A stretch of 64,000 nt of DNA from Candidatus Micrarchaeota archaeon. GTDB taxonomy: Archaea; Micrarchaeota; Micrarchaeia; Norongarragalinales; Norongarragalinaceae. The position numbers and the translations under genes were made by a program. The notes beneath the pieces are model-generated. The model worked only from the letters and a program-made list of their open reading frames with translations. It was not told the DNA's origin and searched no databases. The stretch spans positions 164 through 64,163 of the forward strand of contig JBDRBT010000014.1 in NCBI GenBank assembly GCA_043822385.1, read 5' to 3'. Positions 1 through 64,000 of this stretch are shown piece by piece. How positions within the stretch are numbered: the stretch's first letter is position 1; every line of letters starts with the position of its first letter.

Positions 1-1203
1 AGCCTTGTTAACAATCTTTGCGTGACCCCTAGCTGTACCTGGAGAAGCAGGCGAACCATGCAATTCCTTTACGTTAAAATCAGTTTCTTCAACAATAATT
101 TTGTCCTTGAGTTTTAAAGCCTCGTCACCAACATACGCGGCGTCGCCATTCTCGTTAATTAAAAAAGAAGAGAATTTAACGCGTTCTCTAGCTAAAGCAG
201 AATCAAAAAAACCATTCATTAAAGCTTGCTTCACTTCACTCAACGTCAAATGCCTAACTTGAATTTCATCCAACCCAATCCTCTTACTTATTTCAGTAAA
301 CAAACCACGCGTCCAACAAGACGCTTGAAAAACCACGTCTTTACGCAACAACTTCAAGAACGAGAAAACACGCGCAACCTCAAACCAGTACGAGTCTTTT
401 TCAGTTAAACCAAGTAATTCAGCGTATTCAACTTGCTTTCTTTGAGTTTCCCTAGTTTTTTCCCTTAATTCCAAAAGCTTTTTTTCAGCGTCTATGCCTT
501 GTTTTATCTCGCTATCAATAAGTTCAATGAAATACGCTTCATCCAAAACAACGGGTCCGTCATACTGAAATTGAAGCCAATCGTATTCTAAAGCATGCGA
601 CTTAATCGAGTTCGTTGCAGAAGAATCTTGTTGAATCAATCTAACTAACTTAAAGAAATCTTCCTCTTGCTTCATTAAAGGAGATTTTTCTAAAGGCATG
701 GTTAAAACCGCGAAAGCTTCAGCAACAGTTAAATCTACATTACGGTCATTAATGCGTTTTTCTAGCAATTCAGTTAATTGAGAAGAAAACAAGTAGTGAT
801 CAAAATCAACCACATTAGGCAAGTGACCCCAAGTATTCATTTCAACCCAACTCTCGTAAAGCTCTTCAAAAGCACTAGCTAACTCTTCATTAGAACATTT
901 AGACCAGTCTCTCTCGCGGTAATCAAGAATTTTCCGTTTCAATAAATCAATAAATTCCCTGCTTTTTTTGTTAACTAGACTGAAAAACTCCGGGTTTTCA
1001 AGGGAATCTAAAACTTTACGGCCGTGCTTCAAAAAAATTTCTTCTTCAATGCACCACTGCCAGTTCCTATTTTCAAAAACCAGTAACCAACGAGTTGGTT
1101 CTTCACTAATTAAATCCGCTATACCCGTGCAAGAAGCTCGACAGTAAGCAATAACGTGAATCATTGGACTACCATAGTCCTTAGCAATGCACTTAAACCT
1201 CAT
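1..1203 (-). CDS. PEP-utilising enzyme family protein (PpsA/PPDK-like), N-terminal part; continues beyond left edge
   Basis: Minus-strand frame is open from ATG (cat at 1201-1203) to position 1. It is absent from the ORF track because no stop lies in the window. Translation starts MRFKCIAKDYG and reaches ...ELHGSPASPGTARGHAKIV, which resembles the entry into the phosphohistidine swivel domain of PEP-utilising enzymes. Confidence 0.5.
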   Translation of the reverse strand, partial: MRFKCIAKDYGSPMIHVIAYCRASCTGIADLISEEPTRWLLVFENRNWQWCIEEEIFLKHGRKVLDSLENPEFFSLVNKKSREFIDLLKRKILDYRERDWSKCSNEELASAFEELYESWVEMNTWGHLPNVVDFDHYLFSSQLTELLEKRINDRNVDLTVAEAFAVLTMPLEKSPLMKQEEDFFKLVRLIQQDSSATNSIKSHALEYDWLQFQYDGPVVLDEAYFIELIDSEIKQGIDAEKKLLELREKTRETQRKQVEYAELLGLTEKDSYWFEVARVFSFLKLLRKDVVFQASCWTRGLFTEISKRIGLDEIQVRHLTLSEVKQALMNGFFDSALARERVKFSSFLINENGDAAYVGDEALKLKDKIIVEETDFNVKELHGSPASPGTARGHAKIVNKA

Positions 1204-1205
1204 TT

Positions 1206-1400
1206 CTACCCCAACCTGCCTAACGGCTTGGAAATAGAGTCACTCAAGTGCGTCAAGGAATTCCTTGAAAAGTAAACCACTACAACAAACAACGCTATCA
1301 ACGAAGCTTCATCCAAGCTATTCAATAGCAAAAAGAATGACTCGCGAACGTCCTCCAAGAATACTACTGCTAAAATCAACGCTGCTTCGTACCACTTCAT
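1206..1400 (-). CDS. small membrane protein, hypothetical
   Basis: 76-aa ORF in the track. The internal ATG at 1400 (MKWYEAALILAVVFL...) avoids overlap with the upstream gene. Hydrophobic segments are present; no recognisable family. Confidence 0.3.
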   Translation of the reverse strand: MKWYEAALILAVVFLEDVRESFFLLLNSLDEASLIALFVVVVYFSRNSLTHLSDSISKPLGRLG

Positions 1401-1407
1401 TTCAACA

Positions 1408-1821
1408 TCACGTTCCTTCCGCGCTAATGTCTTCAACAGGCATTAATACCGGCCTCATTTCGAATTCTTGCCAGTTAGAGTACGTAGCTCCAGCTTGCCA
1501 GTACCAAAAAACCGCCAAGCAAAGAGAACCAATGAAAGCTAAACTATTCAATTGACCAGTAGCCCCGTCAAGCAAGCCAGCTAAAAAGAACAAAGTAGCC
1601 ATGCCAGCTAGACCGCTCTTTATGAAATTAGCGTTAACTTTAAGCATTACTTGATGGTATTCACTAACAAGTTCAGCTTTAGTCTTGATTACTTCATGAT
1701 TCTTGCGTAACTCGTCAACCTTTACAGGGTAATTAAAGTGCTTTGGCTGGCTTAGTCTAGAGAAGCCAGGAGCGAAAGACCTCAAAAAGCCTTCAGGGTA
1801 ATACCTAGTGTAGTCAGTCAT
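1408..1821 (-). CDS. two-TM membrane protein, paralog A of tandem pair
   Basis: 137 aa. Soluble N-terminus with AELVSEYHQVM, then two hydrophobic helices, then a Trp/Tyr-rich tail (WYWQAGATYSNWQEFE). Same layout as the neighbouring 148-aa ORF. Confidence 0.5.
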   Translation of the reverse strand: MTDYTRYYPEGFLRSFAPGFSRLSQPKHFNYPVKVDELRKNHEVIKTKAELVSEYHQVMLKVNANFIKSGLAGMATLFFLAGLLDGATGQLNSLAFIGSLCLAVFWYWQAGATYSNWQEFEMRPVLMPVEDISAEGT

Positions 1822-2264
1822 ATCATTCCCCTCCCTTGGTTCAACACGTAAGCATTGTGCGGAAGCATTTTCACTGGATCGTGCTCGTAATCAGTCCAGT
1901 CTCCAGCATAGCCACCCCAAGCATTAATCCAGTAGTGAACAGCTAAAGCAGCAGTCAAGCCAGTAACTAAAATAAACTCTATAGCGCCGGTAGAAGAATA
2001 AAAATCGTACAAATAGAAAGACGCAAACAAGAAAACAATTGAAAAAGCAATCTTTTTGTAAGTCTTCTTCATTAAAGCGTTATAGTTGTTAACTAACTCT
2101 GCGCGAGTACCAACACGCCACAAGGAATCCATTGAAACCCTATTCAAGTTAGCAGTGTTGTTTTTCCTCTTGAATTCCTTAGCTGGAGGCATAAAACTCC
2201 ATACTCCAGCGCCTTGCTTCCTCAATACTTCATCTAAAAACGGAATAGTCATATCCTCAATCAC
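1818..2264 (-). CDS. two-TM membrane protein, paralog B of tandem pair
   Basis: 148 aa. AELVNNYNALM, two TM helices, tail HYWINAWGGYAGDWTDYE. ATGA overlap with the downstream paralog at 1818-1821. Confidence 0.5.
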   Translation of the reverse strand: MIEDMTIPFLDEVLRKQGAGVWSFMPPAKEFKRKNNTANLNRVSMDSLWRVGTRAELVNNYNALMKKTYKKIAFSIVFLFASFYLYDFYSSTGAIEFILVTGLTAALAVHYWINAWGGYAGDWTDYEHDPVKMLPHNAYVLNQGRGMI

Positions 2265-2266
2265 CC

Positions 2267-2292
2267 TTGTTACTATATTTCAGTTGTAACAA
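2267..2292. promoter_or_regulatory. inverted repeat TTGTTAC-N12-GTAACAA in divergent promoter region
   Basis: TTGTTAC at 2267-2273 and GTAACAA at 2286-2292. The reverse complement of 2267-2276 is ATAGTAACAA, identical to the decamer repeated at 51532 and 51562 next to the second TrmB gene. Confidence 0.35.
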
Positions 2293-2318
2293 TATTATTT
2301 AGCTAAGATATAAAGATT

Positions 2319-2340
2319 TGTTGTAAGCCAGCTTACGACA
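2319..2340. promoter_or_regulatory. near-perfect 10-2-10 palindrome upstream of TrmB gene (candidate operator)
   Basis: TGTTGTAAGC-ca-GCTTACGACA with one mismatch between arms. It sits just upstream of a TTAATATA TATA-like element (about 2344-2351) and ATG 2373. A further TGTTGT half-site lies at 2357-2362. Confidence 0.35.
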
Positions 2341-2372
2341 GATTAATATAGATCTTTGTTGTCAGGATTAAT

Positions 2373-3128
2373 ATGATGGAAGGACTAGCGCAATTACAGG
2401 GAATCGGCTTGACTAAGAATGAATCAATCATTTACTTGTCTTTATGCGGGCTAGGACCTGCTAACGCGTCGTCAATAGCAGAAAAAAGCGGAGTCAACCG
2501 CACGCTCGTTTACGACACTCTAAAACGCTTGATAGAGAAAGGTTTTGTCAGTGAAGTAGATATAGACAAGAAAAAATTGTTTAAAGCAGCCGAGCCAACT
2601 AAACTCAAAGCGTTAGTGGAAGAAAAACAAAAAACTATGCTCGAAAGCATTACCGCCCTTATTCCAACGCTTGAAGAAAAATACGCTAAAAACTCTAAAC
2701 CAAGCGTTCAAACCTTTACTGGCTTAGAGGGATTAAAAACGGTTTTTACTCAAGAAATAGAAGACTTGCCTGAAAACGGAGTTTTGAAGGTTTACCGCGT
2801 ACAGCCCGGCGTTGCTAGAAAATCCCCTATCTTCATGTCTTGGTGGCACAAGAAGAGAGCAGCAAAAAACATTGTTTTCAAGGGAATAATTGATCGTTCT
2901 CCGGACGCATTCAAGCGCGGGAAAGAACTAGAAAAAACGGTTTTGACTGAAATAAGATATTTAGAAGAAACCCTGCCTTCCCCAGTTACGTACCACGTTT
3001 TTGGTAATAAAGTATCAATAATGGCCATGGCTGAAGAAGAAAGCTTAGGCATTATAATAGATAGTAAAGTCGTTGCTAAATCACTTGAAGAAAACTTTGA
3101 CTTCATTTGGAAAAAACTAAAACCATAG
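2373..3128 (+). CDS. TrmB-family transcriptional regulator
   Basis: N-terminal winged HTH typical of TrmB: GLTKNESIIYLSLCGLGPANASSIAEKSGVNRTLVYDTLKRLIEKGFV. It is followed by a coiled linker and a C-terminal domain. Confidence 0.8.
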   Translation: MMEGLAQLQGIGLTKNESIIYLSLCGLGPANASSIAEKSGVNRTLVYDTLKRLIEKGFVSEVDIDKKKLFKAAEPTKLKALVEEKQKTMLESITALIPTLEEKYAKNSKPSVQTFTGLEGLKTVFTQEIEDLPENGVLKVYRVQPGVARKSPIFMSWWHKKRAAKNIVFKGIIDRSPDAFKRGKELEKTVLTEIRYLEETLPSPVTYHVFGNKVSIMAMAEEESLGIIIDSKVVAKSLEENFDFIWKKLKP

Positions 3129-3160
3129 TTTATTAATAATTAAGAAAAAAAGAAAGTATT

Positions 3161-5056
3161 ATGGCAAAACCACGCTCTTACCTACAAACAACCAGGTGGG
3201 TAAACGCCTTAGTAAAAGAAGGCAAACTACCCTGGATAAAGGCGCTTCCGTTAGCCACTCACCAAGAATTCAGCATTAAAAAAATAAACCCCTTAACTAC
3301 AGAAAAACTAGCGGTAAAAACAGATTCACACTTAAATGAATTCAAGGGGACACACGCAGACTATTTCAATACCATAACTACTGACGAATTCACAGCTTAC
3401 TTGATTCATGCAAAAAAACTACCTCTAGGAAAAGCACTTTATGAAGCAACCATCTCAAAAAAAATATCGAAATACTTCAAGCCAGAAGAAATAAAATCAT
3501 TCATTATAGGAAACTGGGCTAGTTGGAAAGCAAACCAGATAACTAACGATTTGTTTAAAAATAATTTGTGTAGAGACCGAGGAAATAAGGAAAAAAAGCA
3601 AGAAACAACCAAACACTTGAAGATGGAATTAATCAAAAGTATTTCAGCATATCACAAACCAATAATAAATCTTAATACGATTTGGGGTGGACACAAAGAC
3701 GGGGGCAATGCAGACCACCTAGATGAAATTGCTTTAAACAACTTGCATAAAATAACTGAAAAAATAAGGGAACACGGCATAAATGCTAACGTCAACTTGC
3801 TTTTCGCTGACTTTCATGCAGACAAAATAAACAAGAAAAACCCTGTAGAAATAAAAGAATACCACAAAGACATTCAAACTCTAGCTGCAAATAAGGGCTT
3901 TACTGTAACAAAACTAAGCGACTTCTGGCTAACACATAATCCTTACGCTAAGCAAGGGGAAAATCCTGAAGAAGCTAAAGACAGCCTAAACAAAGCAATA
4001 ACCGCAATGAAAATACTCGAAGACGAAGGAATAAGCGCTATTAAAACAAAAAAACATTACAGTGGAAGCAAACAACCGGAAGAAGCGTTCGCAGCTTACA
4101 CTACTATAAGAAATATGGAAAACAGTTTATTGGAAAAACACGCCGAACCAGGAACAATCTTTTTGTCATTCAGTAATCCAAGACAAAAAGAAACAAAGGA
4201 AAACGAACCTGAAAACACTATTCACTTCAGCCCCATCGGACACAAGGAAAACGACTTGCCGTGGTTTACTAAAGGAAAACCAATTGAGATAAAATCAAGA
4301 TTAGACGAAAAAGAAAAACGCAAACTAACTGAACTAGCTGAAGACCCTATTAAAGAAAAAGAAAAAATAGTTGATTCAAAACGAGTTGGATTCACAGACT
4401 GGCGGGTTCTAGGAACAAAAATAGGCTTGCTGTTGCTAGCGGGAACGCTTACTTTCGGCGGAAGTGCTTCAGCAATAAACCAGCACTACCAAAAACTCGT
4501 GAAACAAGAACAACAAAAACAAGAATTAATCATAGCGCAAGAAACAGCAAAAGACGCGAGAATTAAACACGAACTAGAAAAAGTCGGAATAACGCACCCG
4601 GACTGGATTAAAGCAATGAAAACAAACAAGAACGTAGTAAAAAATTATTCTTTCCTAGATCCACTAACTCCGAAAGACCTAGTTCAAATTAAAAAAGTAG
4701 GGAGCGCATTCGGCCAAGGCAGCCCAACTACAATTAACCTTGCAATGCCTTTACTAGTAATGTGGAATAACCACCTATCCGCATCCAGTGACCCCAAAAG
4801 TGCGTTAGACTGGGAAAAAACAGAAATAGACGCTGCAGCAAGAGTCTTAGCTAAGCAAGTCGGGTCAGATGGATTTATAGTAAACGATGTTTACCGCCTT
4901 GCAGAAGTCATAAAAGATAATAATAGGGATCCAGAATTCAGGAAAACCATGAACATACTTTCAGAATACGCTAAGTACGGAATATATCCCTTCGATGAAC
5001 CAGTAATTCCAGATTGGATGAAGGAAATGGAAAAACAAAAAGCAAAAAAGAAATAG
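3161..5056 (+). CDS. large orphan protein with one central TM helix
   Basis: 631-aa ORF, Lys-rich. Hydrophobic segment GTKIGLLLLAGTLTFGGSASAI near residue 425. No family recognised by eye. Confidence 0.6.
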   Translation: MAKPRSYLQTTRWVNALVKEGKLPWIKALPLATHQEFSIKKINPLTTEKLAVKTDSHLNEFKGTHADYFNTITTDEFTAYLIHAKKLPLGKALYEATISKKISKYFKPEEIKSFIIGNWASWKANQITNDLFKNNLCRDRGNKEKKQETTKHLKMELIKSISAYHKPIINLNTIWGGHKDGGNADHLDEIALNNLHKITEKIREHGINANVNLLFADFHADKINKKNPVEIKEYHKDIQTLAANKGFTVTKLSDFWLTHNPYAKQGENPEEAKDSLNKAITAMKILEDEGISAIKTKKHYSGSKQPEEAFAAYTTIRNMENSLLEKHAEPGTIFLSFSNPRQKETKENEPENTIHFSPIGHKENDLPWFTKGKPIEIKSRLDEKEKRKLTELAEDPIKEKEKIVDSKRVGFTDWRVLGTKIGLLLLAGTLTFGGSASAINQHYQKLVKQEQQKQELIIAQETAKDARIKHELEKVGITHPDWIKAMKTNKNVVKNYSFLDPLTPKDLVQIKKVGSAFGQGSPTTINLAMPLLVMWNNHLSASSDPKSALDWEKTEIDAAARVLAKQVGSDGFIVNDVYRLAEVIKDNNRDPEFRKTMNILSEYAKYGIYPFDEPVIPDWMKEMEKQKAKKK

Positions 5057-5095
5057 AACTTTCTTTGATTAATTTTTCTTTCTAAGAAAAATTAG

Positions 5096-5266
5096 TGGGG
5101 ACGCCGAGATTCGAACTCGGATCTTCAGGTATCTTCTTTGCTGCTCTTCACGAAATCAGAGCTCCAATAATCTTATCATTCTCCTTTCGGAGTCAAAATA
5201 CCTATTTTTTATTGTTTTTATTACAAAACTGGAGCCTAACATGCTGCCAGGTTATACCACATCCCC
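5096..5266 (-). tRNA. tRNA-Trp(CCA) candidate with 98-nt intron after position 37
   Basis: Read on the minus strand. The acceptor stem is GGGGATG/CGTCCCC (7 bp including one G-U) with discriminator A. The T arm is CCGAG-TTCGAAT-CTCGG. The anticodon stem is TTAGG (5' exon) paired with CCTGA (3' exon). The loop is CTCCAG|intron|A. Exons are 5266-5229 and 5130-5096, giving a 73-nt mature tRNA with no encoded CCA. The D stem is weak (GTAT/GCAT). Confidence 0.7.
5131..5228 (-). ncRNA. tRNA intron with box C/D-like architecture (C, D', C' boxes and guide to anticodon loop)
   Basis: Minus-strand elements: C-like ATGATAA (5179-5173), guide TTGGAGCT (5167-5160), D' CTGA (5159-5156), C'-like GTGAAGA (5151-5145), and a further CTGA at 5128-5125 that lies in the 3' exon. 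The guide pairs with GGCTCCAG of the 5' exon. A CTCC-GAAA-GGAG hairpin precedes the C box. Confidence 0.45.
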
Positions 5267-5330
5267 GTTATTAGAATAATATTCTGTGCAAGCAACTTAA
5301 AAATCATTCCAGCACTTACAGTAATACAGA

Positions 5331-5990
5331 ATGGCTACTTTAATTGGTGTTGACGAGGCAGGACGCGGATGCGTAATCGGGCCGTTAGTGATTTGCGCGT
5401 TTAAAATAAACGAAAAACACGAAATAGAATTAAAAAAAATGGGCGTGAAAGACTCTAAACTATTGGCACCAACAACCAGAAACAAGTTATACAAAGAATT
5501 AATCAAAAGCAAACACTGTTTGCGCATTATTCCAGCAACTGAATTAACTGAGTTAATGAACAAAAAAATTTCTTTAAACGAAATCGAGGCAATAAAAATA
5601 GCGGAGTGCCTGCAGGAACTAGACGACAACGAGACAACTGCGTTCATTGATTCTCCTGACGCGAACCCGAAAAAGTTTGCTGAAAGAATCAAACGGCTTG
5701 CGCCAAACCTCAAGATTAAGATAATTGCTGAAAACAAGGCGGATGTAAACCACTTGGTTGCGAGCGCAGCTTCAATAATAGCTAAAGAAACGCGCGAAAT
5801 GGAAGTAACAAGAATAAAAAAATTGGTTGGCGACTTTGGTTCAGGTTATACATCTGACGGGAAAACAATTGTTTTCTTGAAGAAACATTACGGTAAAAAT
5901 AAAGCGTTGAATGAATTTATTCGTGAAAAATGGAGTACTATAAAGAACTTGAAGACAACGCAAGTAAAACTAGGAAATTACTTTAAGTGA
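5331..5990 (+). CDS. rnhB: ribonuclease HII
   Basis: N-terminus MATLIGVDEAGRGCVIGPLVICAF is the classical RNase HII catalytic motif. Length is 219 aa. Confidence 0.9.
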   Translation: MATLIGVDEAGRGCVIGPLVICAFKINEKHEIELKKMGVKDSKLLAPTTRNKLYKELIKSKHCLRIIPATELTELMNKKISLNEIEAIKIAECLQELDDNETTAFIDSPDANPKKFAERIKRLAPNLKIKIIAENKADVNHLVASAASIIAKETREMEVTRIKKLVGDFGSGYTSDGKTIVFLKKHYGKNKALNEFIREKWSTIKNLKTTQVKLGNYFK

Positions 5991-6337
5991 GCTAACACTG
6001 CATGCACTAAGTCATCGTGCTTCAACTTAGAAAACCCGTTTACTTGTTCAACATGCTCTGGTTTAACGCGATTAGTTCTAATCAAAGTTTTTAACACTAA
6101 AGACTTTTCAGCTAGGTTCACGCTATGATCAACTAAAGGAGCATATTCCGAACTTTTTAGTTTTAATTCCTCTCTCAATTCAGAAGTATGTTCCGCGCCT
6201 AAAGAATTTACTTTTGCACTTAAAGCTTCAATTTTTTCTGTATTCAAGCCTTTAAGCTTAAAGGTAGTGGTGTGAAAATCCATTTTATGGCCTTCACTAA
6301 CATAACGCGTTTTTGAGTGTTCGCCTTTCAATGCCAT
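5978..6337 (-). CDS. hypothetical protein
   Basis: 119-aa ORF convergent with rnhB (13-nt overlap). No recognisable motif. Confidence 0.4.
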   Translation of the reverse strand: MALKGEHSKTRYVSEGHKMDFHTTTFKLKGLNTEKIEALSAKVNSLGAEHTSELREELKLKSSEYAPLVDHSVNLAEKSLVLKTLIRTNRVKPEHVEQVNGFSKLKHDDLVHAVLAHLK

Positions 6338-6416
6338 TCAAACCCCCCTTTAACAAAAGTAGTTCAAGCAACCTTAAAACTAATGGCATTAAACAAAAAA
6401 AGGGGAGGAAAGAAGC

Positions 6417-7112
6417 TTAGAAGAGTTTTTCCAAGTCTTTTTCTTTCTTTCTAGCTACTCTAGCTACTGAGTCCTTCAAGCCCAAGCCAATTGCTATTGC
6501 TAAACCCAAGCCAATAGCCAAGCCTAAAGCGCCTAACAGTATAGCGAAAGAATTCTCAAGAATCGACACGTTTGCTTTAGGAATCAATAAAGGTAGTGCA
6601 ATAACTATTCCAGAGTAAGCAATGAAGACTTCAATAACCCAACCAACTAGCTTGGCGAAAGGAATCTTTGACATTTTAATGTGGTCAGTAATATAGTCTC
6701 CAGCTACTAAAGCAAGCACGAGTATAGCTAATCCTTGCAGCAAGTTGCTGAACGTGTAAGCAAACAACCAACTAATCAAGGGATACAAAAAGAATTCAGG
6801 TCCAGCTAAGCGCATTGCGGCACTGCCACCAATGTGCAAGAAAATTATTAGTGTAGACCACTTCAAGAGTTTAGTAAAGAAGTCAGTGAAAGTAAAACCA
6901 AGTAAAGCATCATGAATATGCCTCTTGCGCAAGCCTTCCTCAAACTTTACGTGTTGGAAAAAGTGTTTTAGGATATCTACAAGCCAGTTAGCAACAATCC
7001 AGCCAATGCCAAAGGCAATTAACACCATCAGCAAGCCGCCTAAATCAAATAAAAAGTTTTTCGATGCAACTCCAAGCTGCAGCATTACTTCATTGTATAT
7101 AGATTCCAACAT
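6417..7112 (-). CDS. integral membrane protein (conserved-TM-helix / mechanosensitive-channel-like)
   Basis: 231 aa with about 5-6 hydrophobic helices, a Gly/Ala/Ile-rich C-terminal helix (GLAIGLGLAIAIGLGLKD) and a charged tail. Confidence 0.55.
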   Translation of the reverse strand: MLESIYNEVMLQLGVASKNFLFDLGGLLMVLIAFGIGWIVANWLVDILKHFFQHVKFEEGLRKRHIHDALLGFTFTDFFTKLLKWSTLIIFLHIGGSAAMRLAGPEFFLYPLISWLFAYTFSNLLQGLAILVLALVAGDYITDHIKMSKIPFAKLVGWVIEVFIAYSGIVIALPLLIPKANVSILENSFAILLGALGLAIGLGLAIAIGLGLKDSVARVARKKEKDLEKLF

Positions 7113-7212
7113 TATCCAATCACTCCTCTAAACTTAATCGAAGGTTTAAAAACATTACCCTTGAATCCTTTTTAAAACTACCCTTCACTATAGAGGAAAA
7201 ACAATCTTCCAC

Positions 7213-7533
7213 CTATACCTTTGTGTTTTCGTTCTTGCGGATAGTGTTTTGCAACAGGAAGCAAGAGTAATTAATCAAGTCAATCAACGCGTCAACGCGA
7301 TTTTCGTAGAGTTCTTCATTCCGATTGTGAATAATGAAGTACTCCATTCGGTTTAACTTGAGTTTCATAAACGCTAGCAACTCCCAGTCTTCCTGGTCCA
7401 TCCAGTTGTTGTCGTAAATCTTTTTCCTCTGCGCTCTAACGTCTAATACTCTCTGCAGAACATCTTGAGTTTCAGTGAAATTAATTAACTCCATTATTTT
7501 TTCAGTTTGTACTTGTTTTTCCACGCAAACCAC
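7213..7533 (-). CDS. hypothetical helical protein (possibly DUF1599-like)
   Basis: 106-aa ORF. The pattern KKIYDNNW...KLKLNRMEYF...DALIDLINYSCFLL is reminiscent of DUF1599. The assignment is tentative. Confidence 0.4.
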   Translation of the reverse strand: MVCVEKQVQTEKIMELINFTETQDVLQRVLDVRAQRKKIYDNNWMDQEDWELLAFMKLKLNRMEYFIIHNRNEELYENRVDALIDLINYSCFLLQNTIRKNENTKV

Positions 7534-7622
7534 CTTAAATAATTAAGCGAAAAAGCTTTTAAATTCAATAACACAAGTTTGTAATACTGTTTTTTAAAGT
7601 TTAATTTAGAGGTTTAGTTTAA

Positions 7623-8015
7623 ATGGTTCAATATCACAAGACAACTAAAAGCAAGCAATCTGGTTCGGGCGGAAAGAAAAGAAAAACTCGAAACAAAGTG
7701 TTAATTCACTATGGTGGCTTCTTTTCCAAGTCAAGAGTAGCTAAAGAAGGACAAAAACAAGAATTAACTTCCTTTAGAGTACTCGGCGGAAACAAGAAGA
7801 CTGCAGCTAAAACAATCACGTTCGCCAACATTTCAGACGGCAAAACAGTCAAAAAAGTAAAAGTATTAAACGTGGTTGAAAGCCCTGACAACAGGCATTA
7901 CGCTAGAGAAAAAGTGGTTACTAAAGGCTGTTTAATTGAAACAGAAGCTGGAAAAGCCCGAGTAACCTCAAGGCCAGGGCAACATGGCGTAGTAAACGCT
8001 ACACTCGTAAAGTAA
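7623..8015 (+). CDS. rps8e: 30S ribosomal protein S8e
   Basis: 130 aa. Basic N-terminus with KSKQSGSGGKKRKTRNK, and a C-terminal ARVTSRPGQHGVVNATLV typical of eS8. Confidence 0.85.
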   Translation: MVQYHKTTKSKQSGSGGKKRKTRNKVLIHYGGFFSKSRVAKEGQKQELTSFRVLGGNKKTAAKTITFANISDGKTVKKVKVLNVVESPDNRHYAREKVVTKGCLIETEAGKARVTSRPGQHGVVNATLVK

Positions 8016-8074
8016 CCAAAAGGCTTATAAAGCTAATCGTGTCCTTATAGTATTCCCCTAATGGTTTTTACGAA

Positions 8075-8293
8075 ATGGATTTTAAGGTGTTATTCAAGAC
8101 TAGAAAAGGAAATGTAGTTCTCGAATCCAGTGAAAAACAAGGAATCGAGAAGAAATTATTGAACCAAGCAAACCAAAAGAAAGCAATGATTTTCGATACA
8201 ATCGGGTCAATAAAAAAGCCATTTTACTTAGCTAAACCCTTAGATGAAAACGTCGCGGGAGTATTAACGAGTTTGAAGGTTGATAATAAATGA
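8075..8293 (+). CDS. H/ACA RNP component Gar1-like protein
   Basis: 72 aa. The core AMIFDTIGSIKKPFYLAKP matches the Gar1 pattern (v.dvFGPv..PY..vKP). ATGA overlap with the tfb start. Confidence 0.5.
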   Translation: MDFKVLFKTRKGNVVLESSEKQGIEKKLLNQANQKKAMIFDTIGSIKKPFYLAKPLDENVAGVLTSLKVDNK

Positions 8294-9189
8294 AGTGTTC
8301 TGAATGCGGTAGCAATAAAGTAAAGCGAGACTCAGAAAGAGGAGAAGTAGTTTGCAGTGATTGCGGACTAGTTCTTGAAGAAAATGTAGTCCAAGAAGGA
8401 CCTGAATGGAGGGCTTTCGACGCTGAACAAAGAGCTACTCGCGCTAGAACAGGCGCTCCATTAAAATACATGTCTCCAAACAAGGGCTTAGTAACTGAAA
8501 TCGACCAGTACAACAGGGATGTCCGCGGCGGGAAAATAGCTCCAAGCCAGCAAGCACAATTATACAGAATGCGAAAGTGGCACAAGCGCGCTTCAATTTC
8601 AAACAGCATTGAAAGAAACCTAGCTATTGCCTTAACTGAATTAAACCGAGTAGCTTCACACTTGGGTTTGCAGGAAGTTATTCGCGAGAGCTCTGCATTG
8701 CTTTACAGAAAGTGCGTTGAAAAAGGATTAATTCGCGGAAGACAAATCGAGTCAGTAGTAAGCGCAGTTATTTACGCGGTATGCAGGCAATACGGAGTGC
8801 CTCGCACTCTAGATGAAATTTCTGCAATAGCTGAAATACCAAAAAAAGAAATTGGTAGAACCTTCCGTTTAATAACCCAGGAATTACACTTAAAGATTCC
8901 TTTAACCAACCCTCAATTCTACATTACTCGCTTCGTTACTTCACTGAAACTAAGCGGTGAAACACAAAAGAAAGCACAAGAAATACTAAACCAAGCTTTA
9001 GACAAAGGCCTAGTTTCAGGTCGTGGCCCAATGGGTGTTGCTGCAGCCGCAGTATACATTGCTTCAGTTCTTGTTGGTGAGAGACGCACGCAAAAAGAAG
9101 TAGCAGACGTAGCAGGAGTAACAGAAGTAACAATTCGAAACCGCTACCGCGAACTAAAGAAGGCTTTAGCGCTGAAAGTAAGCATTTAA
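8290..9189 (+). CDS. tfb: transcription initiation factor TFB (TFIIB)
   Basis: N-terminal Zn ribbon CSECGSNKV...VCSDCGLVLEE, a B-finger/linker, and two cyclin-fold repeats ending in the HTH segment QKEVADVAGVTEVTIRNRYREL. Confidence 0.95.
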   Translation: MKCSECGSNKVKRDSERGEVVCSDCGLVLEENVVQEGPEWRAFDAEQRATRARTGAPLKYMSPNKGLVTEIDQYNRDVRGGKIAPSQQAQLYRMRKWHKRASISNSIERNLAIALTELNRVASHLGLQEVIRESSALLYRKCVEKGLIRGRQIESVVSAVIYAVCRQYGVPRTLDEISAIAEIPKKEIGRTFRLITQELHLKIPLTNPQFYITRFVTSLKLSGETQKKAQEILNQALDKGLVSGRGPMGVAAAAVYIASVLVGERRTQKEVADVAGVTEVTIRNRYRELKKALALKVSI

Positions 9190-9212
9190 TTTTTCTTCCT
9201 TCTTATTTTATT

Positions 9213-10430
9213 GTGGTAAAAATCAACGCGAAAAAAGCACTCTTGACGCTAGCGTTATTAAATGCATTAGCAATAACAGGGGTAATAGCTAACAAGCCAA
9301 CTGCATCAGTAAACAATCCTCTTTACAAGCCACCTGAAAAAATAGAGAAAACAATATACGCCTACCCGTTTCACGAAGAAATAAGTAAAAATCTAGCTGA
9401 AGCCAAGAAAAAATACAAAAACGTCAAAAATATTGATTTAGTTGATCCTTTCTTTATGCAAGCGCTAGCAGTAAAAGAAAGCGGGCAATTCCCTTGGGTA
9501 GTAAACCGGCCGAGTAAAAACGAAACTGATGTTGGCTTGTTTCAAATAACTCCACTAGCTTTAGAAGAAGCTAAACGCATAGGCGCAGTGCACAAAAACA
9601 CTACACTCAAAGACTTGTTTTACTACCATCCTGACGCGGGAAAACTAAAAGAGTTAGCTTCATGGCACAGGCAGTACGTTACGGATGAAGAGGGAGTGAA
9701 AAGAACTTTTCACGACTGGCTTAAAAACGAAGTAGAAAAAAACATTAAAGAACGCAAACAATTGACTAGAGACCCCACTCCTCAAGAAATACAAGAACAC
9801 AATAAACAAGCCCTAGAAAAAAACATTACGATCGCAGCGAATATAGTTTTAGAACACTTGAAACAACTTGAAAAATCCGGCACATACAAAGGAAACGAAT
9901 CGTTAACTGGTTGGGGCGCAAAATACTTCAACCAACTCGATGAAAAAACCAAACGAGAAATTCTTGCAATGAGTTACTTGACTGGCGTAAACCAAGCTAA
10001 AAACAAAACTAAACTAGCACAATCAAAAGAAAAAGTCGACCCCCTGAAAATACAGTACGGTAAAGACCATCACTATGTTTGGAACAAATTAAAAAACGGC
10101 GGAACTAAAGAAATATCGTTCAAAGACTACCCCCCAAGAAACAAAACGGAAGAAATAATACTCAATACGCTTGGAGAAGCTCGTTTCAAAAAACTCCGGA
10201 AAACCAAGGGAACAGAAATACCTTGGGGGCGGATAGCTGGCGCAACTCTTTTAGTAACGCAATTCTTGTTGCTTGAAAGAAAACGCAAGAAAATACTAAA
10301 AACAAGAAAAGAACAAGAATCATGGAAGGGCCCTATTAAAAAAACAATTGAGCCAGAAAGGGGAGAACGAAAGCCATTGTGGGACGGAAAAATCAAGCCA
10401 AGAGAAGGACCGTCTAGAACAAAGAAATAA
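9213..10430 (+). CDS. membrane-anchored lytic-transglycosylase (SLT/GH23)-like protein
   Basis: GTG start. N-terminal hydrophobic signal/anchor LLTLALLNALAITGVIA. SLT-like motif ALAVKESGQF...DVGLFQITPLALEEAKRIG. C-terminal TM segment (IAGATLLVTQFLLL) followed by a basic tail. Confidence 0.55.
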   Translation: MVKINAKKALLTLALLNALAITGVIANKPTASVNNPLYKPPEKIEKTIYAYPFHEEISKNLAEAKKKYKNVKNIDLVDPFFMQALAVKESGQFPWVVNRPSKNETDVGLFQITPLALEEAKRIGAVHKNTTLKDLFYYHPDAGKLKELASWHRQYVTDEEGVKRTFHDWLKNEVEKNIKERKQLTRDPTPQEIQEHNKQALEKNITIAANIVLEHLKQLEKSGTYKGNESLTGWGAKYFNQLDEKTKREILAMSYLTGVNQAKNKTKLAQSKEKVDPLKIQYGKDHHYVWNKLKNGGTKEISFKDYPPRNKTEEIILNTLGEARFKKLRKTKGTEIPWGRIAGATLLVTQFLLLERKRKKILKTRKEQESWKGPIKKTIEPERGERKPLWDGKIKPREGPSRTKK

Positions 10431-11460
10431 TTTTTTTAACCGAGTAATTAGTTTTCACTCCCATCGGCGAGTAATGCACCCTAATTCCCTTCACGCGTTG
10501 AACGAAATCAATAATCTTAAAGTTAACTGGCTTGTTGTAATGATCAGCTAACACTGAAACATCAAAAAAAGGCTTCTTGAATTCATCTTCAACTAAAAGC
10601 GACTCAAACAAAACACTAATTTTTTCTTTATCCGCATAAGTTCTTTCTTCATTCAATGAAATCATTTTTTTAACGAACTTTTCATCCTGCAAACCTCCAA
10701 CCCACAAAGGACCCGCAAACGTTTTCCCCTTTTTCTTCGAGAAAGAACGCTCTAACGTTTTTGGATTAAAATTAAGAAAACCAATATCCCTGTTTTTCTT
10801 CTTACTCTTTTTACACAAACAAATCGTTTTAACGTAATGATTCCGGTAAAACGAAAACAAAGGCTTGCACGAAAAACCTTTTTTTTCAGCTTCCAAAACA
10901 ACTTTCTTCACTAGAATGCGTAAAGCAATCTCGTGACAACAATCAATGCGAAGCGTCTTGCTCCCATAATACTTCAAAGTAGGTGCATTCTTAGCACACA
11001 AATTAGCCAAGTCAGTAGCAGTAACAGAAAAGAAAAAAGAATTCCCAACACAAGAAAAAACACTCTCTAAGAAAGGAGCAGGAGTACCAAAAGGATCCAA
11101 CTCAACAAAATCAAATCTCTCTTCACTATCAAAACAAAAACGATTAAAATCTTCCTCCAAAACACTGCCTTTTACTTTATTCGCTTTAACATTCTTACGA
11201 CAATACGCTAAAGCATCAGGATTAGCATCCACGAAAACAACCTTCTTTGTTTTATTTTCTAAAGAATAACGAATTCCCCGCGCTCCAGAAGCACACAAAC
11301 CATCCAACACGCTCTTGCTTTCGGAAGCGCCTAAAGCTAGTGAAGAAACACTCCGGCAAAAACGCATTACTGGATTAAAAAAAACGCAAGCGTGATGCGG
11401 ATCCTTTAAAGTTTCACCCGGCAAATACAGTTTCGCGTTTTCTTCCTTGATTAAAGGCAT
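10414..11460 (-). CDS. trm1: tRNA (guanine26-N2)-dimethyltransferase Trm1
   Basis: Motifs VLDGLCASGARGIRYSLE, VDANPDA, FDFVELDPFGTPAPFLES. The start is placed at the internal ATG 11460 (MPLIKEENAKLYLPGE). The 24 upstream codons in the track ORF look spurious. Confidence 0.85.
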   Translation of the reverse strand: MPLIKEENAKLYLPGETLKDPHHACVFFNPVMRFCRSVSSLALGASESKSVLDGLCASGARGIRYSLENKTKKVVFVDANPDALAYCRKNVKANKVKGSVLEEDFNRFCFDSEERFDFVELDPFGTPAPFLESVFSCVGNSFFFSVTATDLANLCAKNAPTLKYYGSKTLRIDCCHEIALRILVKKVVLEAEKKGFSCKPLFSFYRNHYVKTICLCKKSKKKNRDIGFLNFNPKTLERSFSKKKGKTFAGPLWVGGLQDEKFVKKMISLNEERTYADKEKISVLFESLLVEDEFKKPFFDVSVLADHYNKPVNFKIIDFVQRVKGIRVHYSPMGVKTNYSVKKIISLF

Positions 11461-11495
11461 TGAATTAATTAAATGAAAACAAGAATATAGTAGTA

Positions 11496-12824
11496 ATGAA
11501 GTGCTTAATTTTACGCAAAACGCTCTCAACAAACCCGGATTACTATTGCTATTGTGAAGACGACTTCGTTAAAGTAATTCAAGACTCTACGCAAAGCGAT
11601 TTCAATGAACTAGAAACAATCGAAGTTGAAGGAAGAAAAAAAGAAGGCTTGATTCTAGCTGAACAAATAAGCGTTTCAAAAGACGCTTCATTGAAAAAAA
11701 AGTTATTGAAAAAAGCTCAAGCACACGATTACGAGTTGTTGTTTGACGATGAGTGCAGTGAATTAATGAAGCACAAAACTAAAGCAACAGCGAAAATAAT
11801 CGCTGAAAAAGTATTGTTCTTAAAACCCGTCTTAATTCGATTTAATGACGATTGCGACGGGGTTTCTTCAGGGTTACTAGTAAAAAAAGCACTTCAAGAA
11901 TACTGCTTGAAACACAACATTCCGCTAGAACTACGAGAACAACAATTAAACTCCGCTATTTACTCTGTAAACGATTACTTGTGGGATTCAGACCGGCTTG
12001 AAGAAGAAGGAGTGTTGTTCTTGCTTGACTTAGGCGCTAATCACCAAAGCCAGCAAGCGATTCAAGAAGCAACGAAACACTACACGGTAGTAATCCTAGA
12101 CCACCACCCATTTAATGAAGAAACAGTAAAAAACACGGTTTTTTTGAGTCCAATGAATTCTGAAGGAACGTCATCACACACTACGGGACTACTTTCTTAC
12201 TACTTAGCAATGGCGCTCAATGGCAAAGCAAATGAAAAACTAGCTTGGTTTTCAATGCAGAGCGATAAAAGCATTTACAGAAAAAAAACGGATTACTTGG
12301 AACCAGTAGTAATAGATTACTTGACTCGTGACTACTCGAGTTTAAAAGAATACGAAAAAGTATTAGAGTCACAAGAAAAAATAAAGAGTCTTCACGACAA
12401 TGCCTTGCTTAAAATGAGGACTACGCTGGAAAAAACAGAACAAAAAATAAAAGAAGAAAAAATTAACAACGCTTTGCTGGTTACAGTTAACTTAAACGCG
12501 GTAAAGAAAAAAAGTTACCCCCCAAAAAGCCTTGTAATAAACAATATTCACAACAAACGCGAAGAAAAAGAAGAATTAGTAGCAACAGTCGGCCACTCGG
12601 ATGACGCTATTCAATTCAGGGTTTCTCAAGCATTATGGAAAAAAGGATTCAAGGCAACAGACATAATCAAAAAAATAGTTAAGGAATTCGAGGGAGTAAG
12701 CGGCGGCGGACACGAGCAAGCCGCTGCAATGCGTTATCCGCTTGAACTCAAAAACCTAGTTTTAGAAAAAACCCTTGAGGAAACAAGGAAAGTAATAAAA
12801 GAAACCACCGGAAAACACGCCTAG
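11496..12824 (+). CDS. DHH/DHHA1 phosphoesterase, RecJ/GAN-like
   Basis: DHH motifs RFNDDCDGVSSG, LLDLG, VVILDHHPF, and the DHHA1 motif GGGHEQAAAM. Length 442 aa is similar to archaeal RecJ/Cdc45-like nucleases. Confidence 0.75.
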   Translation: MKCLILRKTLSTNPDYYCYCEDDFVKVIQDSTQSDFNELETIEVEGRKKEGLILAEQISVSKDASLKKKLLKKAQAHDYELLFDDECSELMKHKTKATAKIIAEKVLFLKPVLIRFNDDCDGVSSGLLVKKALQEYCLKHNIPLELREQQLNSAIYSVNDYLWDSDRLEEEGVLFLLDLGANHQSQQAIQEATKHYTVVILDHHPFNEETVKNTVFLSPMNSEGTSSHTTGLLSYYLAMALNGKANEKLAWFSMQSDKSIYRKKTDYLEPVVIDYLTRDYSSLKEYEKVLESQEKIKSLHDNALLKMRTTLEKTEQKIKEEKINNALLVTVNLNAVKKKSYPPKSLVINNIHNKREEKEELVATVGHSDDAIQFRVSQALWKKGFKATDIIKKIVKEFEGVSGGGHEQAAAMRYPLELKNLVLEKTLEETRKVIKETTGKHA

Positions 12825-12861
12825 AAATCTTTTTTTAAACCAAAAAACTAAGGAGAGTATT

Positions 12862-13299
12862 ATGACTGAAAAATTTAATGTGTATAAACCAAGGAAAACC
12901 GGTAACGGCGCTGCAGTTCAATTTGATTTCAATGAAAGCGTTAAAGCAGTATTCGTTGAAACAACAATGCAGTCTGGAGAACAACAATTCGACTGGCAAA
13001 ACAAGATAGTATTCAAGCTCGCTTCCATGGACTCCGCTAAAATAATTACGGTTTTGGAAGGTAAGAGTAAGGGAATAGACTTGTTTCACGACATGAGTAA
13101 AAGCAAGTTTTCAAGCGATTCAAGCACTAAAAACACTACTTTAACGCTAAGCAAAGGGGATTACGGTTTCTTCTTTAAGTTAAGCAAGCAAAAAACAGAC
13201 GGCTCAGTGCAAACAGTTAATTGCTCGTTAAGCGAGGAGGAAGGAGTAATACTCCGCATTCTTCTTAGTAAAGCAATAGAAAAATCCTTCGGCTGGTAA
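12862..13299 (+). CDS. Whirly-like single-stranded nucleic-acid-binding protein (tentative)
   Basis: 145 aa. Block-wise resemblance to plant Whirly proteins: YKPRKTGNGAAVQF (cf. KGKAAL), FDWQNKIVFKLASMD (cf. YDWxxKQxFxLS), DLFHDMS (cf. EFFHDP), GDYGFFFKLS (cf. DGSGxFxxLSV), and a C-terminal ...AIEKSFGW (cf. ...LPxxxGW). Confidence 0.5.
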   Translation: MTEKFNVYKPRKTGNGAAVQFDFNESVKAVFVETTMQSGEQQFDWQNKIVFKLASMDSAKIITVLEGKSKGIDLFHDMSKSKFSSDSSTKNTTLTLSKGDYGFFFKLSKQKTDGSVQTVNCSLSEEEGVILRILLSKAIEKSFGW

Positions 13300-13301
13300 A
13301 A

Positions 13302-14648
13302 TTAAGGCAAGGTAGTTGCGTTTACGGTATTGCTTGCGTCACCCCCGTTTCCCGCAACATCAATTCCTTTAACGAAGTAATAAAACGCGGTAGCGTTAGT
13401 CAAACCAGCATCTTCATAAAACAAGTTAGTAGTGTTAACAACGTTAGTTCCATTCTTGAATACTGCGTACGTACTCAAGCCACTGTAAGAATCAGTTGAA
13501 GCACTCCAAACCAAGAAAACACTAGAGTTAGTAGCGTTAGCAACAGAAAGAACTGGTGCTGAAGGAACCGTCGCATCTACTTTCACGGTGTAATTACTAG
13601 AAGCGAAAGCCCTGTTTCCTGCAGAATCAAAACAACGCGCATTCCACAAGTAAACCCCATCACTCAAGGAAGCATTAATAGAATTAATTACGCCACTCAA
13701 AGGCGTGGTGTTTGTTGCTGCGGCAACCCAACTCGTTGCGTTGTGAAAAACAGAGCAATTAGCTAAACTAGCGTCACTAGGAATAAAAGAGAAAACAACG
13801 TTGTTACTCAAAAACCAAGCGTCGTTAGAAGGCGTAGACAAGGAAACAGTTGGGAGAGTAGAATCCGCGCCGGTTGATTGACTAAAATCACTTGTTTCAA
13901 CGCAAGTAGTAGTGCAACTAGTGAGTTTAAAGTGGTAAGTCGAATCAGCTTGCAAACCATTTATAGTGAAAGAGTGGGTAGTAACGTTAATTGTTGAAGA
14001 AACATTAGTGCCGTAAGACGAATTCAAGCCGTATTGAATCAAACTAGTTGCAGCTTGAGTAGTAATCCAAACAACAGTCATGGACGTAGCTCCAGGCGTT
14101 AAAGTAATGTTAGTGATGGTTAATGGCGCAACATTAATCGTAATTGTCGCGTAACAAGTAACTCCAGCTAAAGCAGTTACAATGTACTCCGCGCTAGTAG
14201 CAGCAGGCGGGTAAGAACACAACACAGTTCCCTTGAACGTGCTTGATGAAACAGGAACTACTTGAACCATAGAATTACCGCAATTAACAATTAATTGTTC
14301 AGACGGCATTTTGTTGAAAACCACGCTAACTACAGTGTTAACTTCAGCATCAACAGGATTCGGGTACGCTGAAACAGTGCACGACAAAGGCGCGTCAGGC
14401 GTTGGAGTTGGAGTAGCAGTGGGAGTTGGCGTGGCTGCAGTCTCGCATTTTCCATTATCCTGATTACACGCTGCTCCTTCACAGCAATCAACACCCAAAC
14501 CACAATATTCACCCGCAGGAACGCAAGAAGGCGCGTCAGGCGTTGGAGTTATTGACACTGAAGGAGTTGGAGTAACAGTCGGGTTTGTTTCTTCTTGAAC
14601 GCAACCAAGCAAAAGCACAGAAAAAACAAGTAAAACAATAAGTCTCAT
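13302..14648 (-). CDS. secreted/lipobox surface protein with Thr-Pro linkers, Cys-rich module and Ig/FN3-like repeats
   Basis: Signal peptide MRLIVLLVFSVLLLGC. Two TPTPDAP linkers flank CVPAGEYCGLGVDCCEGAACNQDNGKCE. The remainder is rich in N-x-S/T and beta-strand-like sequence. Confidence 0.65.
   Translation of the reverse strand: MRLIVLLVFSVLLLGCVQEETNPTVTPTPSVSITPTPDAPSCVPAGEYCGLGVDCCEGAACNQDNGKCETAATPTPTATPTPTPDAPLSCTVSAYPNPVDAEVNTVVSVVFNKMPSEQLIVNCGNSMVQVVPVSSSTFKGTVLCSYPPAATSAEYIVTALAGVTCYATITINVAPLTITNITLTPGATSMTVVWITTQAATSLIQYGLNSSYGTNVSSTINVTTHSFTINGLQADSTYHFKLTSCTTTCVETSDFSQSTGADSTLPTVSLSTPSNDAWFLSNNVVFSFIPSDASLANCSVFHNATSWVAAATNTTPLSGVINSINASLSDGVYLWNARCFDSAGNRAFASSNYTVKVDATVPSAPVLSVANATNSSVFLVWSASTDSYSGLSTYAVFKNGTNVVNTTNLFYEDAGLTNATAFYYFVKGIDVAGNGGDASNTVNATTLP
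14387..14550 (-). repeat. 23-nt perfect direct repeat inside surface-protein CDS
   Basis: AAGGCGCGTCAGGCGTTGGAGTT occurs at 14387-14409 and 14528-14550 on the plus strand. It encodes the duplicated TPTPDAP linker. Confidence 0.9.
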
Positions 14649-16168
14649 TATGAAAGTCTTAACACAGTTAAGTCATTTAAACTTTTTTCTGAGTAAAACT
14701 TTTCCTTAATATTAGAAGAAGAACAATGCAAAACAGCGTCAGCATCAAAAACAACTAACAACCCGAGAATAGTTTCAATGCTAGTTCCATTGTGTTTGCA
14801 TTCTTTTTCAAGCAAGCAATACAATTTCATTCCTTTTTTCTTCTTGAAGCGAAGCACTTTACTCTTCTTTTTTACGAGGAAAAACACAGCGAGAAACAAC
14901 GGCAAAACAAAAAGAAAAGAAAAATCAATTGTTTCTTCTTTTTCCTCCAAAATTTCTTTATTCTCCGGCAAAAACACTTTGGTTTTTTTAACGTTAGGCG
15001 AAGGAGAAACAACAATCAAGGGAGAAGGAATAATTTCTTCAATTGGAGTTGGCGTTTCTTTAACTGAAGGAAAAGGAGTGAAAACGGGGGTAACGCTTAT
15101 TTCACGCTCTATTAACGCAAACTCGAACAAAACTTCAATAACTGAAAAAGCAGGTAAATCGAAAGTTTTGGAAACACAACGAGAATCAAAACACTCGCTC
15201 CAAACTAATGAAGAGTAATTCAAAAAAGAAGGATTGGAAAAAGAAACCAGTAATTTAGAAAAATTGTGTTCAGTAAACCAATTTCCTTCACTAACTTCAA
15301 AACTAGAAGAAAAAGTTTTTTCTTGAGGGAAAAACAAATCGCACACCCAAAAATCAATGAAATCAAAAACGCACTCGCCTTCACCGTAGCCAGTAACAAT
15401 CAACAACCAATTCACTTGAACGCCAGTTTGACTTAACTGAGTTAAGGAATAAACAGGCTGAAAACTAGAGTTAACGTCAACTTCAAGCAAAGATTCTTCG
15501 CTATAATTTTTTGAATCAAAAGCACGCAGTTTCAAAACGCGCAAGCCGTCTTCAAGTAACGAAAAGTTTTTTTCAACGCGGCAACAAGAAACGCGCTCCC
15601 ACTCGCTTTGAAAAAACAAGTCATAAAACAACTCGTCTTCATCCGCATCAGTACTTGGAAGCCAAGAAATATTTTTAGCGCCGTACACTTTGCCTTGCAA
15701 CGAGTTGAAAACAGGTGCAGACGGGGGGGAATTTGGAAGCGGTTCGAAAACTAACTGTAGGAAACGCTGCCAGCCGCCCCAACCATTCTCGCAACCGTTC
15801 ACTCCAACTGAAAGAATTTTTAATGAAACGTTAGTTCCAGCAAAATCAGTTAAATCAACAGTTTGCCAATTCTCGTTAATGTTGCAAAACCTGCCTGGAT
15901 TAGGCTCGCAAACCATGAAACTAGCGTGCTGCAAGTCATTAACGAAAACGGTTTCGTTAACGCAGCGAAGGCTAGCGCAAACACTACCTGGACCGCCGCA
16001 ATTAGCTTCCTTAGTGTGAAAATCTGCTTTAAAGAAATATTGTCCAGCAGCACTAGGAATGAAAAAACTTATTTCAGAATAACCATTGTTTGGTTGAAAT
16101 AATTCGCTTGGCTCTAGAAAAACACCAGCAACAACAGAAGAAAAAAACAGTAATAAGTAAAACTTCAC
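14648..16168 (-). CDS. surface protein with N-terminal signal and C-terminal TM anchor
   Basis: 506 aa. Signal MKFYLLLFFSSVVAG, many Cys and N-x-S/T sites, a Pro/Thr/Ser linker, and a TM segment FSFLFVLPLFLAVFFLV followed by KKKSK. Its stop overlaps the start of the downstream gene (TAATG at 14648). Confidence 0.6.
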   Translation of the reverse strand: MKFYLLLFFSSVVAGVFLEPSELFQPNNGYSEISFFIPSAAGQYFFKADFHTKEANCGGPGSVCASLRCVNETVFVNDLQHASFMVCEPNPGRFCNINENWQTVDLTDFAGTNVSLKILSVGVNGCENGWGGWQRFLQLVFEPLPNSPPSAPVFNSLQGKVYGAKNISWLPSTDADEDELFYDLFFQSEWERVSCCRVEKNFSLLEDGLRVLKLRAFDSKNYSEESLLEVDVNSSFQPVYSLTQLSQTGVQVNWLLIVTGYGEGECVFDFIDFWVCDLFFPQEKTFSSSFEVSEGNWFTEHNFSKLLVSFSNPSFLNYSSLVWSECFDSRCVSKTFDLPAFSVIEVLFEFALIEREISVTPVFTPFPSVKETPTPIEEIIPSPLIVVSPSPNVKKTKVFLPENKEILEEKEETIDFSFLFVLPLFLAVFFLVKKKSKVLRFKKKKGMKLYCLLEKECKHNGTSIETILGLLVVFDADAVLHCSSSNIKEKFYSEKSLNDLTVLRLS

Positions 16169-16215
16169 GAAAACAAAGAGGAAAGAAAAAACTTAAGAGT
16201 TAGGTAGAAAAAAAA

Positions 16216-17256
16216 TCAACTAATAGTTTCTAACGCTTTTTTCCATAATGCTTGAGCGTTAAAAAAGGAATTGAAAGCAGAATCAAAATCACTTGAAATC
16301 AAGTCTTGAGGCGTTAAAACGCGTAATTCGTCTAAGTCTTTTAAAATATTTTCATTCAAATCTAAAGCATTAAATTTACTGATTTTTTCTTTGAAGTAAT
16401 CCAGCAAAAAACCGCGGTAAACTTGTTCAGCACAATCACTAGACTCAAGCTTCACGTCTTTTAGTTTAGCGTCAACGCATAAAGAAACAACCGAACCTTT
16501 TGCTTCGCTCAACAAATTGTTTACGAAAGCGCGTTCTACAGGTTGTTTTTCGTGTTTCACTACAGGCAATAAAGAAGCGTCAGATCCTTGAGGATTAAAA
16601 ACTTGAAAATCATAGTGAGGCGCTAGAAAACCAAATGAACCATCTTCAACTCGGTACTTTGACGGGAAAAAACAATAATTCTTAGCCACCTTCAAGGAAA
16701 CCCCCATATTCCCACCTACTAACCCGGATGAAGCGAAAACTTCTTTGGAATACTCTGGAATTCCTTTTAACAAAAGAAAAAGTTTTTTTTCAGTTTCTTG
16801 CTTGCTTGTTTTTTGTTTCAAATAATTTTCTAAAACACTCAATACTAGAAGAAGCAAGCCGGTACTGCCTGCAGAGTGGCCCAAGTACTTTCCGCAAATA
16901 ATTTCTTTTCCTTGCTTGAATAATTCGCGGTAACTAGCTAAACAATCATTTACAGGGAGCGTATCGTCATCAAAAAAAACGCAGTCTAATTCTTTTTTAA
17001 CTGCGTGAAGCAAGCCAATGTTGCGCAAGCCACCGAAGCCACTAAACAAGAAAGAAAATTCGTTAACAGAAGCAATAAAGTCTTCCTCGCAAACTAGTTC
17101 GCAGTCGCAATCAATTTCCTTGGTTAATCTAGTGTTTTCAGTAAAACAAGTTTTAGGGCTGATTACTAGAAAAGAATCGTTTTTGGATTGTTTTGAGTAA
17201 GCCGTCAAGCACTCTTTCAGCAAAAAGGGCTTGCTGGACAATATTACAACGAGCAT
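16216..17256 (-). CDS. hypothetical protein, possibly GT-A-fold glycosyltransferase-like
   Basis: 346 aa. N-terminal MLVVILSS beta-strand and CVFFDDDTLP (DxD-like). It starts 1 nt after the histone stop. The assignment is weak. Confidence 0.45.
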   Translation of the reverse strand: MLVVILSSKPFLLKECLTAYSKQSKNDSFLVISPKTCFTENTRLTKEIDCDCELVCEEDFIASVNEFSFLFSGFGGLRNIGLLHAVKKELDCVFFDDDTLPVNDCLASYRELFKQGKEIICGKYLGHSAGSTGLLLLVLSVLENYLKQKTSKQETEKKLFLLLKGIPEYSKEVFASSGLVGGNMGVSLKVAKNYCFFPSKYRVEDGSFGFLAPHYDFQVFNPQGSDASLLPVVKHEKQPVERAFVNNLLSEAKGSVVSLCVDAKLKDVKLESSDCAEQVYRGFLLDYFKEKISKFNALDLNENILKDLDELRVLTPQDLISSDFDSAFNSFFNAQALWKKALETIS

Positions 17257-17457
17257 TTAACGAGAGCCTAATTTAATATCTTCCTTAGTAACAGTCTTGC
17301 GTCCAGCGTGTTTAGCTAGTTTTACTGCTTTAGAAGAAATATCTAAACCAACTTCCTCTAGAACGTCGGTTAAAGCTTCAGCAGCATCTTGAGAAACACG
17401 GTCAGCACCTGCCTTCCTAATCAATCGCTCTACTGGAGCAATTGGGAGTATCGCCAT
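17257..17457 (-). CDS. archaeal histone (HMf family)
   Basis: 66 aa from the internal ATG 17457: [75 protein letters not shown] and TTTAAAGG TATA-like element lie upstream, inside the longer track ORF. Confidence 0.85.
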
Positions 17458-17637
17458 TAAACCACCCACCTGAAAATAAAATGCTTTACAATCCTTTAAA
17501 ACGCTTAGAAAAGCGTTCTCGCGCCTTGAACCACCACTTTCAAGCCACGGGATAGTAAAAAGGCTGGCGCGTTTTAAAAAACCCACACTTCCAGTAAAAA
17601 CCAAACAACAATTATTCTTCTTATTCATTATTGATTA

Positions 17638-19164
17638 GTGCTTGACTTAACTTTACTCAAGAGAGAAAAGGCGGAATTAAGAGATTACCAGTTAATAACT
17701 GCAGAAAACTGCTTGAAACACAAAGCTTGCTTGGTAGTAATGCCCACTGCTTTCGGCAAGACGTTCGTTGCAATACTAGCAATAGCTCACTTATTGAAAG
17801 AAAAAAAGAAAGTCTTGTTTCTAGCTCCAACAAAACCCTTAGCAATACAGCAAGCCAACCGAATAATCGACTCGCTAGACATTAATCCCGAAACAGTACT
17901 GGTAGTTACTGGAGAAACGCCGCCCGAAGAAAGAACAAAACAATACGCTGGTGCGTTCGTTGTTGTAGGCACTCCGCAAACAATTGAACACGACGTGTTA
18001 AGCAGCCGCATTATGCTGAAAGAATACAATTTGATTGTTTTCGATGAAGCGCACAGAGCAATAGGGGATTACGCTTACGTTTTCCTTGGGGAACAAGCGC
18101 AAAAACATAAGTTAATGGTTTTAGGCTTGACTGCGTCTCCTTCTTCAGACCCAGCTAAAATACTGCAAGTATGCAACAATCTAGGCGTGAAACACGTTGA
18201 AGTCAAGACAGAAAAAGACGACGACGCCAAACAATACGCTAACAAAGTAGACTTAGACTGGGAGTATATTGACTTGCCTCCCGAATTCAAGCAAGTCCGG
18301 GATGCGTTAGAAGAATTATTGAAAGAACCGTTAGGAATGCTTAAAGACAACGGCTTCCTGCAGACCTCTGCAATCACTACAAACAAGCGGCAATTACTTG
18401 AATTAAGAGGAAAAATAATGCAAGCAACGCGCACAGACCCGCGCGCTTACCAGTGCTTGAGTGCGTTAGCTAAAGCAATGAATTTAGTGCAAGCAATAGA
18501 CTTGCTTGAAAGTCAAGGCCTCCGGTCGTTAAGTGAATTCTTGAACGGGTTAAGCGAGAGGAAAACTAAAACCAAGGCAGTAACTCAATTACTAACTGAT
18601 TTCAGAGTCAAAAAAATCCAGACTGGAATTAACACTTTGTTGGAAAACGAAATAGAACACCCTAAAATGCAGCGGTTAAAAGACATAATTATTAATTCAG
18701 TAAGCAAGGGAGAAAGCGCGATTGTTTTCGCTCACTACCGTAATAGTGTTGACGCAATTTCAAGCGAGTTAAACAAAATACCTAAAGTAGACGCGCGAAT
18801 AATGGTTGGCCGCAGTAATGAGGGAATGACTCAAAAAAAACAAAAAGAACGCTTGGATGAATTCCGAAACAAGGAATTCAACGTGCTTGTATCAACGAGC
18901 ATCGGCGAGGAAGGAATAGACGTGCCAGCCGTGGATTTAGTTGTTTTTTATGAAGCAGTTCCGTCAGAAATTCGCTTGATTCAACGCAGGGGGAGAGCGG
19001 GGAGAACTAGGGTTGGCCGCGCAATTATTCTAGTTACTAAAGGAACTAAAGACGAAGCATTCTTGTGGATTTCACGCCGCAAGGAAGCTAAAATGCACGA
19101 GTCACTAAAAACAGTTAATGCTTTACTGAAAGAACCACCGCAACAAAAACTACTTGATTTTTAA
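17638..19164 (+). CDS. Hef-type (FANCM/ERCC4-related) SF2 helicase, helicase part only
   Basis: LRDYQL, walker A PTAFGKTF, FDEAHRA (DEAH), LGLTASP, and the C-terminal helicase motif QRRGRAGR. 508 aa with a GTG start. Confidence 0.85.
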   Translation: MLDLTLLKREKAELRDYQLITAENCLKHKACLVVMPTAFGKTFVAILAIAHLLKEKKKVLFLAPTKPLAIQQANRIIDSLDINPETVLVVTGETPPEERTKQYAGAFVVVGTPQTIEHDVLSSRIMLKEYNLIVFDEAHRAIGDYAYVFLGEQAQKHKLMVLGLTASPSSDPAKILQVCNNLGVKHVEVKTEKDDDAKQYANKVDLDWEYIDLPPEFKQVRDALEELLKEPLGMLKDNGFLQTSAITTNKRQLLELRGKIMQATRTDPRAYQCLSALAKAMNLVQAIDLLESQGLRSLSEFLNGLSERKTKTKAVTQLLTDFRVKKIQTGINTLLENEIEHPKMQRLKDIIINSVSKGESAIVFAHYRNSVDAISSELNKIPKVDARIMVGRSNEGMTQKKQKERLDEFRNKEFNVLVSTSIGEEGIDVPAVDLVVFYEAVPSEIRLIQRRGRAGRTRVGRAIILVTKGTKDEAFLWISRRKEAKMHESLKTVNALLKEPPQQKLLDF

Positions 19165-19205
19165 TCAAGCAAAAACGGAAAAACCAGTTGCTCCTAATAA
19201 GTAAA

Positions 19206-19850
19206 ATGGAAGAAAGAGTACAGGTTATTCTAGACGACCGCGAATTAAAGAGCGGTTGCGCTAAAGCACTTTACTCAATGGACGCCTTGCTTACTCCAAA
19301 ACGATTGGATGTAGGCGATTACGTGTTGAGTGACAGGGCTTGCGTTGAAAGAAAAAGCGCTGACGACTTCGAAGCCTCAATAATTGACGGCAGGTTGTTT
19401 GAGCAAGCAAAACAACTCAAAGCAACGTACGCTTCCCCAATAATAATTATAGTCGGAAAAGAATTCTATAGAGTTAATGAGAAAGCAAGGCGCGGCGCCT
19501 TTCTCTCGTTGATGATTGACTACCAAATTCCGTTGTTTTTTGTTGAAACAGAGAAAGAACTAGCTGAATTAATTCACGCTATAGCAGTGAAAGAACAACT
19601 GCAAGAAAAAAGAGAGTTAAAGCTACAGTACGGAAAGAAAAACACGTCCTTATCAGAACAACAACAATTAATCGTTGAGTCAATTCCGTTGATAGGGCCT
19701 AAGAACGCGAAAATGTTGTTGAAGCACTTTGGTTCTGTAGAGAAAGTGTATGAAGCAGACACTGAGGCGCTGCAGGAATGCGAGGGAATCGGCCCTACGC
19801 GAGCCAAGGAAATCAGGCGCATTATAACCAGCCAATACGAAACTCAATAA
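19206..19850 (+). CDS. ERCC4/XPF-type nuclease with (HhH)2 domain (Hef nuclease part)
   Basis: ILDDRELKSG..., LDVGDYVLSDRACVERKSADDFEASIIDGRLFEQ (the ERCC4 GDxnERKxxxD signature), then IPLIGPKNAKMLLKHFGS...GIGPTRAKEI (HhH2). ATG 19206 is preferred over TTG 19188. Confidence 0.85.
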   Translation: MEERVQVILDDRELKSGCAKALYSMDALLTPKRLDVGDYVLSDRACVERKSADDFEASIIDGRLFEQAKQLKATYASPIIIIVGKEFYRVNEKARRGAFLSLMIDYQIPLFFVETEKELAELIHAIAVKEQLQEKRELKLQYGKKNTSLSEQQQLIVESIPLIGPKNAKMLLKHFGSVEKVYEADTEALQECEGIGPTRAKEIRRIITSQYETQ

Positions 19851-19873
19851 AAAAGAAAAAACAAGGGATTTAT

Positions 19874-20755
19874 GTGGGCGAACTAAAACACAAGCATTTG
19901 GAAATAGGCTACAGCGTCAAGCAAATAAAAAACGGCGGTGGCGACGTTATTTTTAGTCACGGAAAGAATTTCGGGATTGGAGACTGGAGCGGCCACCATG
20001 GAAATACTAACAAACTCGCACGAATGGGTAATAAAATAATAAAAAAATCATTCAGTAACAGAAGCCTAAAAAACGCCGTAACAACCGCAAACAAAAATCT
20101 ATTTACTGCGTTAGAGAACTTACAAGACGCAGAAGTTTACCGGCTAGCATTAAAGGACCCTAAAATACTCGAAAACACAAACTTGTATTCAAGACAAGTA
20201 AAGGGTATAAACACTATAGAAGAATTAAAACTAAAAACAAAACAAAAAGCAATAGCTTTAGCAAAAAAAATAAGCGGAAAAAAACCAAACGCACAGTATG
20301 ACGAAAAGTCTATTACTGCTCACTTTTTTAATTTCAACCAAAAAAAAGGGTTAACCAACGTTAATGCGGGACATGAAGCGCCTATTCACCTTTATGAGAA
20401 TGCACAAGGAAAATACGACTACAAAATACTAGAAGGCGGAAAAGATTTTGCACCAGGAATACCGTTAGGAATATACAATGTTGAATATCAAGAAAAAAAA
20501 CTAGCTTTCCCAAAAAATAGTATTATTTTAGCATACACGGACGGGCTCTTGGACAGACAAGTTAACGGCAGAAATACATTATTGGGGGATCAAGGAAGAA
20601 AAGCCTTGGCTGAAATAGCAATCAAAATACTAAAACAAAAAAAAGGAATAAGCATGAAAAAACTAGCTAAAAAAATTCATAACGAGATTAGGGAAAAGTA
20701 CGGAAAAGCAACAGATGATGAAGCGCTCCTTGTTTTTAGAAGAAAAGCGGCTTAA
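19874..20755 (+). CDS. PPM/SpoIIE-like serine phosphatase domain protein (tentative)
   Basis: GGGDVIFSHGKNFGIGDWSGHHGN and ILAYTDGLLD...ATDDEALLVFRR resemble SpoIIE/PP2C motifs. The track ORF starts at 19778 inside the XPF gene. The in-frame GTG at 19874 is suggested, but the start is uncertain. Confidence 0.45.
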   Translation: MGELKHKHLEIGYSVKQIKNGGGDVIFSHGKNFGIGDWSGHHGNTNKLARMGNKIIKKSFSNRSLKNAVTTANKNLFTALENLQDAEVYRLALKDPKILENTNLYSRQVKGINTIEELKLKTKQKAIALAKKISGKKPNAQYDEKSITAHFFNFNQKKGLTNVNAGHEAPIHLYENAQGKYDYKILEGGKDFAPGIPLGIYNVEYQEKKLAFPKNSIILAYTDGLLDRQVNGRNTLLGDQGRKALAEIAIKILKQKKGISMKKLAKKIHNEIREKYGKATDDEALLVFRRKAA

Positions 20756-21309
20756 GTGAGTTGGAAGGTTTCGAAAAACTTTTTGGAAGGCGATAACAAC
20801 CGCGTGTTGCCTTGCTTCTTGGAGTCGATATAACCCAAGTCCTTCAATTCAGTAGTGTACAAATAAATTTCTCCCTTGAAGTAATGCTTCAAGTCTGACT
20901 GAAGCATTTGGCCTTTCTTACCGATTAAAGCAAGAATCTTTGTTGCCTTGCGCGACAACTCACTGCTTTTAGACAAGAACGCGACTTTATCAAGAAACAC
21001 TGGTTTTACTTCCAACGCTGCTTCTCCCTCGCGCATGGATAAAGTAATTGAAGACTCGCTTGAATCGTAATCCTTCTTTAATTCACTCAACAAAGCAGGA
21101 ATGAACCCTGTTTTCTCTCCTAAAACTTCAGATAATTCCTTGAAAGTCATTGGCCGGTTAGCTTGAAACAAAGCCGCTTCTAGAAGCCGTTTTGGCTCGA
21201 GTTTGGCATCAGGCTTTCGCTCTAAGGAAGAACCCTTCATTTCCGACTCGAATTCTGCTGAAGTTTCTTCCTCTTCAAGAGATTCCTGTACTTTCAAACC
21301 AATCTTCAT
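20752..21309 (-). CDS. scpB: segregation and condensation protein B (ScpB)-like
   Basis: LLEAALFQANRPMTFKELSEVLG plus a second winged-helix segment (LALIGKKGQMLQSDL). Internal ATG 21309 (MKIGLKV) is preferred. Confidence 0.65.
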   Translation of the reverse strand: MKIGLKVQESLEEEETSAEFESEMKGSSLERKPDAKLEPKRLLEAALFQANRPMTFKELSEVLGEKTGFIPALLSELKKDYDSSESSITLSMREGEAALEVKPVFLDKVAFLSKSSELSRKATKILALIGKKGQMLQSDLKHYFKGEIYLYTTELKDLGYIDSKKQGNTRLLSPSKKFFETFQLT

Positions 21310-21487
21310 TATAATAAAATAGGGAAAGAAAAAATTTAAACACAATGCAAGAAACAATAGTTTTTTTAAATGAGTTAAACCACTGTTTATACTAGCTGAA
21401 TAACCACTAATTACTAAAAAAAGGTTGTTTAGACTAAAAGTGGCCGTGAATTCTTTAAAAAAGATGGCTGCAGAAAGGTGTTGAAAA

Positions 21488-22081
21488 ATGCAGAATGAAT
21501 CATTATTGCCTCAAGAAAAATACTTGGAAGCAGGCGTACACATTGGAACCCGCAACAAGCACGGCGGAATGAAGGAATACATTTACAAAGCAAGGCCAGA
21601 TGGCTTGCACGTTATTGACTTAAAGAAACTAGATGAAAGACTTCTCGAAGCAGCTGAAAAACTAGCTTCATTCAATCCAATGAAAGTTTTTATTATTAGT
21701 TCGAAAGAAAACGCTAAGAAACCAATAACGGTTTTCTGCGAAAAAACGGGTTTTCAGTCAATAACCGGCAGGTTTACGCCAGGCAGGTTCACTAACCCAG
21801 CTAGGGATGATTTTTGTGAACCGGACGTAGTATTACTAGTTGACCCGAGTGTAGACAAGCAAGCTTTAAAGGAAGCTACTACAATGCGCATTTCAGTACT
21901 TAGCTTGTGCGACACTAACAACAATCCCGCTAAACTAGATTTAGTTATCCCGACAAACAACAAGGGAAGAAAAGCGTTAGCGCTAATATTCTGGTTGTTA
22001 ACTAGGGAAGTATTGAAAAAACAAGGCAAGATAGCAACAAACGAAGAATACGACGTTAAAACAGAAGAATACGAGTCTTAA
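21488..22081 (+). CDS. rps2: 30S ribosomal protein S2 (uS2)
   Basis: YLEAGVHIGTRNKHGGMKEYIYKARPDGLHVIDLKK and VDPSVDKQALKEA...IPTNNKG are typical of archaeal uS2. A GGTG RBS is present. Confidence 0.9.
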   Translation: MQNESLLPQEKYLEAGVHIGTRNKHGGMKEYIYKARPDGLHVIDLKKLDERLLEAAEKLASFNPMKVFIISSKENAKKPITVFCEKTGFQSITGRFTPGRFTNPARDDFCEPDVVLLVDPSVDKQALKEATTMRISVLSLCDTNNNPAKLDLVIPTNNKGRKALALIFWLLTREVLKKQGKIATNEEYDVKTEEYES

Positions 22082-22084
22082 GAC

Positions 22085-22357
22085 TCACTTTTCCCTAATT
22101 ATTATTTTAGTGTTACTAGCAGCGTTAGCAAAAGACGTTTCAAAACTAGTTCCGTACTTCCTATTGAATTGTTGAGTTGACTCGAAACAAAGCTTTTTAG
22201 CGTGCTCGTGAAACAAAGGGTGATTAGAATCAAAACTAAGCAAAGTAGAATCACTAACTCCTTTTTGGTTAACAGGATTTAAAACGAAAGGCAAGCTCTT
22301 ATTGAAGGAAGTGCCCTTAACTCCTTCAATTATTTTTGAACCAAGTAATTCGCGCAT
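22085..22357 (-). CDS. hypothetical protein
   Basis: 90-aa ORF immediately downstream of the polyprenyl synthase gene. No recognisable motif. Confidence 0.35.
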   Translation of the reverse strand: MRELLGSKIIEGVKGTSFNKSLPFVLNPVNQKGVSDSTLLSFDSNHPLFHEHAKKLCFESTQQFNRKYGTSFETSFANAASNTKIIIREK

Positions 22358-22376
22358 TTCTTCAAACCAAGATTAC

Positions 22377-23423
22377 TCAATACGTTCTAGTAATTAAATA
22401 ATCAGTAAGTGCTTTTAATTTTTGCGTTCCACTTCCTTCAGACAAAGTTTTTTCTACTTTCTCCCAAGTTTTCGTTGCTAGTTCTATAGCTTTCTTTTTA
22501 GCGTATTCAATTGAACCCGCGTCACTAATTATTTTTATTGCTTCCTCGATTAACACTTGATCTTTAGTGTGCAAATCAAGTATTTCACGCAAGCGCTTTG
22601 CTTTCGCGCTATGCTTCAAAGCATGAATAGTCATTAAAGTGCGTTTGCCTTCAGAAATGTCGCCGCCTATTTCCTTTCCATACTCAACATCAGCAATTAA
22701 ATTCAAAATATCATCCTGAATTTGAAACGCGATACCCAAGCTTTCCCCGTACTCGCCTAGTACTTTAATTGTTTCTTCTCCAGCGCCAGCTAAAACAGCA
22801 CTGAGTTTGCAAGCCATTCTACTCAAACAACCGGTTTTGAATGAAACCATTTGCAAGTATTCTTCCTCGCTTACTTCCTCCTTCAAACCCTTGTGCCAGT
22901 AAATATCCGTAGCTTGCCCTATTGACACGTTAATCATTTCAGTCAAGTAAACCTCGTAAAGCCTGGACTTCAAATTACTAGGTAAATCACTCTTCATTAT
23001 AGTGTTTAAGGGAATGAAATAAATCGCATTTCCAGCATTAACCGCAATATCCAACCCGTACAACAAGTGAATGCATTTTTTTCCTCTTCTTTCAAGAGAA
23101 TCATCCTCAATATCGTCTACAAGAAGTGTTCCGTTGTGAACTAGTTCTACTATTGCAGTGAAATCAAGTATTTCCTTGTAGTTTTTTCCTAATGCTTCGT
23201 AAACCATTAGCATTAACGCTGGCCTCCAGCGTTTTCCGCCGCGGTCAAGCAATTCCCAAACAGGTTCGTTTACGCCCCCATTTACTGCCTGCAAGTCTAC
23301 TTTGTAATTAATTTGGCCAACCGTTCTAGCAATAGCATCTTTATCGTATTTTTTAGGCAAGACTTTAAGCATTGCTTGCTCTATTTCAGGAACATACTTC
23401 TTGATTTCTAGTTTAATATCCAC
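22377..23423 (-). CDS. idsA: polyprenyl (geranylgeranyl) diphosphate synthase
   Basis: First Asp-rich motif LLVDDIEDDSLERRGK and second FQIQDDILNL. Length 348 aa. Confidence 0.9.
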   Translation of the reverse strand: MDIKLEIKKYVPEIEQAMLKVLPKKYDKDAIARTVGQINYKVDLQAVNGGVNEPVWELLDRGGKRWRPALMLMVYEALGKNYKEILDFTAIVELVHNGTLLVDDIEDDSLERRGKKCIHLLYGLDIAVNAGNAIYFIPLNTIMKSDLPSNLKSRLYEVYLTEMINVSIGQATDIYWHKGLKEEVSEEEYLQMVSFKTGCLSRMACKLSAVLAGAGEETIKVLGEYGESLGIAFQIQDDILNLIADVEYGKEIGGDISEGKRTLMTIHALKHSAKAKRLREILDLHTKDQVLIEEAIKIISDAGSIEYAKKKAIELATKTWEKVEKTLSEGSGTQKLKALTDYLITRTY

Positions 23424-23507
23424 GCTTGCTTCCCCCTAATAAATTCCACCCACAACAATTTATTAACTACACTTGAGTTGAGTAATTATAAAAAAAGATG
23501 ATTGAAA

Positions 23508-24386
23508 ATGGATTTTGTTAAAGCACTCACTGAAACACTCAGGTACTCAGTAATTTGGTTGAAAAAACCTTTTCCAACTGCGTATTACACTGCAGTAGCA
23601 GCAGTTCTAGTAGGCATAACCGTAATTGGAATAGGCGTAGTATTGTTTTTCGCTAGCATTCTAGCTAATATTTACGCTGGAGCTCCGACGCAAATAGCTG
23701 TTGAAACAGCTAAAGCCATTAGCTTGGGTTCACTTGGGTTAATTGCTTTCCTAGTTTTTTCTTTCATAGGCGGAATTCTTCTTTCAGCAGCTAACGTGTT
23801 TATTTACTCTGATGCTTTAGCAAGGCAAAAAATAAAAGTGCGCCCAATGAATTGGCGGGATTTCGTGAAATTCTTTTTCCTGCAAATATACGTTTCAATA
23901 GCCGCATTGTTTTCGTTATACTGGCCTTATCCTTTGTTTGCAGTACTCGGGTTGGGCTTATTGACGTACATTACGTGGATTAGCGTTCAGTGGATAGCGG
24001 TAGTGCCGGGATTCTTACTGGTTTTAAGCGTGTTGTTTTACTTCGCTAACATAGTATACCAATCAATGAGGCTAGTGTTCACGCCTTTTTACTTTATTAC
24101 TGAAACAAACAGCATTACTAACGCAGCTTCAAAATCCTTAGACTTAACTAAAGGAAAAACAATCAAAATATTCGGCTTGATTTTCTTAAGCAGTTTAATA
24201 ATTACTACCTTGATTCAAGTGGGAATTGAAGTAATCAAGTACCCGCTTGGTTTCTTAATACTCGTATTCCCGCCAGCAGCATTACTAGCATTATTACTTT
24301 TGGCTGCAATAGCGCTAGTAACTATATTCGCAGTTGGTTTTGCGTTAAGTAAAACGTTTTACTTGTTTAATAAAAAACTAGTTTAA
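23508..24386 (+). CDS. polytopic membrane protein, hypothetical
   Basis: About 6-7 hydrophobic helices. ATG 23508 (MDFVK) is preferred to TTG 23502. No prenyltransferase Asp-rich motif was seen. Confidence 0.55.
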   Translation: MDFVKALTETLRYSVIWLKKPFPTAYYTAVAAVLVGITVIGIGVVLFFASILANIYAGAPTQIAVETAKAISLGSLGLIAFLVFSFIGGILLSAANVFIYSDALARQKIKVRPMNWRDFVKFFFLQIYVSIAALFSLYWPYPLFAVLGLGLLTYITWISVQWIAVVPGFLLVLSVLFYFANIVYQSMRLVFTPFYFITETNSITNAASKSLDLTKGKTIKIFGLIFLSSLIITTLIQVGIEVIKYPLGFLILVFPPAALLALLLLAAIALVTIFAVGFALSKTFYLFNKKLV

Positions 24387-24781
24387 ACTACTTTGAATTT
24401 GAAGCCGTAAGCAATAATACCTTCGTCACCGTCTTCAAATATTTTCCTGAAAACCATTTTAACTCTAGCGTCAATAAGCACTTTTTCGTCAGGCGTTTCA
24501 ACTATTTGACTCAAAATTCGCACGCCGTTAGTTAACTCTATTATCGCTATGTAGTAAGGCGTTTCGTGCTGGAAACCAGAAGGCGCAGCGAAAACTCTAG
24601 TGAAGGAATAAATTTTTCCTTCGCGAGGCATTTGTTTTTTTATTAGCTTTCCTTTACTCCTGCAAACAGGGCAAATAGTTCTTTGCGGAAAGAAGTCGCC
24701 CTTGCAATTCACGCAGTGAGTGCCTACTAGTGAATACCGTTCCGGAATTTTCCTCCAAATTAATGGCAACGCGTTCCTCAT
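24383..24781 (-). CDS. DUF35 Zn-ribbon/OB-fold protein (thiolase-HMGCS complex subunit)
   Basis: 132 aa with CVNCKGDFFPQRTICPVCRS and an OB-fold tail. It is the last gene of the HMGCS-thiolase-DUF35 operon, with overlapping junctions. Confidence 0.85.
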   Translation of the reverse strand: MRNALPLIWRKIPERYSLVGTHCVNCKGDFFPQRTICPVCRSKGKLIKKQMPREGKIYSFTRVFAAPSGFQHETPYYIAIIELTNGVRILSQIVETPDEKVLIDARVKMVFRKIFEDGDEGIIAYGFKFKVV

Positions 24782-25944
24782 TCACCTAACCTCTTGTAAA
24801 CATGAATAACTGCGGTAGCACCACTACCGCCAACATTATGACTCAACGCATACTTTGCGTCATCAACTTGCCTCTCGCCGCATTTTCCTTGCAGTTGCCA
24901 CAAGCACTCTACTGCTTGTTTCACGCCAGTAGCACCAACAGGGTGACCGCAAGCCTTCAAGCCACCGGAAGTATTTACTGAAATAGTTGAATTCAATTGA
25001 GTCTCACCGTCTTCAACAGCCTTTCCACCGAATCCTTTTTCAAAGAAACCCAAGTCTTCGATAGCCATTATTTCAGCAATAGTAAAACAATCATGAACTT
25101 CAGCTAAATTAATGTCTTTAATCTTAATGCGAGCTTGCTCGAAAGCTTGTTTCGCAGCTACTTTAGTTGCATTAATGCTAGTTAAACTCTTTCTGTTAGC
25201 TAAAGCAAGAGTATCACTCGCTTGGCTTGAAGCAATTATTTCAACTGGAATCTCGCAATAATTTTTCGCTACATCACTGGAAGCTAGAATTAAGACCGCA
25301 GCACCGTCACTAATCGGTGAGCAATCAAATAATTTCAAGGGCGAAGCTACTTGAGGTGAATTCATTGCAATTTCTAAAGAAATCGCTTTCCTGAATTGAG
25401 CGTACTCGTTGTGAACAGCATTAGCATGATTTTTTACAGCGCATAAAGCCATTTGTTCTTCGGTAGTACCGTACTCTTGCATGTGTCGTTTAGCCATTAA
25501 TGCGTATAAAGCAGGAAACGTTGCTCCATTAAATAATTCCCACTCTTGGTCTCCAGCTCCACCTAATGCTAAAGAAGCTTCTTCAGCACTAACTTCAGTC
25601 ATTTTTTCTACTCCACCAACAGCAACCACGTCGTACATTCCTGAAGCAACAGCTTGGTAACCCTGGCGTAAAGCAACTCCACCTGAAGCGCAAGCTGCTT
25701 CACAACGCGTTGAAGGCAAGGGATTCAAACCCAACTGGTCTGCAATTAAAGCACCAATATGTTCTTGACCAAGCAAACGCCCGGAAGCCATACACCCGCC
25801 GTAAATAGCTTGCAATTGTTTTCCTTCAACTCGTGCTTCCTTCAATGCGCGCGCTCCAGCTTCAGCAACCATTTCCCTAAAACTAACGCTCCAGTGCTCG
25901 CCGAAGTGCGTTAATCCGCCACCAATAATAGAAACACTCCTCAT
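24778..25944 (-). CDS. acetyl-CoA acetyltransferase (archaeal thiolase)
   Basis: 388 aa. Active-site context CEAACASGGVAL and the C-terminal GHPVGATG...NVGGSGAT. Confidence 0.9.
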   Translation of the reverse strand: MRSVSIIGGGLTHFGEHWSVSFREMVAEAGARALKEARVEGKQLQAIYGGCMASGRLLGQEHIGALIADQLGLNPLPSTRCEAACASGGVALRQGYQAVASGMYDVVAVGGVEKMTEVSAEEASLALGGAGDQEWELFNGATFPALYALMAKRHMQEYGTTEEQMALCAVKNHANAVHNEYAQFRKAISLEIAMNSPQVASPLKLFDCSPISDGAAVLILASSDVAKNYCEIPVEIIASSQASDTLALANRKSLTSINATKVAAKQAFEQARIKIKDINLAEVHDCFTIAEIMAIEDLGFFEKGFGGKAVEDGETQLNSTISVNTSGGLKACGHPVGATGVKQAVECLWQLQGKCGERQVDDAKYALSHNVGGSGATAVIHVYKRLGE

Positions 25945-26984
25945 TACTCAACCGCCTTTAATTTCTTCATGTGTTTAATGTAAGAAGAATAATCGATATA
26001 CTCTTTGTTAGCAATTAATTCCTTAACTGAAGGAATAGTTCTTTGTTTCTCGAGTTCTTTAGTTGCTTTTAAAGCAAAAGCATCACTTCCAGCACCAGAA
26101 CCATAAGAAACCACTAGAATTTCGTCGCCAGCTTTTGCTTCATCTAACACTGCAGCCAAACCAAGCATTGAAGCACCGGAATACGTGTTCCCGATTAAAG
26201 GAGCAAGCAAGCCAGTCATTATTTTTTCTTTCTCAATACCAACTTTTTTAGCTAAAACTAAAGGAAACTTGCCGTTCGGCTGGTGCAAAACAACGAAATC
26301 AAAATCATTAACTTTCTTCTCGATTTTATTCAAAAGACCGTTTAAAGCAGCTGAAACGTGTTTAAAGTAACCAGGCTCTGCAGTAAAACGACCAGTATGC
26401 GTTGGATAGCGAGCGTGTTGCCTCCTCCAAAAATCAGGAGTATCAGTAGTAACCGAGTAAGTAGCTTCAATATTAGCTATAATCTTGTCTTTACCAATCA
26501 AGAACGCCGCGCCGCCAGAACCAGCTGAAAATTCTAAAGCATCATTAGGCCTGCCTTGAGCAGTATCAGCACCCACAGCAAGTCCAACATCAATCATTCC
26601 CGAATCAACCATACCCATGCAAGCTTGAATTCCGGCAGTACCTGCTTTGCAAGCAAACTCTAAGTCAGCTGCAGTTAATTCAGGGGAAGCGCCAATAGCT
26701 TCAGCAACAATAGTGGCAGTTGGTTTTACTGCGTAAGGCTTGCTTTCGCTCCCAACGTAAATAGCTTGAATTCTTTGCGCGTCAATGTTGAAGGAATTAA
26801 TTGCGTTTAACGAGGCTTCAACTGAAATAGTAGCTGAATCCTCATCAAAAGCAGACACGGCTTTTTCTTTAATTCCTAAGCCTTTAGAAGTTTGCTCTGC
26901 ATTCTTACCCCATACCCTAGCTATTTCCTCGACTTTAATCCTGAAACGCGGAATAAACGCGCCGTAACCAATAATACCAGCCAT
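25944..26984 (-). CDS. hydroxymethylglutaryl-CoA synthase (archaeal type)
   Basis: 346 aa. [47 protein letters not shown]. Confidence 0.9.
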
Positions 26985-27069
26985 AAAAATAACCCTTTAA
27001 AAAAACGAACTTAACTAACACTACCAACAATCGTTAAAAAACTTAACTAACATCGTTGTTTGACGGACG

Positions 27070-28029
27070 TTACAATCGCGCGGAGAGTTTTTCAATCATG
27101 TCTTTAGTCATTGACTGCAAGTCGTAGTCAGGCTTCCAACCCCATTCTTCTCGAGCAGCGCGGTCGTCAATAGAACTCGGCCACGAGTCAGCTATTGCTT
27201 GCCTGAAGTCAGGCTCGAAAGAAACTTTGAATTCCGGAATTTCTTTCTGAATAGCAGCAGTTATCTCAGTAGGAGAAAAACTCATTGCAGCTAAATTAAA
27301 GTCAGTCCTGTGTTTTAGTTTAGAAGAATCAGCTTCAGCTAAATCAATAATAGCCTTCAACGCATCAGGCATGTACATCATTGGCAACGTTGAATCTGAA
27401 CGCAAAAAACACTTGTACGGCTCTTTTTTTACGGCGTAATAATAAATTTCTACAGCGTAATCCGTAGTACCGCCGCCTGGAGGCGCAACGTTACTAATAA
27501 TACCTGGAAAACGCACTCCACGCACGTCAACACCGAATTTCTTGTAATAGTAATTACCGAGTAATTCGCCGTGCACTTTAGAAATACCGTACATAGTGCT
27601 TGGCTTGAGAATGGTTTCGTTAGGAGTATTGTTTCTCGGAGTTTCAGGACCGAATACAGCTATTGAACTCGGAACCATTAATCTCTCTAATTTTTTTTCG
27701 CGAGCAACTTCGAGAACGTTGTAAAGAGAAGTGTTATTCACGAAGTAAGCTAACTGCGGGTTTTTTTCTCCAACAGCAGACAAAATAGACGCTAAATGGT
27801 AAATAGTGTCAACCCCGTTTTCAGCAACGGATTTTTCAATTAATTCTTTTTTAGTAGTATCGATTACTTCACACGGTCCTGCAGCACTCCACTCGTTACT
27901 CACTTGCAAGCCTGAAGCAATCACGTTTTCCTTGCCGTACTTTTTTCGTAATTCGGGAACTAATTCAGAACCAATTTGACCAAAAGCGCCAGTAACTAAA
28001 ATTTTCTTCACTTGCAAAATGCACCCCAA
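27070..28029 (-). CDS. tdh: L-threonine 3-dehydrogenase, SDR/epimerase-like type
   Basis: KKILVTGAFGQIGSELVPELRKKYGKENVIAS, YGISKVHGELL, GGGTTDYAVEIYYYAVK, LPMMYMPDALKA. These strongly resemble the UDP-glucose-4-epimerase-like TDH family. The start is ambiguous (TTG 28029, TTG 28017 or GTG 28011, with GGGGTG nearby). Confidence 0.75.
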   Translation of the reverse strand: MGCILQVKKILVTGAFGQIGSELVPELRKKYGKENVIASGLQVSNEWSAAGPCEVIDTTKKELIEKSVAENGVDTIYHLASILSAVGEKNPQLAYFVNNTSLYNVLEVAREKKLERLMVPSSIAVFGPETPRNNTPNETILKPSTMYGISKVHGELLGNYYYKKFGVDVRGVRFPGIISNVAPPGGGTTDYAVEIYYYAVKKEPYKCFLRSDSTLPMMYMPDALKAIIDLAEADSSKLKHRTDFNLAAMSFSPTEITAAIQKEIPEFKVSFEPDFRQAIADSWPSSIDDRAAREEWGWKPDYDLQSMTKDMIEKLSARL

Positions 28030-28150
28030 GAATTTCTTAACGCATAATTCGAATAATTAAGGATAAAAAACCAATTCCATTCGCCGATTGTCGTTGTTAG
28101 TGCGTTTAATAAATTTTTGAAACACAAATACAAAGCAAGGTGATTTTATT

Positions 28151-29341
28151 TTGAGAAACTCCGCGTCTTTCCTTAAAGAAGAATACGATTCACTAGTAGC
28201 ACAAAGCTTGGATTGGAAAATAAAAAAACTCCAAGGCGCGTCTCAACCTCACTCTATAGTTGACGGAAAAAACGTGTTAATGCTTTGTTCAAATAATTAC
28301 TTGAATTTATCTAACCACCCTAAATTAAAGGAAGCTGCAATCAAGGCAGTTGAAACTCACGGTGCAGGAAGCGGGAGTGTTCGAGCAATAGCTGGAACAA
28401 TGGACTTGCACTTGCAACTAGAAAAAAAAATAGCTGAATTCAAGCACGTTGAAGCCGCTCTTTATTATCAAACTGGTTTCGCAGCTAACGCAGGATTAAT
28501 TCCGCAACTAATTGGTAAAGAAGACTTAGTAATAAGCGATTCATTGAATCACGGCTCTATTATTGACGGAGTACGGTTAACGAAGGCAGAGAGAGCGATT
28601 TACCAGCACTTGGACGTAGCTGATTTAGAAAGAGTTTTGAATGAGGCAGAAAAAAAACCAACTCCACCGCGAAGAATACTAATTATTACTGACGGAGTAT
28701 TCTCAATGGATGGCGACATCGCGCCCTTAGACAAGATTACTGCGTTAGCTGAAGAACACGGAGCAATGGTTTACGTTGATGACGCGCACGGCGACGGCGT
28801 TTTAGGAGAAAAAGGCCGCGGAATAGTTAACCACTTTCGTTTGGAAGGTAGAGTGCACGTGGAAATGGGTACTTTCTCTAAAGCGTTCGGAGTAGTTGGA
28901 GGAAGCATTGCGGGATCAAGTGACTTAGTTAATTTCGCGTTAAACAAATCCAGAACTTGGTTGTTGAGTGGTAGCGCGCCTTCAGCAACAACCGCAGCTT
29001 GCATTGCTGCTCTAGATGTTTTAGAAACAGAACCGGAACACGTTCAAAAATTGTGGGAAAACACTCGTTACTTCAAGGAACAATTAAAGCAACTTGGTTT
29101 CGATACGGGAATTTCCGAGACGCCGATTACGCCTGTAATGGTTGGCGAGAGCGCTAAAGCCAAGGAATTAAGCAACATGTTGTTCGAACTCGGTGTTTTT
29201 GCGTTACCAATCATTTTCCCAATGGTTGCTAAAGACAAAGCACGCATTCGCACAATGATGAATGCGGGACTCTCAAAGGAAGATTTGGATTTAGCGCTTA
29301 ATGCTTTCGAAAAAGCCGGAAAACAACTAGAAATAATCTAG
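28151..29341 (+). CDS. kbl: 2-amino-3-ketobutyrate CoA ligase (glycine C-acetyltransferase)
   Basis: SNNYLNLSNHP, GAGSGSVRAIAGT, DDAHGDG, GTFSKAFG (PLP lysine). 396 aa, TTG start with a GGTGA RBS. Confidence 0.85.
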   Translation: MRNSASFLKEEYDSLVAQSLDWKIKKLQGASQPHSIVDGKNVLMLCSNNYLNLSNHPKLKEAAIKAVETHGAGSGSVRAIAGTMDLHLQLEKKIAEFKHVEAALYYQTGFAANAGLIPQLIGKEDLVISDSLNHGSIIDGVRLTKAERAIYQHLDVADLERVLNEAEKKPTPPRRILIITDGVFSMDGDIAPLDKITALAEEHGAMVYVDDAHGDGVLGEKGRGIVNHFRLEGRVHVEMGTFSKAFGVVGGSIAGSSDLVNFALNKSRTWLLSGSAPSATTAACIAALDVLETEPEHVQKLWENTRYFKEQLKQLGFDTGISETPITPVMVGESAKAKELSNMLFELGVFALPIIFPMVAKDKARIRTMMNAGLSKEDLDLALNAFEKAGKQLEII

Positions 29342-29419
29342 CTAACCACTTTAACGGATGCAACAAAAAAGATAAATAACTAGAAAAAACACTTAAATCA
29401 AAGGCAAGGAGAGAAAAAA

Positions 29420-30541
29420 ATGTTGTTACCTAAAGCAAAACTAATGAACGCACAAAAAACTAAAACAATTAGAGAACAACACGAAAGCGGTGAAAAACTC
29501 ATAAGCAGTTTGTCGTTAGGAACACAACTAAAGTATTATCACTCAGTTAGGTTTCACGCGAAAAAGTGGGGTAAAGAGAACGGGATAAACATAAACAACT
29601 CAGAAGACCTGATAAGACTAAAAAGTAAAGACCCAGAATTAGGCGAAAACGCAGAATTAATCCGGCTCAGACAATTCCGCGCGAATGAAGCGCTAGGAAA
29701 ACTCGAGAAACAATTAACAGTACCACTAAAAAAAGCAAATATTATATACGAAGCTAATTTAGTCGCTCAACATGAAGATAAAGATAACGCGTTCCACGCT
29801 CAAGTTAATCATTTAAGCACGGAAGCTAGGGACTATAACTGGGAACATAATGAAAAAGACGTGAGAAATTACGCATTGAAATTGCTTGCTAAAATACAAC
29901 CAGAAAATGAAGAGCAGACTAGAGCACACGCTAACGCAATAAATGATTCGTTCTTACACAAAACTAATGCAGACGCAGCGTATACACCTACTTCGCGACT
30001 AATAGCTACTCAAGCAATCAACATACTGCTAAAACAAATAAACACTAAACACGGAAAACAATATGCGGATCCACTGCTCACACGCATTTTTGAAGGGTAT
30101 AAATCAAGCGTAAACAACGAAGACAAAGCAAAAGTAAAAAGCACGCAAACTAAAACAACCGTTTTAATGAAGAACTTCGTTAAAAACGCTAACTCTACGG
30201 AAATTAACAACATTCTGACTGCAATCAAAGAAAACGATTATCGCTTCGGCGAATCAGAAAACTACGGTAAACCCTCGCATGAAAAAGTAGATTCTTTTCT
30301 TAAAGCACTAGGCGAAGCCAGTGGAAAACACGGCTTAAAAGAAGAGTTCAAACACTCCTTGTTTGCGTTATGGAGCAAAGGCGCGTTAGGCCACCCTAAA
30401 GAAATAGAAAGCGAACTAAGGTACATGAAATACCCTTCAGGAATTAAAGAAGAAATAACCGACGAAGAAGACAAAAAAATAGCTAAGGCTTTAATGCAAA
30501 AATACGGACCTAAAAAAACAATGAAAGGCCTAGAATTCTAA
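29420..30541 (+). CDS. orphan helical Lys-rich protein
   Basis: 373-aa ORF between kbl and the HMG-CoA reductase gene. GGAG RBS. No motif recognised. Confidence 0.5.
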   Translation: MLLPKAKLMNAQKTKTIREQHESGEKLISSLSLGTQLKYYHSVRFHAKKWGKENGININNSEDLIRLKSKDPELGENAELIRLRQFRANEALGKLEKQLTVPLKKANIIYEANLVAQHEDKDNAFHAQVNHLSTEARDYNWEHNEKDVRNYALKLLAKIQPENEEQTRAHANAINDSFLHKTNADAAYTPTSRLIATQAINILLKQINTKHGKQYADPLLTRIFEGYKSSVNNEDKAKVKSTQTKTTVLMKNFVKNANSTEINNILTAIKENDYRFGESENYGKPSHEKVDSFLKALGEASGKHGLKEEFKHSLFALWSKGALGHPKEIESELRYMKYPSGIKEEITDEEDKKIAKALMQKYGPKKTMKGLEF

Positions 30542-30599
30542 CGTTCGTCAATCGACTATTTAGAAATCGCTTTAAATCCCGCGATTAAAGAAGGTTTTA

Positions 30600-31880
30600 A
30601 TGACTAGCAAAATAAAGTGGAGCGAATTCTACAAAAAGACCTTGAGCGAACGCCTCGATTACTTGAAGGAAAACACTTCACTAGACAAAGAAGACTACAC
30701 CGTTCTCGAGAAGTACGGGTCACTTGATTTTGATACTGCTAATAGAATGATTGAAAACGTAGTCGGCGTGCACGCATTGCCGTTAGGAATAGCAACTAAC
30801 TTCAAGATTAATGGCAAAGAAATGCTTGTTCCAATGGTTATTGAGGAACCGTCAGTAGTAGCTGCAGCATCTAAAATAGCTGAATTAACTCTACCGGAAG
30901 GATTCACTGCTTCAAGCACTGAACCAATAATGATTGGGCAAATTCAATTAACTCACGCAAGCGAGGATGTAGTAAAAAAAATTCTTTCAGCTAAAGAAGA
31001 ATTAATTACTCTAGCTAACTCTAAAGGCGACGTTATAATCAAGCTAGGCGGCGGAGTCAAAGACTTGGAAGCTAAAACGTTCTCAACTAGCAGGGGGGAA
31101 ATGGTTTGCATTTACTTGCACGTGGACGTTCGAGACGCAATGGGCGCTAATTTTGTTAATATGGCTTGCGAGACTCTAGCGCCTAAAATAGAAGAATTAA
31201 CAGGCGGCACTGCAGTTTTACGAATCATTTCCAATTTAGCAACGAAACGCTTAGTAAAAGCAAAAGCAACGTTCTCTAAGAAAGCATTGGAAGAATCATT
31301 CAAAGGAAAACCATTCACTGGAGAAGAAATAATAGAAAAAATTCTTGATGCTCACGCGTTTGCTGAAGTAGATCCTTACCGCGCAGTAACCAGCAACAAG
31401 GGAATAATGAACGGCATTGACGCAGTAGTTATTGCTACAGGTAATGATTGGAGAGCAGTTGAAGCTGGAGCGCATTCTTTCGCTTCCTTTTCAGGCCAGT
31501 ACAAGCCCTTAACTAAATACTACAAAAACAAGGAAAGTAATTTGGTTGGGGAAATCGAATTACCAATGCAAGTTGGTTTGGTTGGGGGAGCAACGCGCAC
31601 TCACCCTTTAGCTAAGATTGCTTTAAAAATGCTTGGCGTGAAAACAGCTAACGAATTAGGGGAAGTAATTGCTTGCGTTGGACTAGCGCAAAACGTGGCT
31701 GCGCTACGCGCTTTGAGTACTGAAGGAATTAGCCGCGGGCACATGCGTTTGCACGCTAACAACATTGCGGTTCTCGCAGGAGCAACCGGAGAACAAATTC
31801 AAATCATAGCGAAAAAACTGTATGAAGAAAAAAACGTTTCACTAAACCGCGCTAAAGAATTAATGAAGGAATTAAAGTAG
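30600..31880 (+). CDS. hmgA: HMG-CoA reductase, class II
   Basis: 426 aa. VIEEPSVVAAASK, DAMGANFVNMACE, GNDWRAVEAGAH, VGLVGGATRTHP. The size and EEPSVVAA motif point to class II. Confidence 0.9.
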   Translation: MTSKIKWSEFYKKTLSERLDYLKENTSLDKEDYTVLEKYGSLDFDTANRMIENVVGVHALPLGIATNFKINGKEMLVPMVIEEPSVVAAASKIAELTLPEGFTASSTEPIMIGQIQLTHASEDVVKKILSAKEELITLANSKGDVIIKLGGGVKDLEAKTFSTSRGEMVCIYLHVDVRDAMGANFVNMACETLAPKIEELTGGTAVLRIISNLATKRLVKAKATFSKKALEESFKGKPFTGEEIIEKILDAHAFAEVDPYRAVTSNKGIMNGIDAVVIATGNDWRAVEAGAHSFASFSGQYKPLTKYYKNKESNLVGEIELPMQVGLVGGATRTHPLAKIALKMLGVKTANELGEVIACVGLAQNVAALRALSTEGISRGHMRLHANNIAVLAGATGEQIQIIAKKLYEEKNVSLNRAKELMKELK

Positions 31881-31987
31881 CGTTCGCACATATTTTTAAT
31901 ATCTTGAGTTTGCTTCATCACTTACAGAAAAAAACACAGGCTCATATCTCGAATAAAAAATATTTTAAAAAAAACAGGGGGTAAAAA

Positions 31988-32947
31988 ATGAAGAAAAAAG
32001 TTGTTTCAGTCGGGTTTCCCACCATCCCAATTATTTTCGTTGCTTCAGTTGACGACAAACGCGTTCCTTTGCACGACACAATGGGACTGGCAGTAACAGA
32101 CTTAAATGAAGAAACGCGAAGCGAAACCACAATCACGGTACAACCCAAAGAAGAAGGCATAATTTTTCTTTTAGAAGGAAAACAAGTAGACCCCCGCAGA
32201 ACAACCGACATAGAAAAAATAGCTAGATTATTCATGCAAACCGCGGGAAAAGACGTGGGCTTGAAAATGGAGTCAAACAACTACAAAATTTACTCTGGCT
32301 CAAGCGATTCAGGCGCTGCAGCGCTAGTAGTAGGCTTAAATGAGTTGTTTGAAACTAATTTCGACAAGCAAAAACTAGCTGAACTAGGAAACCAAATTTC
32401 AGAAAGCGCTATTCGAAGCGTTTACGGCGGGCTGAACATGTATGAAGTATCTACAGGCACGCCGCACGGTTTACAACTAGCTTCAGAAAAAGAGTTAAAG
32501 GACATAAGAATCTTCGCTATGGGTTTTGATTACGAAACGCGCGTTTCAGCGCAGGAAATATTCGATATTTGCAAAGCCAGTCCTTACTGGCAAATGCGTT
32601 TAGAACGAGTGCCTTACTGGGTTAGCGAAGTTAAACAAGCTCTAGAAAAAAACGATTGGAAGCGGTTGTTCACTAAAGCTGAAGAAAACTGCGCCAACGC
32701 GCACTACTTAATAGAAAACGGGGGAAAACGCTGCAGGCGGAAAGAAATGATGAACGCAGTAATAGACGTGGAAGAAATTCGGTCAGCAGGATTGCCGGTT
32801 TACTGGACTGCTGGCGGGGGCCGCGTCATAAATTCGTTCAGCTGGGGGCCTCAAGCAGAACAAGTTTTAGCTGAATTAAAGAAACGCGGGCAAAAACCAA
32901 CTGAATACAAAGTAGCTAGTGGTGCCAAAGTAATAGAGGTAAGTTAA
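31988..32947 (+). CDS. MDD-fold GHMP-family kinase-like protein, candidate mevalonate 3-kinase
   Basis: 319 aa. VGFPTIPIIFV...RVPLHDTMGLAV...RSETTI, YSGSSDSGAAALVVGL, ISESAIRSVYGGL, WTAGGG. It shows diphosphomevalonate-decarboxylase-family motifs but is short and lacks the NIAxIKYWGK-type N-terminus, as I recall for Thermoplasma mevalonate 3-kinase. Confidence 0.55.
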   Translation: MKKKVVSVGFPTIPIIFVASVDDKRVPLHDTMGLAVTDLNEETRSETTITVQPKEEGIIFLLEGKQVDPRRTTDIEKIARLFMQTAGKDVGLKMESNNYKIYSGSSDSGAAALVVGLNELFETNFDKQKLAELGNQISESAIRSVYGGLNMYEVSTGTPHGLQLASEKELKDIRIFAMGFDYETRVSAQEIFDICKASPYWQMRLERVPYWVSEVKQALEKNDWKRLFTKAEENCANAHYLIENGGKRCRRKEMMNAVIDVEEIRSAGLPVYWTAGGGRVINSFSWGPQAEQVLAELKKRGQKPTEYKVASGAKVIEVS

Positions 32948-33876
32948 TGAGGGAAATAAAAATTCACAGCGTATTATGGGATTTCGGAGGACCAATACGA
33001 GATTCACGAATAGCTTTAAACGATGCGCACAACGCGTCGGTAGAAAAACTATTAGGCCGCAAACTCGATGAAAAAGAAAAATTCAAAGCAGACGACACGT
33101 GGAAAGTAATGGGGCTACCCAATTTTTCTCACGAAAGTGAAATGATTCCAGCGCTTTGGGCAATTAAAATAAAAGAAATAAAAGAAGGCGTAAAAGTACC
33201 GCCACTAACTCAAATACTTAAAATGGAAGACTCCGCCGGATTCATTAGAGAAATAATGAAGCGGTATAGTTTACTAGTAAAAGAAAAAAACGGCGAATAC
33301 GAGAAAACTAAAAAATTAAAAAGAGAAATAGACCGGTGGGGCAAGGTATTCAAAGCCGCATTGCAAGACAAAGAAAAAGCGCCGGTAACAAATGGGACCA
33401 GGGAAGCTATGGAAATATTAACTAAATTAGGAATAAAACAAGCAATAGTAACTAACGCTAGAGAAGACAGCGGAAAAGAATACATACAGACACACGTATT
33501 GCCTGCTGGCAACTGGCCGATAGTAGGCAGTGAAACATTCAAAGAACTAAAAAAACCACACCCCTACCCGTTATTAGCGGGTTTACATCTTTTACACAAG
33601 AGAACCACGCCTCCAACACCCCGGGACGTTAAAGAAAATGGAATAAACCTATTTAAAGAAATAAAAGAATTAACCGAAGGATCTGTTTACATTGGTGACA
33701 CTCCTGACGACGTTAGAGCAGCAAACGAAGCAGGGTTTATTTCAGTCGTTATGACTGAAGGCATGGGCAACTTACGGCTCTTAAAAGCCGCCAAACCAGA
33801 CTTAATAGTTAAGAATCCTGAGGAACTAGCAGAAATACTAAAAAAAAATAACGGGAAACTAAGAATAAACAGGTGA
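32947..33876 (+). CDS. HAD-superfamily protein 1 (motif I degenerate: DFGG)
   Basis: Motif I VLWDFGGPI, motif II AIVTNA, motif III KKPHPYP, motif IV VYIGDTPDDVRAANEAG. There is a large cap insert between motifs I and II. TAATG overlap with the upstream gene. Confidence 0.7.
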   Translation: MREIKIHSVLWDFGGPIRDSRIALNDAHNASVEKLLGRKLDEKEKFKADDTWKVMGLPNFSHESEMIPALWAIKIKEIKEGVKVPPLTQILKMEDSAGFIREIMKRYSLLVKEKNGEYEKTKKLKREIDRWGKVFKAALQDKEKAPVTNGTREAMEILTKLGIKQAIVTNAREDSGKEYIQTHVLPAGNWPIVGSETFKELKKPHPYPLLAGLHLLHKRTTPPTPRDVKENGINLFKEIKELTEGSVYIGDTPDDVRAANEAGFISVVMTEGMGNLRLLKAAKPDLIVKNPEELAEILKKNNGKLRINR

Positions 33877-33881
33877 CGAAA

Positions 33882-34718
33882 ATGTTTTACGCAGAAAAAG
33901 AATCTCTCTTACTTGCTACGGGATTAAGTTTGACACAAATAGCGGAAATAATTTGTGATTCACCAAAAGAAAAAACAATTGAAGAAAGATTGCAAACAAA
34001 ATCTAAAAAATACTTAGACCGGTACTTAATCATTAAAGAGTACAAGGAATTAACTAAAAACGAAAAAGTAGTTGAAGCTATAGTCCCCGTAATAGGCGGC
34101 TTGCCGTGCACTGGCAAAACAACTATTGCACGAGAACTAGGCGTACGCCTTGGTTTCGGCACGATAATCAGCGGAGATACAGTACGCGAATCACTCAGGG
34201 AACTAGTTTCTGAAGCAGAACACCCCGAATTCTTTACCAGCGTCTACGACTCGTGGAAATTCTTCGGAAACGAGCCGACAAAAGAAAACGTAATCGCAGG
34301 CTACCGCAAGCAAGCGGAAATTATTTCTCGCGTAATGCAGAAAATAATGTGGCGGGCGGCAATAAAAGACGGGGAAAACATGGCGATTGAGTACTTACAC
34401 TTTCTCCCTGAACTAATAGATAAGGAAATACTAGAACACCCGAGCATAATTCCCATAGTACTCGCAGTGCCAGACGTGGAATTACACAAAACTAACGTGA
34501 GAAAAAGAACGTACTTCCACATGAAAGGCGGGTGGCAAAGACTCTTGGATAACCTACCCCAGTACAGAATAATGCACGATTACCAAACAGCACAAGCAAA
34601 AAAATACGGAATCCCTGTAATCGAGTATTTAGGAAACACAGACGAAGTAATTGAACAAGTTCTCGATATTGTTTTCGAACGAATAAAAAAACTAAACAAA
34701 ACCAGTGGAAAAAAATGA
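33882..34718 (+). CDS. P-loop kinase of the 2-phosphoglycerate-kinase (COG2074) family, candidate mevalonate-3-phosphate 5-kinase
   Basis: VIGGLPCTGKTTIARELGVRLGFGTIISGDTVRESLRELV matches the COG2074 pattern. ATG 33882 is preceded by AGGTGA (33871-33876). The track start, GTG 33873, is the alternative. Confidence 0.55.
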   Translation: MFYAEKESLLLATGLSLTQIAEIICDSPKEKTIEERLQTKSKKYLDRYLIIKEYKELTKNEKVVEAIVPVIGGLPCTGKTTIARELGVRLGFGTIISGDTVRESLRELVSEAEHPEFFTSVYDSWKFFGNEPTKENVIAGYRKQAEIISRVMQKIMWRAAIKDGENMAIEYLHFLPELIDKEILEHPSIIPIVLAVPDVELHKTNVRKRTYFHMKGGWQRLLDNLPQYRIMHDYQTAQAKKYGIPVIEYLGNTDEVIEQVLDIVFERIKKLNKTSGKK

Positions 34719-35650
34719 CTCTATTAATACTAGACATTGATGAAGTTTTTCGCCACATGACTAAAGCAAACGCAACAAACAACGCTTTAAAGGAATACGG
34801 CGTCGAAATAAAGAATTTTGATGACAAAACCAGGGATGAAATACTTAATTTTGGGCGGGAAAAAAACAAGTTTTTCACTGAACGCGGACAAACTATGGGC
34901 ACGCTTTACGCGCTAGCTAAAAACAAAACAAACATTAAAGAATTACAGGAAATGGCTAAAAACAGCCCGAGTAAAGCAGAAGAAATAATAGAAACCGCTC
35001 GAAAAAACGTAAAGAACGAATTAACGCCGGAATTCGAAAAAGAACTAGGACAACGCTTCAAGGAACACAACTACCCCATGGAAGAAAAAATCCTAAAAAG
35101 CATAGACTTCGAGCACAAAAACGCTCTACAACGGTTGTTAAAAACGCATGACGCAATTTTTGTTACTAGCTCAGATTCAGCGTCAACGCGCGCCTGGCTC
35201 AACACGCACGGTTTCGAACAAATACCGTTAATCGGCAGGGAAGACGTTCCTCTTGACACTGAAGGAAAACCTAAAACAAAACCCGCACCCCATGCTTACT
35301 GGAAAGCACTAACTAAAAAGAGTTCGACCGGCTTGCTTATTGACGCGCCTAAAGAAGTGATTATAGTAGGCGACGCGAAAGGCGATATGGATGCGGCAGT
35401 AAACACTGTAAACGCGTTGAAAAAAAGGTTTAAACAAAACAAAATCAAACTAACAAAATGCCTGGTGTTAAGTGGAAAAACAGAATCAGAATTAAAGAGT
35501 ATTGCAACTGCAAAACCAACTCATGTTTTCAAGGATTTTACTGATTTTGCTGAACACACAGATAATCTAGAAAAACTGAAAACAATGCAAGCAGAAGGAG
35601 CTTCATTCAAAATAAGCTCAAAAGCAGTGGAAAGAATAATAGAAAGGTGA
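34715..35650 (+). CDS. HAD-superfamily protein 2
   Basis: Motif I LILDIDEVF, motif II AIFVTSSD, motif III GKPKTKPAP, motif IV IIVGDAKGDMDAAVN. ATGA overlap with the upstream gene. Confidence 0.7.
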   Translation: MTLLILDIDEVFRHMTKANATNNALKEYGVEIKNFDDKTRDEILNFGREKNKFFTERGQTMGTLYALAKNKTNIKELQEMAKNSPSKAEEIIETARKNVKNELTPEFEKELGQRFKEHNYPMEEKILKSIDFEHKNALQRLLKTHDAIFVTSSDSASTRAWLNTHGFEQIPLIGREDVPLDTEGKPKTKPAPHAYWKALTKKSSTGLLIDAPKEVIIVGDAKGDMDAAVNTVNALKKRFKQNKIKLTKCLVLSGKTESELKSIATAKPTHVFKDFTDFAEHTDNLEKLKTMQAEGASFKISSKAVERIIER

Positions 35651-35654
35651 GAAA

Positions 35655-36797
35655 ATGATGTTGCAACCAGAATTAGAAAAACAAACAGAAGAAACTACTC
35701 GCGCGATAATAAGCCGATTAAAAGAAATTGGTTGGACTGAACCAACTAAAACAACACCTAGCGCAACAGTAGACGGCGAAGCGTTAGTGGAAGCAAACTC
35801 TATTCTAGGAATAGAAAAATACTTGGGAATGGTTGACAAGAAACTGAGAATAGCTTACTTTTCTTCAATAAAATTAACAAATAACTCGACGGTTACTAGA
35901 ACGTACGTAAAGTTTGACGCTTCATTACAAGAAGACCTAGTATACATCGCTGGAAAAGAAGCTGGAGAAAAAGAAAGGAACAGAATACTAACCGCAGTAA
36001 ACGCTTACCGCGAATTAACCGGAATCAACAGCAAAATTTTATACGCATCTCAAAACACCTTCAAAGGCGGAAACGAAGGAAAAGGCTTAGGCACTAGTGC
36101 GGCGGCGGGCGCAGCCCTAGGCGCAGCACTAGTTCAAGCATCAATGCCTAAGCTTTTCAAGGAAACTTACTTTGTTGAATCAATAGCCCGGCTAGTAGCT
36201 GGCTCTGCCCCTCAATCAATAGCAGGCGGATTTTCAGTATGGCTATCAGATGCATCATACTTAAAAAAACCAAACGAATCTTACAGCGTTCGAATAGACA
36301 AGGGCGATTTCGACGTAAAACTAGTCGTCATCCCTATTCCTCAAGTTGCTAAAACTGAAGACGCGCACGAAGCAGCAGTCAAATCACCTCATTACTTAGA
36401 GTGGGTTAAGAAAAAGTGTTTCACAGTACCTCACTTGATGGAAGCAATAATCAACAAGGACTTGCAAGCAATAGGCGAACACGCTGAAGAAGACTCTCAG
36501 TGGCTAAACAAAATTATTACTACGGGCGGCGGAATAAACAACTGGGTTGAAGACACGGAATCTCTAAGACAAGCAGTAATAAACTTAAGGAAAAAACAAG
36601 GCTTGTTAGCTTACTACTCAATGGATACCGGGCCGTCAATAGCGGTTTTAACGAACGCGCATGACGCGGAAGCAGTGAAAAACGGTTTGGAAGAAGCACT
36701 AGACCGGAAATACGCGGGAAAAGCATTTATTGCTGAAATGGGTGGCGGACCAAAAATCCTAGATCCCAGCAAAAAAACTGAATTAATACGTACGTGA
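35655..36797 (+). CDS. diphosphomevalonate-decarboxylase-family protein, candidate mevalonate-3,5-bisphosphate (or phosphomevalonate) decarboxylase
   Basis: 380 aa. ANSILGIEKYLGMVDKKLRIAYFSSIKLT (cf. NIAxIKYWGKxD...SxSxTL), GKGLGTSAAAGAALGAAL, ARLVAGSAPQSIAGGFSVW, YYSMDTGPSIAVL. AGGTGA RBS. Confidence 0.65.
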   Translation: MMLQPELEKQTEETTRAIISRLKEIGWTEPTKTTPSATVDGEALVEANSILGIEKYLGMVDKKLRIAYFSSIKLTNNSTVTRTYVKFDASLQEDLVYIAGKEAGEKERNRILTAVNAYRELTGINSKILYASQNTFKGGNEGKGLGTSAAAGAALGAALVQASMPKLFKETYFVESIARLVAGSAPQSIAGGFSVWLSDASYLKKPNESYSVRIDKGDFDVKLVVIPIPQVAKTEDAHEAAVKSPHYLEWVKKKCFTVPHLMEAIINKDLQAIGEHAEEDSQWLNKIITTGGGINNWVEDTESLRQAVINLRKKQGLLAYYSMDTGPSIAVLTNAHDAEAVKNGLEEALDRKYAGKAFIAEMGGGPKILDPSKKTELIRT

Positions 36798-37561
36798 GCA
36801 CATTGATCACTACCCTTGTTTTTGACGTGGACGGCATTTTACGAAATTCAGGACCAGCAATACACTATTTCCTCAACGAAACACTCAAAAAAGAAGTTGG
36901 GTGGGAAATTCCTTTCGGAGAAAAAGAGCACTTAGCAATTAGGGGTAACTGGAAAGAATTCTCCAACATAAAAACTACGCTTCCAGTAGTATTTGCTGTA
37001 AAAAAAACAGGTTTAAATGTAAAAAAAATTCTTGAGGCCAAGAATGCTAAAGAAACGTTAATGCAAATATACAAAGAAAACCCAACAGACGAAAAAACTA
37101 TTGAAACCCTTTACCAGGTTTTCATGAAACAATATACTAGCTTAGATAACGCATCGCTAAAAGCAGTAAACCCAATTCCAGACTGTTTTAAAGCGGTGCA
37201 ACAATTAGCAAAAAAATACAAACTAGCTTGTTTTTCAGACAGCAGTTCCAAACTCCATGAAGCTTGGCTAACTTATTGGAACGCCAAGCACTTTTTTCAA
37301 GCGAACATAGGGATCGAAGAAAGCAAAGCTAAAAAACCAGACCCAAAAGGGCTTGAACTAGTTAGCGCCGAGCTGAAAACTAAACCTGGAGAAATGGCTT
37401 ATATCGGCGATAGCACGATAGATATTGAAACTGCACGAGCGTTTGGTTGTAAAAGCATCGCGATCAGTACGGGTTTTGCAAAAAAAAGCGAATTATTAAA
37501 AAACAAGCCAAATTTCTTTTACGAAAACTTGCAAGAATTAGTTAACGCTAATCTCGGGTAA
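36794..37561 (+). CDS. HAD-superfamily protein 3 (canonical DxDG)
   Basis: Motif I LVFDVDGIL, motif II LACFSDSS, motif III KAKKPDP, motif IV AYIGDSTIDIETARAFG. GTGA overlap with the upstream gene. Confidence 0.75.
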   Translation: MSTLITTLVFDVDGILRNSGPAIHYFLNETLKKEVGWEIPFGEKEHLAIRGNWKEFSNIKTTLPVVFAVKKTGLNVKKILEAKNAKETLMQIYKENPTDEKTIETLYQVFMKQYTSLDNASLKAVNPIPDCFKAVQQLAKKYKLACFSDSSSKLHEAWLTYWNAKHFFQANIGIEESKAKKPDPKGLELVSAELKTKPGEMAYIGDSTIDIETARAFGCKSIAISTGFAKKSELLKNKPNFFYENLQELVNANLG

Positions 37562-38363
37562 TAGTCGTTCCCATCACTTTTTTACCAAGCAAGGCGTCTT
37601 CAAAACGGCCTGGCGCGTCGCCGTTAATTATTTGCACTTCAACACCCATTTGCGCTACGTCAATCAAGCGCTCGAGCTTGTGAAGCATTCCGCCAGTAAC
37701 GTCTTTGCCTGCAGCGCCCTTTACGTTGTATTTCATTTCCTGAAAACGAGCGCGGTTCAATACAGCGATAGGCGCCTCGCCTTTAGCTGGAGGAAAGTTT
37801 TCGAACACGCCGTCAACATTACCAACCATTATTACGCGAGCAGGCTTCAATTCCTTGCTTAAGTAAAACAAGATTTCGTCAGCAGAAATAATCGAGCAAC
37901 CCTGTTTCTCGTCGAGAACAGCGTCGCCGAAAGGAACAGGCACGAAACCCTCCTTCAAAAAGAGTTTTAACGCACTCAAATCCCAGTTCACAATCCTGCT
38001 GTCGCGAGCAATTACGCCCGCAGAAGTTTGTAACGAAACCGCGTGCAAGCCAGCTTTCAACAAATTATCAATAACAATCCGGTTTATTGTGCTCGCGGCA
38101 TCCTGCACTTTAGCAAAACCAAGCTTGCTGTCCGGCTGAATAAACCCTTTATGTGTTTCAAACTCGTGAGCATGTTGGTGAGGAAAAGAACCACCGCCAT
38201 GCGCTAAAACTAATTGCCCGGGATTTTTCTTGGTGAATGCAAGCGCTTCCTTGCCTAAACGCGCTATAGTTCCGGGTTTTGCAGTAAACGCCATAGCCTT
38301 GTCGGTAATAACGCTTCCACCAAATTTAACCAAAACCAAGTTCTTCAAAAAATACACACTCAA
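37548..38363 (-). CDS. ipk: isopentenyl phosphate kinase
   Basis: Amino-acid-kinase fold. LVKFGGSVITDK, LAHGGGSFPHQHA, VTGGMLHKL. 271 aa. Convergent 14-nt overlap with HAD-3. Confidence 0.85.
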   Translation of the reverse strand: MSVYFLKNLVLVKFGGSVITDKAMAFTAKPGTIARLGKEALAFTKKNPGQLVLAHGGGSFPHQHAHEFETHKGFIQPDSKLGFAKVQDAASTINRIVIDNLLKAGLHAVSLQTSAGVIARDSRIVNWDLSALKLFLKEGFVPVPFGDAVLDEKQGCSIISADEILFYLSKELKPARVIMVGNVDGVFENFPPAKGEAPIAVLNRARFQEMKYNVKGAAGKDVTGGMLHKLERLIDVAQMGVEVQIINGDAPGRFEDALLGKKVMGTTITRD

Positions 38364-38437
38364 TAGTCAATATGTTCCTCACTACTTAAAAATACAAAGG
38401 CGTACATTATTATTATTAGAAAACCTGTGACAAAAAA

Positions 38438-39850
38438 ATGAAAACGCCTTTTCTCAAAATTAAACCAAATTCTCTCGAAAGCGTTGTTTTCAAAGTAATG
38501 GGCACAACTGATTTCGAAACGCCCTTAGACCACACTACAGTTCACCCTAAGGTTTGGCGCGTAATCAACAACAACCGGCCCGAAGGAATACACAAACACG
38601 GCGCTAATCCACCAGGTAGAATGAATCACAATATTCTAAAACTACCTGTAGACGTTTTTGAAGGAAAAAGAAAAAACGAGTTAGATTTAATAAAAAAAAC
38701 AATCAAAAAAACTAAAGAAGTTAAAGAATACTTGGAAATAAACCCCGAAGAAAAAAAGAGCTTAAACCGAGTTATTAACCACGCTATTTTCCTTCACACA
38801 CTAAAATCACCTTATTACTGGAGGACGTCACTTACCGCTGACCCCAAGTACCATAAATCGATTTACACTGAAGCTCAAAACATTCCGGCGGAAATGAACC
38901 GACACAATGCCCGCGAGCTAGCGAAGTTCGCTCACGAAAAACTAAGTGCGGGGCAAAAAGAATTCATATTTATGGATACGGGAACTGGTTTGGGCACTAC
39001 AACTCGTTTTGTTCTGGAAGAAATTCAAAAAATAAATCCAGACCACTTGAAGAAAATCACAGTAGTACTTAACGACATTGATAAAAAAACCTTAACGCAA
39101 GTAGGGGACAAATTAAAACAAGATTTCGGAGTCAAATTAGAACTACTTCCTTCAACTTTCTATGTTGCAATTCAAGCATTAAAAACAAAAGGAATGAAAG
39201 AAGCGTGGAGAATGGCGGATGAAGAAGTTTACGAAAAAATGCAGAAACTAAAAGGAAGACTAGATGCGTATACGTCCTTTGCTTCCTGGAACAACTTACC
39301 TCACTCGGAAATAGCTTTCAAAACAGTTAAAGCACTATTGAAAAAAGGGGGTAAAGCGTTTTTGGGTGATTGGGGGGGCTATGACATTACTCAAAAAGAA
39401 TTCACTCAAAACGAACTAGACCGAAAAATAAACGCAGAAGGAAACGTTACAGTACGAAAAAATATCAAGGGCTTCTGGTGGTTTTGGCTTCACCACCACG
39501 GCTGCATTGATTTGAATACGAACCAACAAAAATGGTGGCGCAAACTAGAACGCCACATAGACACTGCAGACAAAGTAAATGTTTTAAACTGGTTCAACTC
39601 AAACTACAAAAAAATGGAGGCAGAACGAAAAAAACGCGGGAGAAAATACACTTTCTTTGGTTACGCTAACCGAGCTTACCGCACTCCAGAAATGGTTCGA
39701 AACGCAGCAGTAAAAGCAGGTTTGAAAGTAAAGTATGTTGGTTATCCGCTAGCAAACAAGAAAACAACTGAAAACGGCAGCATCACGTACGAACCGCACA
39801 ATCCTCGCTTTGTCACTTGGCACGCGATACTTGAAAAAAGGTCAGGTTAA
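38438..39850 (+). CDS. orphan protein with class I SAM-methyltransferase-like core
   Basis: 470 aa. FIFMDTGTGLGTTTRFVLEEI resembles SAM-binding motif I, and VVLNDID resembles motif II. Long unique N- and C-terminal regions. Confidence 0.45.
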   Translation: MKTPFLKIKPNSLESVVFKVMGTTDFETPLDHTTVHPKVWRVINNNRPEGIHKHGANPPGRMNHNILKLPVDVFEGKRKNELDLIKKTIKKTKEVKEYLEINPEEKKSLNRVINHAIFLHTLKSPYYWRTSLTADPKYHKSIYTEAQNIPAEMNRHNARELAKFAHEKLSAGQKEFIFMDTGTGLGTTTRFVLEEIQKINPDHLKKITVVLNDIDKKTLTQVGDKLKQDFGVKLELLPSTFYVAIQALKTKGMKEAWRMADEEVYEKMQKLKGRLDAYTSFASWNNLPHSEIAFKTVKALLKKGGKAFLGDWGGYDITQKEFTQNELDRKINAEGNVTVRKNIKGFWWFWLHHHGCIDLNTNQQKWWRKLERHIDTADKVNVLNWFNSNYKKMEAERKKRGRKYTFFGYANRAYRTPEMVRNAAVKAGLKVKYVGYPLANKKTTENGSITYEPHNPRFVTWHAILEKRSG

Positions 39851-39888
39851 CCACAATCATAATAAACAAAAAAGAAATAAAACACGTA

Positions 39889-40446
39889 ATGAAATTAGGC
39901 TTGGTTTTGGCGGCAGACACTATTGTTGCAGACAAAAAACGAAAGGAAGTCGCTGACGTCGAAACAGCGCTATCAAACAAACTACAAGAAATACGAAACA
40001 ACAACTCAGTGACAAAACGCTTAGCGCTCGAACGAGTAGCTAAAATGAAGGCAAACAACGAAATCACGAAAATAAAGAAAAAGAAAATACAGAACCCTGA
40101 AAAAGGATTCATTCAAGCTGCTTATGCCCGGCTGGAAAAAGCACTTGAATTATACGAAAACAAAAAAATAGACAAGATAATAGTTACTTGCGACCACCCC
40201 ATAGGCTTCCCTCACGAGGGGCCCAGAATGCATGAAATCAGTGCTGCGTGGTTAAGGAAAAACGGCGTGCCTGAAAAAGACGTTCTGCGCGTAACTAACT
40301 CGCGGTGGACACTTGAAGAAATAGCCGGAATGAAACAACACATAAACGAACAAAAACCGGAAGAAGTGCACGTGATTACTTCTGATTTTCACGTTGAGCG
40401 AGCGCTAGAGTCATTCAAGCAAGCATTCCGCGAGTCAAAACAATAG
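39889..40446 (+). CDS. DUF218 (YdcF/SanA-like) domain protein, possibly 3'-truncated by frameshift
   Basis: KIIVTCDHP..., EISAAWLRKNGVPEKDVL, SRWTLEEIAGM, VHVITSDFHVERA fit DUF218. An alternative frame continues for 31 more codons after an A-run. Confidence 0.55.
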   Translation: MKLGLVLAADTIVADKKRKEVADVETALSNKLQEIRNNNSVTKRLALERVAKMKANNEITKIKKKKIQNPEKGFIQAAYARLEKALELYENKKIDKIIVTCDHPIGFPHEGPRMHEISAAWLRKNGVPEKDVLRVTNSRWTLEEIAGMKQHINEQKPEEVHVITSDFHVERALESFKQAFRESKQ

Positions 40447-40534
40447 GACATGCAGTAAAAACAATAGAAGACAAAGGTTTGCCGGGAGAAGAAAAACGAG
40501 TACTCAGAGATACAAGAAACGCCAGAAAAATACG

Positions 40535-40984
40535 CTAGTCTTCAAAGCCTTTTTCGCGCAAGTGGTTAACGTAATTCCTCCAGCTGGACTCAATTAGTTT
40601 CTTGTCGTCTTGAGTGCAATCGCGAAGTTTTTTCGCAGGCACGCCAGCCCACAAACCCTCAACCACACTACCAGGGATTACAACAGAACCAGCAGCAATA
40701 ATACTCCAATCCTTCACTACCGCCCCGTCAAGAACGGTTGCATTAAGTCCTATCAAAACATTAGAACCAATCTTGCAACCATGCAATACTGCCGCATGGC
40801 CAACAGTCACGTTATTACCAACGCTAACCTCCGCATGCAAAACGCAGAACTCTTGCACATTAACGTTATTGCCAATACTAATAGAGCCCTCGTCGTCATT
40901 CAAAACACAGAAAGGAGCAGCATAAAAATTCTTTCCAAAGGAAACAGACTCACCTAAAACTGCTTTATCGCTAACGAAACTCAT
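40535..40984 (-). CDS. gamma-carbonic-anhydrase-like / hexapeptide-repeat (LbH) protein
   Basis: Hexapeptide repeats: IGNNVNVQEFCVLHAEVSVGNNVTVGHAAVLHGCKIGSNVLIGLNATVLDGAVV, followed by GVPAKKLR. The start is set at internal ATG 40984 (MSFVSDK). Confidence 0.8.
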   Translation of the reverse strand: MSFVSDKAVLGESVSFGKNFYAAPFCVLNDDEGSISIGNNVNVQEFCVLHAEVSVGNNVTVGHAAVLHGCKIGSNVLIGLNATVLDGAVVKDWSIIAAGSVVIPGSVVEGLWAGVPAKKLRDCTQDDKKLIESSWRNYVNHLREKGFED

Positions 40985-41085
40985 AACTAAAAAAATACAA
41001 TAAAGAAATATTAAACCCAACCAGCTCCTTAAAAAAGCCATTAAATTAATATACATTAAAAATAAATGAATTTAATGGTGAAAGA

Positions 41086-41346
41086 ATGAACATAAGCATG
41101 CATTTCGAGGGGTATTCAGAAAAAATAATTGCGGAAGCATTAAAACAAGGCATTGTAAAAACCAAAGCAGAAGCACTTAGGTTAGGCTTACTAGAATTAA
41201 ACCAAAAATACGGCTTAGTCGCCACTAATTTAGAAGAGTTAGAACTTCAACAAGACTTAAAAGAAATCGACAGAATCGAAAAAGCAATTAAAACCGGCAA
41301 AACTAAGCTTTACAAAGCAAAGAGCCTTGATGAAATATTCAGGTAA
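41086..41346 (+). CDS. putative antitoxin
   Basis: 86-aa ORF ending 5 nt before the RelE/ParE-like toxin gene. The size and position are typical of a type II antitoxin. Confidence 0.5.
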   Translation: MNISMHFEGYSEKIIAEALKQGIVKTKAEALRLGLLELNQKYGLVATNLEELELQQDLKEIDRIEKAIKTGKTKLYKAKSLDEIFR

Positions 41347-41351
41347 AAGCA

Positions 41352-41600
41352 ATGGAATACCAACTAGCTTACACCGATGAATTTAAAAAAGACGTGAAAA
41401 AACTAGACGCGTCAATGAAACCACGCGTAAAAAAAGCAATAGAAAAAATAATTCAAGAACCAACTCGATTTAAACCCTTAGAACACAAGGCAAATACTTT
41501 TAGAGTAAGATTCAGCGTATACCGTTTAATTTACAAAGTAGAAAAAAACACAATACTATTATTACGTTTGGGAAAAAGAGATGACGTCTACGACGACTAA
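41352..41600 (+). CDS. RelE/ParE-family type II toxin
   Basis: 82 aa. FKKDVKKLDASMKPRVKKAIEKI...FRVRFSVYRLIYKVEKNTILLLRLGKRDDVY is the typical RelE/ParE pattern. Confidence 0.7.
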   Translation: MEYQLAYTDEFKKDVKKLDASMKPRVKKAIEKIIQEPTRFKPLEHKANTFRVRFSVYRLIYKVEKNTILLLRLGKRDDVYDD

Positions 41601-41637
41601 CATTAGTTTTTAATCACTAAAGTAATATTTATTTAAC

Positions 41638-42645
41638 ATGAGTCAGATAAAAAAGCGGAAAGAAGAACACGTTGAAATAACACTCAAGAAAGACGTGGAC
41701 TACAAACTAAAACGCACTGGCTTTAATGACGTAGAATTATTGTATTACGCGTTGCCTGAAATTAATTACAAGGAAGTAAGCACGCAAACCAACTTTTTAG
41801 GATTCAAGCTGAAAGCACCACTATTAATTTCTTCAATGACTGGAGGCTATGAAAAAGCAACGAAAATAAATCGCGATTTAGTTACTGCAGCGCAAGAAGA
41901 AGGAGTAATGGTTGGTTTGGGAAGCATGCGCGCAATGCTCAAGCACCCTGAGCTCTGGAAAACGTATTATTTCAAGAAGGAAGCGCCTAAAGCAATTGTT
42001 TTCGCTAACTTCGGCGCAGTGCAATTACTAGAGTATTCGCCAAAGCAAGTTAGTGACGCAGTCAAGAAAATCGAGGCAGATGGTTGCTTTATTCACTTGA
42101 ATGCGTTGCAGGAAGTAATCCAGCCAGAAGGAGACAAAAACTGGCGCAACGTCCTTCAGAAAATAAGCAAGTTGTGCGACCATTCCGACTTCCCGATAAT
42201 AATTAAAGAAGTAGGAGCAGGAATAAACGGGGAAATAGCGCGAGAACTCCAAGAAGCGGGAGTAAAAGCAATTGACGTTGCTGGAGCAGGAGGCACTAGT
42301 TGGACTGGCATTGAAGTACACAGGAACGGTGCTCCGGAAGGAAGTTATTACTGGGACTTCGGCATTCCAACTCTAAGTGCGTTAAGACAATGCAAGAAAA
42401 CATGCTCGCTTCCATTAATAGCATCAGGCGGAATTCGAAGCGGACTAGATTGCGCTAAAGCAATTCGATTCGGCGCTGAATTATGCGGTGCAGCTAAACC
42501 CTTCTTGAAAGCGCAAGCCAAAAAAGGAAAAAAAGGAGTAGTGGAAGAAATTCAGTCATTCAAACGCGGTTTGGAAATAGCAATGTTCTTAACTAGAAGC
42601 AAAAACCTAGACCAATTACAAAGAGCTAAACTATTAACAGACTAA
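41638..42645 (+). CDS. fni: isopentenyl-diphosphate delta-isomerase, type 2 (FMN-dependent)
   Basis: KRKEEHVEI, LLISSMTGG, IIKEVGAGI, DVAGAGGTSW, ASGGIRSGLD. 335 aa. Confidence 0.9.
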   Translation: MSQIKKRKEEHVEITLKKDVDYKLKRTGFNDVELLYYALPEINYKEVSTQTNFLGFKLKAPLLISSMTGGYEKATKINRDLVTAAQEEGVMVGLGSMRAMLKHPELWKTYYFKKEAPKAIVFANFGAVQLLEYSPKQVSDAVKKIEADGCFIHLNALQEVIQPEGDKNWRNVLQKISKLCDHSDFPIIIKEVGAGINGEIARELQEAGVKAIDVAGAGGTSWTGIEVHRNGAPEGSYYWDFGIPTLSALRQCKKTCSLPLIASGGIRSGLDCAKAIRFGAELCGAAKPFLKAQAKKGKKGVVEEIQSFKRGLEIAMFLTRSKNLDQLQRAKLLTD

Positions 42646-42687
42646 AGAAAAACAATTAAACTATTCGCAAGCATTACAATACTACTT

Positions 42688-44379
42688 ATGAATCTGGAAG
42701 AAACAATACGAAAACACGTTTTAAAAAACGCGTTCGATTACGGTAAAGCGAGCGCGAGCAATGTTGCGGGTAAAGTAATTGCTGAAAACCCTGAAGCCAA
42801 GAAAGACTTGAAGGAAACAATGCGTTTGATTCAAAAAGAAATAAAACGCGTTTCAACTCTAAGCAAGCAAGAAATAGAAAAAGAACTAGAAACTCATTCT
42901 TTTGAAGAAAAAAAAGTAGTGGAAAAAAAACTCAAGTTAGACGATTGTATTGAAGGAAAAGTAGTTACTCGTTTCCTGCCTGAACCAAATGGTTACTTGC
43001 ACTTGGGTCACGCTAAAGCCTTTTTCTTAAACAACCAGCTCGCGAAAGACTGGAACGGCAGAATACTATTGCGTTTTGATGACACTAACCCTGAAGCTGA
43101 ATCGCAAGAATTCGTTGAAGCTATTCGCGAAGGCTTAGAGTGGTTGGGTGCTGAATTTCAAGGCGAGAGTTTTGCTTCAGACTCCATGCCCGAGTTATAC
43201 GCTTACGCGGGAAAACTAATTGAAAAAGAAAGCGCTTTCATTTGCAATTGCTCGAAGGAAACAATGAGCGAGAAAAGAAGAAAACAAGAAACTTGCGCAT
43301 GCAGGAAAAAAACAAAACAAGAAAACCAAGCAGAATGGAAAAAAATGGTTGAAGGCGAGTTAGAGGAAGGCGAAGCAACACTTCGTTTGAAAGGCGACTT
43401 GACTTCGTTGAATACAGTAATGCGTGACCCCGTGTTATTCAGAATAATAAAAAAGAAGCATTACCGACAAGGAGAAAAATATTCTTGCTGGCCTACTTAC
43501 GATTTTGAAGCATGCATTCTAGACTCATTGACGGGAGTAACGCACGCTTTACGCAGCAAGGAATACGAACTCCGAGACGAATTATACTACAAAATTTTAG
43601 AAGAATTAGGGTTACGCAAACCAGTTTTATACGATTTTTCACGATTAAACCTTAAGGGAACTGTTTTGAGTAAAAGGCTAATCAAACCGTTAATTGAGGA
43701 AAAGAAAGTATGGGGCTGGGACGACCCTCGCTTACCCACGTTATTCGGCTTGCGAAGGCGCGGCATTCAGCCTGAAGCTATTCGCAAGTTTGTTTTGAGC
43801 TTTGGGTTAAGTAAAGTAGAAAGCGAGCCAGATTGGGAAGCATTACTAGTTGAAAACAGACGGCTTCTTGAAGGGGAAGCAGAACACTATTTCGCGGTTG
43901 AAAACCCGGTTAGAGTAACAATCAAAAACACGCCAGCATCAAGCGGTTTACGCTTGAAGAAACACCCTTTGCTAGACAAGGGAACTAGATTCATTAAAGT
44001 AAAAAGCGAGGTATTCATAGCTAAAAAAGATTTCGACGAATTAAAAGAAGGCAGTGAATTCAGGTTGAAAGACTACTTGAACTGCATAATTCAAGAAAAA
44101 AAGAAGGATTCAGCTTTACTAAAATACTCGGGAAAAGAAGCAAACCCAGGAATAAAAAAAATACAATGGGTTTCAACAGAAGGCGCTATTTCATGCGAAT
44201 TAATTGAATTAAATAACTTGTTTGAAAACAACGAATTCAATACGCGTAGTTTAACGTCAAGGAAAGCATTCTGCGAAAAAGAATGCGTTAACTTGCAGGA
44301 AAACGCAGTAATTCAATTCGAGAGAATTGGCTTCTGCAAGCTAGACGACAAAAACAAAATGCGGTTTATAATAATCTAG
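42688..44379 (+). CDS. gltX: glutamyl-tRNA synthetase (GlxRS family)
   Basis: Class I HIGH region RFLPEPNGYLHLGHAKA, LRFDDTNPE, and a KMSKS-like VLSKRL. The 563-aa size and the roughly 95-aa N-terminal helical domain fit archaeal GluRS architecture. Confidence 0.85.
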   Translation: MNLEETIRKHVLKNAFDYGKASASNVAGKVIAENPEAKKDLKETMRLIQKEIKRVSTLSKQEIEKELETHSFEEKKVVEKKLKLDDCIEGKVVTRFLPEPNGYLHLGHAKAFFLNNQLAKDWNGRILLRFDDTNPEAESQEFVEAIREGLEWLGAEFQGESFASDSMPELYAYAGKLIEKESAFICNCSKETMSEKRRKQETCACRKKTKQENQAEWKKMVEGELEEGEATLRLKGDLTSLNTVMRDPVLFRIIKKKHYRQGEKYSCWPTYDFEACILDSLTGVTHALRSKEYELRDELYYKILEELGLRKPVLYDFSRLNLKGTVLSKRLIKPLIEEKKVWGWDDPRLPTLFGLRRRGIQPEAIRKFVLSFGLSKVESEPDWEALLVENRRLLEGEAEHYFAVENPVRVTIKNTPASSGLRLKKHPLLDKGTRFIKVKSEVFIAKKDFDELKEGSEFRLKDYLNCIIQEKKKDSALLKYSGKEANPGIKKIQWVSTEGAISCELIELNNLFENNEFNTRSLTSRKAFCEKECVNLQENAVIQFERIGFCKLDDKNKMRFIII

Positions 44380-44615
44380 CGTCTTTTTTTCCTAGCCGGG
44401 CGAGCAACTGGCTTAGCGCTCAAAGCACGATTTACAGCTGGACTCTGCAGCAACAAAGCACCCATTAAGAAAATAGTCCACCACAAGCCCATTTCATACA
44501 AATTCATTGTGGGTTGAATACCGTTAACGAAATTAATTAGATTCACTAACTGCGTTCCCACTAAAAACGCGCCCATAGTGAACACCATTACCTTAGCAAA
44601 AATTTCTCCTCTCAA
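44376..44615 (-). CDS. small two-TM membrane protein with basic tail
   Basis: 79-aa ORF with hydrophobic helices and a C-terminal ARPARKKRR. Confidence 0.4.
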   Translation of the reverse strand: MRGEIFAKVMVFTMGAFLVGTQLVNLINFVNGIQPTMNLYEMGLWWTIFLMGALLLQSPAVNRALSAKPVARPARKKRR

Positions 44616-44778
44616 AAAAATCTCCTCCCAACTATTGAAAAATCAAAAAACATTACTCACTTGGTTTTTAAATTAATGCGCTTGCAAACTCTTTTAAACG
44701 CTTTCTCGCATTAACTATTCTTACTCTTTTTTTAAGAATTCAATGAACTATTGGGATAAAACCCGGAATGGTGAGAAA

Positions 44779-45222
44779 ATGAAAGCATATATTGAAAAGG
44801 AAACGCCTAAAGACGTGCAACAAAAAGCACTAGAATTACTCGAGAAAGCAAGACAAAGCGGCGGAAGGCTTCGCAAGGGAACTAATGAAGCAACTAAAGC
44901 AATAGAAAGAAGCGAAGCACGCGTAGTAGTAATAGCAGGAGACGTAGATCCTGAAGAAATAGTAATGCACTTACCTATACTAAGCAAAGAAAAAGGAATT
45001 TCTTTTTGTTTTGTTGACACTAAAATAGAATTAGGGAAAGCTGCAGGGTTAGGTGTTGGAACTTCAGCAGTAGCTTTAGGTTCACCTGGTTCTGCTGAAA
45101 ACGAGTTGAAGGAATTAATTGAAAAACTAGGTGGACAAAAATTAATGCCTGCAGCAAAACCTGCTGTAAAAGCAATTAAACCCAAGAAAACTACTACTAA
45201 AAAGAAAAAGGAAGAAGAGTGA
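44779..45222 (+). CDS. rpl7ae: 50S ribosomal protein L7Ae with Lys-rich C-terminal extension
   Basis: LRKGTNEATKAIERSEARVVVIAGDVDPEEIVMHLP. ATG 44779 is preceded by GGTGA. Extra tail ...KPAVKAIKPKKTTTKKKKEEE. Confidence 0.9.
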   Translation: MKAYIEKETPKDVQQKALELLEKARQSGGRLRKGTNEATKAIERSEARVVVIAGDVDPEEIVMHLPILSKEKGISFCFVDTKIELGKAAGLGVGTSAVALGSPGSAENELKELIEKLGGQKLMPAAKPAVKAIKPKKTTTKKKKEEE

Positions 45223-45227
45223 ATTAA

Positions 45228-45488
45228 ATGGCTGACGAAAAAAAAGAGCAACCAAAAGAAGCAGAACCAGTTTACGCTGGACTCGGTTATCCTGCAGAAG
45301 TAGTTGAAATAATTGGTAAAACGGGTGTTTTCGGTGAAATAAACCAAGTAATGTGTAAAGTCTTAGATGGAAGAGACCGAGGCAGAGTAATTCGAAGAAA
45401 CATTAAGGGACCAATTAAAAAAGGCGATTTCTTAATGCTGATTGAAACAGAACGAGAATCCAAGCCATTGAAAAACAAGAGGAAATGA
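45228..45488 (+). CDS. rps28e: 30S ribosomal protein S28e
   Basis: AEVVEIIGKTGVFGEINQVMCKVLDGRDRGRVIRRNIKGPIKKGDFLMLIETERE. Confidence 0.9.
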   Translation: MADEKKEQPKEAEPVYAGLGYPAEVVEIIGKTGVFGEINQVMCKVLDGRDRGRVIRRNIKGPIKKGDFLMLIETERESKPLKNKRK

Positions 45489-45492
45489 AAAT

Positions 45493-45651
45493 ATGAAGTG
45501 TTCTTATTGCAACCAAGAATATCCTACTGGAACTGGCTTCACGATTTACAAGAAAGCAGGCACTGCAGCTAATTACTGTGGCAAGAAATGCTTTACTAAC
45601 TCCAACAAGAGAAAAACAACAAAATGGATTAAGAAAACCAAAAAGAAATAA
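45493..45651 (+). CDS. rpl24e: 50S ribosomal protein L24e
   Basis: 52-aa ORF below the track threshold, translated by hand: MKCSYCNQEYPTGTGFTIYKKAGTAANYCGKKCFTNSNKRKTTKWIKKTKKK. It completes the conserved archaeal L7Ae-S28e-L24e string. Confidence 0.85.
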   Translation: MKCSYCNQEYPTGTGFTIYKKAGTAANYCGKKCFTNSNKRKTTKWIKKTKKK

Positions 45652-45670
45652 GTCTTTAGGGTAAAAACTA

Positions 45671-48010
45671 ATGTTAGCGGGAAAACTAGATTTCAAAGCT
45701 ATTCAAGACAAGTGGGTTAAAGAATGGCCTGACGAATTATACAAATTCAAAGGCGACTTGAAGAAAGAACCATTCATTATTGATTCACCGCCACCTTTTC
45801 CAACTGGAGAATTTCACGCTGGACACGTTTTGAACTGGTGTTACATTGATTTTACCGCCAGGTTCAAGAGAATGAACGGCTTCGACGTGTTGTTTCCTCA
45901 AGGATGGGACTGCCACGGCTTTCCAACTGAAGTAAAAGTAGAAAAAAAATACGGGAAAAAACTATCTAGACAAGAATTTTACGCTAAATGCATTGAATGG
46001 AGTCACGAAGTAATTGCTTCAATGAAAAGCCAAATGCACGAATTAGGCTTATCCATAGACTGGAGCAAGGAATACAAAACTATTGACGACGAATACAAAG
46101 CAAAAGTACAGTTGTCAGTACTAAAAATGTTCGGTAAAGGCCTAGTGTACAAAGGAAACGCGCCAGTATTATGGTGCACGCACTGCAAGAGCGCAATAGC
46201 TAAAGCAGAAACTGAAGAATTAGATAAAGAAACCCTCCTTAACTACTTGAATTTTAAAACGCCGTTAGGACAATTACCAATAGCAACCACTCGACCAGAA
46301 CTACTGCACGCTTGCGTTGCAGTAGCAATACACCCCGGTGACGAGCGTTACAAAAACTTGAATGGTGAAAAAGCAACAACGCCGTTAGGAAAAGAAGTAC
46401 CAATAATAATTGATGCAGACGTAGACAAAGACTTTGGTTCAGGAGCAGTAATGATATGCAGCTTCGGAGACAAACAAGACGTAATATGGATTAATAGACA
46501 CAATTTGCCAGTAATTCAAGGAATGAGTGAAGACGGTAAAATAATTAATTCAGAATTAACCGGAGGACTAAAAGCAAAAGACGCTCGAGAAAAACTCCTT
46601 GAGTTATTTAAAGAAAAAAAAGTGCTTACTAAACAAGAAAAAATAAAACAAACAGTGAAAATACACGACCGGTGCAAACACGAAATAGAATTACTAGAAT
46701 CAATCCAGTGGTTCATTAAACTAAAGGACAAGAAAGAATACTTCATTGATATTGGAAACAAAATGTACTGGTACCCATCTTACTATCATCAGACGTACAA
46801 CGATTGGGTTAATGGCTTGGAATGGGATTGGTGTATTTCCAGGCAAAGAATATTCGGAATACCCTTGCCTTTCTGGACTTGCGATTCATGCGGGAAAATA
46901 ATTCCAGCTAGCGAAAAAGAACTACCAATAGACCCAACTCAAACAAAGAAAAAATGCAGGTGCGGAGAAAACGCTACTGGAGTTGAAAGTGTTTTCGACG
47001 GCTGGATAGACTCAAGCATTACTCCACTAATAGTAACCGGCTGGCCTAAAGACTCGTTTAAAGATTATTACCCGACAACAATGAGGCCTCAAGGAAGCGA
47101 TATTATTCGCACTTGGGCGTTCTACACTGCATTCAGGTGTTTTGAATTAACCGGGCAACCTCCCTTTAAAGACATTGTAATAAACGGAATGGTTACGGGT
47201 CAAGACGGCAAAAAAATGAGCAAGAGTCTAGGTAACTACATTGAAGCAAAAGACGTACTCAAAAAATACGGGGCTGACGCATTAAGACAATGGGCCGCGT
47301 TAGCAGGAGCTACAGGTAAAGATAACGCATTCAGACTGCAAGACTTGCAATACGCTCAAGCATTCATTACTAAATTATGGAATGCAAGCAAATTCGTTTC
47401 AATTGCAACTAGCGACTACGAACACAAAAAAGCAGAAAAAACAATGGTTGACAAGTGGATTCTAGCAAAATTAAATGAAGCCAACAAGAAAGCCACAGCT
47501 TGCTTGAAGGAATACGATTATTACGGTGCATTAACTGCGATTCAAGCCTTTTTCTGGCACGATTATTGCGATTATTACTTAGAAGACGTTAAATACCGCA
47601 TTTACGACGACAAAAACAAGCAAGCAGCACAAGCAACATTGAAAGAAGTATTAGACACAAGCTTGAAATTATTAGCGCCTTTTGCGCCATTCATAACTGA
47701 AGAAGTATACTCGCAAACTAACAAAAAAAGCATTCACTCAACAGAATGGCCTGCAGCAAATAATGAAGATGCAGACAAAGAAACAATGCAGACAATAGAG
47801 GATTTTCACAAAATAGTTTCAATAATAAGACAATTTAAAACTAAAAACAACGTTTCGTTATCAACTCAAATAGAAACAATAAGCATTACCGGACCAGAAA
47901 CACAAATAAAAAGATTAGCAGACGTTATCGAAGACTTAAAAGGCGTGCTTAAAGCAAGCAATGTAAACTTCAAGGAGGGAGAAGAGTTAACTGCTGAAGC
48001 AAGCAGGTAG
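45671..48010 (+). CDS. valS: valyl-tRNA synthetase
   Basis: DSPPPFPTGEFHAGHVLNW, FPQGWDCHGFPTE, WCISRQRIFGIPLPFW, GKKMSKSLGN. The 779-aa length fits archaeal ValRS better than IleRS or LeuRS. Confidence 0.8.
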   Translation: MLAGKLDFKAIQDKWVKEWPDELYKFKGDLKKEPFIIDSPPPFPTGEFHAGHVLNWCYIDFTARFKRMNGFDVLFPQGWDCHGFPTEVKVEKKYGKKLSRQEFYAKCIEWSHEVIASMKSQMHELGLSIDWSKEYKTIDDEYKAKVQLSVLKMFGKGLVYKGNAPVLWCTHCKSAIAKAETEELDKETLLNYLNFKTPLGQLPIATTRPELLHACVAVAIHPGDERYKNLNGEKATTPLGKEVPIIIDADVDKDFGSGAVMICSFGDKQDVIWINRHNLPVIQGMSEDGKIINSELTGGLKAKDAREKLLELFKEKKVLTKQEKIKQTVKIHDRCKHEIELLESIQWFIKLKDKKEYFIDIGNKMYWYPSYYHQTYNDWVNGLEWDWCISRQRIFGIPLPFWTCDSCGKIIPASEKELPIDPTQTKKKCRCGENATGVESVFDGWIDSSITPLIVTGWPKDSFKDYYPTTMRPQGSDIIRTWAFYTAFRCFELTGQPPFKDIVINGMVTGQDGKKMSKSLGNYIEAKDVLKKYGADALRQWAALAGATGKDNAFRLQDLQYAQAFITKLWNASKFVSIATSDYEHKKAEKTMVDKWILAKLNEANKKATACLKEYDYYGALTAIQAFFWHDYCDYYLEDVKYRIYDDKNKQAAQATLKEVLDTSLKLLAPFAPFITEEVYSQTNKKSIHSTEWPAANNEDADKETMQTIEDFHKIVSIIRQFKTKNNVSLSTQIETISITGPETQIKRLADVIEDLKGVLKASNVNFKEGEELTAEASR

Positions 48011-48084
48011 TAAACGTTTTTAAACAAATCAAGGCATTATTAATTGCCTTATTATTTGAATTTTGAGAGGGCTAGTGTTATTAA

Positions 48085-48537
48085 ATGGCTAGATTACATT
48101 CACGCAAAAAAGGAAAAAGCGGTTCTAAAAAACCAGCTTCCAGCAATCTTACTAAAGTATTAAAGATCAAAAAGGAAGAAGTAGAAGAACTAATTGAAAA
48201 ACTAGCAAAAGAAGGACGAAAACCAGAAGAAATGGGCCAAATACTAAGAGACCAACACGGCATTCCTTCAGTTAAAGAAATAACTGGAAAAACAATGCAA
48301 CAAGTACTCAAAGAAAAAAAACTAGAACCTAAATACCCAAGTGACTTGCTTAATTTGATTACCAGAGCAGTAAAAATGAGAAAACACTTGAAAGACAACC
48401 GTACAGATACGTCAAATAAAGTAAAGTTAGTTCACGTTGAATCGAAAATAAAAAGACTCGTTCGTTATTACAGGGGCAACAAGCTTCCAAAAGACTGGGT
48501 ATACAATCCTGAAGAAGCTGCGTTGATAGTAAAGTGA
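48085..48537 (+). CDS. rps15: 30S ribosomal protein S15 (uS15)
   Basis: MARLHSRKKGKSGSKKP..., DLLNLITRAVKMRKHLKDNRTDTSNK. 150 aa. Confidence 0.9.
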   Translation: MARLHSRKKGKSGSKKPASSNLTKVLKIKKEEVEELIEKLAKEGRKPEEMGQILRDQHGIPSVKEITGKTMQQVLKEKKLEPKYPSDLLNLITRAVKMRKHLKDNRTDTSNKVKLVHVESKIKRLVRYYRGNKLPKDWVYNPEEAALIVK

Positions 48538-48541
48538 TTTA

Positions 48542-49216
48542 ATGGCTAATACTGAATTCAAGAAAAAAAACATTGACACGTGGAAAACCAAAAACTGGTA
48601 TACAACCATAGCGCCAAAATTCTTAGGCGAAGTGCAAACCACAAACATGGTGCCAGCAGGTGAAGAATCAACACTAATGAACCGCGTTTTAAAACTACCG
48701 CTAAAAGAAATAACGCACGACATTAAACACATTTACACTACAATAAAACTACGAGTTTACGAAACTAGAGACAAGAAAGCATTCACTAAATACATTGGAC
48801 ATTTTATGGCGAACGAATACATAAGCACGCTAATACGCAGAGGTAGAGATGCATTAGACATAGTGATACCAACCAAGTCAAAAGACGGCGTTGAATTCGT
48901 AATAAAAGCAGTAATAATAACTAATTCAAGATGCAGCGGAAAACAAAAGAAATCATTGAGAAACGCATTCAAACAAGAAGTATTGAATATAGCAAAAGAA
49001 TCTGAATTCGCTGAATTCGTCAGGCAAGTATTATTCAATCAATTTATTCAAACCATTCACAAGAAAATAAACAAGATAGCGCCAATAAGAAGAATAGAAA
49101 TAACTAAAGTTGAATTAACCGAAGTATTCGATGTAGAAGAAACAATGGACGTACCCACTCTTAAAAAAGAAGTAAAAGAAGAAAAGCCAGTTGAAACTGA
49201 AGAATCACCTAATTAA
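48542..49216 (+). CDS. rps3ae: 30S ribosomal protein S3Ae (eS1)
   Basis: KKKNIDTWKTKNWYTTIAPKFLGE... and the 224-aa length are typical of S3Ae. Confidence 0.9.
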   Translation: MANTEFKKKNIDTWKTKNWYTTIAPKFLGEVQTTNMVPAGEESTLMNRVLKLPLKEITHDIKHIYTTIKLRVYETRDKKAFTKYIGHFMANEYISTLIRRGRDALDIVIPTKSKDGVEFVIKAVIITNSRCSGKQKKSLRNAFKQEVLNIAKESEFAEFVRQVLFNQFIQTIHKKINKIAPIRRIEITKVELTEVFDVEETMDVPTLKKEVKEEKPVETEESPN

Positions 49217-50365
49217 GCTAGTTTCAGGGTAAAGCATACTCCAAGTAAACCAGTACGAAACCATTGACGAGATTTCAAGTAATTCAACTCCCTTGAACGA
49301 AGTTGATTTAATTGCTTTACCGTCAAAATTCCATGAACTCTTGCTTTTAGAATCAAACAAAGAAGAATTTTGAACAAAAAACAACAATTCAGTGCCATTA
49401 ACCACTCGATCAAATACTCGCGTCTCGTTAGTAACCGGGTTCCTTAAAACAAGAAGCTTTTCTCCATTAAACTCGTCATTCAAAACCACAGGAATAACCG
49501 ATACTTTGTAAGCGCGGTAATAATCTCCAGAATTAATTCCAAGCACAACTTCCTTAGCTCTCAAACGCAAATCCCGATTTGATGGCTCAAAGAAAATTCG
49601 CTCGTTAGACTCGTAATCACCATAAGGATACTGGTTATAAGGCAAATCCGTGTTTTCAGGCGCAAGTAATACTTTAGAATCATTATGTAAAACAAGCCAG
49701 TCACTCATTTTCATTAACTGCAAAGGAACGCGATCTAGCTTGCTTCCAGACAACTCGCCTTTAATTGCTAAACCAGTAAACTGGTGCCATAAAGACAAAG
49801 ACGCTGAATCAACTAACAACAAGTTGTTCTTGAAAACGTAGTCAGAAACCTCGAAAACAACGGTTTTCCCGTTCAAAACGCGTTTGAACGCAACGCGAGT
49901 AAAACAAGCAGGAGAAAATGAAACAACTATCGGCACGCCGTTAGCTTCATCATTAACTACTTGATGCCAATTCATTATACTCAAAGGATACGCTTTAGCT
50001 ACTCCGCTGAAATTCAAACCCAAAATAAGGGCTTCACCATTTAAATTCAAATTACTTGCTTTAGCAAACTTAGGCCACGTAATTGCGTTAGTACTACTGA
50101 AAGGAATAAAAGTATTCAAAGGAACTAAGTGTTTTACTCCACTAGATTCTTTAAAAACAAACTCGTTTTCGTGCGGAATTAATTCCTGAGGTTCGGCAAC
50201 CTTGATGTCAGGAGTTGGTTGTGGCGTGAAAACAGGCGTAACACTAAACGAAGGAATAGGTAAAGTCCGGTTTTGGTTGTCTATTGACTGGTTAGAATCA
50301 GAAGGAGCGTATTCAACGCAGCCAAGCAACAAAACAAAGCAAGCGAAGAAAAAAAAGTATTTCAT
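49205..50365 (-). CDS. DUF3179-domain lipoprotein-like secreted protein
   Basis: Signal with lipobox CFVLLLGC. AKAYPLSIMNWHQVVNDEANGVPIVVSFSPACFT...SLWHQFTGLAIKGELSG matches the DUF3179 pattern. Confidence 0.65.
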   Translation of the reverse strand: MKYFFFFACFVLLLGCVEYAPSDSNQSIDNQNRTLPIPSFSVTPVFTPQPTPDIKVAEPQELIPHENEFVFKESSGVKHLVPLNTFIPFSSTNAITWPKFAKASNLNLNGEALILGLNFSGVAKAYPLSIMNWHQVVNDEANGVPIVVSFSPACFTRVAFKRVLNGKTVVFEVSDYVFKNNLLLVDSASLSLWHQFTGLAIKGELSGSKLDRVPLQLMKMSDWLVLHNDSKVLLAPENTDLPYNQYPYGDYESNERIFFEPSNRDLRLRAKEVVLGINSGDYYRAYKVSVIPVVLNDEFNGEKLLVLRNPVTNETRVFDRVVNGTELLFFVQNSSLFDSKSKSSWNFDGKAIKSTSFKGVELLEISSMVSYWFTWSMLYPETSLIR

Positions 50366-50403
50366 TGCAAGAAATAACTACACGCAAGTAGTTTAAGTTT
50401 ATT

Positions 50404-50574
50404 CTATGGCTCTATGAAAAGCAAAACGTAAAGCAAAAACAAGAGTACTATAACCAAACCAGGATTTCCAGCGAAATCCCCGAAAAACCAAAGCACTTGT
50501 TGTTTTATTGACGCAAAGAACGCAATGAAAAACAATAATAAAACCAAGTTTAGTAGAGTAAGCGTAAAAAGCAT
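50404..50574 (-). CDS. unannotated small two-TM protein (56 aa), hypothetical
   Basis: Hand translation: MLFTLTLLNLVLLLFFIAFFASIKQQVLWFFGDFAGNPGLVIVLLFLLYVLLFIEP. It is below the track threshold and no homology is recognised. Confidence 0.3.
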   Translation of the reverse strand: MLFTLTLLNLVLLLFFIAFFASIKQQVLWFFGDFAGNPGLVIVLLFLLYVLLFIEP

Positions 50575-50757
50575 ATGCTAAAATAATGCATAAAAATAGT
50601 TTTTAAGTTATTCGGGTTCAGAGTTAATTAAATACTCTAACCGTTTGAAACTGTCTTTCCTGCACTTGAAAAACAAGTAAACCCCGAAAACAACGACTAA
50701 AGATAAGAAAAAGTAAAACCAACTCAAAAAGTCTAGGAAATCCAAAAACAAGCTCAC

Positions 50758-51486
50758 CTATTTCAAAGCATGCTTGACGGTATCAACAAAATGCTTGCTT
50801 TTAATCCACAAACCAATTTCTTCTTCTGGCGGTACACTATTATTCAAGAACAATAATGCTTGGTCATCAGCTAAAACAAGGCGTGAAGGCAATTCCTTGA
50901 CTTTCACATCGTGTTCTACATCTAGTTTTAATGGCGAAACTAAAGAAACATTAACTCCCCTTGAACGAGCTTTCTTCAAGTCCTTGGAATAAGCAGCTAA
51001 TTTTCGTTTCAATCCTTCAGAATCGCTTGCTAAAATAACGCTTTCTTTAGAACCAGTAATCATTGAACCGATTTTAGAGTAAATAGAATCCCTTCCCTTA
51101 AGCGTCCATACTACTTCTGGCGAAACAGGAGAATTAAGAGTAGATACTTTTAGTTTCTTTTGTAATTCCAAACCCACGTTTTCAACTAAAGCTAATTCTT
51201 CAATTAACTCGCCTTCTCTTTGTTTACTTATAGTCTTGATAGCTTCTTGCAAAGGCAAGGCGGCAAAACGAACTGGCCGGCCTTGTTGAATTGAAACAAA
51301 CCCTTTTTCCTGCAATTTAGTTAATACGTCGTAAATTCTTGGCCTAGGTAAACTAGCTCGTTCTGATAATTCACCAGCAGTGTGAGTCCCAAAAGTAGCC
51401 AAAGCATGATAAGCTTTGGATTCATACTCATTCAATCCTAATTGTTTTAATTGATTCAACGTCTCAAAATCAGGCACGTCATTCAT
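50758..51486 (-). CDS. TrmB-family transcriptional regulator (second copy)
   Basis: LKQLGLNEYESKAYHALATFGTHTAGELSERASLPRPRIYDVLTKLQEKGFV. Confidence 0.8.
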   Translation of the reverse strand: MNDVPDFETLNQLKQLGLNEYESKAYHALATFGTHTAGELSERASLPRPRIYDVLTKLQEKGFVSIQQGRPVRFAALPLQEAIKTISKQREGELIEELALVENVGLELQKKLKVSTLNSPVSPEVVWTLKGRDSIYSKIGSMITGSKESVILASDSEGLKRKLAAYSKDLKKARSRGVNVSLVSPLKLDVEHDVKVKELPSRLVLADDQALLFLNNSVPPEEEIGLWIKSKHFVDTVKHALK

Positions 51487-51531
51487 TACTTAGAACACCT
51501 TAATAAAAACTTCATTTTTTGTCATTAACCC

Positions 51532-51571
51532 ATAGTAACAATACTTTGTATTTACTATACAATAGTAACAA
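51532..51571. promoter_or_regulatory. two copies of ATAGTAACAA 30 bp apart flanking an inverted repeat, in a divergent promoter region
   Basis: ATAGTAACAA at 51532-51541 and 51562-51571. TTGTAT-N5-ATACAA at 51546-51562. TTTATATAT TATA-like at 51581-51589. The same decamer occurs (reverse complement) at 2267-2276 beside the other TrmB gene. Confidence 0.35.
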
Positions 51572-51629
51572 ACAAATACGTTTATATATGTTGTTATTCA
51601 GTAGTAATAACAGCTCTCATAGGAGCTGG

Positions 51630-53153
51630 GTGAAGAATAATTTGAAAAAAATACTATTATTGCTCATAGCGTTACTTCCATTAGTAACCTCGTTGAGCGT
51701 GTACGCTTCAGATGACTCAATAACACTAAGTGGAACAGAAGCCAGCGTATTCGTGTGGATAGGCACTAAAGGATTTGATTCAGCTAGTTTTAGTGCAGAA
51801 TTAGGGCCCTTAAACGGCTTTTTTGAAAATTCATTTATTGACGCAAACCGGGAAAAAGGAACTTACTTGCACATTAGCGCGCCAGACTGCGCTAAAGGGA
51901 GTTACGACGTAATAGTAAAAAGCAGGGCTTGCGCCGGAACAACTTGCATTCAAGCAAGCAAAACAATTAGAGTAAGCGTTTACCCAAGGCGCGAGTGCAT
52001 GTATACTTACGATTTAGGTAACGCGTTTGATTATTTTGATTACAACCCGTATTATGGAGACGGAGCAATAGTTTACAGTTCAATACGCAAGCACGAGTAC
52101 TTTGATCCTACTAACTACCAAGTGAGAATAAACACTCCTTCAGACTGCATTGAATTAACTGCAGGAAGCAGGGCTTCAATAAAAGCCAGAGTTTACAATG
52201 AAGGAAGCGCTACTACTCTTAACTACCGCTTGCTGGGAAACCAACACGAATTAAACGCAATTACGTCTAAAGAGTACTCTAACTTAGGTAGAAACGAAGC
52301 AGAAACAATACTAATTGACGTGAATCCATCTAACGTTAGAGATGGAACTTACTCATTAACTCTTCAAGCAAGCACTAGCAACACAGTAATAGGTGATTCT
52401 TCAATATGCGTGAAAGTAAAAAACATTAGGGATGCGGAACTAGAAATGCCTAGTTTGCTTAAAGGAAACACTTGCGAGCCAATATTTTTCAGCGCTACAG
52501 TACAAAACAAGGGAAGCGGTTATGATTCTTTTGAAGTAATCACGCCAGATTTTGTTTCAGTAAACCCAAACGTGTTTTCACTAGGACCAAGCGAATTTGC
52601 AGACCTTGAATTAATGATTGACACGAGTGTTTTGCAAGAAGGAAAAAGTAGCTTGCCAATAACCTTAAGCGAAAAAACAGAAGGAAAAACAGCAACAGGC
52701 ATAGCTACGCTAGAAATAACTAACTGCAATGAAAAACAAGCAAGTCAAGCAAGCGTTTCAAACATTACAAACAACCTATTCAAGTACACGGTATTAATTG
52801 AAAACACGGGTTCAAGTGACTTAACTAACGTGAAAATAAGAATTGAAGGCGTACCCGAATCCTGGAAACAAGAAAGTGATTCAATCACTATTCCAGCAGG
52901 CTCAAGCCAAAGCATTTCACTACTACTAACAAAAAATAGTGACGAAAAAGCAGAACCAGTATTAATCGTGGAATCAAACGGAAAAATAATCGACACGATT
53001 CCAATGCAAACAATTGAAGCAAACGCAAGCGGTTTAAGCGGCTTCTTTACTGCCTTAAACCAAAACAGCGTGTTCATAGGCGGGCTAGTGCTAGTAGCAA
53101 TAATCATAGTGCTTGCATTCTACGGTAGAAAAAGCAAAACAGAAAGCGAGTAA
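51630..53153 (+). CDS. large secreted protein with CARDB/S-layer-like beta domains and C-terminal TM anchor
   Basis: The in-frame GTG at 51630 follows a GGAG RBS (51622-51625) and gives the signal peptide VKNNLKKILLLLIALLPLVTSLSVYA. C-terminal TM segment VFIGGLVLVAIIIVLAF. The track start at 51519 adds an unlikely N-terminus. Confidence 0.6.
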   Translation: MKNNLKKILLLLIALLPLVTSLSVYASDDSITLSGTEASVFVWIGTKGFDSASFSAELGPLNGFFENSFIDANREKGTYLHISAPDCAKGSYDVIVKSRACAGTTCIQASKTIRVSVYPRRECMYTYDLGNAFDYFDYNPYYGDGAIVYSSIRKHEYFDPTNYQVRINTPSDCIELTAGSRASIKARVYNEGSATTLNYRLLGNQHELNAITSKEYSNLGRNEAETILIDVNPSNVRDGTYSLTLQASTSNTVIGDSSICVKVKNIRDAELEMPSLLKGNTCEPIFFSATVQNKGSGYDSFEVITPDFVSVNPNVFSLGPSEFADLELMIDTSVLQEGKSSLPITLSEKTEGKTATGIATLEITNCNEKQASQASVSNITNNLFKYTVLIENTGSSDLTNVKIRIEGVPESWKQESDSITIPAGSSQSISLLLTKNSDEKAEPVLIVESNGKIIDTIPMQTIEANASGLSGFFTALNQNSVFIGGLVLVAIIIVLAFYGRKSKTESE

Positions 53154-53191
53154 CTCGTTTTTATTACTCTTTCTTCTTTTTTTAATAAGCA

Positions 53192-53953
53192 ATGCTATCC
53201 ATAATTCAATTAACAGCAATCATTCTGCTCTTAGCAAGTAGCTTCTACTTCGTTTACTACGCAATAGACAAAAAAGAACGAAAAAAACACGCTAAAAGAA
53301 TTTTTTTAAGCATAATCGGCTTTGCCCTAGGCTTACTGCTCTTGTTAAACTTGTTAAATCCTTTCTTGCTAATGCAAGATACTACCGCAGCACCTCAAGA
53401 CTCGTCTTTAGTGAAATACCTCAAGCAAGCATACACTCAAAAAACCGAGCCCTTAATCTGCGAACAAAACGGTTTAGTTTACTGGCGCGAACTACGCGTA
53501 TACGAAATAGATACAGCTGAAGGTCATAAAAAAATAAGCACTATAACCCTGAATATTAAAAACAACGGGAATAAAGCAGTAACTAACATTATTGTTAAAG
53601 AAAAATTACCGTCAGCAGTAGCAACCGTGCCTGAAGAACTAATTGACTTTTCAATAAAACCCTTAAGATTCGAACAAGGCTCAGTAGTAGTAGACTGGCT
53701 ATTTGAAAACATTGAGCCTGAAGAAACAAAAAGCGTTTCATACACTGTAGAAAAAGAACTAGACGAAGAAGTATTAAACGAGTACGAAGCACCTAAAGTA
53801 GTTTCACAACAACTAGGGGATGAAACGCACTATCCCGCTGAGGAAAGAGACGTTGCAGCACAAGCCGGTTCAGTAGATTACAGCTTACTCGGATTAGTGG
53901 CAGTAATAGTAGTGTTAGGCGGAGTAATAGCGATTCTAGCTAGAAGACAATAA
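53192..53953 (+). CDS. bitopic membrane protein with extracellular beta domain
   Basis: 253 aa. N-terminal TM helices, a central segment ITLNIKNNGNKAVTNIIVKEKLP (CARDB-like), and a C-terminal TM LLGLVAVIVVLGGVIAIL. Confidence 0.5.
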   Translation: MLSIIQLTAIILLLASSFYFVYYAIDKKERKKHAKRIFLSIIGFALGLLLLLNLLNPFLLMQDTTAAPQDSSLVKYLKQAYTQKTEPLICEQNGLVYWRELRVYEIDTAEGHKKISTITLNIKNNGNKAVTNIIVKEKLPSAVATVPEELIDFSIKPLRFEQGSVVVDWLFENIEPEETKSVSYTVEKELDEEVLNEYEAPKVVSQQLGDETHYPAEERDVAAQAGSVDYSLLGLVAVIVVLGGVIAILARRQ

Positions 53954-54655
53954 CTCTAAATCCCTTAAATTCAAGTTGCGCACTCGCTTGTTTTCAATCA
54001 ATCCAGCTAAAGCATCAGCCTTGCTCTTAGAAAAGCCAGAATTAATCAAAGCCTTGCGTGCATTCTGATTTTTATGCGAAAACAACGCTCTAACTAAATC
54101 TTCATCAAGCTTAACTGGCTTGGTTTTCTTAGTAATTAAAACAACTATAGAATCAACTTTAGGAACAGGATCAAACGAATACCTACTCACGTCAAACAAC
54201 TTTTTTACGTCAGCTTTAGCTTGAGTAGTAACCGAAAGCCGCCCGTAATCTCTAGACCCGGGTTCTGCAATCAAGCGTTCAGCAAACTCCTTCTGCAGCA
54301 TTAACACTGCTTTCTTGAAATTACTGTCAAGCAACTTAAATAATAATTCAGAAGACAAGTGATAAGGAATATTACCAAAAACTAATTCAAAATCAAAACT
54401 AGATTTACGCGCATCAACAAAATTAACTTCAACATTAGTCAAACCCGTTAAATTCTCGTTAATTTTAGGCCTTAATTTAGAATCTATTTCCAAAGAAATT
54501 ACTCTAGCTGCACGCAAACCTAAAGCACGCGTAAGCAAGCCCTCACCAGCACCAATTTCAAGCACTACTTTATTCTTTAAAGGCACTGCGCCAGCAATAT
54601 CGCTAATAATGCTCCGGTCGCATAAAAAAACTTGGCTTAATTTTTTACTGCGCAT
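53936..54655 (-). CDS. ksgA: 16S rRNA (adenine1518/1519-N6)-dimethyltransferase KsgA/Dim1
   Basis: KKLSQVFLCDRSII, VLEIGAGEGLLTRAL, GNIPYHLSS. Confidence 0.9.
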   Translation of the reverse strand: MRSKKLSQVFLCDRSIISDIAGAVPLKNKVVLEIGAGEGLLTRALGLRAARVISLEIDSKLRPKINENLTGLTNVEVNFVDARKSSFDFELVFGNIPYHLSSELLFKLLDSNFKKAVLMLQKEFAERLIAEPGSRDYGRLSVTTQAKADVKKLFDVSRYSFDPVPKVDSIVVLITKKTKPVKLDEDLVRALFSHKNQNARKALINSGFSKSKADALAGLIENKRVRNLNLRDLELLSSS

Positions 54656-54657
54656 AA

Positions 54658-55215
54658 TTAGTACTGCTCTCTCCTAGGAGGCTTCACAAACAAGTAATAC
54701 TTTTCAATTCCTTTGAGTTCAGCGAGTATTCGTTGAATAAACAATTCTTGAACACTAACTAAATGCGGAATCCTCTTCTGCACGTCAGCAAAACTCTCGA
54801 AAGGCGTTTTCTCTCGTTCAGAAAGCAAAGCACTCAAATGTTTCTTTCCAACTGAAGGTAATTGTTCTAAAGTATGAGACCGAACACTAATCGATCCAGC
54901 CTTATTCAAGAAAGCAACTAACTCTTTCTCGCGAGAAACAACAATAAGCCTAATTGCTTGCTCTAACTCTTGTTGAGCACGAACAGTTAATTGATCAAAA
55001 GAAATTCTTTGCTTAATGTGATCAACCTTGTCTCGTTCTTCAGCGCCAATATATACTTTTTCAAACAAGTCGAACTTTACATCCGGCTTTACAACTACTT
55101 CCAATAAAGTAAATTGCACGTCGCCCACTACTTGCGCTAGAGACTCTTTAACCGCCTCGCCAGACTTTCCATGCGGCAAGTGGTCCAACAATAAGGCAAA
55201 ATCTTCTCTATTCAC
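54658..55215 (-). CDS. DUF655 archaeal HhH/OB protein
   Basis: LLLDHLPHGKS..., HTLEQLPSVGKKHLSALLSEREKTPFESFADVQKRI. It occupies the conserved position between rpoF and ksgA. Confidence 0.8.
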   Translation of the reverse strand: MNREDFALLLDHLPHGKSGEAVKESLAQVVGDVQFTLLEVVVKPDVKFDLFEKVYIGAEERDKVDHIKQRISFDQLTVRAQQELEQAIRLIVVSREKELVAFLNKAGSISVRSHTLEQLPSVGKKHLSALLSEREKTPFESFADVQKRIPHLVSVQELFIQRILAELKGIEKYYLFVKPPRREQY

Positions 55216-55223
55216 GAATTAAA

Positions 55224-55550
55224 TCACTTCTCGTGTTCTTTTAAAATACTCATCGTCTTCTTAACGTCTTCATCAGTTAATTCAACGGAATAACTAGCTA
55301 AAAATAAACGCAAGTCATCTTCTTTAGTAGGCAAGACGTTAACTAATTGTACTACAACGCGGTCTTCAAACAAACTCAAGCCAGAAAGCGCTTTTTGTAA
55401 AGCATTAGCTTCCTTTAGCGATAAAGAAACGTTTTTCTCTAAGTATTCGAAAGTCAATTGTTGTTCGTAACCCAACTCTCCTTCCTTCTTTCGCTTCTTC
55501 AACAAATCAAGCGCTTCCGCGTTAGTAATTGGTTTTTCAGTCAATAACAT
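55224..55550 (-). CDS. rpoF: DNA-directed RNA polymerase subunit Rpo4/F
   Basis: MLLTEKPITNAEALDLLKKRKKEGELGYEQQLTFEYL... Internal ATG 55550 lies directly after the L21e stop. Conserved L21e-RpoF-DUF655-KsgA order. Confidence 0.8.
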   Translation of the reverse strand: MLLTEKPITNAEALDLLKKRKKEGELGYEQQLTFEYLEKNVSLSLKEANALQKALSGLSLFEDRVVVQLVNVLPTKEDDLRLFLASYSVELTDEDVKKTMSILKEHEK

Positions 55551-55551
55551 T

Positions 55552-55827
55552 TCAAAACCTCTCAACGTGAACACTGGAAACAATTATAGTTTTAGGTTTC
55601 CTGCCGTCCATTACTTTCAAAACCAAAGCCCTGCCTTGCTTGCCTTCAACAACGCCAATCCGATGGTTAAACCTAAGCGCTTCTAGCCTGCCGCGCAAAA
55701 ATCTCTGGTTAACATTAATTCTTACGTTCTCTCCCGGCTTGAAAACCGAAAGAATTCTTGAAACGGTAGTATTCCTAGCAGTCAAATTTCGACTGTGTTT
55801 GGAAAAACCACCATGAGACCTCTTCAC
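55552..55827 (-). CDS. rpl21e: 50S ribosomal protein L21e
   Basis: MKRSHGGFSKHSRNL...FKPGENVRINVN...RFNHRIGVVEGKQGRALVLKV. Confidence 0.9.
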   Translation of the reverse strand: MKRSHGGFSKHSRNLTARNTTVSRILSVFKPGENVRINVNQRFLRGRLEALRFNHRIGVVEGKQGRALVLKVMDGRKPKTIIVSSVHVERF

Positions 55828-55972
55828 AAATAACCACCTTGAAAAGCAATAAAAACAGGCTACCTCGGAAAGTATTTTGCCTTAGTTAGAATATAAATCT
55901 TTTTAAACAGGCAAAACAAAACATTTAAATATATAAAATTTAGAAAGCGGTTTAAAAACGGGTGAAAAAGAC

Positions 55973-56296
55973 ATGGTCAAGGTAAAGTCTAAGAAAAAAA
56001 CTTACAACAAAAGAATTGACACTAGTTTTAAAGTAGAAAACATAGTTGCTTCAGCTAACTTAAAAGTTGAATTAGATTTATTCAACATTGCTATGGAAAT
56101 AGACAACGTTGAATACGAGCCAGAACAATTCCCGGGCGCAATAATGCGTTTGAAAGACATTGGCACAACCTTGTTGTTATTCAAGAACGGGAAAGTAATT
56201 TGCTCGGGCGCTAAGAGCGAAGCTCAAATCGGCAGGTCAATCAAGAGAGCAGTTGAATTACTAAGAGGCTTCATGAAAGACCCAGCGGTAGTTTAA
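55973..56296 (+). CDS. single-repeat TATA-box-binding-protein-like protein (half TBP)
   Basis: 107 aa. Lys-rich N-terminus, then one complete TBP repeat: VENIVASANLKVELDLFNIAMEIDNVEYEPEQFPGAIMRLKDIGTTLLLFKNGKVICSGAKSEAQIGRSIKRAVELL. The stop at 56294-56296 is followed by the 5S rRNA gene. GGGTGA RBS and TTTAAATATATAAAA TATA upstream. Confidence 0.8.
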   Translation: MVKVKSKKKTYNKRIDTSFKVENIVASANLKVELDLFNIAMEIDNVEYEPEQFPGAIMRLKDIGTTLLLFKNGKVICSGAKSEAQIGRSIKRAVELLRGFMKDPAVV

Positions 56297-56338
56297 AAAC
56301 GCTAGGTTTTTAAACTCGGTTCGGCACGATAATTACGT

Positions 56339-56447
56339 TAGCGGCCATAGGAGAGGTGGCACACCCGTTCTCATTCCGAACACGGAAGTTAAGACCTCTT
56401 ACGACGTTGCCAGTACTGTCTTTCGACGGGAACGCGCGTTGCTGCTA
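56339..56447 (+). rRNA. rrf: 5S ribosomal RNA (short, about 109 nt), not linked to 16S/23S in this window
   Basis: TAGCGGCCATAGGAGAGGTGGCACACCCGTTCTCATTCCGAACACGGAAGTTAAGACCTCTTACG...GGGAACGCGCGTTGCTGCTA. Conserved CCGAAC and GAAGTTAAG blocks are present. Helix I pairs TAGCGGC with GCTGCTA. TTTTTAAA lies about 25 nt upstream. End positions are +/- a few nt. Confidence 0.85.
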
Positions 56448-56488
56448 CATCTTTCTCATTATTAAAGTTTTTAAGCACTCTAGCGCTA

Positions 56489-56791
56489 ATGCTTGCGATG
56501 GATTTAAACACCCTAGTCTTCCTGTTATTCACGCCAGTCAGCGCAGTAAATGCTTTCGCTATTTTTTACTCAAACCACAAAAACAAGAAAACCGGAATTT
56601 ACTTGAAGCAATTGAAAGACCGGTTGAATGAAATAAGCGAAGGAATTAAAGACACTCAAAACAAAATTACGGAAGTAAAAAAAAGCCACGTTAAACAAGC
56701 TAATATTAGCGAGCTAGAAAAAAAATTAAACGAAGCTACTGCAGAATTGCTTTACTCTAAAAAGAAAATGAGGTCGAAACAAATTGTCTGA
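56489..56791 (+). CDS. small N-terminal-TM coiled-coil protein
   Basis: 100 aa. TM LNTLVFLLFTPVSAVNAFAIF, then a heptad-like Lys/Glu-rich helix. Confidence 0.4.
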   Translation: MLAMDLNTLVFLLFTPVSAVNAFAIFYSNHKNKKTGIYLKQLKDRLNEISEGIKDTQNKITEVKKSHVKQANISELEKKLNEATAELLYSKKKMRSKQIV

Positions 56792-57056
56792 CTTTCTCAC
56801 TCCAGAAGCAACCGCATTAATAGGCGTTGCAGCAGTTTTAACAGTAATCACTCTAATTACCGTAAGAAACGCTAATACTGAAACTAACTTAATTCGACGC
56901 AAGTTGCGGAACCAAATAAGCGACTTGGAACAAGAAATCGTAGTTGTTCAAAGCGACATACTTAAAATAAAAAAAGAAACAGAAAAGAAAATAGACGCGG
57001 AATACATGAACAGGCGGGTTGAAGGCTTAATCAACTTGATTAAAGGCAAGCACTAA
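56784..57056 (+). CDS. small N-terminal-TM coiled-coil protein (similar architecture)
   Basis: 90 aa with a TTG start overlapping the previous stop by 8 nt. TM ALIGVAAVLTVITLITV, then a coiled-coil-like region. Confidence 0.4.
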   Translation: MSDFLTPEATALIGVAAVLTVITLITVRNANTETNLIRRKLRNQISDLEQEIVVVQSDILKIKKETEKKIDAEYMNRRVEGLINLIKGKH

Positions 57057-58090
57057 AACACTTTAAAATCAATCACTACCTGGCTTTGTTTCGGCGAATA
57101 CGGCCTAACAATCCGCTTATTCAAAACCCGGTACTTGCGCTTCCTCTTCTTGCACGCAGTTCTAACAAAAACCAGCGCTTCATTAAAAGGCTTTTTCTTG
57201 TTTTCTTCAATGGAATTAAAACAATAAAAGTGAATAACGCAATTCTTTTTCGCAGCAATTAACGCAGAATCTAAAAAATCAAAGCCAGTATGCGGTAAAG
57301 GCATTACTATCCGGTCAGCCAAATTCTTGAGTTTTGGAACAATTTTATTCACGTCACCCTGAACTACCTTAATTGCATGCTCTGCTTTATTCAAAACAAC
57401 ATTTTCTCGCATTAAAGATACCGCAATTGGATTCAATTCAACAGCAATTATCTCTACATTCTTTTGCTTCTTGAAAAAAACTAAAGGAAACGGGCCAACA
57501 CCAGCAAATAACGCTAGAATTTTTTCTCCCGGCCTTATTTTCTTTGCTATGCGCATTCTCTCGAAAGCCAAGCGCACAGAAAAATAAACCTTACTCAAAT
57601 CAACACGCATTACTGCGCCAGCTTCCTTGTACAACGCGAGAGTAGTTTTTTCTCCAGCTAGCCACTCTAAATCACGAACTCTGTATTCGCCAAGCATTGC
57701 AGATTTTTTCATTAACACCGTTTTAACGTGCTTGTTTGCTTCCAGAATTTTTTTTGCAATTAACTTCTTTTTTTTCAGTAAAGAATCGTGAACTTCAATA
57801 ATGCAAATACTCCCGATTACGTCAAAAGATTTTACTAAATCGCTTAATTCAGTCTTGCTTAAAACACTTGAAAGTAATTCTTTTAATTCCCCAGAACGCT
57901 GAACTTCTTTGAATTTTCGTTGAGTAAAAACACTCTTGAAAGGTAAAGAAATTTTTCTAGTCACTGGAAAAAAAACAAAGCCGTTTTCATTGAACGCCGG
58001 AACTCCTGTGACCAAAGCGTTTTTTTCTTTAAGCAAAAACTTCGCTTTTTCAGCATTTTTTGGTTCTACCTTAACAGCTTTCATTTTCAC
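57053..58090 (-). CDS. trm5: tRNA methyltransferase Trm5/Taw22 family (Met-10+ like)
   Basis: ILALFAGVGPFPLVFF, IAVELNPIAV, ADRIVMPLP. 345 aa. Confidence 0.8.
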   Translation of the reverse strand: MKMKAVKVEPKNAEKAKFLLKEKNALVTGVPAFNENGFVFFPVTRKISLPFKSVFTQRKFKEVQRSGELKELLSSVLSKTELSDLVKSFDVIGSICIIEVHDSLLKKKKLIAKKILEANKHVKTVLMKKSAMLGEYRVRDLEWLAGEKTTLALYKEAGAVMRVDLSKVYFSVRLAFERMRIAKKIRPGEKILALFAGVGPFPLVFFKKQKNVEIIAVELNPIAVSLMRENVVLNKAEHAIKVVQGDVNKIVPKLKNLADRIVMPLPHTGFDFLDSALIAAKKNCVIHFYCFNSIEENKKKPFNEALVFVRTACKKRKRKYRVLNKRIVRPYSPKQSQVVIDFKVF

Positions 58091-58112
58091 AACCTATAAG
58101 AATAATTAACTA

Positions 58113-58937
58113 ATGAGAAATAAAACAATGGACTTTATACAAGAATTTTTATTAAACCCCCTGCAGCAACCCAATGACTACGCGCCTTACAATTTGGTTA
58201 ACACACTGGTTTTCGCTGCAATAGCGTTAGCCGCAGCCTGGATTTTGTATAAACTCCTGCCTAAACTAGGAATCAAATACGATGAAGAGTTTTTTTACAG
58301 CGTACTTCCGTTCGTTATCCTGGGTGCAATTTTACGCGTGGTAGTTGACGCTGAAATCCTGCCGCGTTCAATAAGCGTTTTCGGCATTGACTTGTTTATT
58401 TTAGTCACGCCGGGAATTTACATTTTCACGTTCGTTGTTTTAATGGCGTGCTTGCTAGTTTGCTTGAAAACCAAGAACCCAATGAAAAACTTCCGAAACG
58501 CAGGAATAATTCTTTCAGTAATAGCGTTCCTTCCCTTGCTTTCACTTTACTCTCAAATTCAACTAGACGTACTATTAATTCCAGTAATTGCGTTAGCCTT
58601 CCTCGCAGTATTTGACTTTGTTTGGAAGAAAACAACGAAAACAGAATTAACTAATATAGAAAAAACACTGTTTTTTGCTCAAGTGTTTGACGGCAGCGCT
58701 ACTTTTTACGGCGTTGCCTTTAAAGGATATTTCGAGCAACACGTTGTTGGGGGCGCAATAATCAATTCAGGCTCGCCCCTAGCGTTCTTGTTAATTAAAG
58801 CCTTATTTGCGGTAGGAGTAATTTATTTCTTAAGGAAAGAAAACAAGCAAGACGCGGTATTCATTACCTTGCTCATAACAATAGTTGGTTTAGGACCAGG
58901 AACAAGAGACGTTTTGCGGACTTTATTCGGGGTTTAA
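58113..58937 (+). CDS. polytopic membrane protein (DUF63-like, tentative)
   Basis: 274 aa with about 7 TM helices and FAQVFDGSATFYGV. The start may instead be ATG 58128 (MDFIQ). Confidence 0.5.
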   Translation: MRNKTMDFIQEFLLNPLQQPNDYAPYNLVNTLVFAAIALAAAWILYKLLPKLGIKYDEEFFYSVLPFVILGAILRVVVDAEILPRSISVFGIDLFILVTPGIYIFTFVVLMACLLVCLKTKNPMKNFRNAGIILSVIAFLPLLSLYSQIQLDVLLIPVIALAFLAVFDFVWKKTTKTELTNIEKTLFFAQVFDGSATFYGVAFKGYFEQHVVGGAIINSGSPLAFLLIKALFAVGVIYFLRKENKQDAVFITLLITIVGLGPGTRDVLRTLFGV

Positions 58938-58938
58938 T

Positions 58939-59208
58939 TTATTCGCCGCTGCCAGTTAATTCTTGAGCTACTTGTTGTTCTCCTTGCTGGCCAACTGGAA
59001 TCTCAATGAAACGAACTTGCTCGCCTTCACCAGTGTAAATAATGCGAATTACGCCTGAAACCATTTTAGACGCGTTTAACGTATCCATGAATTCCAGCGT
59101 AGTATCTTCTTTCACACCTAAAGCGCCCTCGAATACAGCGTCAACTGGCTTGAAACCAGATTTTTGCAGCAAATCAATCATTTTCATTACTTCATCCTTA
59201 ATCTTCAT
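58939..59208 (-). CDS. hypothetical protein
   Basis: 89-aa acidic ORF. No motif recognised. Confidence 0.4.
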   Translation of the reverse strand: MKIKDEVMKMIDLLQKSGFKPVDAVFEGALGVKEDTTLEFMDTLNASKMVSGVIRIIYTGEGEQVRFIEIPVGQQGEQQVAQELTGSGE

Positions 59209-59292
59209 TTAAACATCACCAGTGCAAAGCATTAAACAACAAGCGTTTTTTAGGGTTTTTGTCCGGGTTGTTGCTTTCTTCGACTTAAGGCT

Positions 59293-59475
59293 TCACTCAA
59301 AATCGCGCACTAAAGAATAATATTCATTCTGCTTTCCTTTAAATGCTACTTTAATAACAAAATGCCTATCCGTTTCTTGAGAGTGCTCAGCTAAAGGAAA
59401 ATAATACCGTGGATTAAACCCCAAATGTTTTGTGAGGAGTGAAGTAATCTTTCGTTCAGTTAAATTCAAAGCCAT
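59293..59475 (-). CDS. hypothetical small protein
   Basis: 60 aa. LLTKHLGFNPRYYFPLAEH resembles a segment of the upstream 141-aa ORF. Confidence 0.3.
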   Translation of the reverse strand: MALNLTERKITSLLTKHLGFNPRYYFPLAEHSQETDRHFVIKVAFKGKQNEYYSLVRDFE

Positions 59476-59476
59476 A

Positions 59477-59902
59477 TTAAGTCCTCATTCTGCCAGTACC
59501 AAACTTTTCCTTCAAAATAGAATACAAGGGGGAATGCTCAAAAACAGTCAAGCTAACCTCCACTAATCGCTTGTTTTTAGTTACGCTCGCTAGAACTTTA
59601 TCTTTGTCTAATAACTCCCAAAAATGCGGGTTTGCGGGCCTAGCTACAAAACCGTTTTTTTTAACTGAGGAAAACAAAACAGCATTTTTTTCTTCACTAT
59701 CACCCCTTTCACCAAGAGGCATTAACAAAAAAACGTACTTGGCCGGCTCACCAGGAGAATTTCGAGTAAAATGCTTTATTCCGGGCAGAGGCACTGCATG
59801 CGTTTCCAAATCAAGACCCAAATGTTGTTTTATTAACTGCTTAAGTTCCCTAGAGTTTCCAGTATGAGAATACGCTCTAAAGACTTTAACCAAGTTAAAC
59901 AC
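59477..59902 (-). CDS. hypothetical protein
   Basis: 141-aa ORF whose stop lies 1 nt before the next ORF's start. LIKQHLGLDLETHAVPLPG segment. Confidence 0.4.
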   Translation of the reverse strand: MFNLVKVFRAYSHTGNSRELKQLIKQHLGLDLETHAVPLPGIKHFTRNSPGEPAKYVFLLMPLGERGDSEEKNAVLFSSVKKNGFVARPANPHFWELLDKDKVLASVTKNKRLVEVSLTVFEHSPLYSILKEKFGTGRMRT

Positions 59903-60026
59903 CCAAAAAAACAGTAAAAACTGTTTTTATTAACGTAATTATAAGACGAAAAAGGTTATTAATCTAGAATATGCTTTTATTAATAAAGTAAAACTTTGTG
60001 TTTAATGAGAGTGGAGTTGGTTTTCA

Positions 60027-60320
60027 ATGGTTAAATACGCTATAGCAAAACAATTAGCCGGAAAGAGAGTAATTACTACTGACGGGGAAGAACTCGGCAG
60101 AGTTATTGACTTGTATTTCAATGAAGTAAACGGCAAGCTAGAAAGCGTGTTAATTGAACCAAACCCTGATTCAGGCTGGGCAGCTAAAACAAAGCAAGCA
60201 GGTGGCGGATTCTTGACGGTACCGTACTCGTCAGTACTGGATGTTAAAGACGTAATGGTAGTAGACAGACGCGGATTGTCTTCAGACGCAATGCTTCAAG
60301 ACCACGGCGGATTACTCTAA
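60027..60320 (+). CDS. PRC-barrel domain protein
   Basis: LAGKRVITTDGEELGRVIDLYFNEVNGKLESVLIEP is typical of archaeal PRC-barrel proteins. Confidence 0.7.
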   Translation: MVKYAIAKQLAGKRVITTDGEELGRVIDLYFNEVNGKLESVLIEPNPDSGWAAKTKQAGGGFLTVPYSSVLDVKDVMVVDRRGLSSDAMLQDHGGLL

Positions 60321-61400
60321 AGTTAAATAAACTGAAGCGTGGTCCTTGACTTCAATAAACAATTTCTTTTTCGCTAGCAAAGCATTCAACTTTGCTTCGA
60401 TTTCTTGATTCTTTAAGCCCTTAGCTTGCATTGAACGCAATTCCTCAAACAATTTTTCTACAAACAAACAATTCTCAAAAACCCAGTTTCCAGCTTTCTT
60501 GAGTTCAACGCGTTGTTCATCAAACTCTTGCAGTAAAGCCAGCTGGCTAGTTAATTGTGCTTCCACCTTTTCAACGCCCTTATTTTTAGGAGTTTCATGA
60601 ACGTAATTAAAGTAATACTCGTCCAGAGCTTCAGAAAAAGAATCAAATTGTTTTTCGGTTACGCCTCTATATTTCTCTAGTTTAGTGAAGGAAAAGGCCA
60701 CCGGTTTTTCGTCCGCGTAATAAACGCGGGGCGCTCTTTCAGAAACTAGTTTTTTTACTTCCTTGATTACTTTAGAAAAATCAACCGCACTAGCTTCATC
60801 ATCCAGAGAAAAACCAGCTCTGACAACTGCTTCCTCTAAGTAAAAAGGCGCTAAGTTAAATTTTTTTGACAAGAAAGAAACAATTTTTCCTTGCACTTCG
60901 TTCGAATCAGGAGTAATTAAAGAAAAAACGCTTTGTTTTTCTTGCGGAGGCAAGACGTACTTTAAACCCCGTTTTAAAGAACGAACAGAATAATGCGCCC
61001 TAGTTAATACTTGCAGGATAGTGTAAACAGCATCACACAAAATCACGTTCCCTTTACCGAACAATTCTAAAACCAGAATAAATGATTCTTTTTTATCTAG
61101 TTCGAAAACTATAACGCGGTCTTCATTCAATTGCTTAATTGCACGCACGCGAGCATTCTCAAGCAACGAACGCATTCTCGCAACAAGCGGGTCTTTTTCA
61201 ATTGTTTCTTCAACAAACTTAGTTAAGTTAGCCCTCACACCTAATTCAACTAACAAGAAAACGCTTCCTTTAGTTTTCGAGTTGAATTTAAAGCGGTAAA
61301 CGCCTTCGCTAACTAAGTACGGCCGAACTAAAAAACTGCCTTCCAATAAAGCTAGTTCTTCAGTTAAAACAGCGTAATCAATTGAACTCATTTTCTGCAT
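60312..61400 (-). CDS. NFACT-N (Rqc2/FbpA-like) domain protein, short form
   Basis: MQKMSSIDYAVLTEELALLEGSFLVRPYLVSEGVYRFKF...LLVELGVRANLT... followed by a coiled coil. It lacks the C-terminal NFACT-R/DUF814 part expected in full-length archaeal homologs. ATG 61400 or 61391 is preferred over 61457. Confidence 0.6.
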   Translation of the reverse strand: MQKMSSIDYAVLTEELALLEGSFLVRPYLVSEGVYRFKFNSKTKGSVFLLVELGVRANLTKFVEETIEKDPLVARMRSLLENARVRAIKQLNEDRVIVFELDKKESFILVLELFGKGNVILCDAVYTILQVLTRAHYSVRSLKRGLKYVLPPQEKQSVFSLITPDSNEVQGKIVSFLSKKFNLAPFYLEEAVVRAGFSLDDEASAVDFSKVIKEVKKLVSERAPRVYYADEKPVAFSFTKLEKYRGVTEKQFDSFSEALDEYYFNYVHETPKNKGVEKVEAQLTSQLALLQEFDEQRVELKKAGNWVFENCLFVEKLFEELRSMQAKGLKNQEIEAKLNALLAKKKLFIEVKDHASVYLTLE

Positions 61401-61480
61401 GATAAGAAATAGCGAAAACAAAATTAAAAGCACTAGCGTTGAAAATAAATAAAACAAAACCCTTAAAATAACTAGGGTTC

Positions 61481-61496
61481 ATATCGTATTCGATAT
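61481..61496. promoter_or_regulatory. palindrome ATATCG-TATT-CGATAT overlapping TATA-like element upstream of PadR gene
   Basis: Perfect 6-4-6 inverted repeat. ATATAAAT (61493-61500) lies about 16 nt before ATG 61516. Confidence 0.3.
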
Positions 61497-61515
61497 AAAT
61501 CGGGTCCGATACTAA

Positions 61516-61986
61516 ATGCCTAAAATAGAAATAAAGGGATTACTGCGAATATTCATACTTACTTCTTTGTCTAAAAAAGAAAAAACCGGCAAGGAACTAG
61601 CAGACCAAATACACACAATATCCAAAGACTGGCGACCAAGCTGTGGAACGATATACCCGTTGCTGCAAGGCTTGAAAAAAAACAAGCTAGTTAAACCCAA
61701 AAAAACCAGTAAAAGAGGAGAAATAACTTACGAAATAACTAGAAAAGGCAAGGAAACAATAAAAACGCAGAAAACGAAATTATTAAACTCGTTCGGGGAA
61801 GCAATTAAAAAAACATTCCCGCTATTAATGATGGTTTTTCACGATTGCACTGAAGAAGAAGCTAAGGAAATAAGCAGGGAATACGAAGAATTTCTCGAAA
61901 TACGTGAAAAAATATTTATTTTACCTCCAGAAAGACGAAAGGCAATAATAAAAAGTTTTCTTAAAAAAATGAAGGAAATAAAATGA
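61516..61986 (+). CDS. PadR-family transcriptional regulator
   Basis: LLRIFILTSLSKKEKTGKELADQIHTISKDWRPSCGTIYPLLQGLKKNKLV is the PadR winged-helix pattern. Confidence 0.8.
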   Translation: MPKIEIKGLLRIFILTSLSKKEKTGKELADQIHTISKDWRPSCGTIYPLLQGLKKNKLVKPKKTSKRGEITYEITRKGKETIKTQKTKLLNSFGEAIKKTFPLLMMVFHDCTEEEAKEISREYEEFLEIREKIFILPPERRKAIIKSFLKKMKEIK

Positions 61987-62675
61987 AAAATGAAGTAATT
62001 ATTGAGTTAGAAAACGTGGAAAAAACGTACTTAATGGGAATCGTGCCAGTTCACGCTTTAGGGGGAGTTAATTTAAAAATAAGGAAAGGCGAGTTCGTAG
62101 CAATAATGGGGCCGTCAGGCAGCGGTAAAAGCACGTTAATGAACATGGTTGGCAGTTTAGACTTGCCTACGAAAGGCAAAGTCCTCCTAGATGGACAAGA
62201 TATTTCTAAATTCAGTGAAAGCCATTTAGCGCAAATACGTGGAAAAAAAATAGGATTCATTTTCCAGCAATTCAACTTAGTTCCTTCATTAAGCGCTATG
62301 GAAAACGCGGAATTACCCTTGATTTTTCACCACTTGCCTGAACAAAAAAGGCGCGAGCGATTAATGAAGATATTCACTCAAGTCAACATGGAAGACAGAA
62401 TATTTCACAAGCCGCGTGAATTATCAGGGGGAGAACAACAAAGAGTAGCTATAGTACGGGCTTTAGCAGTAGACCCTGAAGTAGTTCTGGCAGACGAACC
62501 TACTGGTAATTTGGATTCTAAAACAGGGAAGGAATTAATGGTGTTGTTAAAAGACTTAAACAAGAAAGGCAAGACAATCATAATGGTTACGCACGATGAA
62601 GAAATCGGCAAGCAAGCGCAAAGAATAGTGCGCATAAGAGATGGTTTATTAGAAAAGGAGGTTTCGAAAAAATGA
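61983..62675 (+). CDS. ABC transporter ATP-binding protein (MacB/LolD-like)
   Basis: GPSGSGKSTL, LSGGEQQRVAIVRAL, VLADEPTGNLD. ATGA overlap with the PadR gene. Confidence 0.9.
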   Translation: MKNEVIIELENVEKTYLMGIVPVHALGGVNLKIRKGEFVAIMGPSGSGKSTLMNMVGSLDLPTKGKVLLDGQDISKFSESHLAQIRGKKIGFIFQQFNLVPSLSAMENAELPLIFHHLPEQKRRERLMKIFTQVNMEDRIFHKPRELSGGEQQRVAIVRALAVDPEVVLADEPTGNLDSKTGKELMVLLKDLNKKGKTIIMVTHDEEIGKQAQRIVRIRDGLLEKEVSKK

Positions 62676-63874
62676 TGAAAAAATTGTTTTTACTATTAGT
62701 CTTAGTAACTATGGTGCAAGCAGCTGAAACCGCGTTAGGCGGCACGCTTACAATAAGCCAACTGCAATACACGCCTTACCCTGCAGAACCAGGGCAGTAC
62801 ATAGATGTGTGGATTAACGTTCAAACCTCTAGCTACATTGATAAGGTCGAATGCAAATTAATTCCTCAATACCCGTTTTCTCTAGACGCTAGTGAAAACG
62901 CTCAAAGAACAATAGGCACGCTAGGCCCGGGGCAAGGATTTGTTTTAAAATACAAGATTAGAGTGGATTCAGCAGCAATTAATGGAAACAACGACTTGCC
63001 AATAAGCTGTAGATCAGAAGGAAGAGATTGGATTACTGCAAAAACAGTTATTGCAATTCAAGGAAAAGCAGCGAGCTTGGAAATATCGGAAGTAGAATTA
63101 AACCCGAAGTGGATTGCACCCGGCTCTACAGGCATAGTAAGAATTAGTTTAAAAAACACAGCTAATTCAGCAGTTCGAAACGTAAACGTAAAACTATCTT
63201 TAACAGACACGCCTTTCACACCAATAAGCGGTGGAATCGAAAAAAATCTTGACGTTATTCTCGGTGAAGAAACTAAAACCATTGAATATCAATTAGCGCC
63301 ATTAGCAACAGCTGAATCAAAATCCTATCGAATACCACTCGCACTAACTTATCAAGACGAGTTAGGAAATAGTTATTCAAGCAGTGAAACTATTGGAATA
63401 ATTGTTGGGGAAACACCTAGTTTGCTAGTTGAAGTAAGCCAAAGCGATATAGTGCAAGCATTCACGTCCGGAACAGTTGAATTTAAAATAATCAACAACG
63501 GCTTAAGTGACGTAAAATTCTTGAATGTGGCAGCTGAAAACGGACTCAACCACGAAATCGCGGACACTGCCCCTAAATACATTGGGACCCTAGCTGGAGA
63601 TGACTCTGAAACAATTGAATACCAAATTTACGTTGGTGACGCGCAAGGAAAGATCGAGGTTCCACTCAAACTAACTTACCGTGACTCAAACAATCAAGAA
63701 TACACTCAAACAATAAGCGCTGAACTACGCATTTACTCAAGCGAGGAACTAACAAAATTTGGGTTAGTTAAAGATGCAGGAATCAACTGGCTATTAATCG
63801 GCGGAATAGTAATCGCGGGTTACTTAGCGTACACGTACTGGTGGAAAAAGAGAGGCGCTAAACAACAAAAATGA
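62672..63874 (+). CDS. secreted S-layer-domain-like (COG1361-type) protein with C-terminal TM anchor
   Basis: Signal MMKKLFLLLVLVTMVQA. Repeated beta modules (VRISLKNTANSAVRNVNVKLS, VEFKIINNGLSDVKFLNV). C-terminal TM LLIGGIVIAGYLAYTYWW. Confidence 0.6.
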   Translation: MMKKLFLLLVLVTMVQAAETALGGTLTISQLQYTPYPAEPGQYIDVWINVQTSSYIDKVECKLIPQYPFSLDASENAQRTIGTLGPGQGFVLKYKIRVDSAAINGNNDLPISCRSEGRDWITAKTVIAIQGKAASLEISEVELNPKWIAPGSTGIVRISLKNTANSAVRNVNVKLSLTDTPFTPISGGIEKNLDVILGEETKTIEYQLAPLATAESKSYRIPLALTYQDELGNSYSSSETIGIIVGETPSLLVEVSQSDIVQAFTSGTVEFKIINNGLSDVKFLNVAAENGLNHEIADTAPKYIGTLAGDDSETIEYQIYVGDAQGKIEVPLKLTYRDSNNQEYTQTISAELRIYSSEELTKFGLVKDAGINWLLIGGIVIAGYLAYTYWWKKRGAKQQK

Positions 63875-64000
63875 ACTTGAGAGCGTTTTGGGATTACTTC
63901 CTGCTAGCATTCAATAACCTGCGGCACAGAGGCTTGCGAAGCTTGCTGACTATAATCGGCATCTTCATAGGAATAGCGGCAGTAGTAGCGCTAGTAGCGC
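63870..64000 (+). CDS. ABC transporter permease (MacB/FtsX family), N-terminal fragment; continues beyond right edge
   Basis: Hand translation from ATG 63870 (ATGA overlap): MNLRAFWDYFLLAFNNLRHRGLRSLLTIIGIFIGIAAVVALVA, the typical FtsX-type permease N-terminus. Confidence 0.8.

Follow-up and report, generated by a model that had tools for sequence, protein, structure and literature searches.

Three HAD-superfamily genes embedded among putative Thermoplasma-type mevalonate genes in a Micrarchaeota archaeon

Layout of the six-gene block and its surroundings

The stretch of DNA analysed here (the window, 64,000 nucleotides) comes from a Micrarchaeota MAG, the source being a DPANN archaeon of the tiny, symbiotic type. 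Six co-directional open reading frames occupy positions 31988-37561 on the + strand, in the order mevalonate-3-kinase (M3K)-like protein (O1), HAD-1, COG2074 kinase (O3), HAD-2, MDD-family decarboxylase (O5) and HAD-3. An ORF check placed all six exactly where an earlier sequence-only reading had put them, and the five junctions that it had described as translationally coupled were each found as claimed. These are TAATG at 32945-32949 (O1/HAD-1), AGGTGA-N5-ATG at 33871-33884 (HAD-1/O3, with the HAD-1 stop inside AGGTGA), ATGA at 34715-34718 (O3/HAD-2), AGGTGA-N4-ATG at 35645-35657 (HAD-2/O5) and GTGA at 36794-36797 (O5/HAD-3). Read directly from the sequence, no intergenic gap in the block exceeds 5 nt, neighbouring reading frames being separated or overlapping by 0-4 nt. 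An AT-rich spacer of 107 nt (31881..31987, + strand) separates the first gene from an HMG-CoA reductase gene and contains GGGGGT, a Shine-Dalgarno-like sequence placed 6 nt ahead of the first ATG. This spacer would be the only room for a candidate promoter of the block, and the layout is best explained by a single transcription unit in the chromosome.

The block lies in a 20-kb supercluster that holds HMG-CoA reductase, thiolase, HMG-CoA synthase, type 2 IPP isomerase and a prenyl synthase. The reductase directly upstream is of class II (NAD-type; 30600..31880, + strand; TIGR00532 422.8 bits, cut-off 260). On the - strand, isopentenyl phosphate kinase (IPK; 37548..38363) is convergent with the block, as the sequence-only reading had it, shares 14 nt with the 3' end of HAD-3 and passes its NCBIfam cut-off (IPPK_Arch, 218.6 bits, cut-off 120). 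It is followed on the + strand by a SAM-methyltransferase-like protein of 470 aa (38438..39850; weak Methyltransf_23 match), whose family, f13, recurs beside M3K-like genes in DPANN, with 8 loci in which it is no more than 5 kb away from M3K, and is also present in loci L084 and L085 of the survey described below, and by the type 2 IPP isomerase (IDI2, FMN-dependent family; 41638..42645; Pfam FMN_dh), whose family, f7, adjoins IPK in L006, L007 and L026. Further upstream, all on the - strand, are a polyprenyl (GGPP-type) synthase (22377..23423; Pfam polyprenyl_synt, 227 bits), a DUF35-type protein (24383-24781), a thiolase (24778-25944) and an HMG-CoA synthase (25944-26984). The last three belong to the upper-pathway family set f38/f37/f36, common to L007, L019 and L025, where it adjoins the reductase; their homologs in L083 match Pfam thiolase, zf-ChsH2 and HMG_CoA_synt. 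MVK, PMK and AcnX were not found within the 64-kb window, though an MVK may be encoded elsewhere in the genome.

The pathway enzymes and the three HAD proteins

O1 (31988..32947, + strand, 319 aa; Pfam MVD-like_N and M3K_C) is an M3K-like, kinase-only homolog of diphosphomevalonate decarboxylase. Its top NCBIfam match is mevalonate-3-kinase (130 bits, cut-off 440) and its top PDB match Ta1305 (4rkp); the catalytic Asp is replaced (WTAGGG) and the M3K-type motifs GSSDxGAA and SESAxRS are present. O3 (33873..34718, + strand, 281 aa), whose true start is likely the ATG at 33882, is a long-form COG2074 P-loop kinase resembling mevalonate-3-phosphate (M3P) 5-kinase, with the Walker A motif GGLPCTGKT. 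A kinase of this type adjoins an M3K-like gene in 42 loci. O5 (35655..36797, + strand, 380 aa; Pfam MVD-like_N) retains the catalytic Asp (SMDTGP) and Lys and carries the MBD-like signatures EKYLG, KGLG and P..KTEDAH; its sequence places it in a DPANN-specific MBD-like clade.

The sequence-only reading had assigned these three proteins to the enzyme families established for the Thermoplasma-type route. At the level of families this stands, as they are the best matches, although all three fall far under the curated equivalog cut-offs (130 vs 440, 130 vs 250 and 135 vs 560 bits for O1, O3 and O5), so that the assignment means family-level homology plus context and not equivalog membership. O3 even scores slightly higher with NCBIfam 2-phosphoglycerate kinase (138.7 bits) than with M3P 5-kinase (129.8 bits, cut-off 250), both below cut-off, and O5 slightly higher with the phosphomevalonate decarboxylase model (143.7 bits) than with the MBD model (135.5 bits, cut-off 560), in addition to the atypical residues discussed at the end.

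The remaining reading frames match Pfam HAD_2, Hydrolase and Hydrolase_like, and they are the only HAD-like reading frames detected in the window. HAD-1 (32947..33876, + strand, 309 aa), assigned from Pfam, NCBIfam, motifs, an AF2 model (pLDDT 79.6) and Foldseek, is a HAD-IA protein with an enlarged C1 cap, the closest structures being BT2127 pyrophosphatase and PGP-like proteins. Its motif I reads D-F-G-G, with Gly in place of the Asp two residues after the nucleophile (Asp+2), while motifs II-IV are present; the nucleophile, Thr, Lys and motif IV acids are retained across orthologs, and DxGG is kept in P0123, L083, L087, L021, L022 and L026. HAD-2 (34715..35650, + strand, 311 aa; Pfam, motifs, AF2 and Foldseek) is the most divergent of the three HAD-IA paralogs. 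It has all four motifs (DIDEV, VTSSD, KTKPAP and GDAKGD), an eight-helix cap insert of ~135 aa and a C-terminal extension, and its model (pLDDT 88.8) best matches the PGP-like structure 2hsz. HAD-3 (36794..37561, + strand, 255 aa; Pfam HAD_2, 91 bits) is a canonical HAD-IA protein with intact motifs (FDVDG, S, KKPDP and GDSTID). It resembles phosphoglycolate phosphatase (PGP), its top NCBIfam match (81 bits, cut-off 225), and its PDB matches are PGP-like.

The three HADs have in common the signature D-x-(D/G)-(G/E)-x-x-R and an enlarged alpha-helical C1 cap, the caps being homologous and all three falling in one HAD-IA subfamily (hhalign 94.6-99.9%). No transmembrane segments were found in them, and the proteins are soluble. 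HAD-1 has 1 detectable relative in billions of proteins and HAD-2 about 5 among 1.84 billion representatives; identity to the L083 counterparts is 37-51% for the HADs vs 62-74% for the enzymes. HAD-3 is of the type found in Aenigmatarchaeota-type clusters, its relatives coming after the decarboxylase in L018, L022 and L026, and HAD-1 and HAD-2 do not extend beyond a narrow Micrarchaeota clade. The sequence-only reading had taken the three for old, specialised partners rather than products of recent duplication. With homologous caps, so few relatives and such fast divergence, they are instead lineage-specific, fast-evolving paralogs, which probably arose by lineage-specific duplication of one cluster-associated HAD.

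Linkage of HAD genes to the lower pathway

By surveying 85 related loci (denoted L) we found that HAD-like genes make up 33 of 174 immediate neighbours (19%), taken as genes within 300 bp of a lower-pathway gene, vs 6 of 622 background genes at 2-11 kb (~1%). The association thus exceeds chance. Linkage was seen in 3/5 loci of the window clade, 4/4 Iainarchaeota-type, 3/4 type A Aenigmatarchaeota-type, 3/8 type B and 13/21 Altiarchaeota loci, the Altiarchaeota HAD being placed between GGPP synthase/IDI2 and the M3K-like gene. It was not found in the Thermoplasmata, Heimdall/Bathyarchaeia or Thermoplasmatales-like Micrarchaeota clusters of the survey, nor in L001, L039, L042 and L050, the last three of which have a decarboxylase of the same long type as O5. 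Among 27 generic HAD-IA loci taken from metagenomes, not one had a pathway gene nearby. The expectation that linkage would recur in related genomes is therefore borne out in several DPANN lineages; it is real but patchy.

A start/stop overlap of M3K and HAD-1 is conserved across three contigs, the window together with L083 and L087. The strict one-to-one alternation of enzymes and HADs emphasised in the sequence-only reading is present in the window and, outside it, in L083 alone; the genes of L087 are ordered differently, and in L084, the closest O1 relative (80%), the kinase directly follows M3K with no HAD between. In many DPANN loci the M3K, kinase and decarboxylase genes form an uninterrupted triad, and most relatives have the triad without any HAD. 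No HAD-enzyme fusion was found among 120 O1 homologs by Pfam annotation.

Possible roles of the HAD proteins

It would seem that the block specifies, in a DPANN-type form, the lower mevalonate pathway known as Thermoplasma-type. Judging from homology and context, O1 would phosphorylate the 3-OH of mevalonate, O3 would add the 5-phosphate, O5 would form isopentenyl phosphate by eliminating CO2 and the 3-phosphate, and IPK would convert this product to IPP. Because many relatives use the triad without a HAD, the HADs are presumably not obligatory steps. All substrates and activities given here for the six proteins are predictions. We favour, with a probability of roughly 45%, a role for the HADs as accessory phosphatases or phosphotransferases on phosphomevalonate intermediates, without which the core route could still run. 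Candidate substrates are mevalonate 3-phosphate, 5-phosphate and 3,5-bisphosphate or isopentenyl phosphate, and the HADs may control flux, remove intermediates that are dead ends or wrongly phosphorylated, or act in salvage. In HAD-2 and HAD-3 the catalytic set is complete (nucleophile Asp, Asp+2, Ser/Thr, Lys and motif IV acids), so that both should be Mg-dependent phosphoryl-transfer enzymes, while HAD-1, which is without the Asp+2 general acid/base, is predicted to bind phosphate and Mg but to be a poor conventional phosphatase. HADs of the phosphoglycolate-phosphatase and pyrophosphatase type take small acidic phosphoesters, and that these are the best family-level matches would count for the accessory role.

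HAD-IA is large and promiscuous and the top profile matches are to generic PGP or PpaX models, below cut-off. The HADs could instead be housekeeping phosphatases (for phosphoglycolate, sugar phosphates or nucleotides, or pyrophosphatases) with no specific mevalonate link, their operon placement following from compact DPANN genomes and fluid gene order. While the patchy linkage, the differing positions in close relatives, the fast divergence and the tiny HAD-1 and HAD-2 families would suit this, we think it unlikely given the enrichment beside lower-pathway genes and the absence of pathway genes near generic HAD loci. All three HAD-like genes of the window are moreover in this one operon, where start and stop codons overlap, the M3K/HAD-1 overlap is kept in three contigs, and HAD families that clustering and profile comparisons put in separate groups adjoin M3K-like genes in four DPANN groups, though possibly from one ancestral recruitment.

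Asp+2 is replaced by G, N or E in several cluster-associated HADs, and the unconfirmed HAD-like family f109 has Ser at the expected nucleophile position; these changes would fit relaxed or non-catalytic roles as well. Some HADs, above all HAD-1, may then have lost normal phosphatase chemistry to become phospho-metabolite-binding subunits, chaperones or scaffolds paired with adjacent enzymes, such as HAD-1 with the M3K-like kinase, a pairing in keeping with their conserved coupling and with the alternation in the window and L083. This is quite unlikely, however, in view of the complete catalytic residues of HAD-2 and HAD-3, those that HAD-1 retains, the lack of fusions and the occurrence of the enzymes without HADs in the majority of relatives.

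It is very unlikely that one or more HADs are integral steps of a new pathway variant, either a mutase that, like beta-phosphoglucomutase, would take phosphomevalonate from 3-P to 5-P through the 3,5-bisphosphate, or a specific bisphosphate phosphatase, in both cases feeding an ATP-/ADP-binding PMD-like O5. Phosphomutases do exist within HAD-IA, a conserved Arg particular to this family, six residues past the nucleophile, would be well placed for an anionic substrate, and O5 keeps its S-x-N motif and scores slightly higher with the phosphomevalonate decarboxylase model. The beta-phosphoglucomutase idea, raised in the sequence-only reading, nevertheless found no specific support (bPGM 34 bits vs cut-off 189; PGMB 44 vs 153), O5 has several derived motifs in common with real MBDs, long-type decarboxylases occur without a HAD in many clusters (such as L039, L042 and L050), and the route is less parsimonious than M3K followed by M3P 5-kinase and MBD. 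Equally improbable is a downstream role for the HADs in the wider isoprenoid/lipid supercluster, in which they would hydrolyse pyrophosphate or prenyl phosphates and so draw prenyl transfer forward or return prenyl phosphates to use. In its favour, BT2127 and PpaX are among the structural and profile matches, prenyl synthase and IDI2 are in the window and the Altiarchaeota HAD lies beside such genes. Against it, scores are far under the cut-offs (PpaX 65 bits vs 218; BT2127 30 vs 245) and the HADs lack membrane segments and sit among kinase and decarboxylase genes, away from the prenyltransferase.

Thermoplasma-type pathway genes in Micrarchaeota and other DPANN archaea have already been published (PMC8975820, PMC11052028). 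In the searchable literature we found no description of HADs in a mevalonate cluster, in agreement with the sequence-only reading that no described variant includes them. Its statement that the three genes are dispersed in Thermoplasma acidophilum also agrees with the survey, in which 12/12 Thermoplasmata loci have a solitary M3K gene, neither PLK nor MDC being present inside 10 kb. O5 and biochemically proven MBDs have the derived EKYLG, KGLG and P..TxxAH motifs in common (PMC9254496, PMC5177888), whereas it still has the adenine-binding S-x-N, a motif lost from true MBDs, and its 'invariant' triad Arg is replaced by Gln.

The operon and its isoprenoid surroundings

The sequence-only reading had described six coupled ORFs on one strand, and direct reading of the window confirmed both their coordinates and all five internal junctions. 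On the forward strand lie O1, a kinase resembling mevalonate 3-kinase (M3K; 31988-32947), HAD-1 (32947-33876), O3, a COG2074 kinase (33873-34718), HAD-2 (34715-35650), O5, a decarboxylase of the MDD family (35655-36797), and HAD-3 (36794-37561), the three HADs being HAD-superfamily proteins. The junctions are, in order, TAATG, AGGTGA-N5-ATG, ATGA, AGGTGA-N4-ATG and GTGA. Neighbouring genes within the block are never more than 5 nt apart, and a 107-nt AT-rich spacer with a ribosome-binding-like GGGGGT lies upstream of O1.

The operon is surrounded by an isoprenoid supercluster consisting of a prenyl synthase (22377-23423), a DUF35 protein, thiolase and HMG-CoA synthase (24383-26984), HMG-CoA reductase (HMGR), the six genes, isopentenyl phosphate kinase (IPK), a methyltransferase-like gene and the type 2 IPP isomerase IDI2 (41638-42645). 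The reductase, of class II, is immediately upstream of the operon (422.8 bits against a cut-off of 260). IPK (37548-38363, reverse strand) is convergent with HAD-3, overlapping it by 14 nt, and passes the curated model NF040647 (218.6 bits, cut-off 120). No mevalonate kinase (MVK), GHMP phosphomevalonate kinase or phosphomevalonate dehydratase (AcnX) was found in the 64-kb window. Three genes with no evident isoprenoid link separate HMG-CoA synthase from the reductase (27070-30541): an NAD-dependent epimerase/dehydratase (27070-28029, reverse strand), a class I/II aminotransferase of the 2-amino-3-ketobutyrate ligase/AONS type (28151-29341) and a 373-aa protein that matches no family (29420-30541). 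The window is otherwise an ordinary archaeal chromosome, encoding ribosomal proteins, aminoacyl-tRNA synthetases and 5S rRNA; there is a single 5S rRNA gene at 56337-56450 (67 bits), and no tRNA genes were found across the 64 kb.

The methyltransferase-like gene (38438-39850) is followed directly on its 3' side by a DUF218-domain protein (39889-40446), between IPK and IDI2. It belongs to a SAM-methyltransferase-like family of 330-470 aa (f13), with weak Methyltransf_23/31 matches, that directly adjoins the M3K-like gene in Micrarchaeota, Iainarchaeota-type and Aenigmatarchaeota-type clusters (L006:6691-8031, L007:7630-9033, L084:2499-3845; also L021, L022 and L027-L030). The protein gave no significant NCBIfam or PDB match, the best in the PDB being marginal (E 0.045). 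In L083 another methyltransferase gene, a small one, comes after that of the decarboxylase (13023-13673). DPANN mevalonate clusters are also repeatedly bordered by genes for NUDIX hydrolases, partly generic and partly of the IDI1 type (L081:6403-6795, L083:14475-14987, L022:9486-9989, L026:6579-7082 and L039).

Putative kinases and decarboxylase of the lower pathway

O1 has the domains MVD-like_N and M3K_C. Its top NCBIfam model is that of mevalonate-3-kinase (NF040848), for which it misses the equivalog score (130.2 bits, cut-off 440), and its best PDB match is the M3K of T. acidophilum, Ta1305. The catalytic Asp is kept by all decarboxylating homologues and missing from M3K (PMC9254496). It is absent from O1, which in the alignment reads WTAGGG where DMD has FTMDAG and Ta1305 VTGGS, as is expected of a kinase-only M3K; the M3K-type motifs GSSDxGAA and SESAxRS are present. 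O3 belongs to the COG2074 P-loop kinases in their long form. It reaches the cut-off of neither the mevalonate-3-phosphate 5-kinase (M3P5K) model (NF008996, 129.8 bits, cut-off 250) nor the 2-phosphoglycerate kinase model (NF003259, 138.7 bits, cut-off 343), so that these two functions are separated by context and not by profiles. An O3 homologue adjoins the O1 homologue in 42 loci. A PDB sequence search with O3 gave no match.

O5 retains the catalytic Asp (SMDTGP) and Lys (EKYLG). The motifs EKYLG, KGLG and P..KTEDAH are common to O5, the biochemically proven mevalonate-3,5-bisphosphate decarboxylases (MBDs) and the Thermoplasmatales-like MBDs of acidophilic Micrarchaeota; EKYLG replaces the DMD motif KYWGK, KGLG is the P-loop and P..KTEDAH replaces the DMD loop SKKVSSRSGM. 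MBDs are without two nearly invariant adenine-binding residues and are also characterised by an Asp/Lys/Arg decarboxylation triad (PMC5177888). By numbering the S. epidermidis sequence we infer that the two residues are S94 and N96. At this adenine-site position the alignment has ASQNT in O5, ESENY in DMD and NIR in PtoMBD, so the adenine-binding residues lost from MBDs are kept in O5 as S-x-N. Nor is the triad complete, the Arg (R144 in S. epidermidis) being replaced by Gln in the window and L083 and by Ser in L006, L007, L018, L022 and L026. It would seem that O5 probably works like an MBD while standing outside the MBD equivalog, because S-x-N is retained and the triad Arg is Gln, and that it may still bind ATP or ADP.

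The combination of MBD motifs, S-x-N and Gln or Ser defines a long-type DPANN decarboxylase, found in the window (35655-36797), L083:11738-12928, L006, L007, L018, L022 and L026; its S-x-N also occurs in ATP-dependent DMD and in M3K. In evolution such a protein may stand midway between phosphomevalonate decarboxylase and MBD. The evolution of MBD from phosphomevalonate decarboxylase has been proposed earlier (PMC9254496), and an MBD-like O5 with its adenine residues could be the missing intermediate, which could be tested with a few recombinant proteins.

Loci with an O1 homologue were gathered by a pattern scan of one genome per GTDB species (80 loci) and by exact-protein look-up (a further 5). 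Homologues of O1, O3 and O5 lie side by side as a triad in many Micrarchaeota, Iainarchaeota-type and Aenigmatarchaeota-type loci; those of Heimdallarchaeia and Bathyarchaeia have the O3-O1 pair only. Two types of cluster can be recognised. Type A, to which the window belongs, is marked by a long MBD-like decarboxylase (370-410 aa) and the lack of MVK. Type B has MVK, a short decarboxylase passing the DMD model (269-297 bits against 171) and sometimes a PMK-like GHMP kinase; among those checked, MVK of L081 passes TIGR00549, DMD of L081 and L029 passes TIGR01240, and the PMK-like kinase is in L081. In type B (L081:6866-12591, L027-L030, L008, L021) the M3K-like/COG2074 pair shares an operon with the complete classical route, for which either two routes or another role for the pair would be needed.

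The Altiarchaeota O1 homologue adjoins MVK, with a phosphomevalonate dehydratase nearby. The order there is conserved (L044-L065, e.g. L062:9300-12160): IDI2 and GGPP synthase leftward, a CBS-domain protein rightward, a canonical HAD-IA leftward, then the M3K-like gene and MVK rightward. With IPK and the AcnX-type dehydratase nearby, the M3K-like gene coexists with the archaeal-type pathway. L002:3126-8306 is a mosaic, having an O1 homologue 71% identical to that of the window, a Thermoplasmatales-like MBD (AKGLGESAAVAA, without S-x-N), a short-form kinase and a partial HAD-3-like gene at the contig end, and cluster components therefore seem to have been exchanged independently.

HAD genes and proteins

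The best explanation, to which we give a probability of roughly 0.45, is a core M3K route with accessory HADs. O1, O3, O5 and IPK would convert mevalonate to IPP by an M3K route of DPANN type, and the HADs would be phosphoryl-transfer enzymes tied to it, accessory because most relatives, close ones included, carry the triad without HADs. To our knowledge four variants of the mevalonate pathway are known, none with a HAD component.

HAD-like ORFs around the pathway genes were detected with iterated profiles from the cluster HADs. Their share was 33/174 (19%) at less than 300 bp from a lower-pathway gene, 8/103 at 0.3-1 kb and 6/622 (1%) at 2-11 kb. A HAD within 1 kb was present in three of the five loci of the window clade, all four Iainarchaeota-type loci, three of four type A Aenigmatarchaeota-type loci, 3/8 of type B and 13/21 of Altiarchaeota, and in none of those from Thermoplasmata (0/12), Thermoplasmatales-like Micrarchaeota (0/15) or Heimdallarchaeia and Bathyarchaeia (0/11), the loci in these counts not being independent of one another. 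For comparison, a search of metagenomes with the HAD-3 family listed generic HAD-IA genes of 20-44% identity; among the matches listed, 27 loci had no pathway gene nearby. This is of use solely as a negative control and does not amount to a survey of orthologues. By clustering and profile comparisons the HADs of the linked groups fall into several families, and all may come from one shared ancestral recruitment. These counts have to be set beside the rival explanation that survives best, in which the HADs are housekeeping phosphatases and mere hitch-hikers in the cluster; the patchy distribution would suit it, the fall with distance would not, and we consider it unlikely.

Of the one-to-one alternation of enzymes and HADs in the sequence-only reading, the order M3K, HAD-1, kinase, HAD-2, decarboxylase recurs, in L083 (GCA_900174565.1) only, with HAD-1 broken by a frameshift and HAD-3 absent; the alternation itself is not conserved. 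L087 and L088 have decarboxylase and kinase leftward, M3K and HAD-1 rightward and HAD-2 leftward, and in L084 and L085, which hold the closest O1 relative (80% identity), the kinase directly follows M3K. HAD membership in the cluster is thus conserved in a subset of lineages and the one-to-one pattern is not. The overlap of M3K with HAD-1 is conserved in three contigs. Some other HAD-looking genes occur in these clusters. Family f70 (L006:11767-12726, L007:11882-12736, L025:11863-12450), with LDIDGV and a C2-like layout, sits between kinase and decarboxylase, the same slot as HAD-2 in the window, and f109 (L022:13802-14617 and L026:11603-12424, both reverse strand) has SF(D/E)G at motif I, i.e. 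Ser in the position of the nucleophile Asp. Neither was confirmed as a HAD, with no significant Pfam or PDB match and hhalign probabilities of 20% or less; support for f40 as a HAD is moderate (70-94%).

All three HADs of the window carry motifs II (Ser/Thr), III (Lys) and IV (acidic pair), and share the signature D-x-(D/G)-(G/E)-x-x-R with a conserved Arg at nucleophile+6. HAD-3 is a clear HAD_2 member with motifs I-IV intact, whose PDB sequence matches are HAD-IA, phosphoglycolate-phosphatase-like; HAD-2 has weak Pfam matches and all four motifs. At motif I, DxD, HAD-2 has DID and HAD-3 DVD, whereas HAD-1 has DFG, with Gly for Asp+2, while retaining the nucleophile Asp, Thr, Lys and motif IV acids. 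This Gly is conserved among HAD-1 orthologues and the related HADs of L021, L022 and L026; elsewhere the position is Asn (L018) or Glu (the Iainarchaeota-type HAD). Without the general acid/base, HAD-1 should hydrolyse alkyl phosphates poorly; alongside its coupled kinase it may bind, regulate or carry out an unusual transfer. The further step of taking some of the HADs, HAD-1 above all, as non-catalytic partner subunits, for which the HAD-1 substitution would speak and the intact motifs of HAD-2 and HAD-3 would not, seems rather improbable.

AlphaFold2 models of HAD-1 and HAD-2 (pLDDT 79.6 and 88.8) have a Rossmannoid core and, between motifs I and II, a predicted all-helical insert of about 135-150 residues, which we read as a C1 cap. 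We take it to be enlarged to about twice the usual size, going by general knowledge of the family. HAD-1 has a further insert after motif III and HAD-2 a C-terminal extension. Foldseek gave a probability of 1.00 to many HAD-IA structures for both models, among them PGP-like 2hsz, the BT2127 pyrophosphatase, L-2-haloacid dehalogenases and beta-PGM-like proteins, but these matches are generic (TM 0.5-0.7), so that a substrate cannot be inferred from them. None of the three HADs passes a curated NCBIfam model, including those for PGP, PpaX and beta-PGM. For PGP (Gph, cut-off 225) HAD-3 scores 81, HAD-1 49 and HAD-2 has no match; for beta-PGM HAD-3 scores 34.1 with TIGR01990 (cut-off 189.4) and 44.2 with TIGR02009 (cut-off 153.4), HAD-1 and HAD-2 matching neither.

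These scores bear on readings in which the HADs catalyse a step of the pathway. One would be a fifth, undescribed lower mevalonate variant with catalytic HADs (e.g. a phosphomevalonate mutase or a mevalonate-3,5-bisphosphate-specific phosphatase/phosphotransferase), HAD-1 as the dedicated partner of the 3-kinase and an intermediate-type O5; we think this a long shot. The O5 of this reading would stand between ATP-dependent phosphomevalonate decarboxylase and ATP-independent MBD, with MBD-like substrate motifs, the adenine site kept and the triad Arg lost. That a mutase or phosphatase step is integral, defining a new pathway variant, is highly doubtful, HAD-3 scoring far below the beta-PGM cut-offs and many relatives having the triad without HADs. 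Hardly better than remote, too, is a role as pyrophosphatase or prenyl-phosphate phosphatases for downstream steps, despite the BT2127 match. The HADs are all soluble; a membrane lipid-phosphate phosphatase (PgpC-like) was rejected for want of any hydrophobic segment.

Within the preferred explanation, a core M3K route with accessory HADs, candidate substrates would be mevalonate 3-phosphate, 5-phosphate or 3,5-bisphosphate, or isopentenyl phosphate. Phosphomevalonates and isopentenyl phosphate would fit, since the nearest families use phosphoesters that are small and acidic, and the additional conserved Arg would be well placed for an anion. In such a role the HADs might control flux, clear intermediates that are dead ends or wrongly phosphorylated, or serve in salvage.

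By profile-profile comparison HAD-1, HAD-2 and HAD-3 are paralogues aligning over their full length, caps included (HAD-1/HAD-3 99.9%, E 5e-32; HAD-2/HAD-3 98.5%, 2e-15; HAD-1/HAD-2 94.6%, 6e-8). A word-indexed search of 5.8 billion proteins detected one relative of HAD-1 and retrieved only the query for HAD-2; HMMER, run in full over 1.84 billion representatives, found 5 HAD-2 relatives. Three of these are marginal, including P0126 and P0127, which are on short contigs without pathway genes; exact look-up in the contig index gave no record of the HAD-2 gene. Identity to L083 is 62-74% for the enzymes, about 51% for HAD-1 and 37% for HAD-2. By their few relatives, their paralogy and their low identity the HADs are lineage-specific, fast-evolving duplicates of a cluster-associated HAD, and not old, specialised partners.

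Significance and comparison with known systems

Isoprenoid synthesis underlies archaeal membranes, and DPANN archaea are usually thought to depend on host lipids. If phosphomevalonates are their substrates, the HADs would give the mevalonate pathway its first dedicated layer of phosphatases/phosphotransferases, possibly for controlling flux, repairing metabolites or adding a step. This would also bear on how far DPANN archaea make and regulate isoprenoids of their own. Engineered isoprenol and isobutene routes use kinase and phosphatase pairs, and the operon enzymes are of practical interest for these. The finding justifies a modest biochemical effort.

Thermoplasma-type pathway genes are already known from Micrarchaeota, other DPANN and Heimdallarchaeia, with M3K, M3P5K and MBD homologues published for Micrarchaeota, Aenigmatarchaeota, Altiarchaeota and Heimdallarchaeia (PMC8975820; PMC11052028, an archaeal MAG survey); neither paper mentions HADs. 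No description of HAD genes within mevalonate clusters was found in the searchable literature, where the keyword HAD is confounded by the English 'had'. As far as that literature shows, what is new is the recurrence of HAD genes, often with a non-canonical Asp+2, inside DPANN lower-mevalonate clusters, the alternating six-gene form of the window and the mixed MBD/PMD character of the long-type decarboxylase.

The cultivated Ca. Micrarchaeum harzensis A_DKE (L013) is of the same phylum as the window. Its genes are Thermoplasmatales-like (386 bits with the MBD model, 237 with that of M3P5K), which fits the horizontal transfer reported for it (Krause et al, 2022; PMC8975820). None of 15 A_DKE-type clusters has a HAD, whereas the window, from a deeper DPANN clade, has HAD genes, the long MBD-like decarboxylase and a complete upper pathway with HMGR. 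The classical (eukaryote-type) DPANN operons of type B (MVK, PMK-like, DMD; L008, L021, L027-L030, L081) share with the window the M3K-like/COG2074 pair, the SAM-methyltransferase family and sometimes HAD-like genes; they differ in having MVK and a true DMD (TIGR01240, 269-297 against 171), in place of which the window has the long MBD-like decarboxylase.

Among HAD-IA proteins of the COG0546 type (Gph, PpaX, BT2127, beta-PGM-like) are the best profile and structure matches of the window HADs, with the same Rossmannoid core, all-helical C1 cap as modelled, motifs II-IV and, save at Asp+2 of HAD-1, a DxDGxxxDS-type motif I. The window HADs differ in passing no curated model, in the larger predicted cap, in the conserved nucleophile+6 Arg and in the Gly at Asp+2 of HAD-1.

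For the Thermoplasma-type pathway we take as reference the T. acidophilum enzymes M3K Ta1305, M3P 5-kinase Ta0762, MBD Ta0893 and IPK Ta0103, and also the P. torridus MBD. O1 resembles its counterpart in the missing catalytic Asp, the M3K-like P-loop and SESA, and O5 the MBDs in its Asp, EKYLG, KGLG and TxxAH. The window has the same set of protein families, IPK included (PMC5177888, PMC9254496), though its enzymes are only about 25-30% identical and O1, O3 and O5 all miss the equivalog cut-offs. In Thermoplasmata loci the O1 homologue stands alone, which agrees with the earlier statement that these genes are dispersed in T. acidophilum, whereas in the window they are clustered and translationally coupled. 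The window also differs in that O3 is of the long COG2074 form (about 280-300 aa), O5 has S-x-N and lacks the triad Arg, and three HAD genes are interleaved with those of the pathway.

Follow-up and report, generated by a model that had tools for sequence, protein, structure and literature searches.

Can a gene that encodes only half of a TATA-binding protein (TBP) serve an archaeon as its general TATA-binding factor? TBP is the textbook example of a pseudo-symmetric protein, supposedly derived from a homodimeric ancestor by duplication and fusion. This idea has previously lacked a natural, primary one-lobe TBP on which it could be tested. The question is raised by a short open reading frame in the window, by which we mean the whole stretch of 64,000 nucleotides (64 kb) of Candidatus Micrarchaeota DNA that was analysed. 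A sequence-only reading had described this frame as a half TBP with exactly one complete repeat, a Lys-rich N-terminal tail, its own TATA-like element and ribosome-binding site and a clean stop, and had likened it to the symmetric ancestor postulated for TBP.

The description of the gene itself holds. The frame runs intact from ATG to TAA, and the Lys-rich tail is present at the start of its 107 aa, which contain one PF00352 (Pfam) domain. This domain spans residues 18-98 and model positions 1-83 of 85 with a score of 95.2 bits (E 2e-27), which exceeds the gathering cutoff of 22.9 and places the protein in the TBP lobe family. Full-length TBP models in NCBIfam are matched over one lobe only; the best match reaches 90.6 bits where that model's cutoff is 255, and the protein lies below the cutoffs of all ten matched TBP models (181 to 347). 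The canonical architecture, two lobes in one polypeptide of ~180 aa, is absent from the window protein and likewise from 17 orthologues. An identical protein, ABH803_02895, is recorded at NCBI on a 67,258-bp Candidatus Micrarchaeota MAG contig and is named 'hypothetical protein'. The AF2 model of the window protein (pLDDT 85.1) has the element order of the TBP lobe fold, S1-H1-S2-S3-S4-S5-H2, and the best Foldseek matches to this model are TBP lobes at an rmsd of ~1 A, for example 1mp9_B (TM 0.72 and an rmsd of 1.1 A across 82 columns). The window lobe also aligns without gaps to either lobe of three archaeal TBPs of known structure, 2z8u, 1mp9 and 1ais. The window protein is a TBP-family lobe, since its sequence, fold, key residues and locus all fit the family definition. 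With canonical archaeal TBPs (1ais, 1mp9, 2z8u) it shares the lobe fold at 40-65% identity per lobe, the Phe pair, the EPE stirrup, the L21e/RpoF slot and the presence of TFB in the genome. It differs from them in having one lobe rather than two per chain, a basic tail and scores below the NCBIfam cutoffs. A single window lobe is unable to form the saddle on its own; the saddle needs two chains and would then be exactly symmetric.

Table 1. Features of the window that bear on the one-lobe tbp gene.
Feature	Position	Strand	Evidence or remark
TFB gene	8290..9189	+	Pfam Zn_Ribbon_TF and two TFIIB repeats; expected partner
KsgA/RrnaAD rRNA dimethylase	53936..54655	-	PF00398 (Pfam), synteny
DUF655 protein	54658..55215	-	PF04919, 182 bits (Pfam), synteny
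RNA polymerase subunit Rpo4/RpoF (Rpb4 family)	55224..55583	-	PF03874 (Pfam), synteny
Ribosomal protein L21e	55552..55827	-	PF01157 (Pfam); divergent from tbp, opens the conserved flanking block
Putative promoter, AAACA (BRE-like) then TTTAAATATATAAAA TATA-like box	55919..55938	+	35-54 nt upstream of ATG; function inferred
GGTGA, Shine-Dalgarno-like	55961..55965	+	7 nt before ATG
One-lobe TBP gene	55973..56296	+	basic N-tail 1-17, single TBP lobe 18-98, short C-tail
5S rRNA gene, full length	56337..56450	+	Rfam RF00001, 67.2 bits

The surroundings of the gene agree with what had been read from the letters, namely an L21e gene upstream on the other strand, a 5S rRNA gene downstream, a TFB gene elsewhere in the window and no second repeat hidden nearby (Table 1). 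The L21e gene lies 145 nt upstream of tbp and the 5S rRNA begins 41 nt past the tbp stop codon. Searching the window in any frame with tblastn and five TBPs returned no second TBP-like sequence (next best E 0.015). The gene also has the TATA-like element and ribosome-binding site of its own that had been claimed for it. The TATA-like element is the AAACATTTAAATA box at 55919-55931, the ribosome-binding site is the GGTGA element, and a GGTG-type element stands at a similar distance in most of the orthologous loci. At the putative tbp promoter, AAANNTTTAAATA is the sole perfect copy in the window, and AAAACATTTAAATA is also found upstream of the orthologue in L001. As a general promoter motif AAANNTTTAAATA fails, with 4 occurrences against ~14 expected, and 38 upstream regions yielded no clean position-specific promoter consensus, though TTTAAA and TTTATA boxes are many in them. 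A search for expression evidence in the published supplements on Ca. Micrarchaeum harzensis matched TatA only.

Downstream of the one-lobe tbp, and with the same orientation, a 5S rRNA gene is found in the window and in L001, L002, L010, L013, L014, L020 and L021. The two genes lie within ~90 nt of each other in five members of the clade and 0.5-0.8 kb apart in L001, L002 and L013. Between them in the window stands a T-run/TTTTTAAA element that may be a terminator, a 5S promoter, or both. Directly after the 5S gene are two small overlapping frames on the plus strand (56489-56791 and 56784-57056; 100 and 90 aa), each hydrophobic at its N-terminus, with a charged tail resembling a coiled coil and no Pfam family; L001 has frames of 98 and 89 aa in a similar position (1523-1819 and 1812-2081). 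On the other side of the gene, L004 has an AAA_14/DUF4143 ATPase gene (4458-5942) as an insertion between L21e and its one-lobe tbp.

The residues on which TBP function would depend are retained. The stretches E-Y-E-P-E-Q-F-P-G and L-L-L-F-K-N-G-K are invariant in the clade of the window protein. F53 (in QFPG) and F70 (in LLLFKNGK) are invariant both in this clade and in 44 one-lobe homologues and align to the Phe positions of solved TBPs; we take them to be the two DNA-kinking Phe residues that each lobe carries in TBP-DNA structures. E49, E51 (in YEPEQF) and Q52 are invariant as well. The stirrup Glu pair (C.L3.2, C.L3.4) makes conserved contacts to TFB/TFIIB (PMC7221094), and E49 and E51 of the window lobe match these positions and are predicted to contact TFB. 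The tip of the stirrup, which reads DIGTT in the window clade versus EPKTS in relatives, was counted against reading the protein as a general TBP.

The sequence-only reading had proposed a search of related MAGs for TBP-domain frames of about 100 aa, and 17 further species-level relatives of this kind were found in independent assemblies, all 92-128 aa long and 76-94% identical to the window protein. A protein search gave five more short homologues (102-128 aa, 81-94% identical), whose contigs come from the NCBI MAG GCA_013360305.1, one JGI metagenome and three Logan runs. A genome scan utilizing one genome per GTDB species, of which the best 80 loci were taken, gave at least 14 further species with a match of 76-86% identity; the known one-lobe locus of GCA_013360305.1 was not among these 80. 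Below the 14 closest species, identity falls sharply to 66% or less among the loci listed. The frame is bounded by stops on both sides and encodes a single lobe of 92-126 aa in 14 of these 14 species loci. Selection was analysed over 78 core residues in 18 sequences, in which 56 of the 78 residues are invariant despite a median nucleotide divergence of 25%, and third codon positions hold 73% of the nucleotide differences. The dN/dS ratio, taken from 44 unsaturated pairs (dS was saturated in 109), has a median of 0.05 and a maximum of 0.11. The one-lobe tbp is strongly held by purifying selection, and the one-lobe TBP is a real, conserved and widespread gene.

Most members of the clade have a basic N-tail with a net charge of +3 to +7, and in three members the N-tail is weaker (net +2 to +3) and the C-tail is basic instead. 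The clade also has a signature, AIMRLK[DE][ILM]GTT, that is absent from the two-lobed proteins whose sequences were compared. One-lobe TBPs in NCBI MAGs are mostly annotated 'hypothetical protein', because they score below the cutoffs of the full-length TBP models; a few are found in bins labelled bacterial (Brevinematia, Omnitrophica), which are probably binning errors. Since one-lobe genes fail the full-length models and go under that name, comparative surveys may under-count or mis-score TBP in DPANN genomes.

The genomic neighborhood of the gene is shared by its relatives and by ordinary tbp genes. The window, L001-L005 and 11 of the 14 species loci all have a KsgA-DUF655-RpoF(Rpo4)-L21e block divergent to the one-lobe tbp. 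In other Micrarchaeota the same L21e slot holds a two-lobed tbp at many loci, for example P0046 on a 408-kb contig, and in Anstonellales the gene in the slot is an ordinary two-lobed tbp. This common slot makes the one-lobe gene the positional orthologue of canonical tbp. Using the GTDB classifications in the supplement of PMC12892359, the window clade corresponds to Norongarragalinales (six members checked, from the five families UBA10210, JACPGT01, JACRGE01, CABMDW01 and CAITNU01), and the two-lobed examples that were placed taxonomically (L033, L045, L080 and L081) are Anstonellales. One lobe is the order-wide state of Norongarragalinales and no isolated oddity. Norongarragalinales are reported to have one of the richest metabolisms within the Micrarchaeota and to be possibly free-living (PMC12892359), so the one-lobe trait is not simply a by-product of extreme genome reduction. 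What is new here is a one-lobe variant within the known TBP family at the tbp locus of an archaeal order.

A neighbor-joining tree of lobes (78 positions) recovers the window clade as monophyletic with a bootstrap of 99/100. One-lobe genes as a whole are not monophyletic in this tree (0/100); they are interspersed among lobes that belong to two-lobed TBPs. The window lobe had been called most like the C-terminal repeat of archaeal TBPs, and this is true to a limited degree: it is nearly equidistant from the N and C lobes of its relatives, the C lobe is the closer one in 82 of 105 comparisons by a margin of a few percent, and its N-versus-C log-odds of +23 falls in the gap between the range for true N lobes, -148 to +1, and that for true C lobes, +31 to +133. 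A firm identity as a C-terminal repeat was rejected for the window clade, as both distances and log-odds are ambiguous.

We think it probable, if well short of certain, that the gene encodes the organism's general TATA-binding protein, a primary, homodimeric and two-fold symmetric factor whose direction on the promoter would be set by TFB. Because one lobe cannot make a saddle, two chains would have to pair, and because both chains would come from one gene, the TBP that they form would be exactly symmetric and have two equivalent TFB sites. The two identical chains would dimerise by way of the surfaces at which the N and C lobes of ordinary TBP meet, giving a two-fold symmetric saddle to which each chain would contribute one kinking Phe pair (F53, F70) and in which each would present an identical stirrup (E49, E51, Q52) to TFB. 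Such a saddle would lack a front and a back, and the direction of the promoter would depend wholly on TFB, through its recognition of the BRE that flanks the TATA box on one side. DNA affinity may be raised by the basic tail, which is N-terminal in most cases, and this would compensate for the two lobes not being covalently joined. Since archaeal TBP is close to symmetric as it is, and its polarity is known to come from the contact between TFB and the BRE, a symmetric TBP is mechanistically plausible. If a homodimeric TBP is used, one can ask whether a fully symmetric saddle supports directional transcription through TFB and the BRE alone; what is gained from fusing the lobes, and how easily the fusion is undone and redone, would likewise become testable with natural proteins.

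The one-lobe protein could instead be an accessory paralogue, with a two-lobed TBP encoded elsewhere in the genome and the single lobe either modulating transcription (e.g. by capping DNA or TFB) or serving a subset of promoters, much as TbpA might. One-lobe archaeal TBPs are described in the literature by Brindefalk et al. 2013, with a one-line remark in Ravarani et al. 2020. Halobacterial TbpA is a one-domain TBP that clusters with genuine TBP lobes, is found beside several very similar full-length TBPs and is non-essential (Brindefalk et al. 2013, PMC3597702). TbpA thus sets a precedent, and its dispensability shows that a one-lobe protein can be something other than the primary factor. The monopartite TBP-domain proteins of Thermococcales (P. 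furiosus NP_578195) also occur beside a normal TBP; they have ~95 aa and a single TBP-like domain, are highly diverged from TBP and form a separate cluster (PMC3597702). The window protein resembles both, having a single TBP domain like TbpA and a size similar to that of the Thermococcales proteins. It differs from the latter in its Pfam TBP score of 95.2 bits and its 55-65% identity to TBP lobes, and does not show their strong divergence. It differs from TbpA in that its gene occupies the orthologous tbp slot, is found order-wide and is without a close two-lobed relative. In the openly searchable full-text literature we found no account of a one-lobe protein standing in for tbp at the tbp locus throughout an order, nor of any such protein in DPANN.

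A search of 5.8 billion proteins returned no close two-lobed relative of the clade, the best two-lobed match being 64% identical and without AIMRLK[DE][ILM]GTT, whereas TbpA is very similar to the TBPs that reside with it. The gene sits in the ancestral tbp slot and not at a secondary locus, and it is conserved to the degree usual for a core factor. No second TBP locus was present for the 14 Norongarragalinales genomes among the 80 best loci, and the same 80 loci include two other genomes with multiple TBP loci, JAGGYF01 with two different one-lobe genes and JAPLWT01 with three copies. The lack of a second locus among these loci is suggestive only, and the scope of the survey, which comprised 64 kb of the host genome and the 80 best loci of the GTDB-species scan, leaves some room for an accessory role. 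Taking both sides together, we consider this role unlikely.

It is somewhat more doubtful still that the window lobe has as its partner another, different one-lobe protein from elsewhere in the genome, in a split TBP whose heterodimer would keep the asymmetry of the N and C lobes. In favour of such a system stands Iainarchaeum AUK171 (JAGGYF01), which has two different one-lobe genes, L023 in the slot with a C-lobe-like NIVAS motif and L050 elsewhere with an N-lobe-like NMVAS motif, and which may have a split, heterodimeric TBP. In the 14 Norongarragalinales genomes no second lobe gene was present among the 80 best loci, though L050 was found there at 55% identity, and the 64-kb window holds no partner lobe. 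The window lobe is also intermediate between N and C lobes, as expected if it plays both roles.

The structure could also be an artefact in which de Bruijn assemblers collapsed two DNA-identical lobes into one; misassembly in general had been raised with the first description of the gene. The lobes of related two-lobed genes do have exact tracts of up to 93 nt in common, and the isolated case of L066 could be such a collapse. Nevertheless, ~18 independent species-level assemblies, made with different tools, agree on one structure while synonymous sites are saturated between lineages, so that an artefact would need perfectly identical lobes in each of these diverged lineages. In addition, the Logan contigs of L002, L003 and L005 (k=31) pass unbroken through the one-lobe gene and both of its flanks. 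Each 31-mer is present only once in Logan contigs by construction (PMC12424806), and by the logic of de Bruijn graphs a second, identical lobe hidden in tandem would be expected to interrupt the contig. The long basic N-tail, as opposed to the short N-termini of two-lobed genes, argues in the same direction, and we set the worry of misassembly aside as very improbable. Finally, a decaying remnant of a deleted tbp would account for the half-normal length, and it is refuted as a pseudogene reading by the selection analysis (intact frame in every lineage, dN/dS ~0.05, 56 of 78 residues invariant across the order), which leaves it practically no credence.

One-lobe genes are found well beyond Norongarragalinales. 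The 80 best GTDB loci comprise 30 complete one-lobe genes, 48 two-lobed genes and 2 cut by contig ends. One-lobe genes occur in CABMEP01/Zaosheniarchaeales (L044, L046), Wunengiarchaeales (L024), Fermentimicrarchaeum (L031), Burarchaeum australiense (P0190) and Iainarchaeum of the Iainarchaeota (L023, L025). Those outside Norongarragalinales are often in the L21e slot too, and one of them, in the slot on a 1.08-Mb JGI contig, was confirmed by a Logan contig. When the L046 protein was used as query, most of the matches were short (88-134 aa), and no match had the full two-lobed length. For the broader proposition we see the case for and against as about evenly balanced: whole orders (Norongarragalinales, and probably CABMEP01/Zaosheniarchaeales, Wunengiarchaeales, Fermentimicrarchaeum and Burarchaeum) together with some Iainarchaeota would carry out all transcription with a symmetric homodimeric one-lobe TBP and have no two-lobed TBP, and tbp would have switched repeatedly between one and two lobes by collapse and tandem re-duplication.

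The two-lobed genes point to how such switching may occur. Exact DNA tracts common to both lobes, e.g. of 93, 89, 80, 79 and 71 nt, are found in them; in L032, L061, L081, L036, L006 and L079 these tracts measure 62-93 nt in lobes that are otherwise 46-68% identical as protein. Judged from sequence, the tracts indicate ongoing intragenic gene conversion and would also provide a substrate for deletion. A one-lobe tbp would then originate by collapse of a two-lobed gene through recombination between its lobes, which we regard as the likely origin. In L066 the front of lobe 1 of a P0046-like gene continues into the back of lobe 2, with the join inside a stretch of 29 residues common to both lobes; L066 could be the product of a lobe collapse or, as a single case, of a collapse in assembly. 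In the opposite direction, the two lobes of P0004 are 91% identical, basic leaders included, and cluster with the L027 one-lobe gene (99/100), which is what a recent tandem re-duplication would produce. P0004 is effectively a natural, covalently linked 'homodimer'. Together with P0001 and P0009 (lobes 83-91% identical) it belongs to the near-symmetric two-lobed DPANN TBPs, which are the closest full-length relatives and effectively covalent homodimers, and which differ from the one-lobe form in having two lobes fused in one chain. Given the orthologous locus and the interleaving in the neighbor-joining tree, the symmetry of the one-lobe TBP is most likely secondary, arising by loss of a lobe, or part of a cycle between one-lobe and two-lobe forms. 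The likening of the gene to the symmetric ancestor therefore survives in part: a conserved one-lobe TBP exists, but its symmetry is probably derived and not a relic.

Several loci add to the variety of these genes. An upstream 109-aa frame in L088 was considered as a degenerate N-lobe and rejected, being a hydrophobic membrane protein. In the MAG JAPLWT01, L026 (JAPLWT010000057.1) carries two near-identical one-lobe TBP genes in tandem, ~1.2 kb apart (4983-5291 and 6252-6566), and L030, on another contig of the same MAG, has a third copy in the L21e slot; the tandem copies could be an intermediate toward re-fusion of the lobes. The one-lobe TBP of L051 (4791-5258, WALL01000027.1) is 155 aa long and begins with ~45 residues of A/K-rich repeats (AKKKAVKKKPA) that are reminiscent of histone H1 and other basic DNA-binding tails. 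The reverse of the one-lobe form is seen in P0241 (272 aa), P0242 (376 aa), P0247 (702 aa) and P0285 (329 aa), which have three or four TBP-lobe matches per chain.
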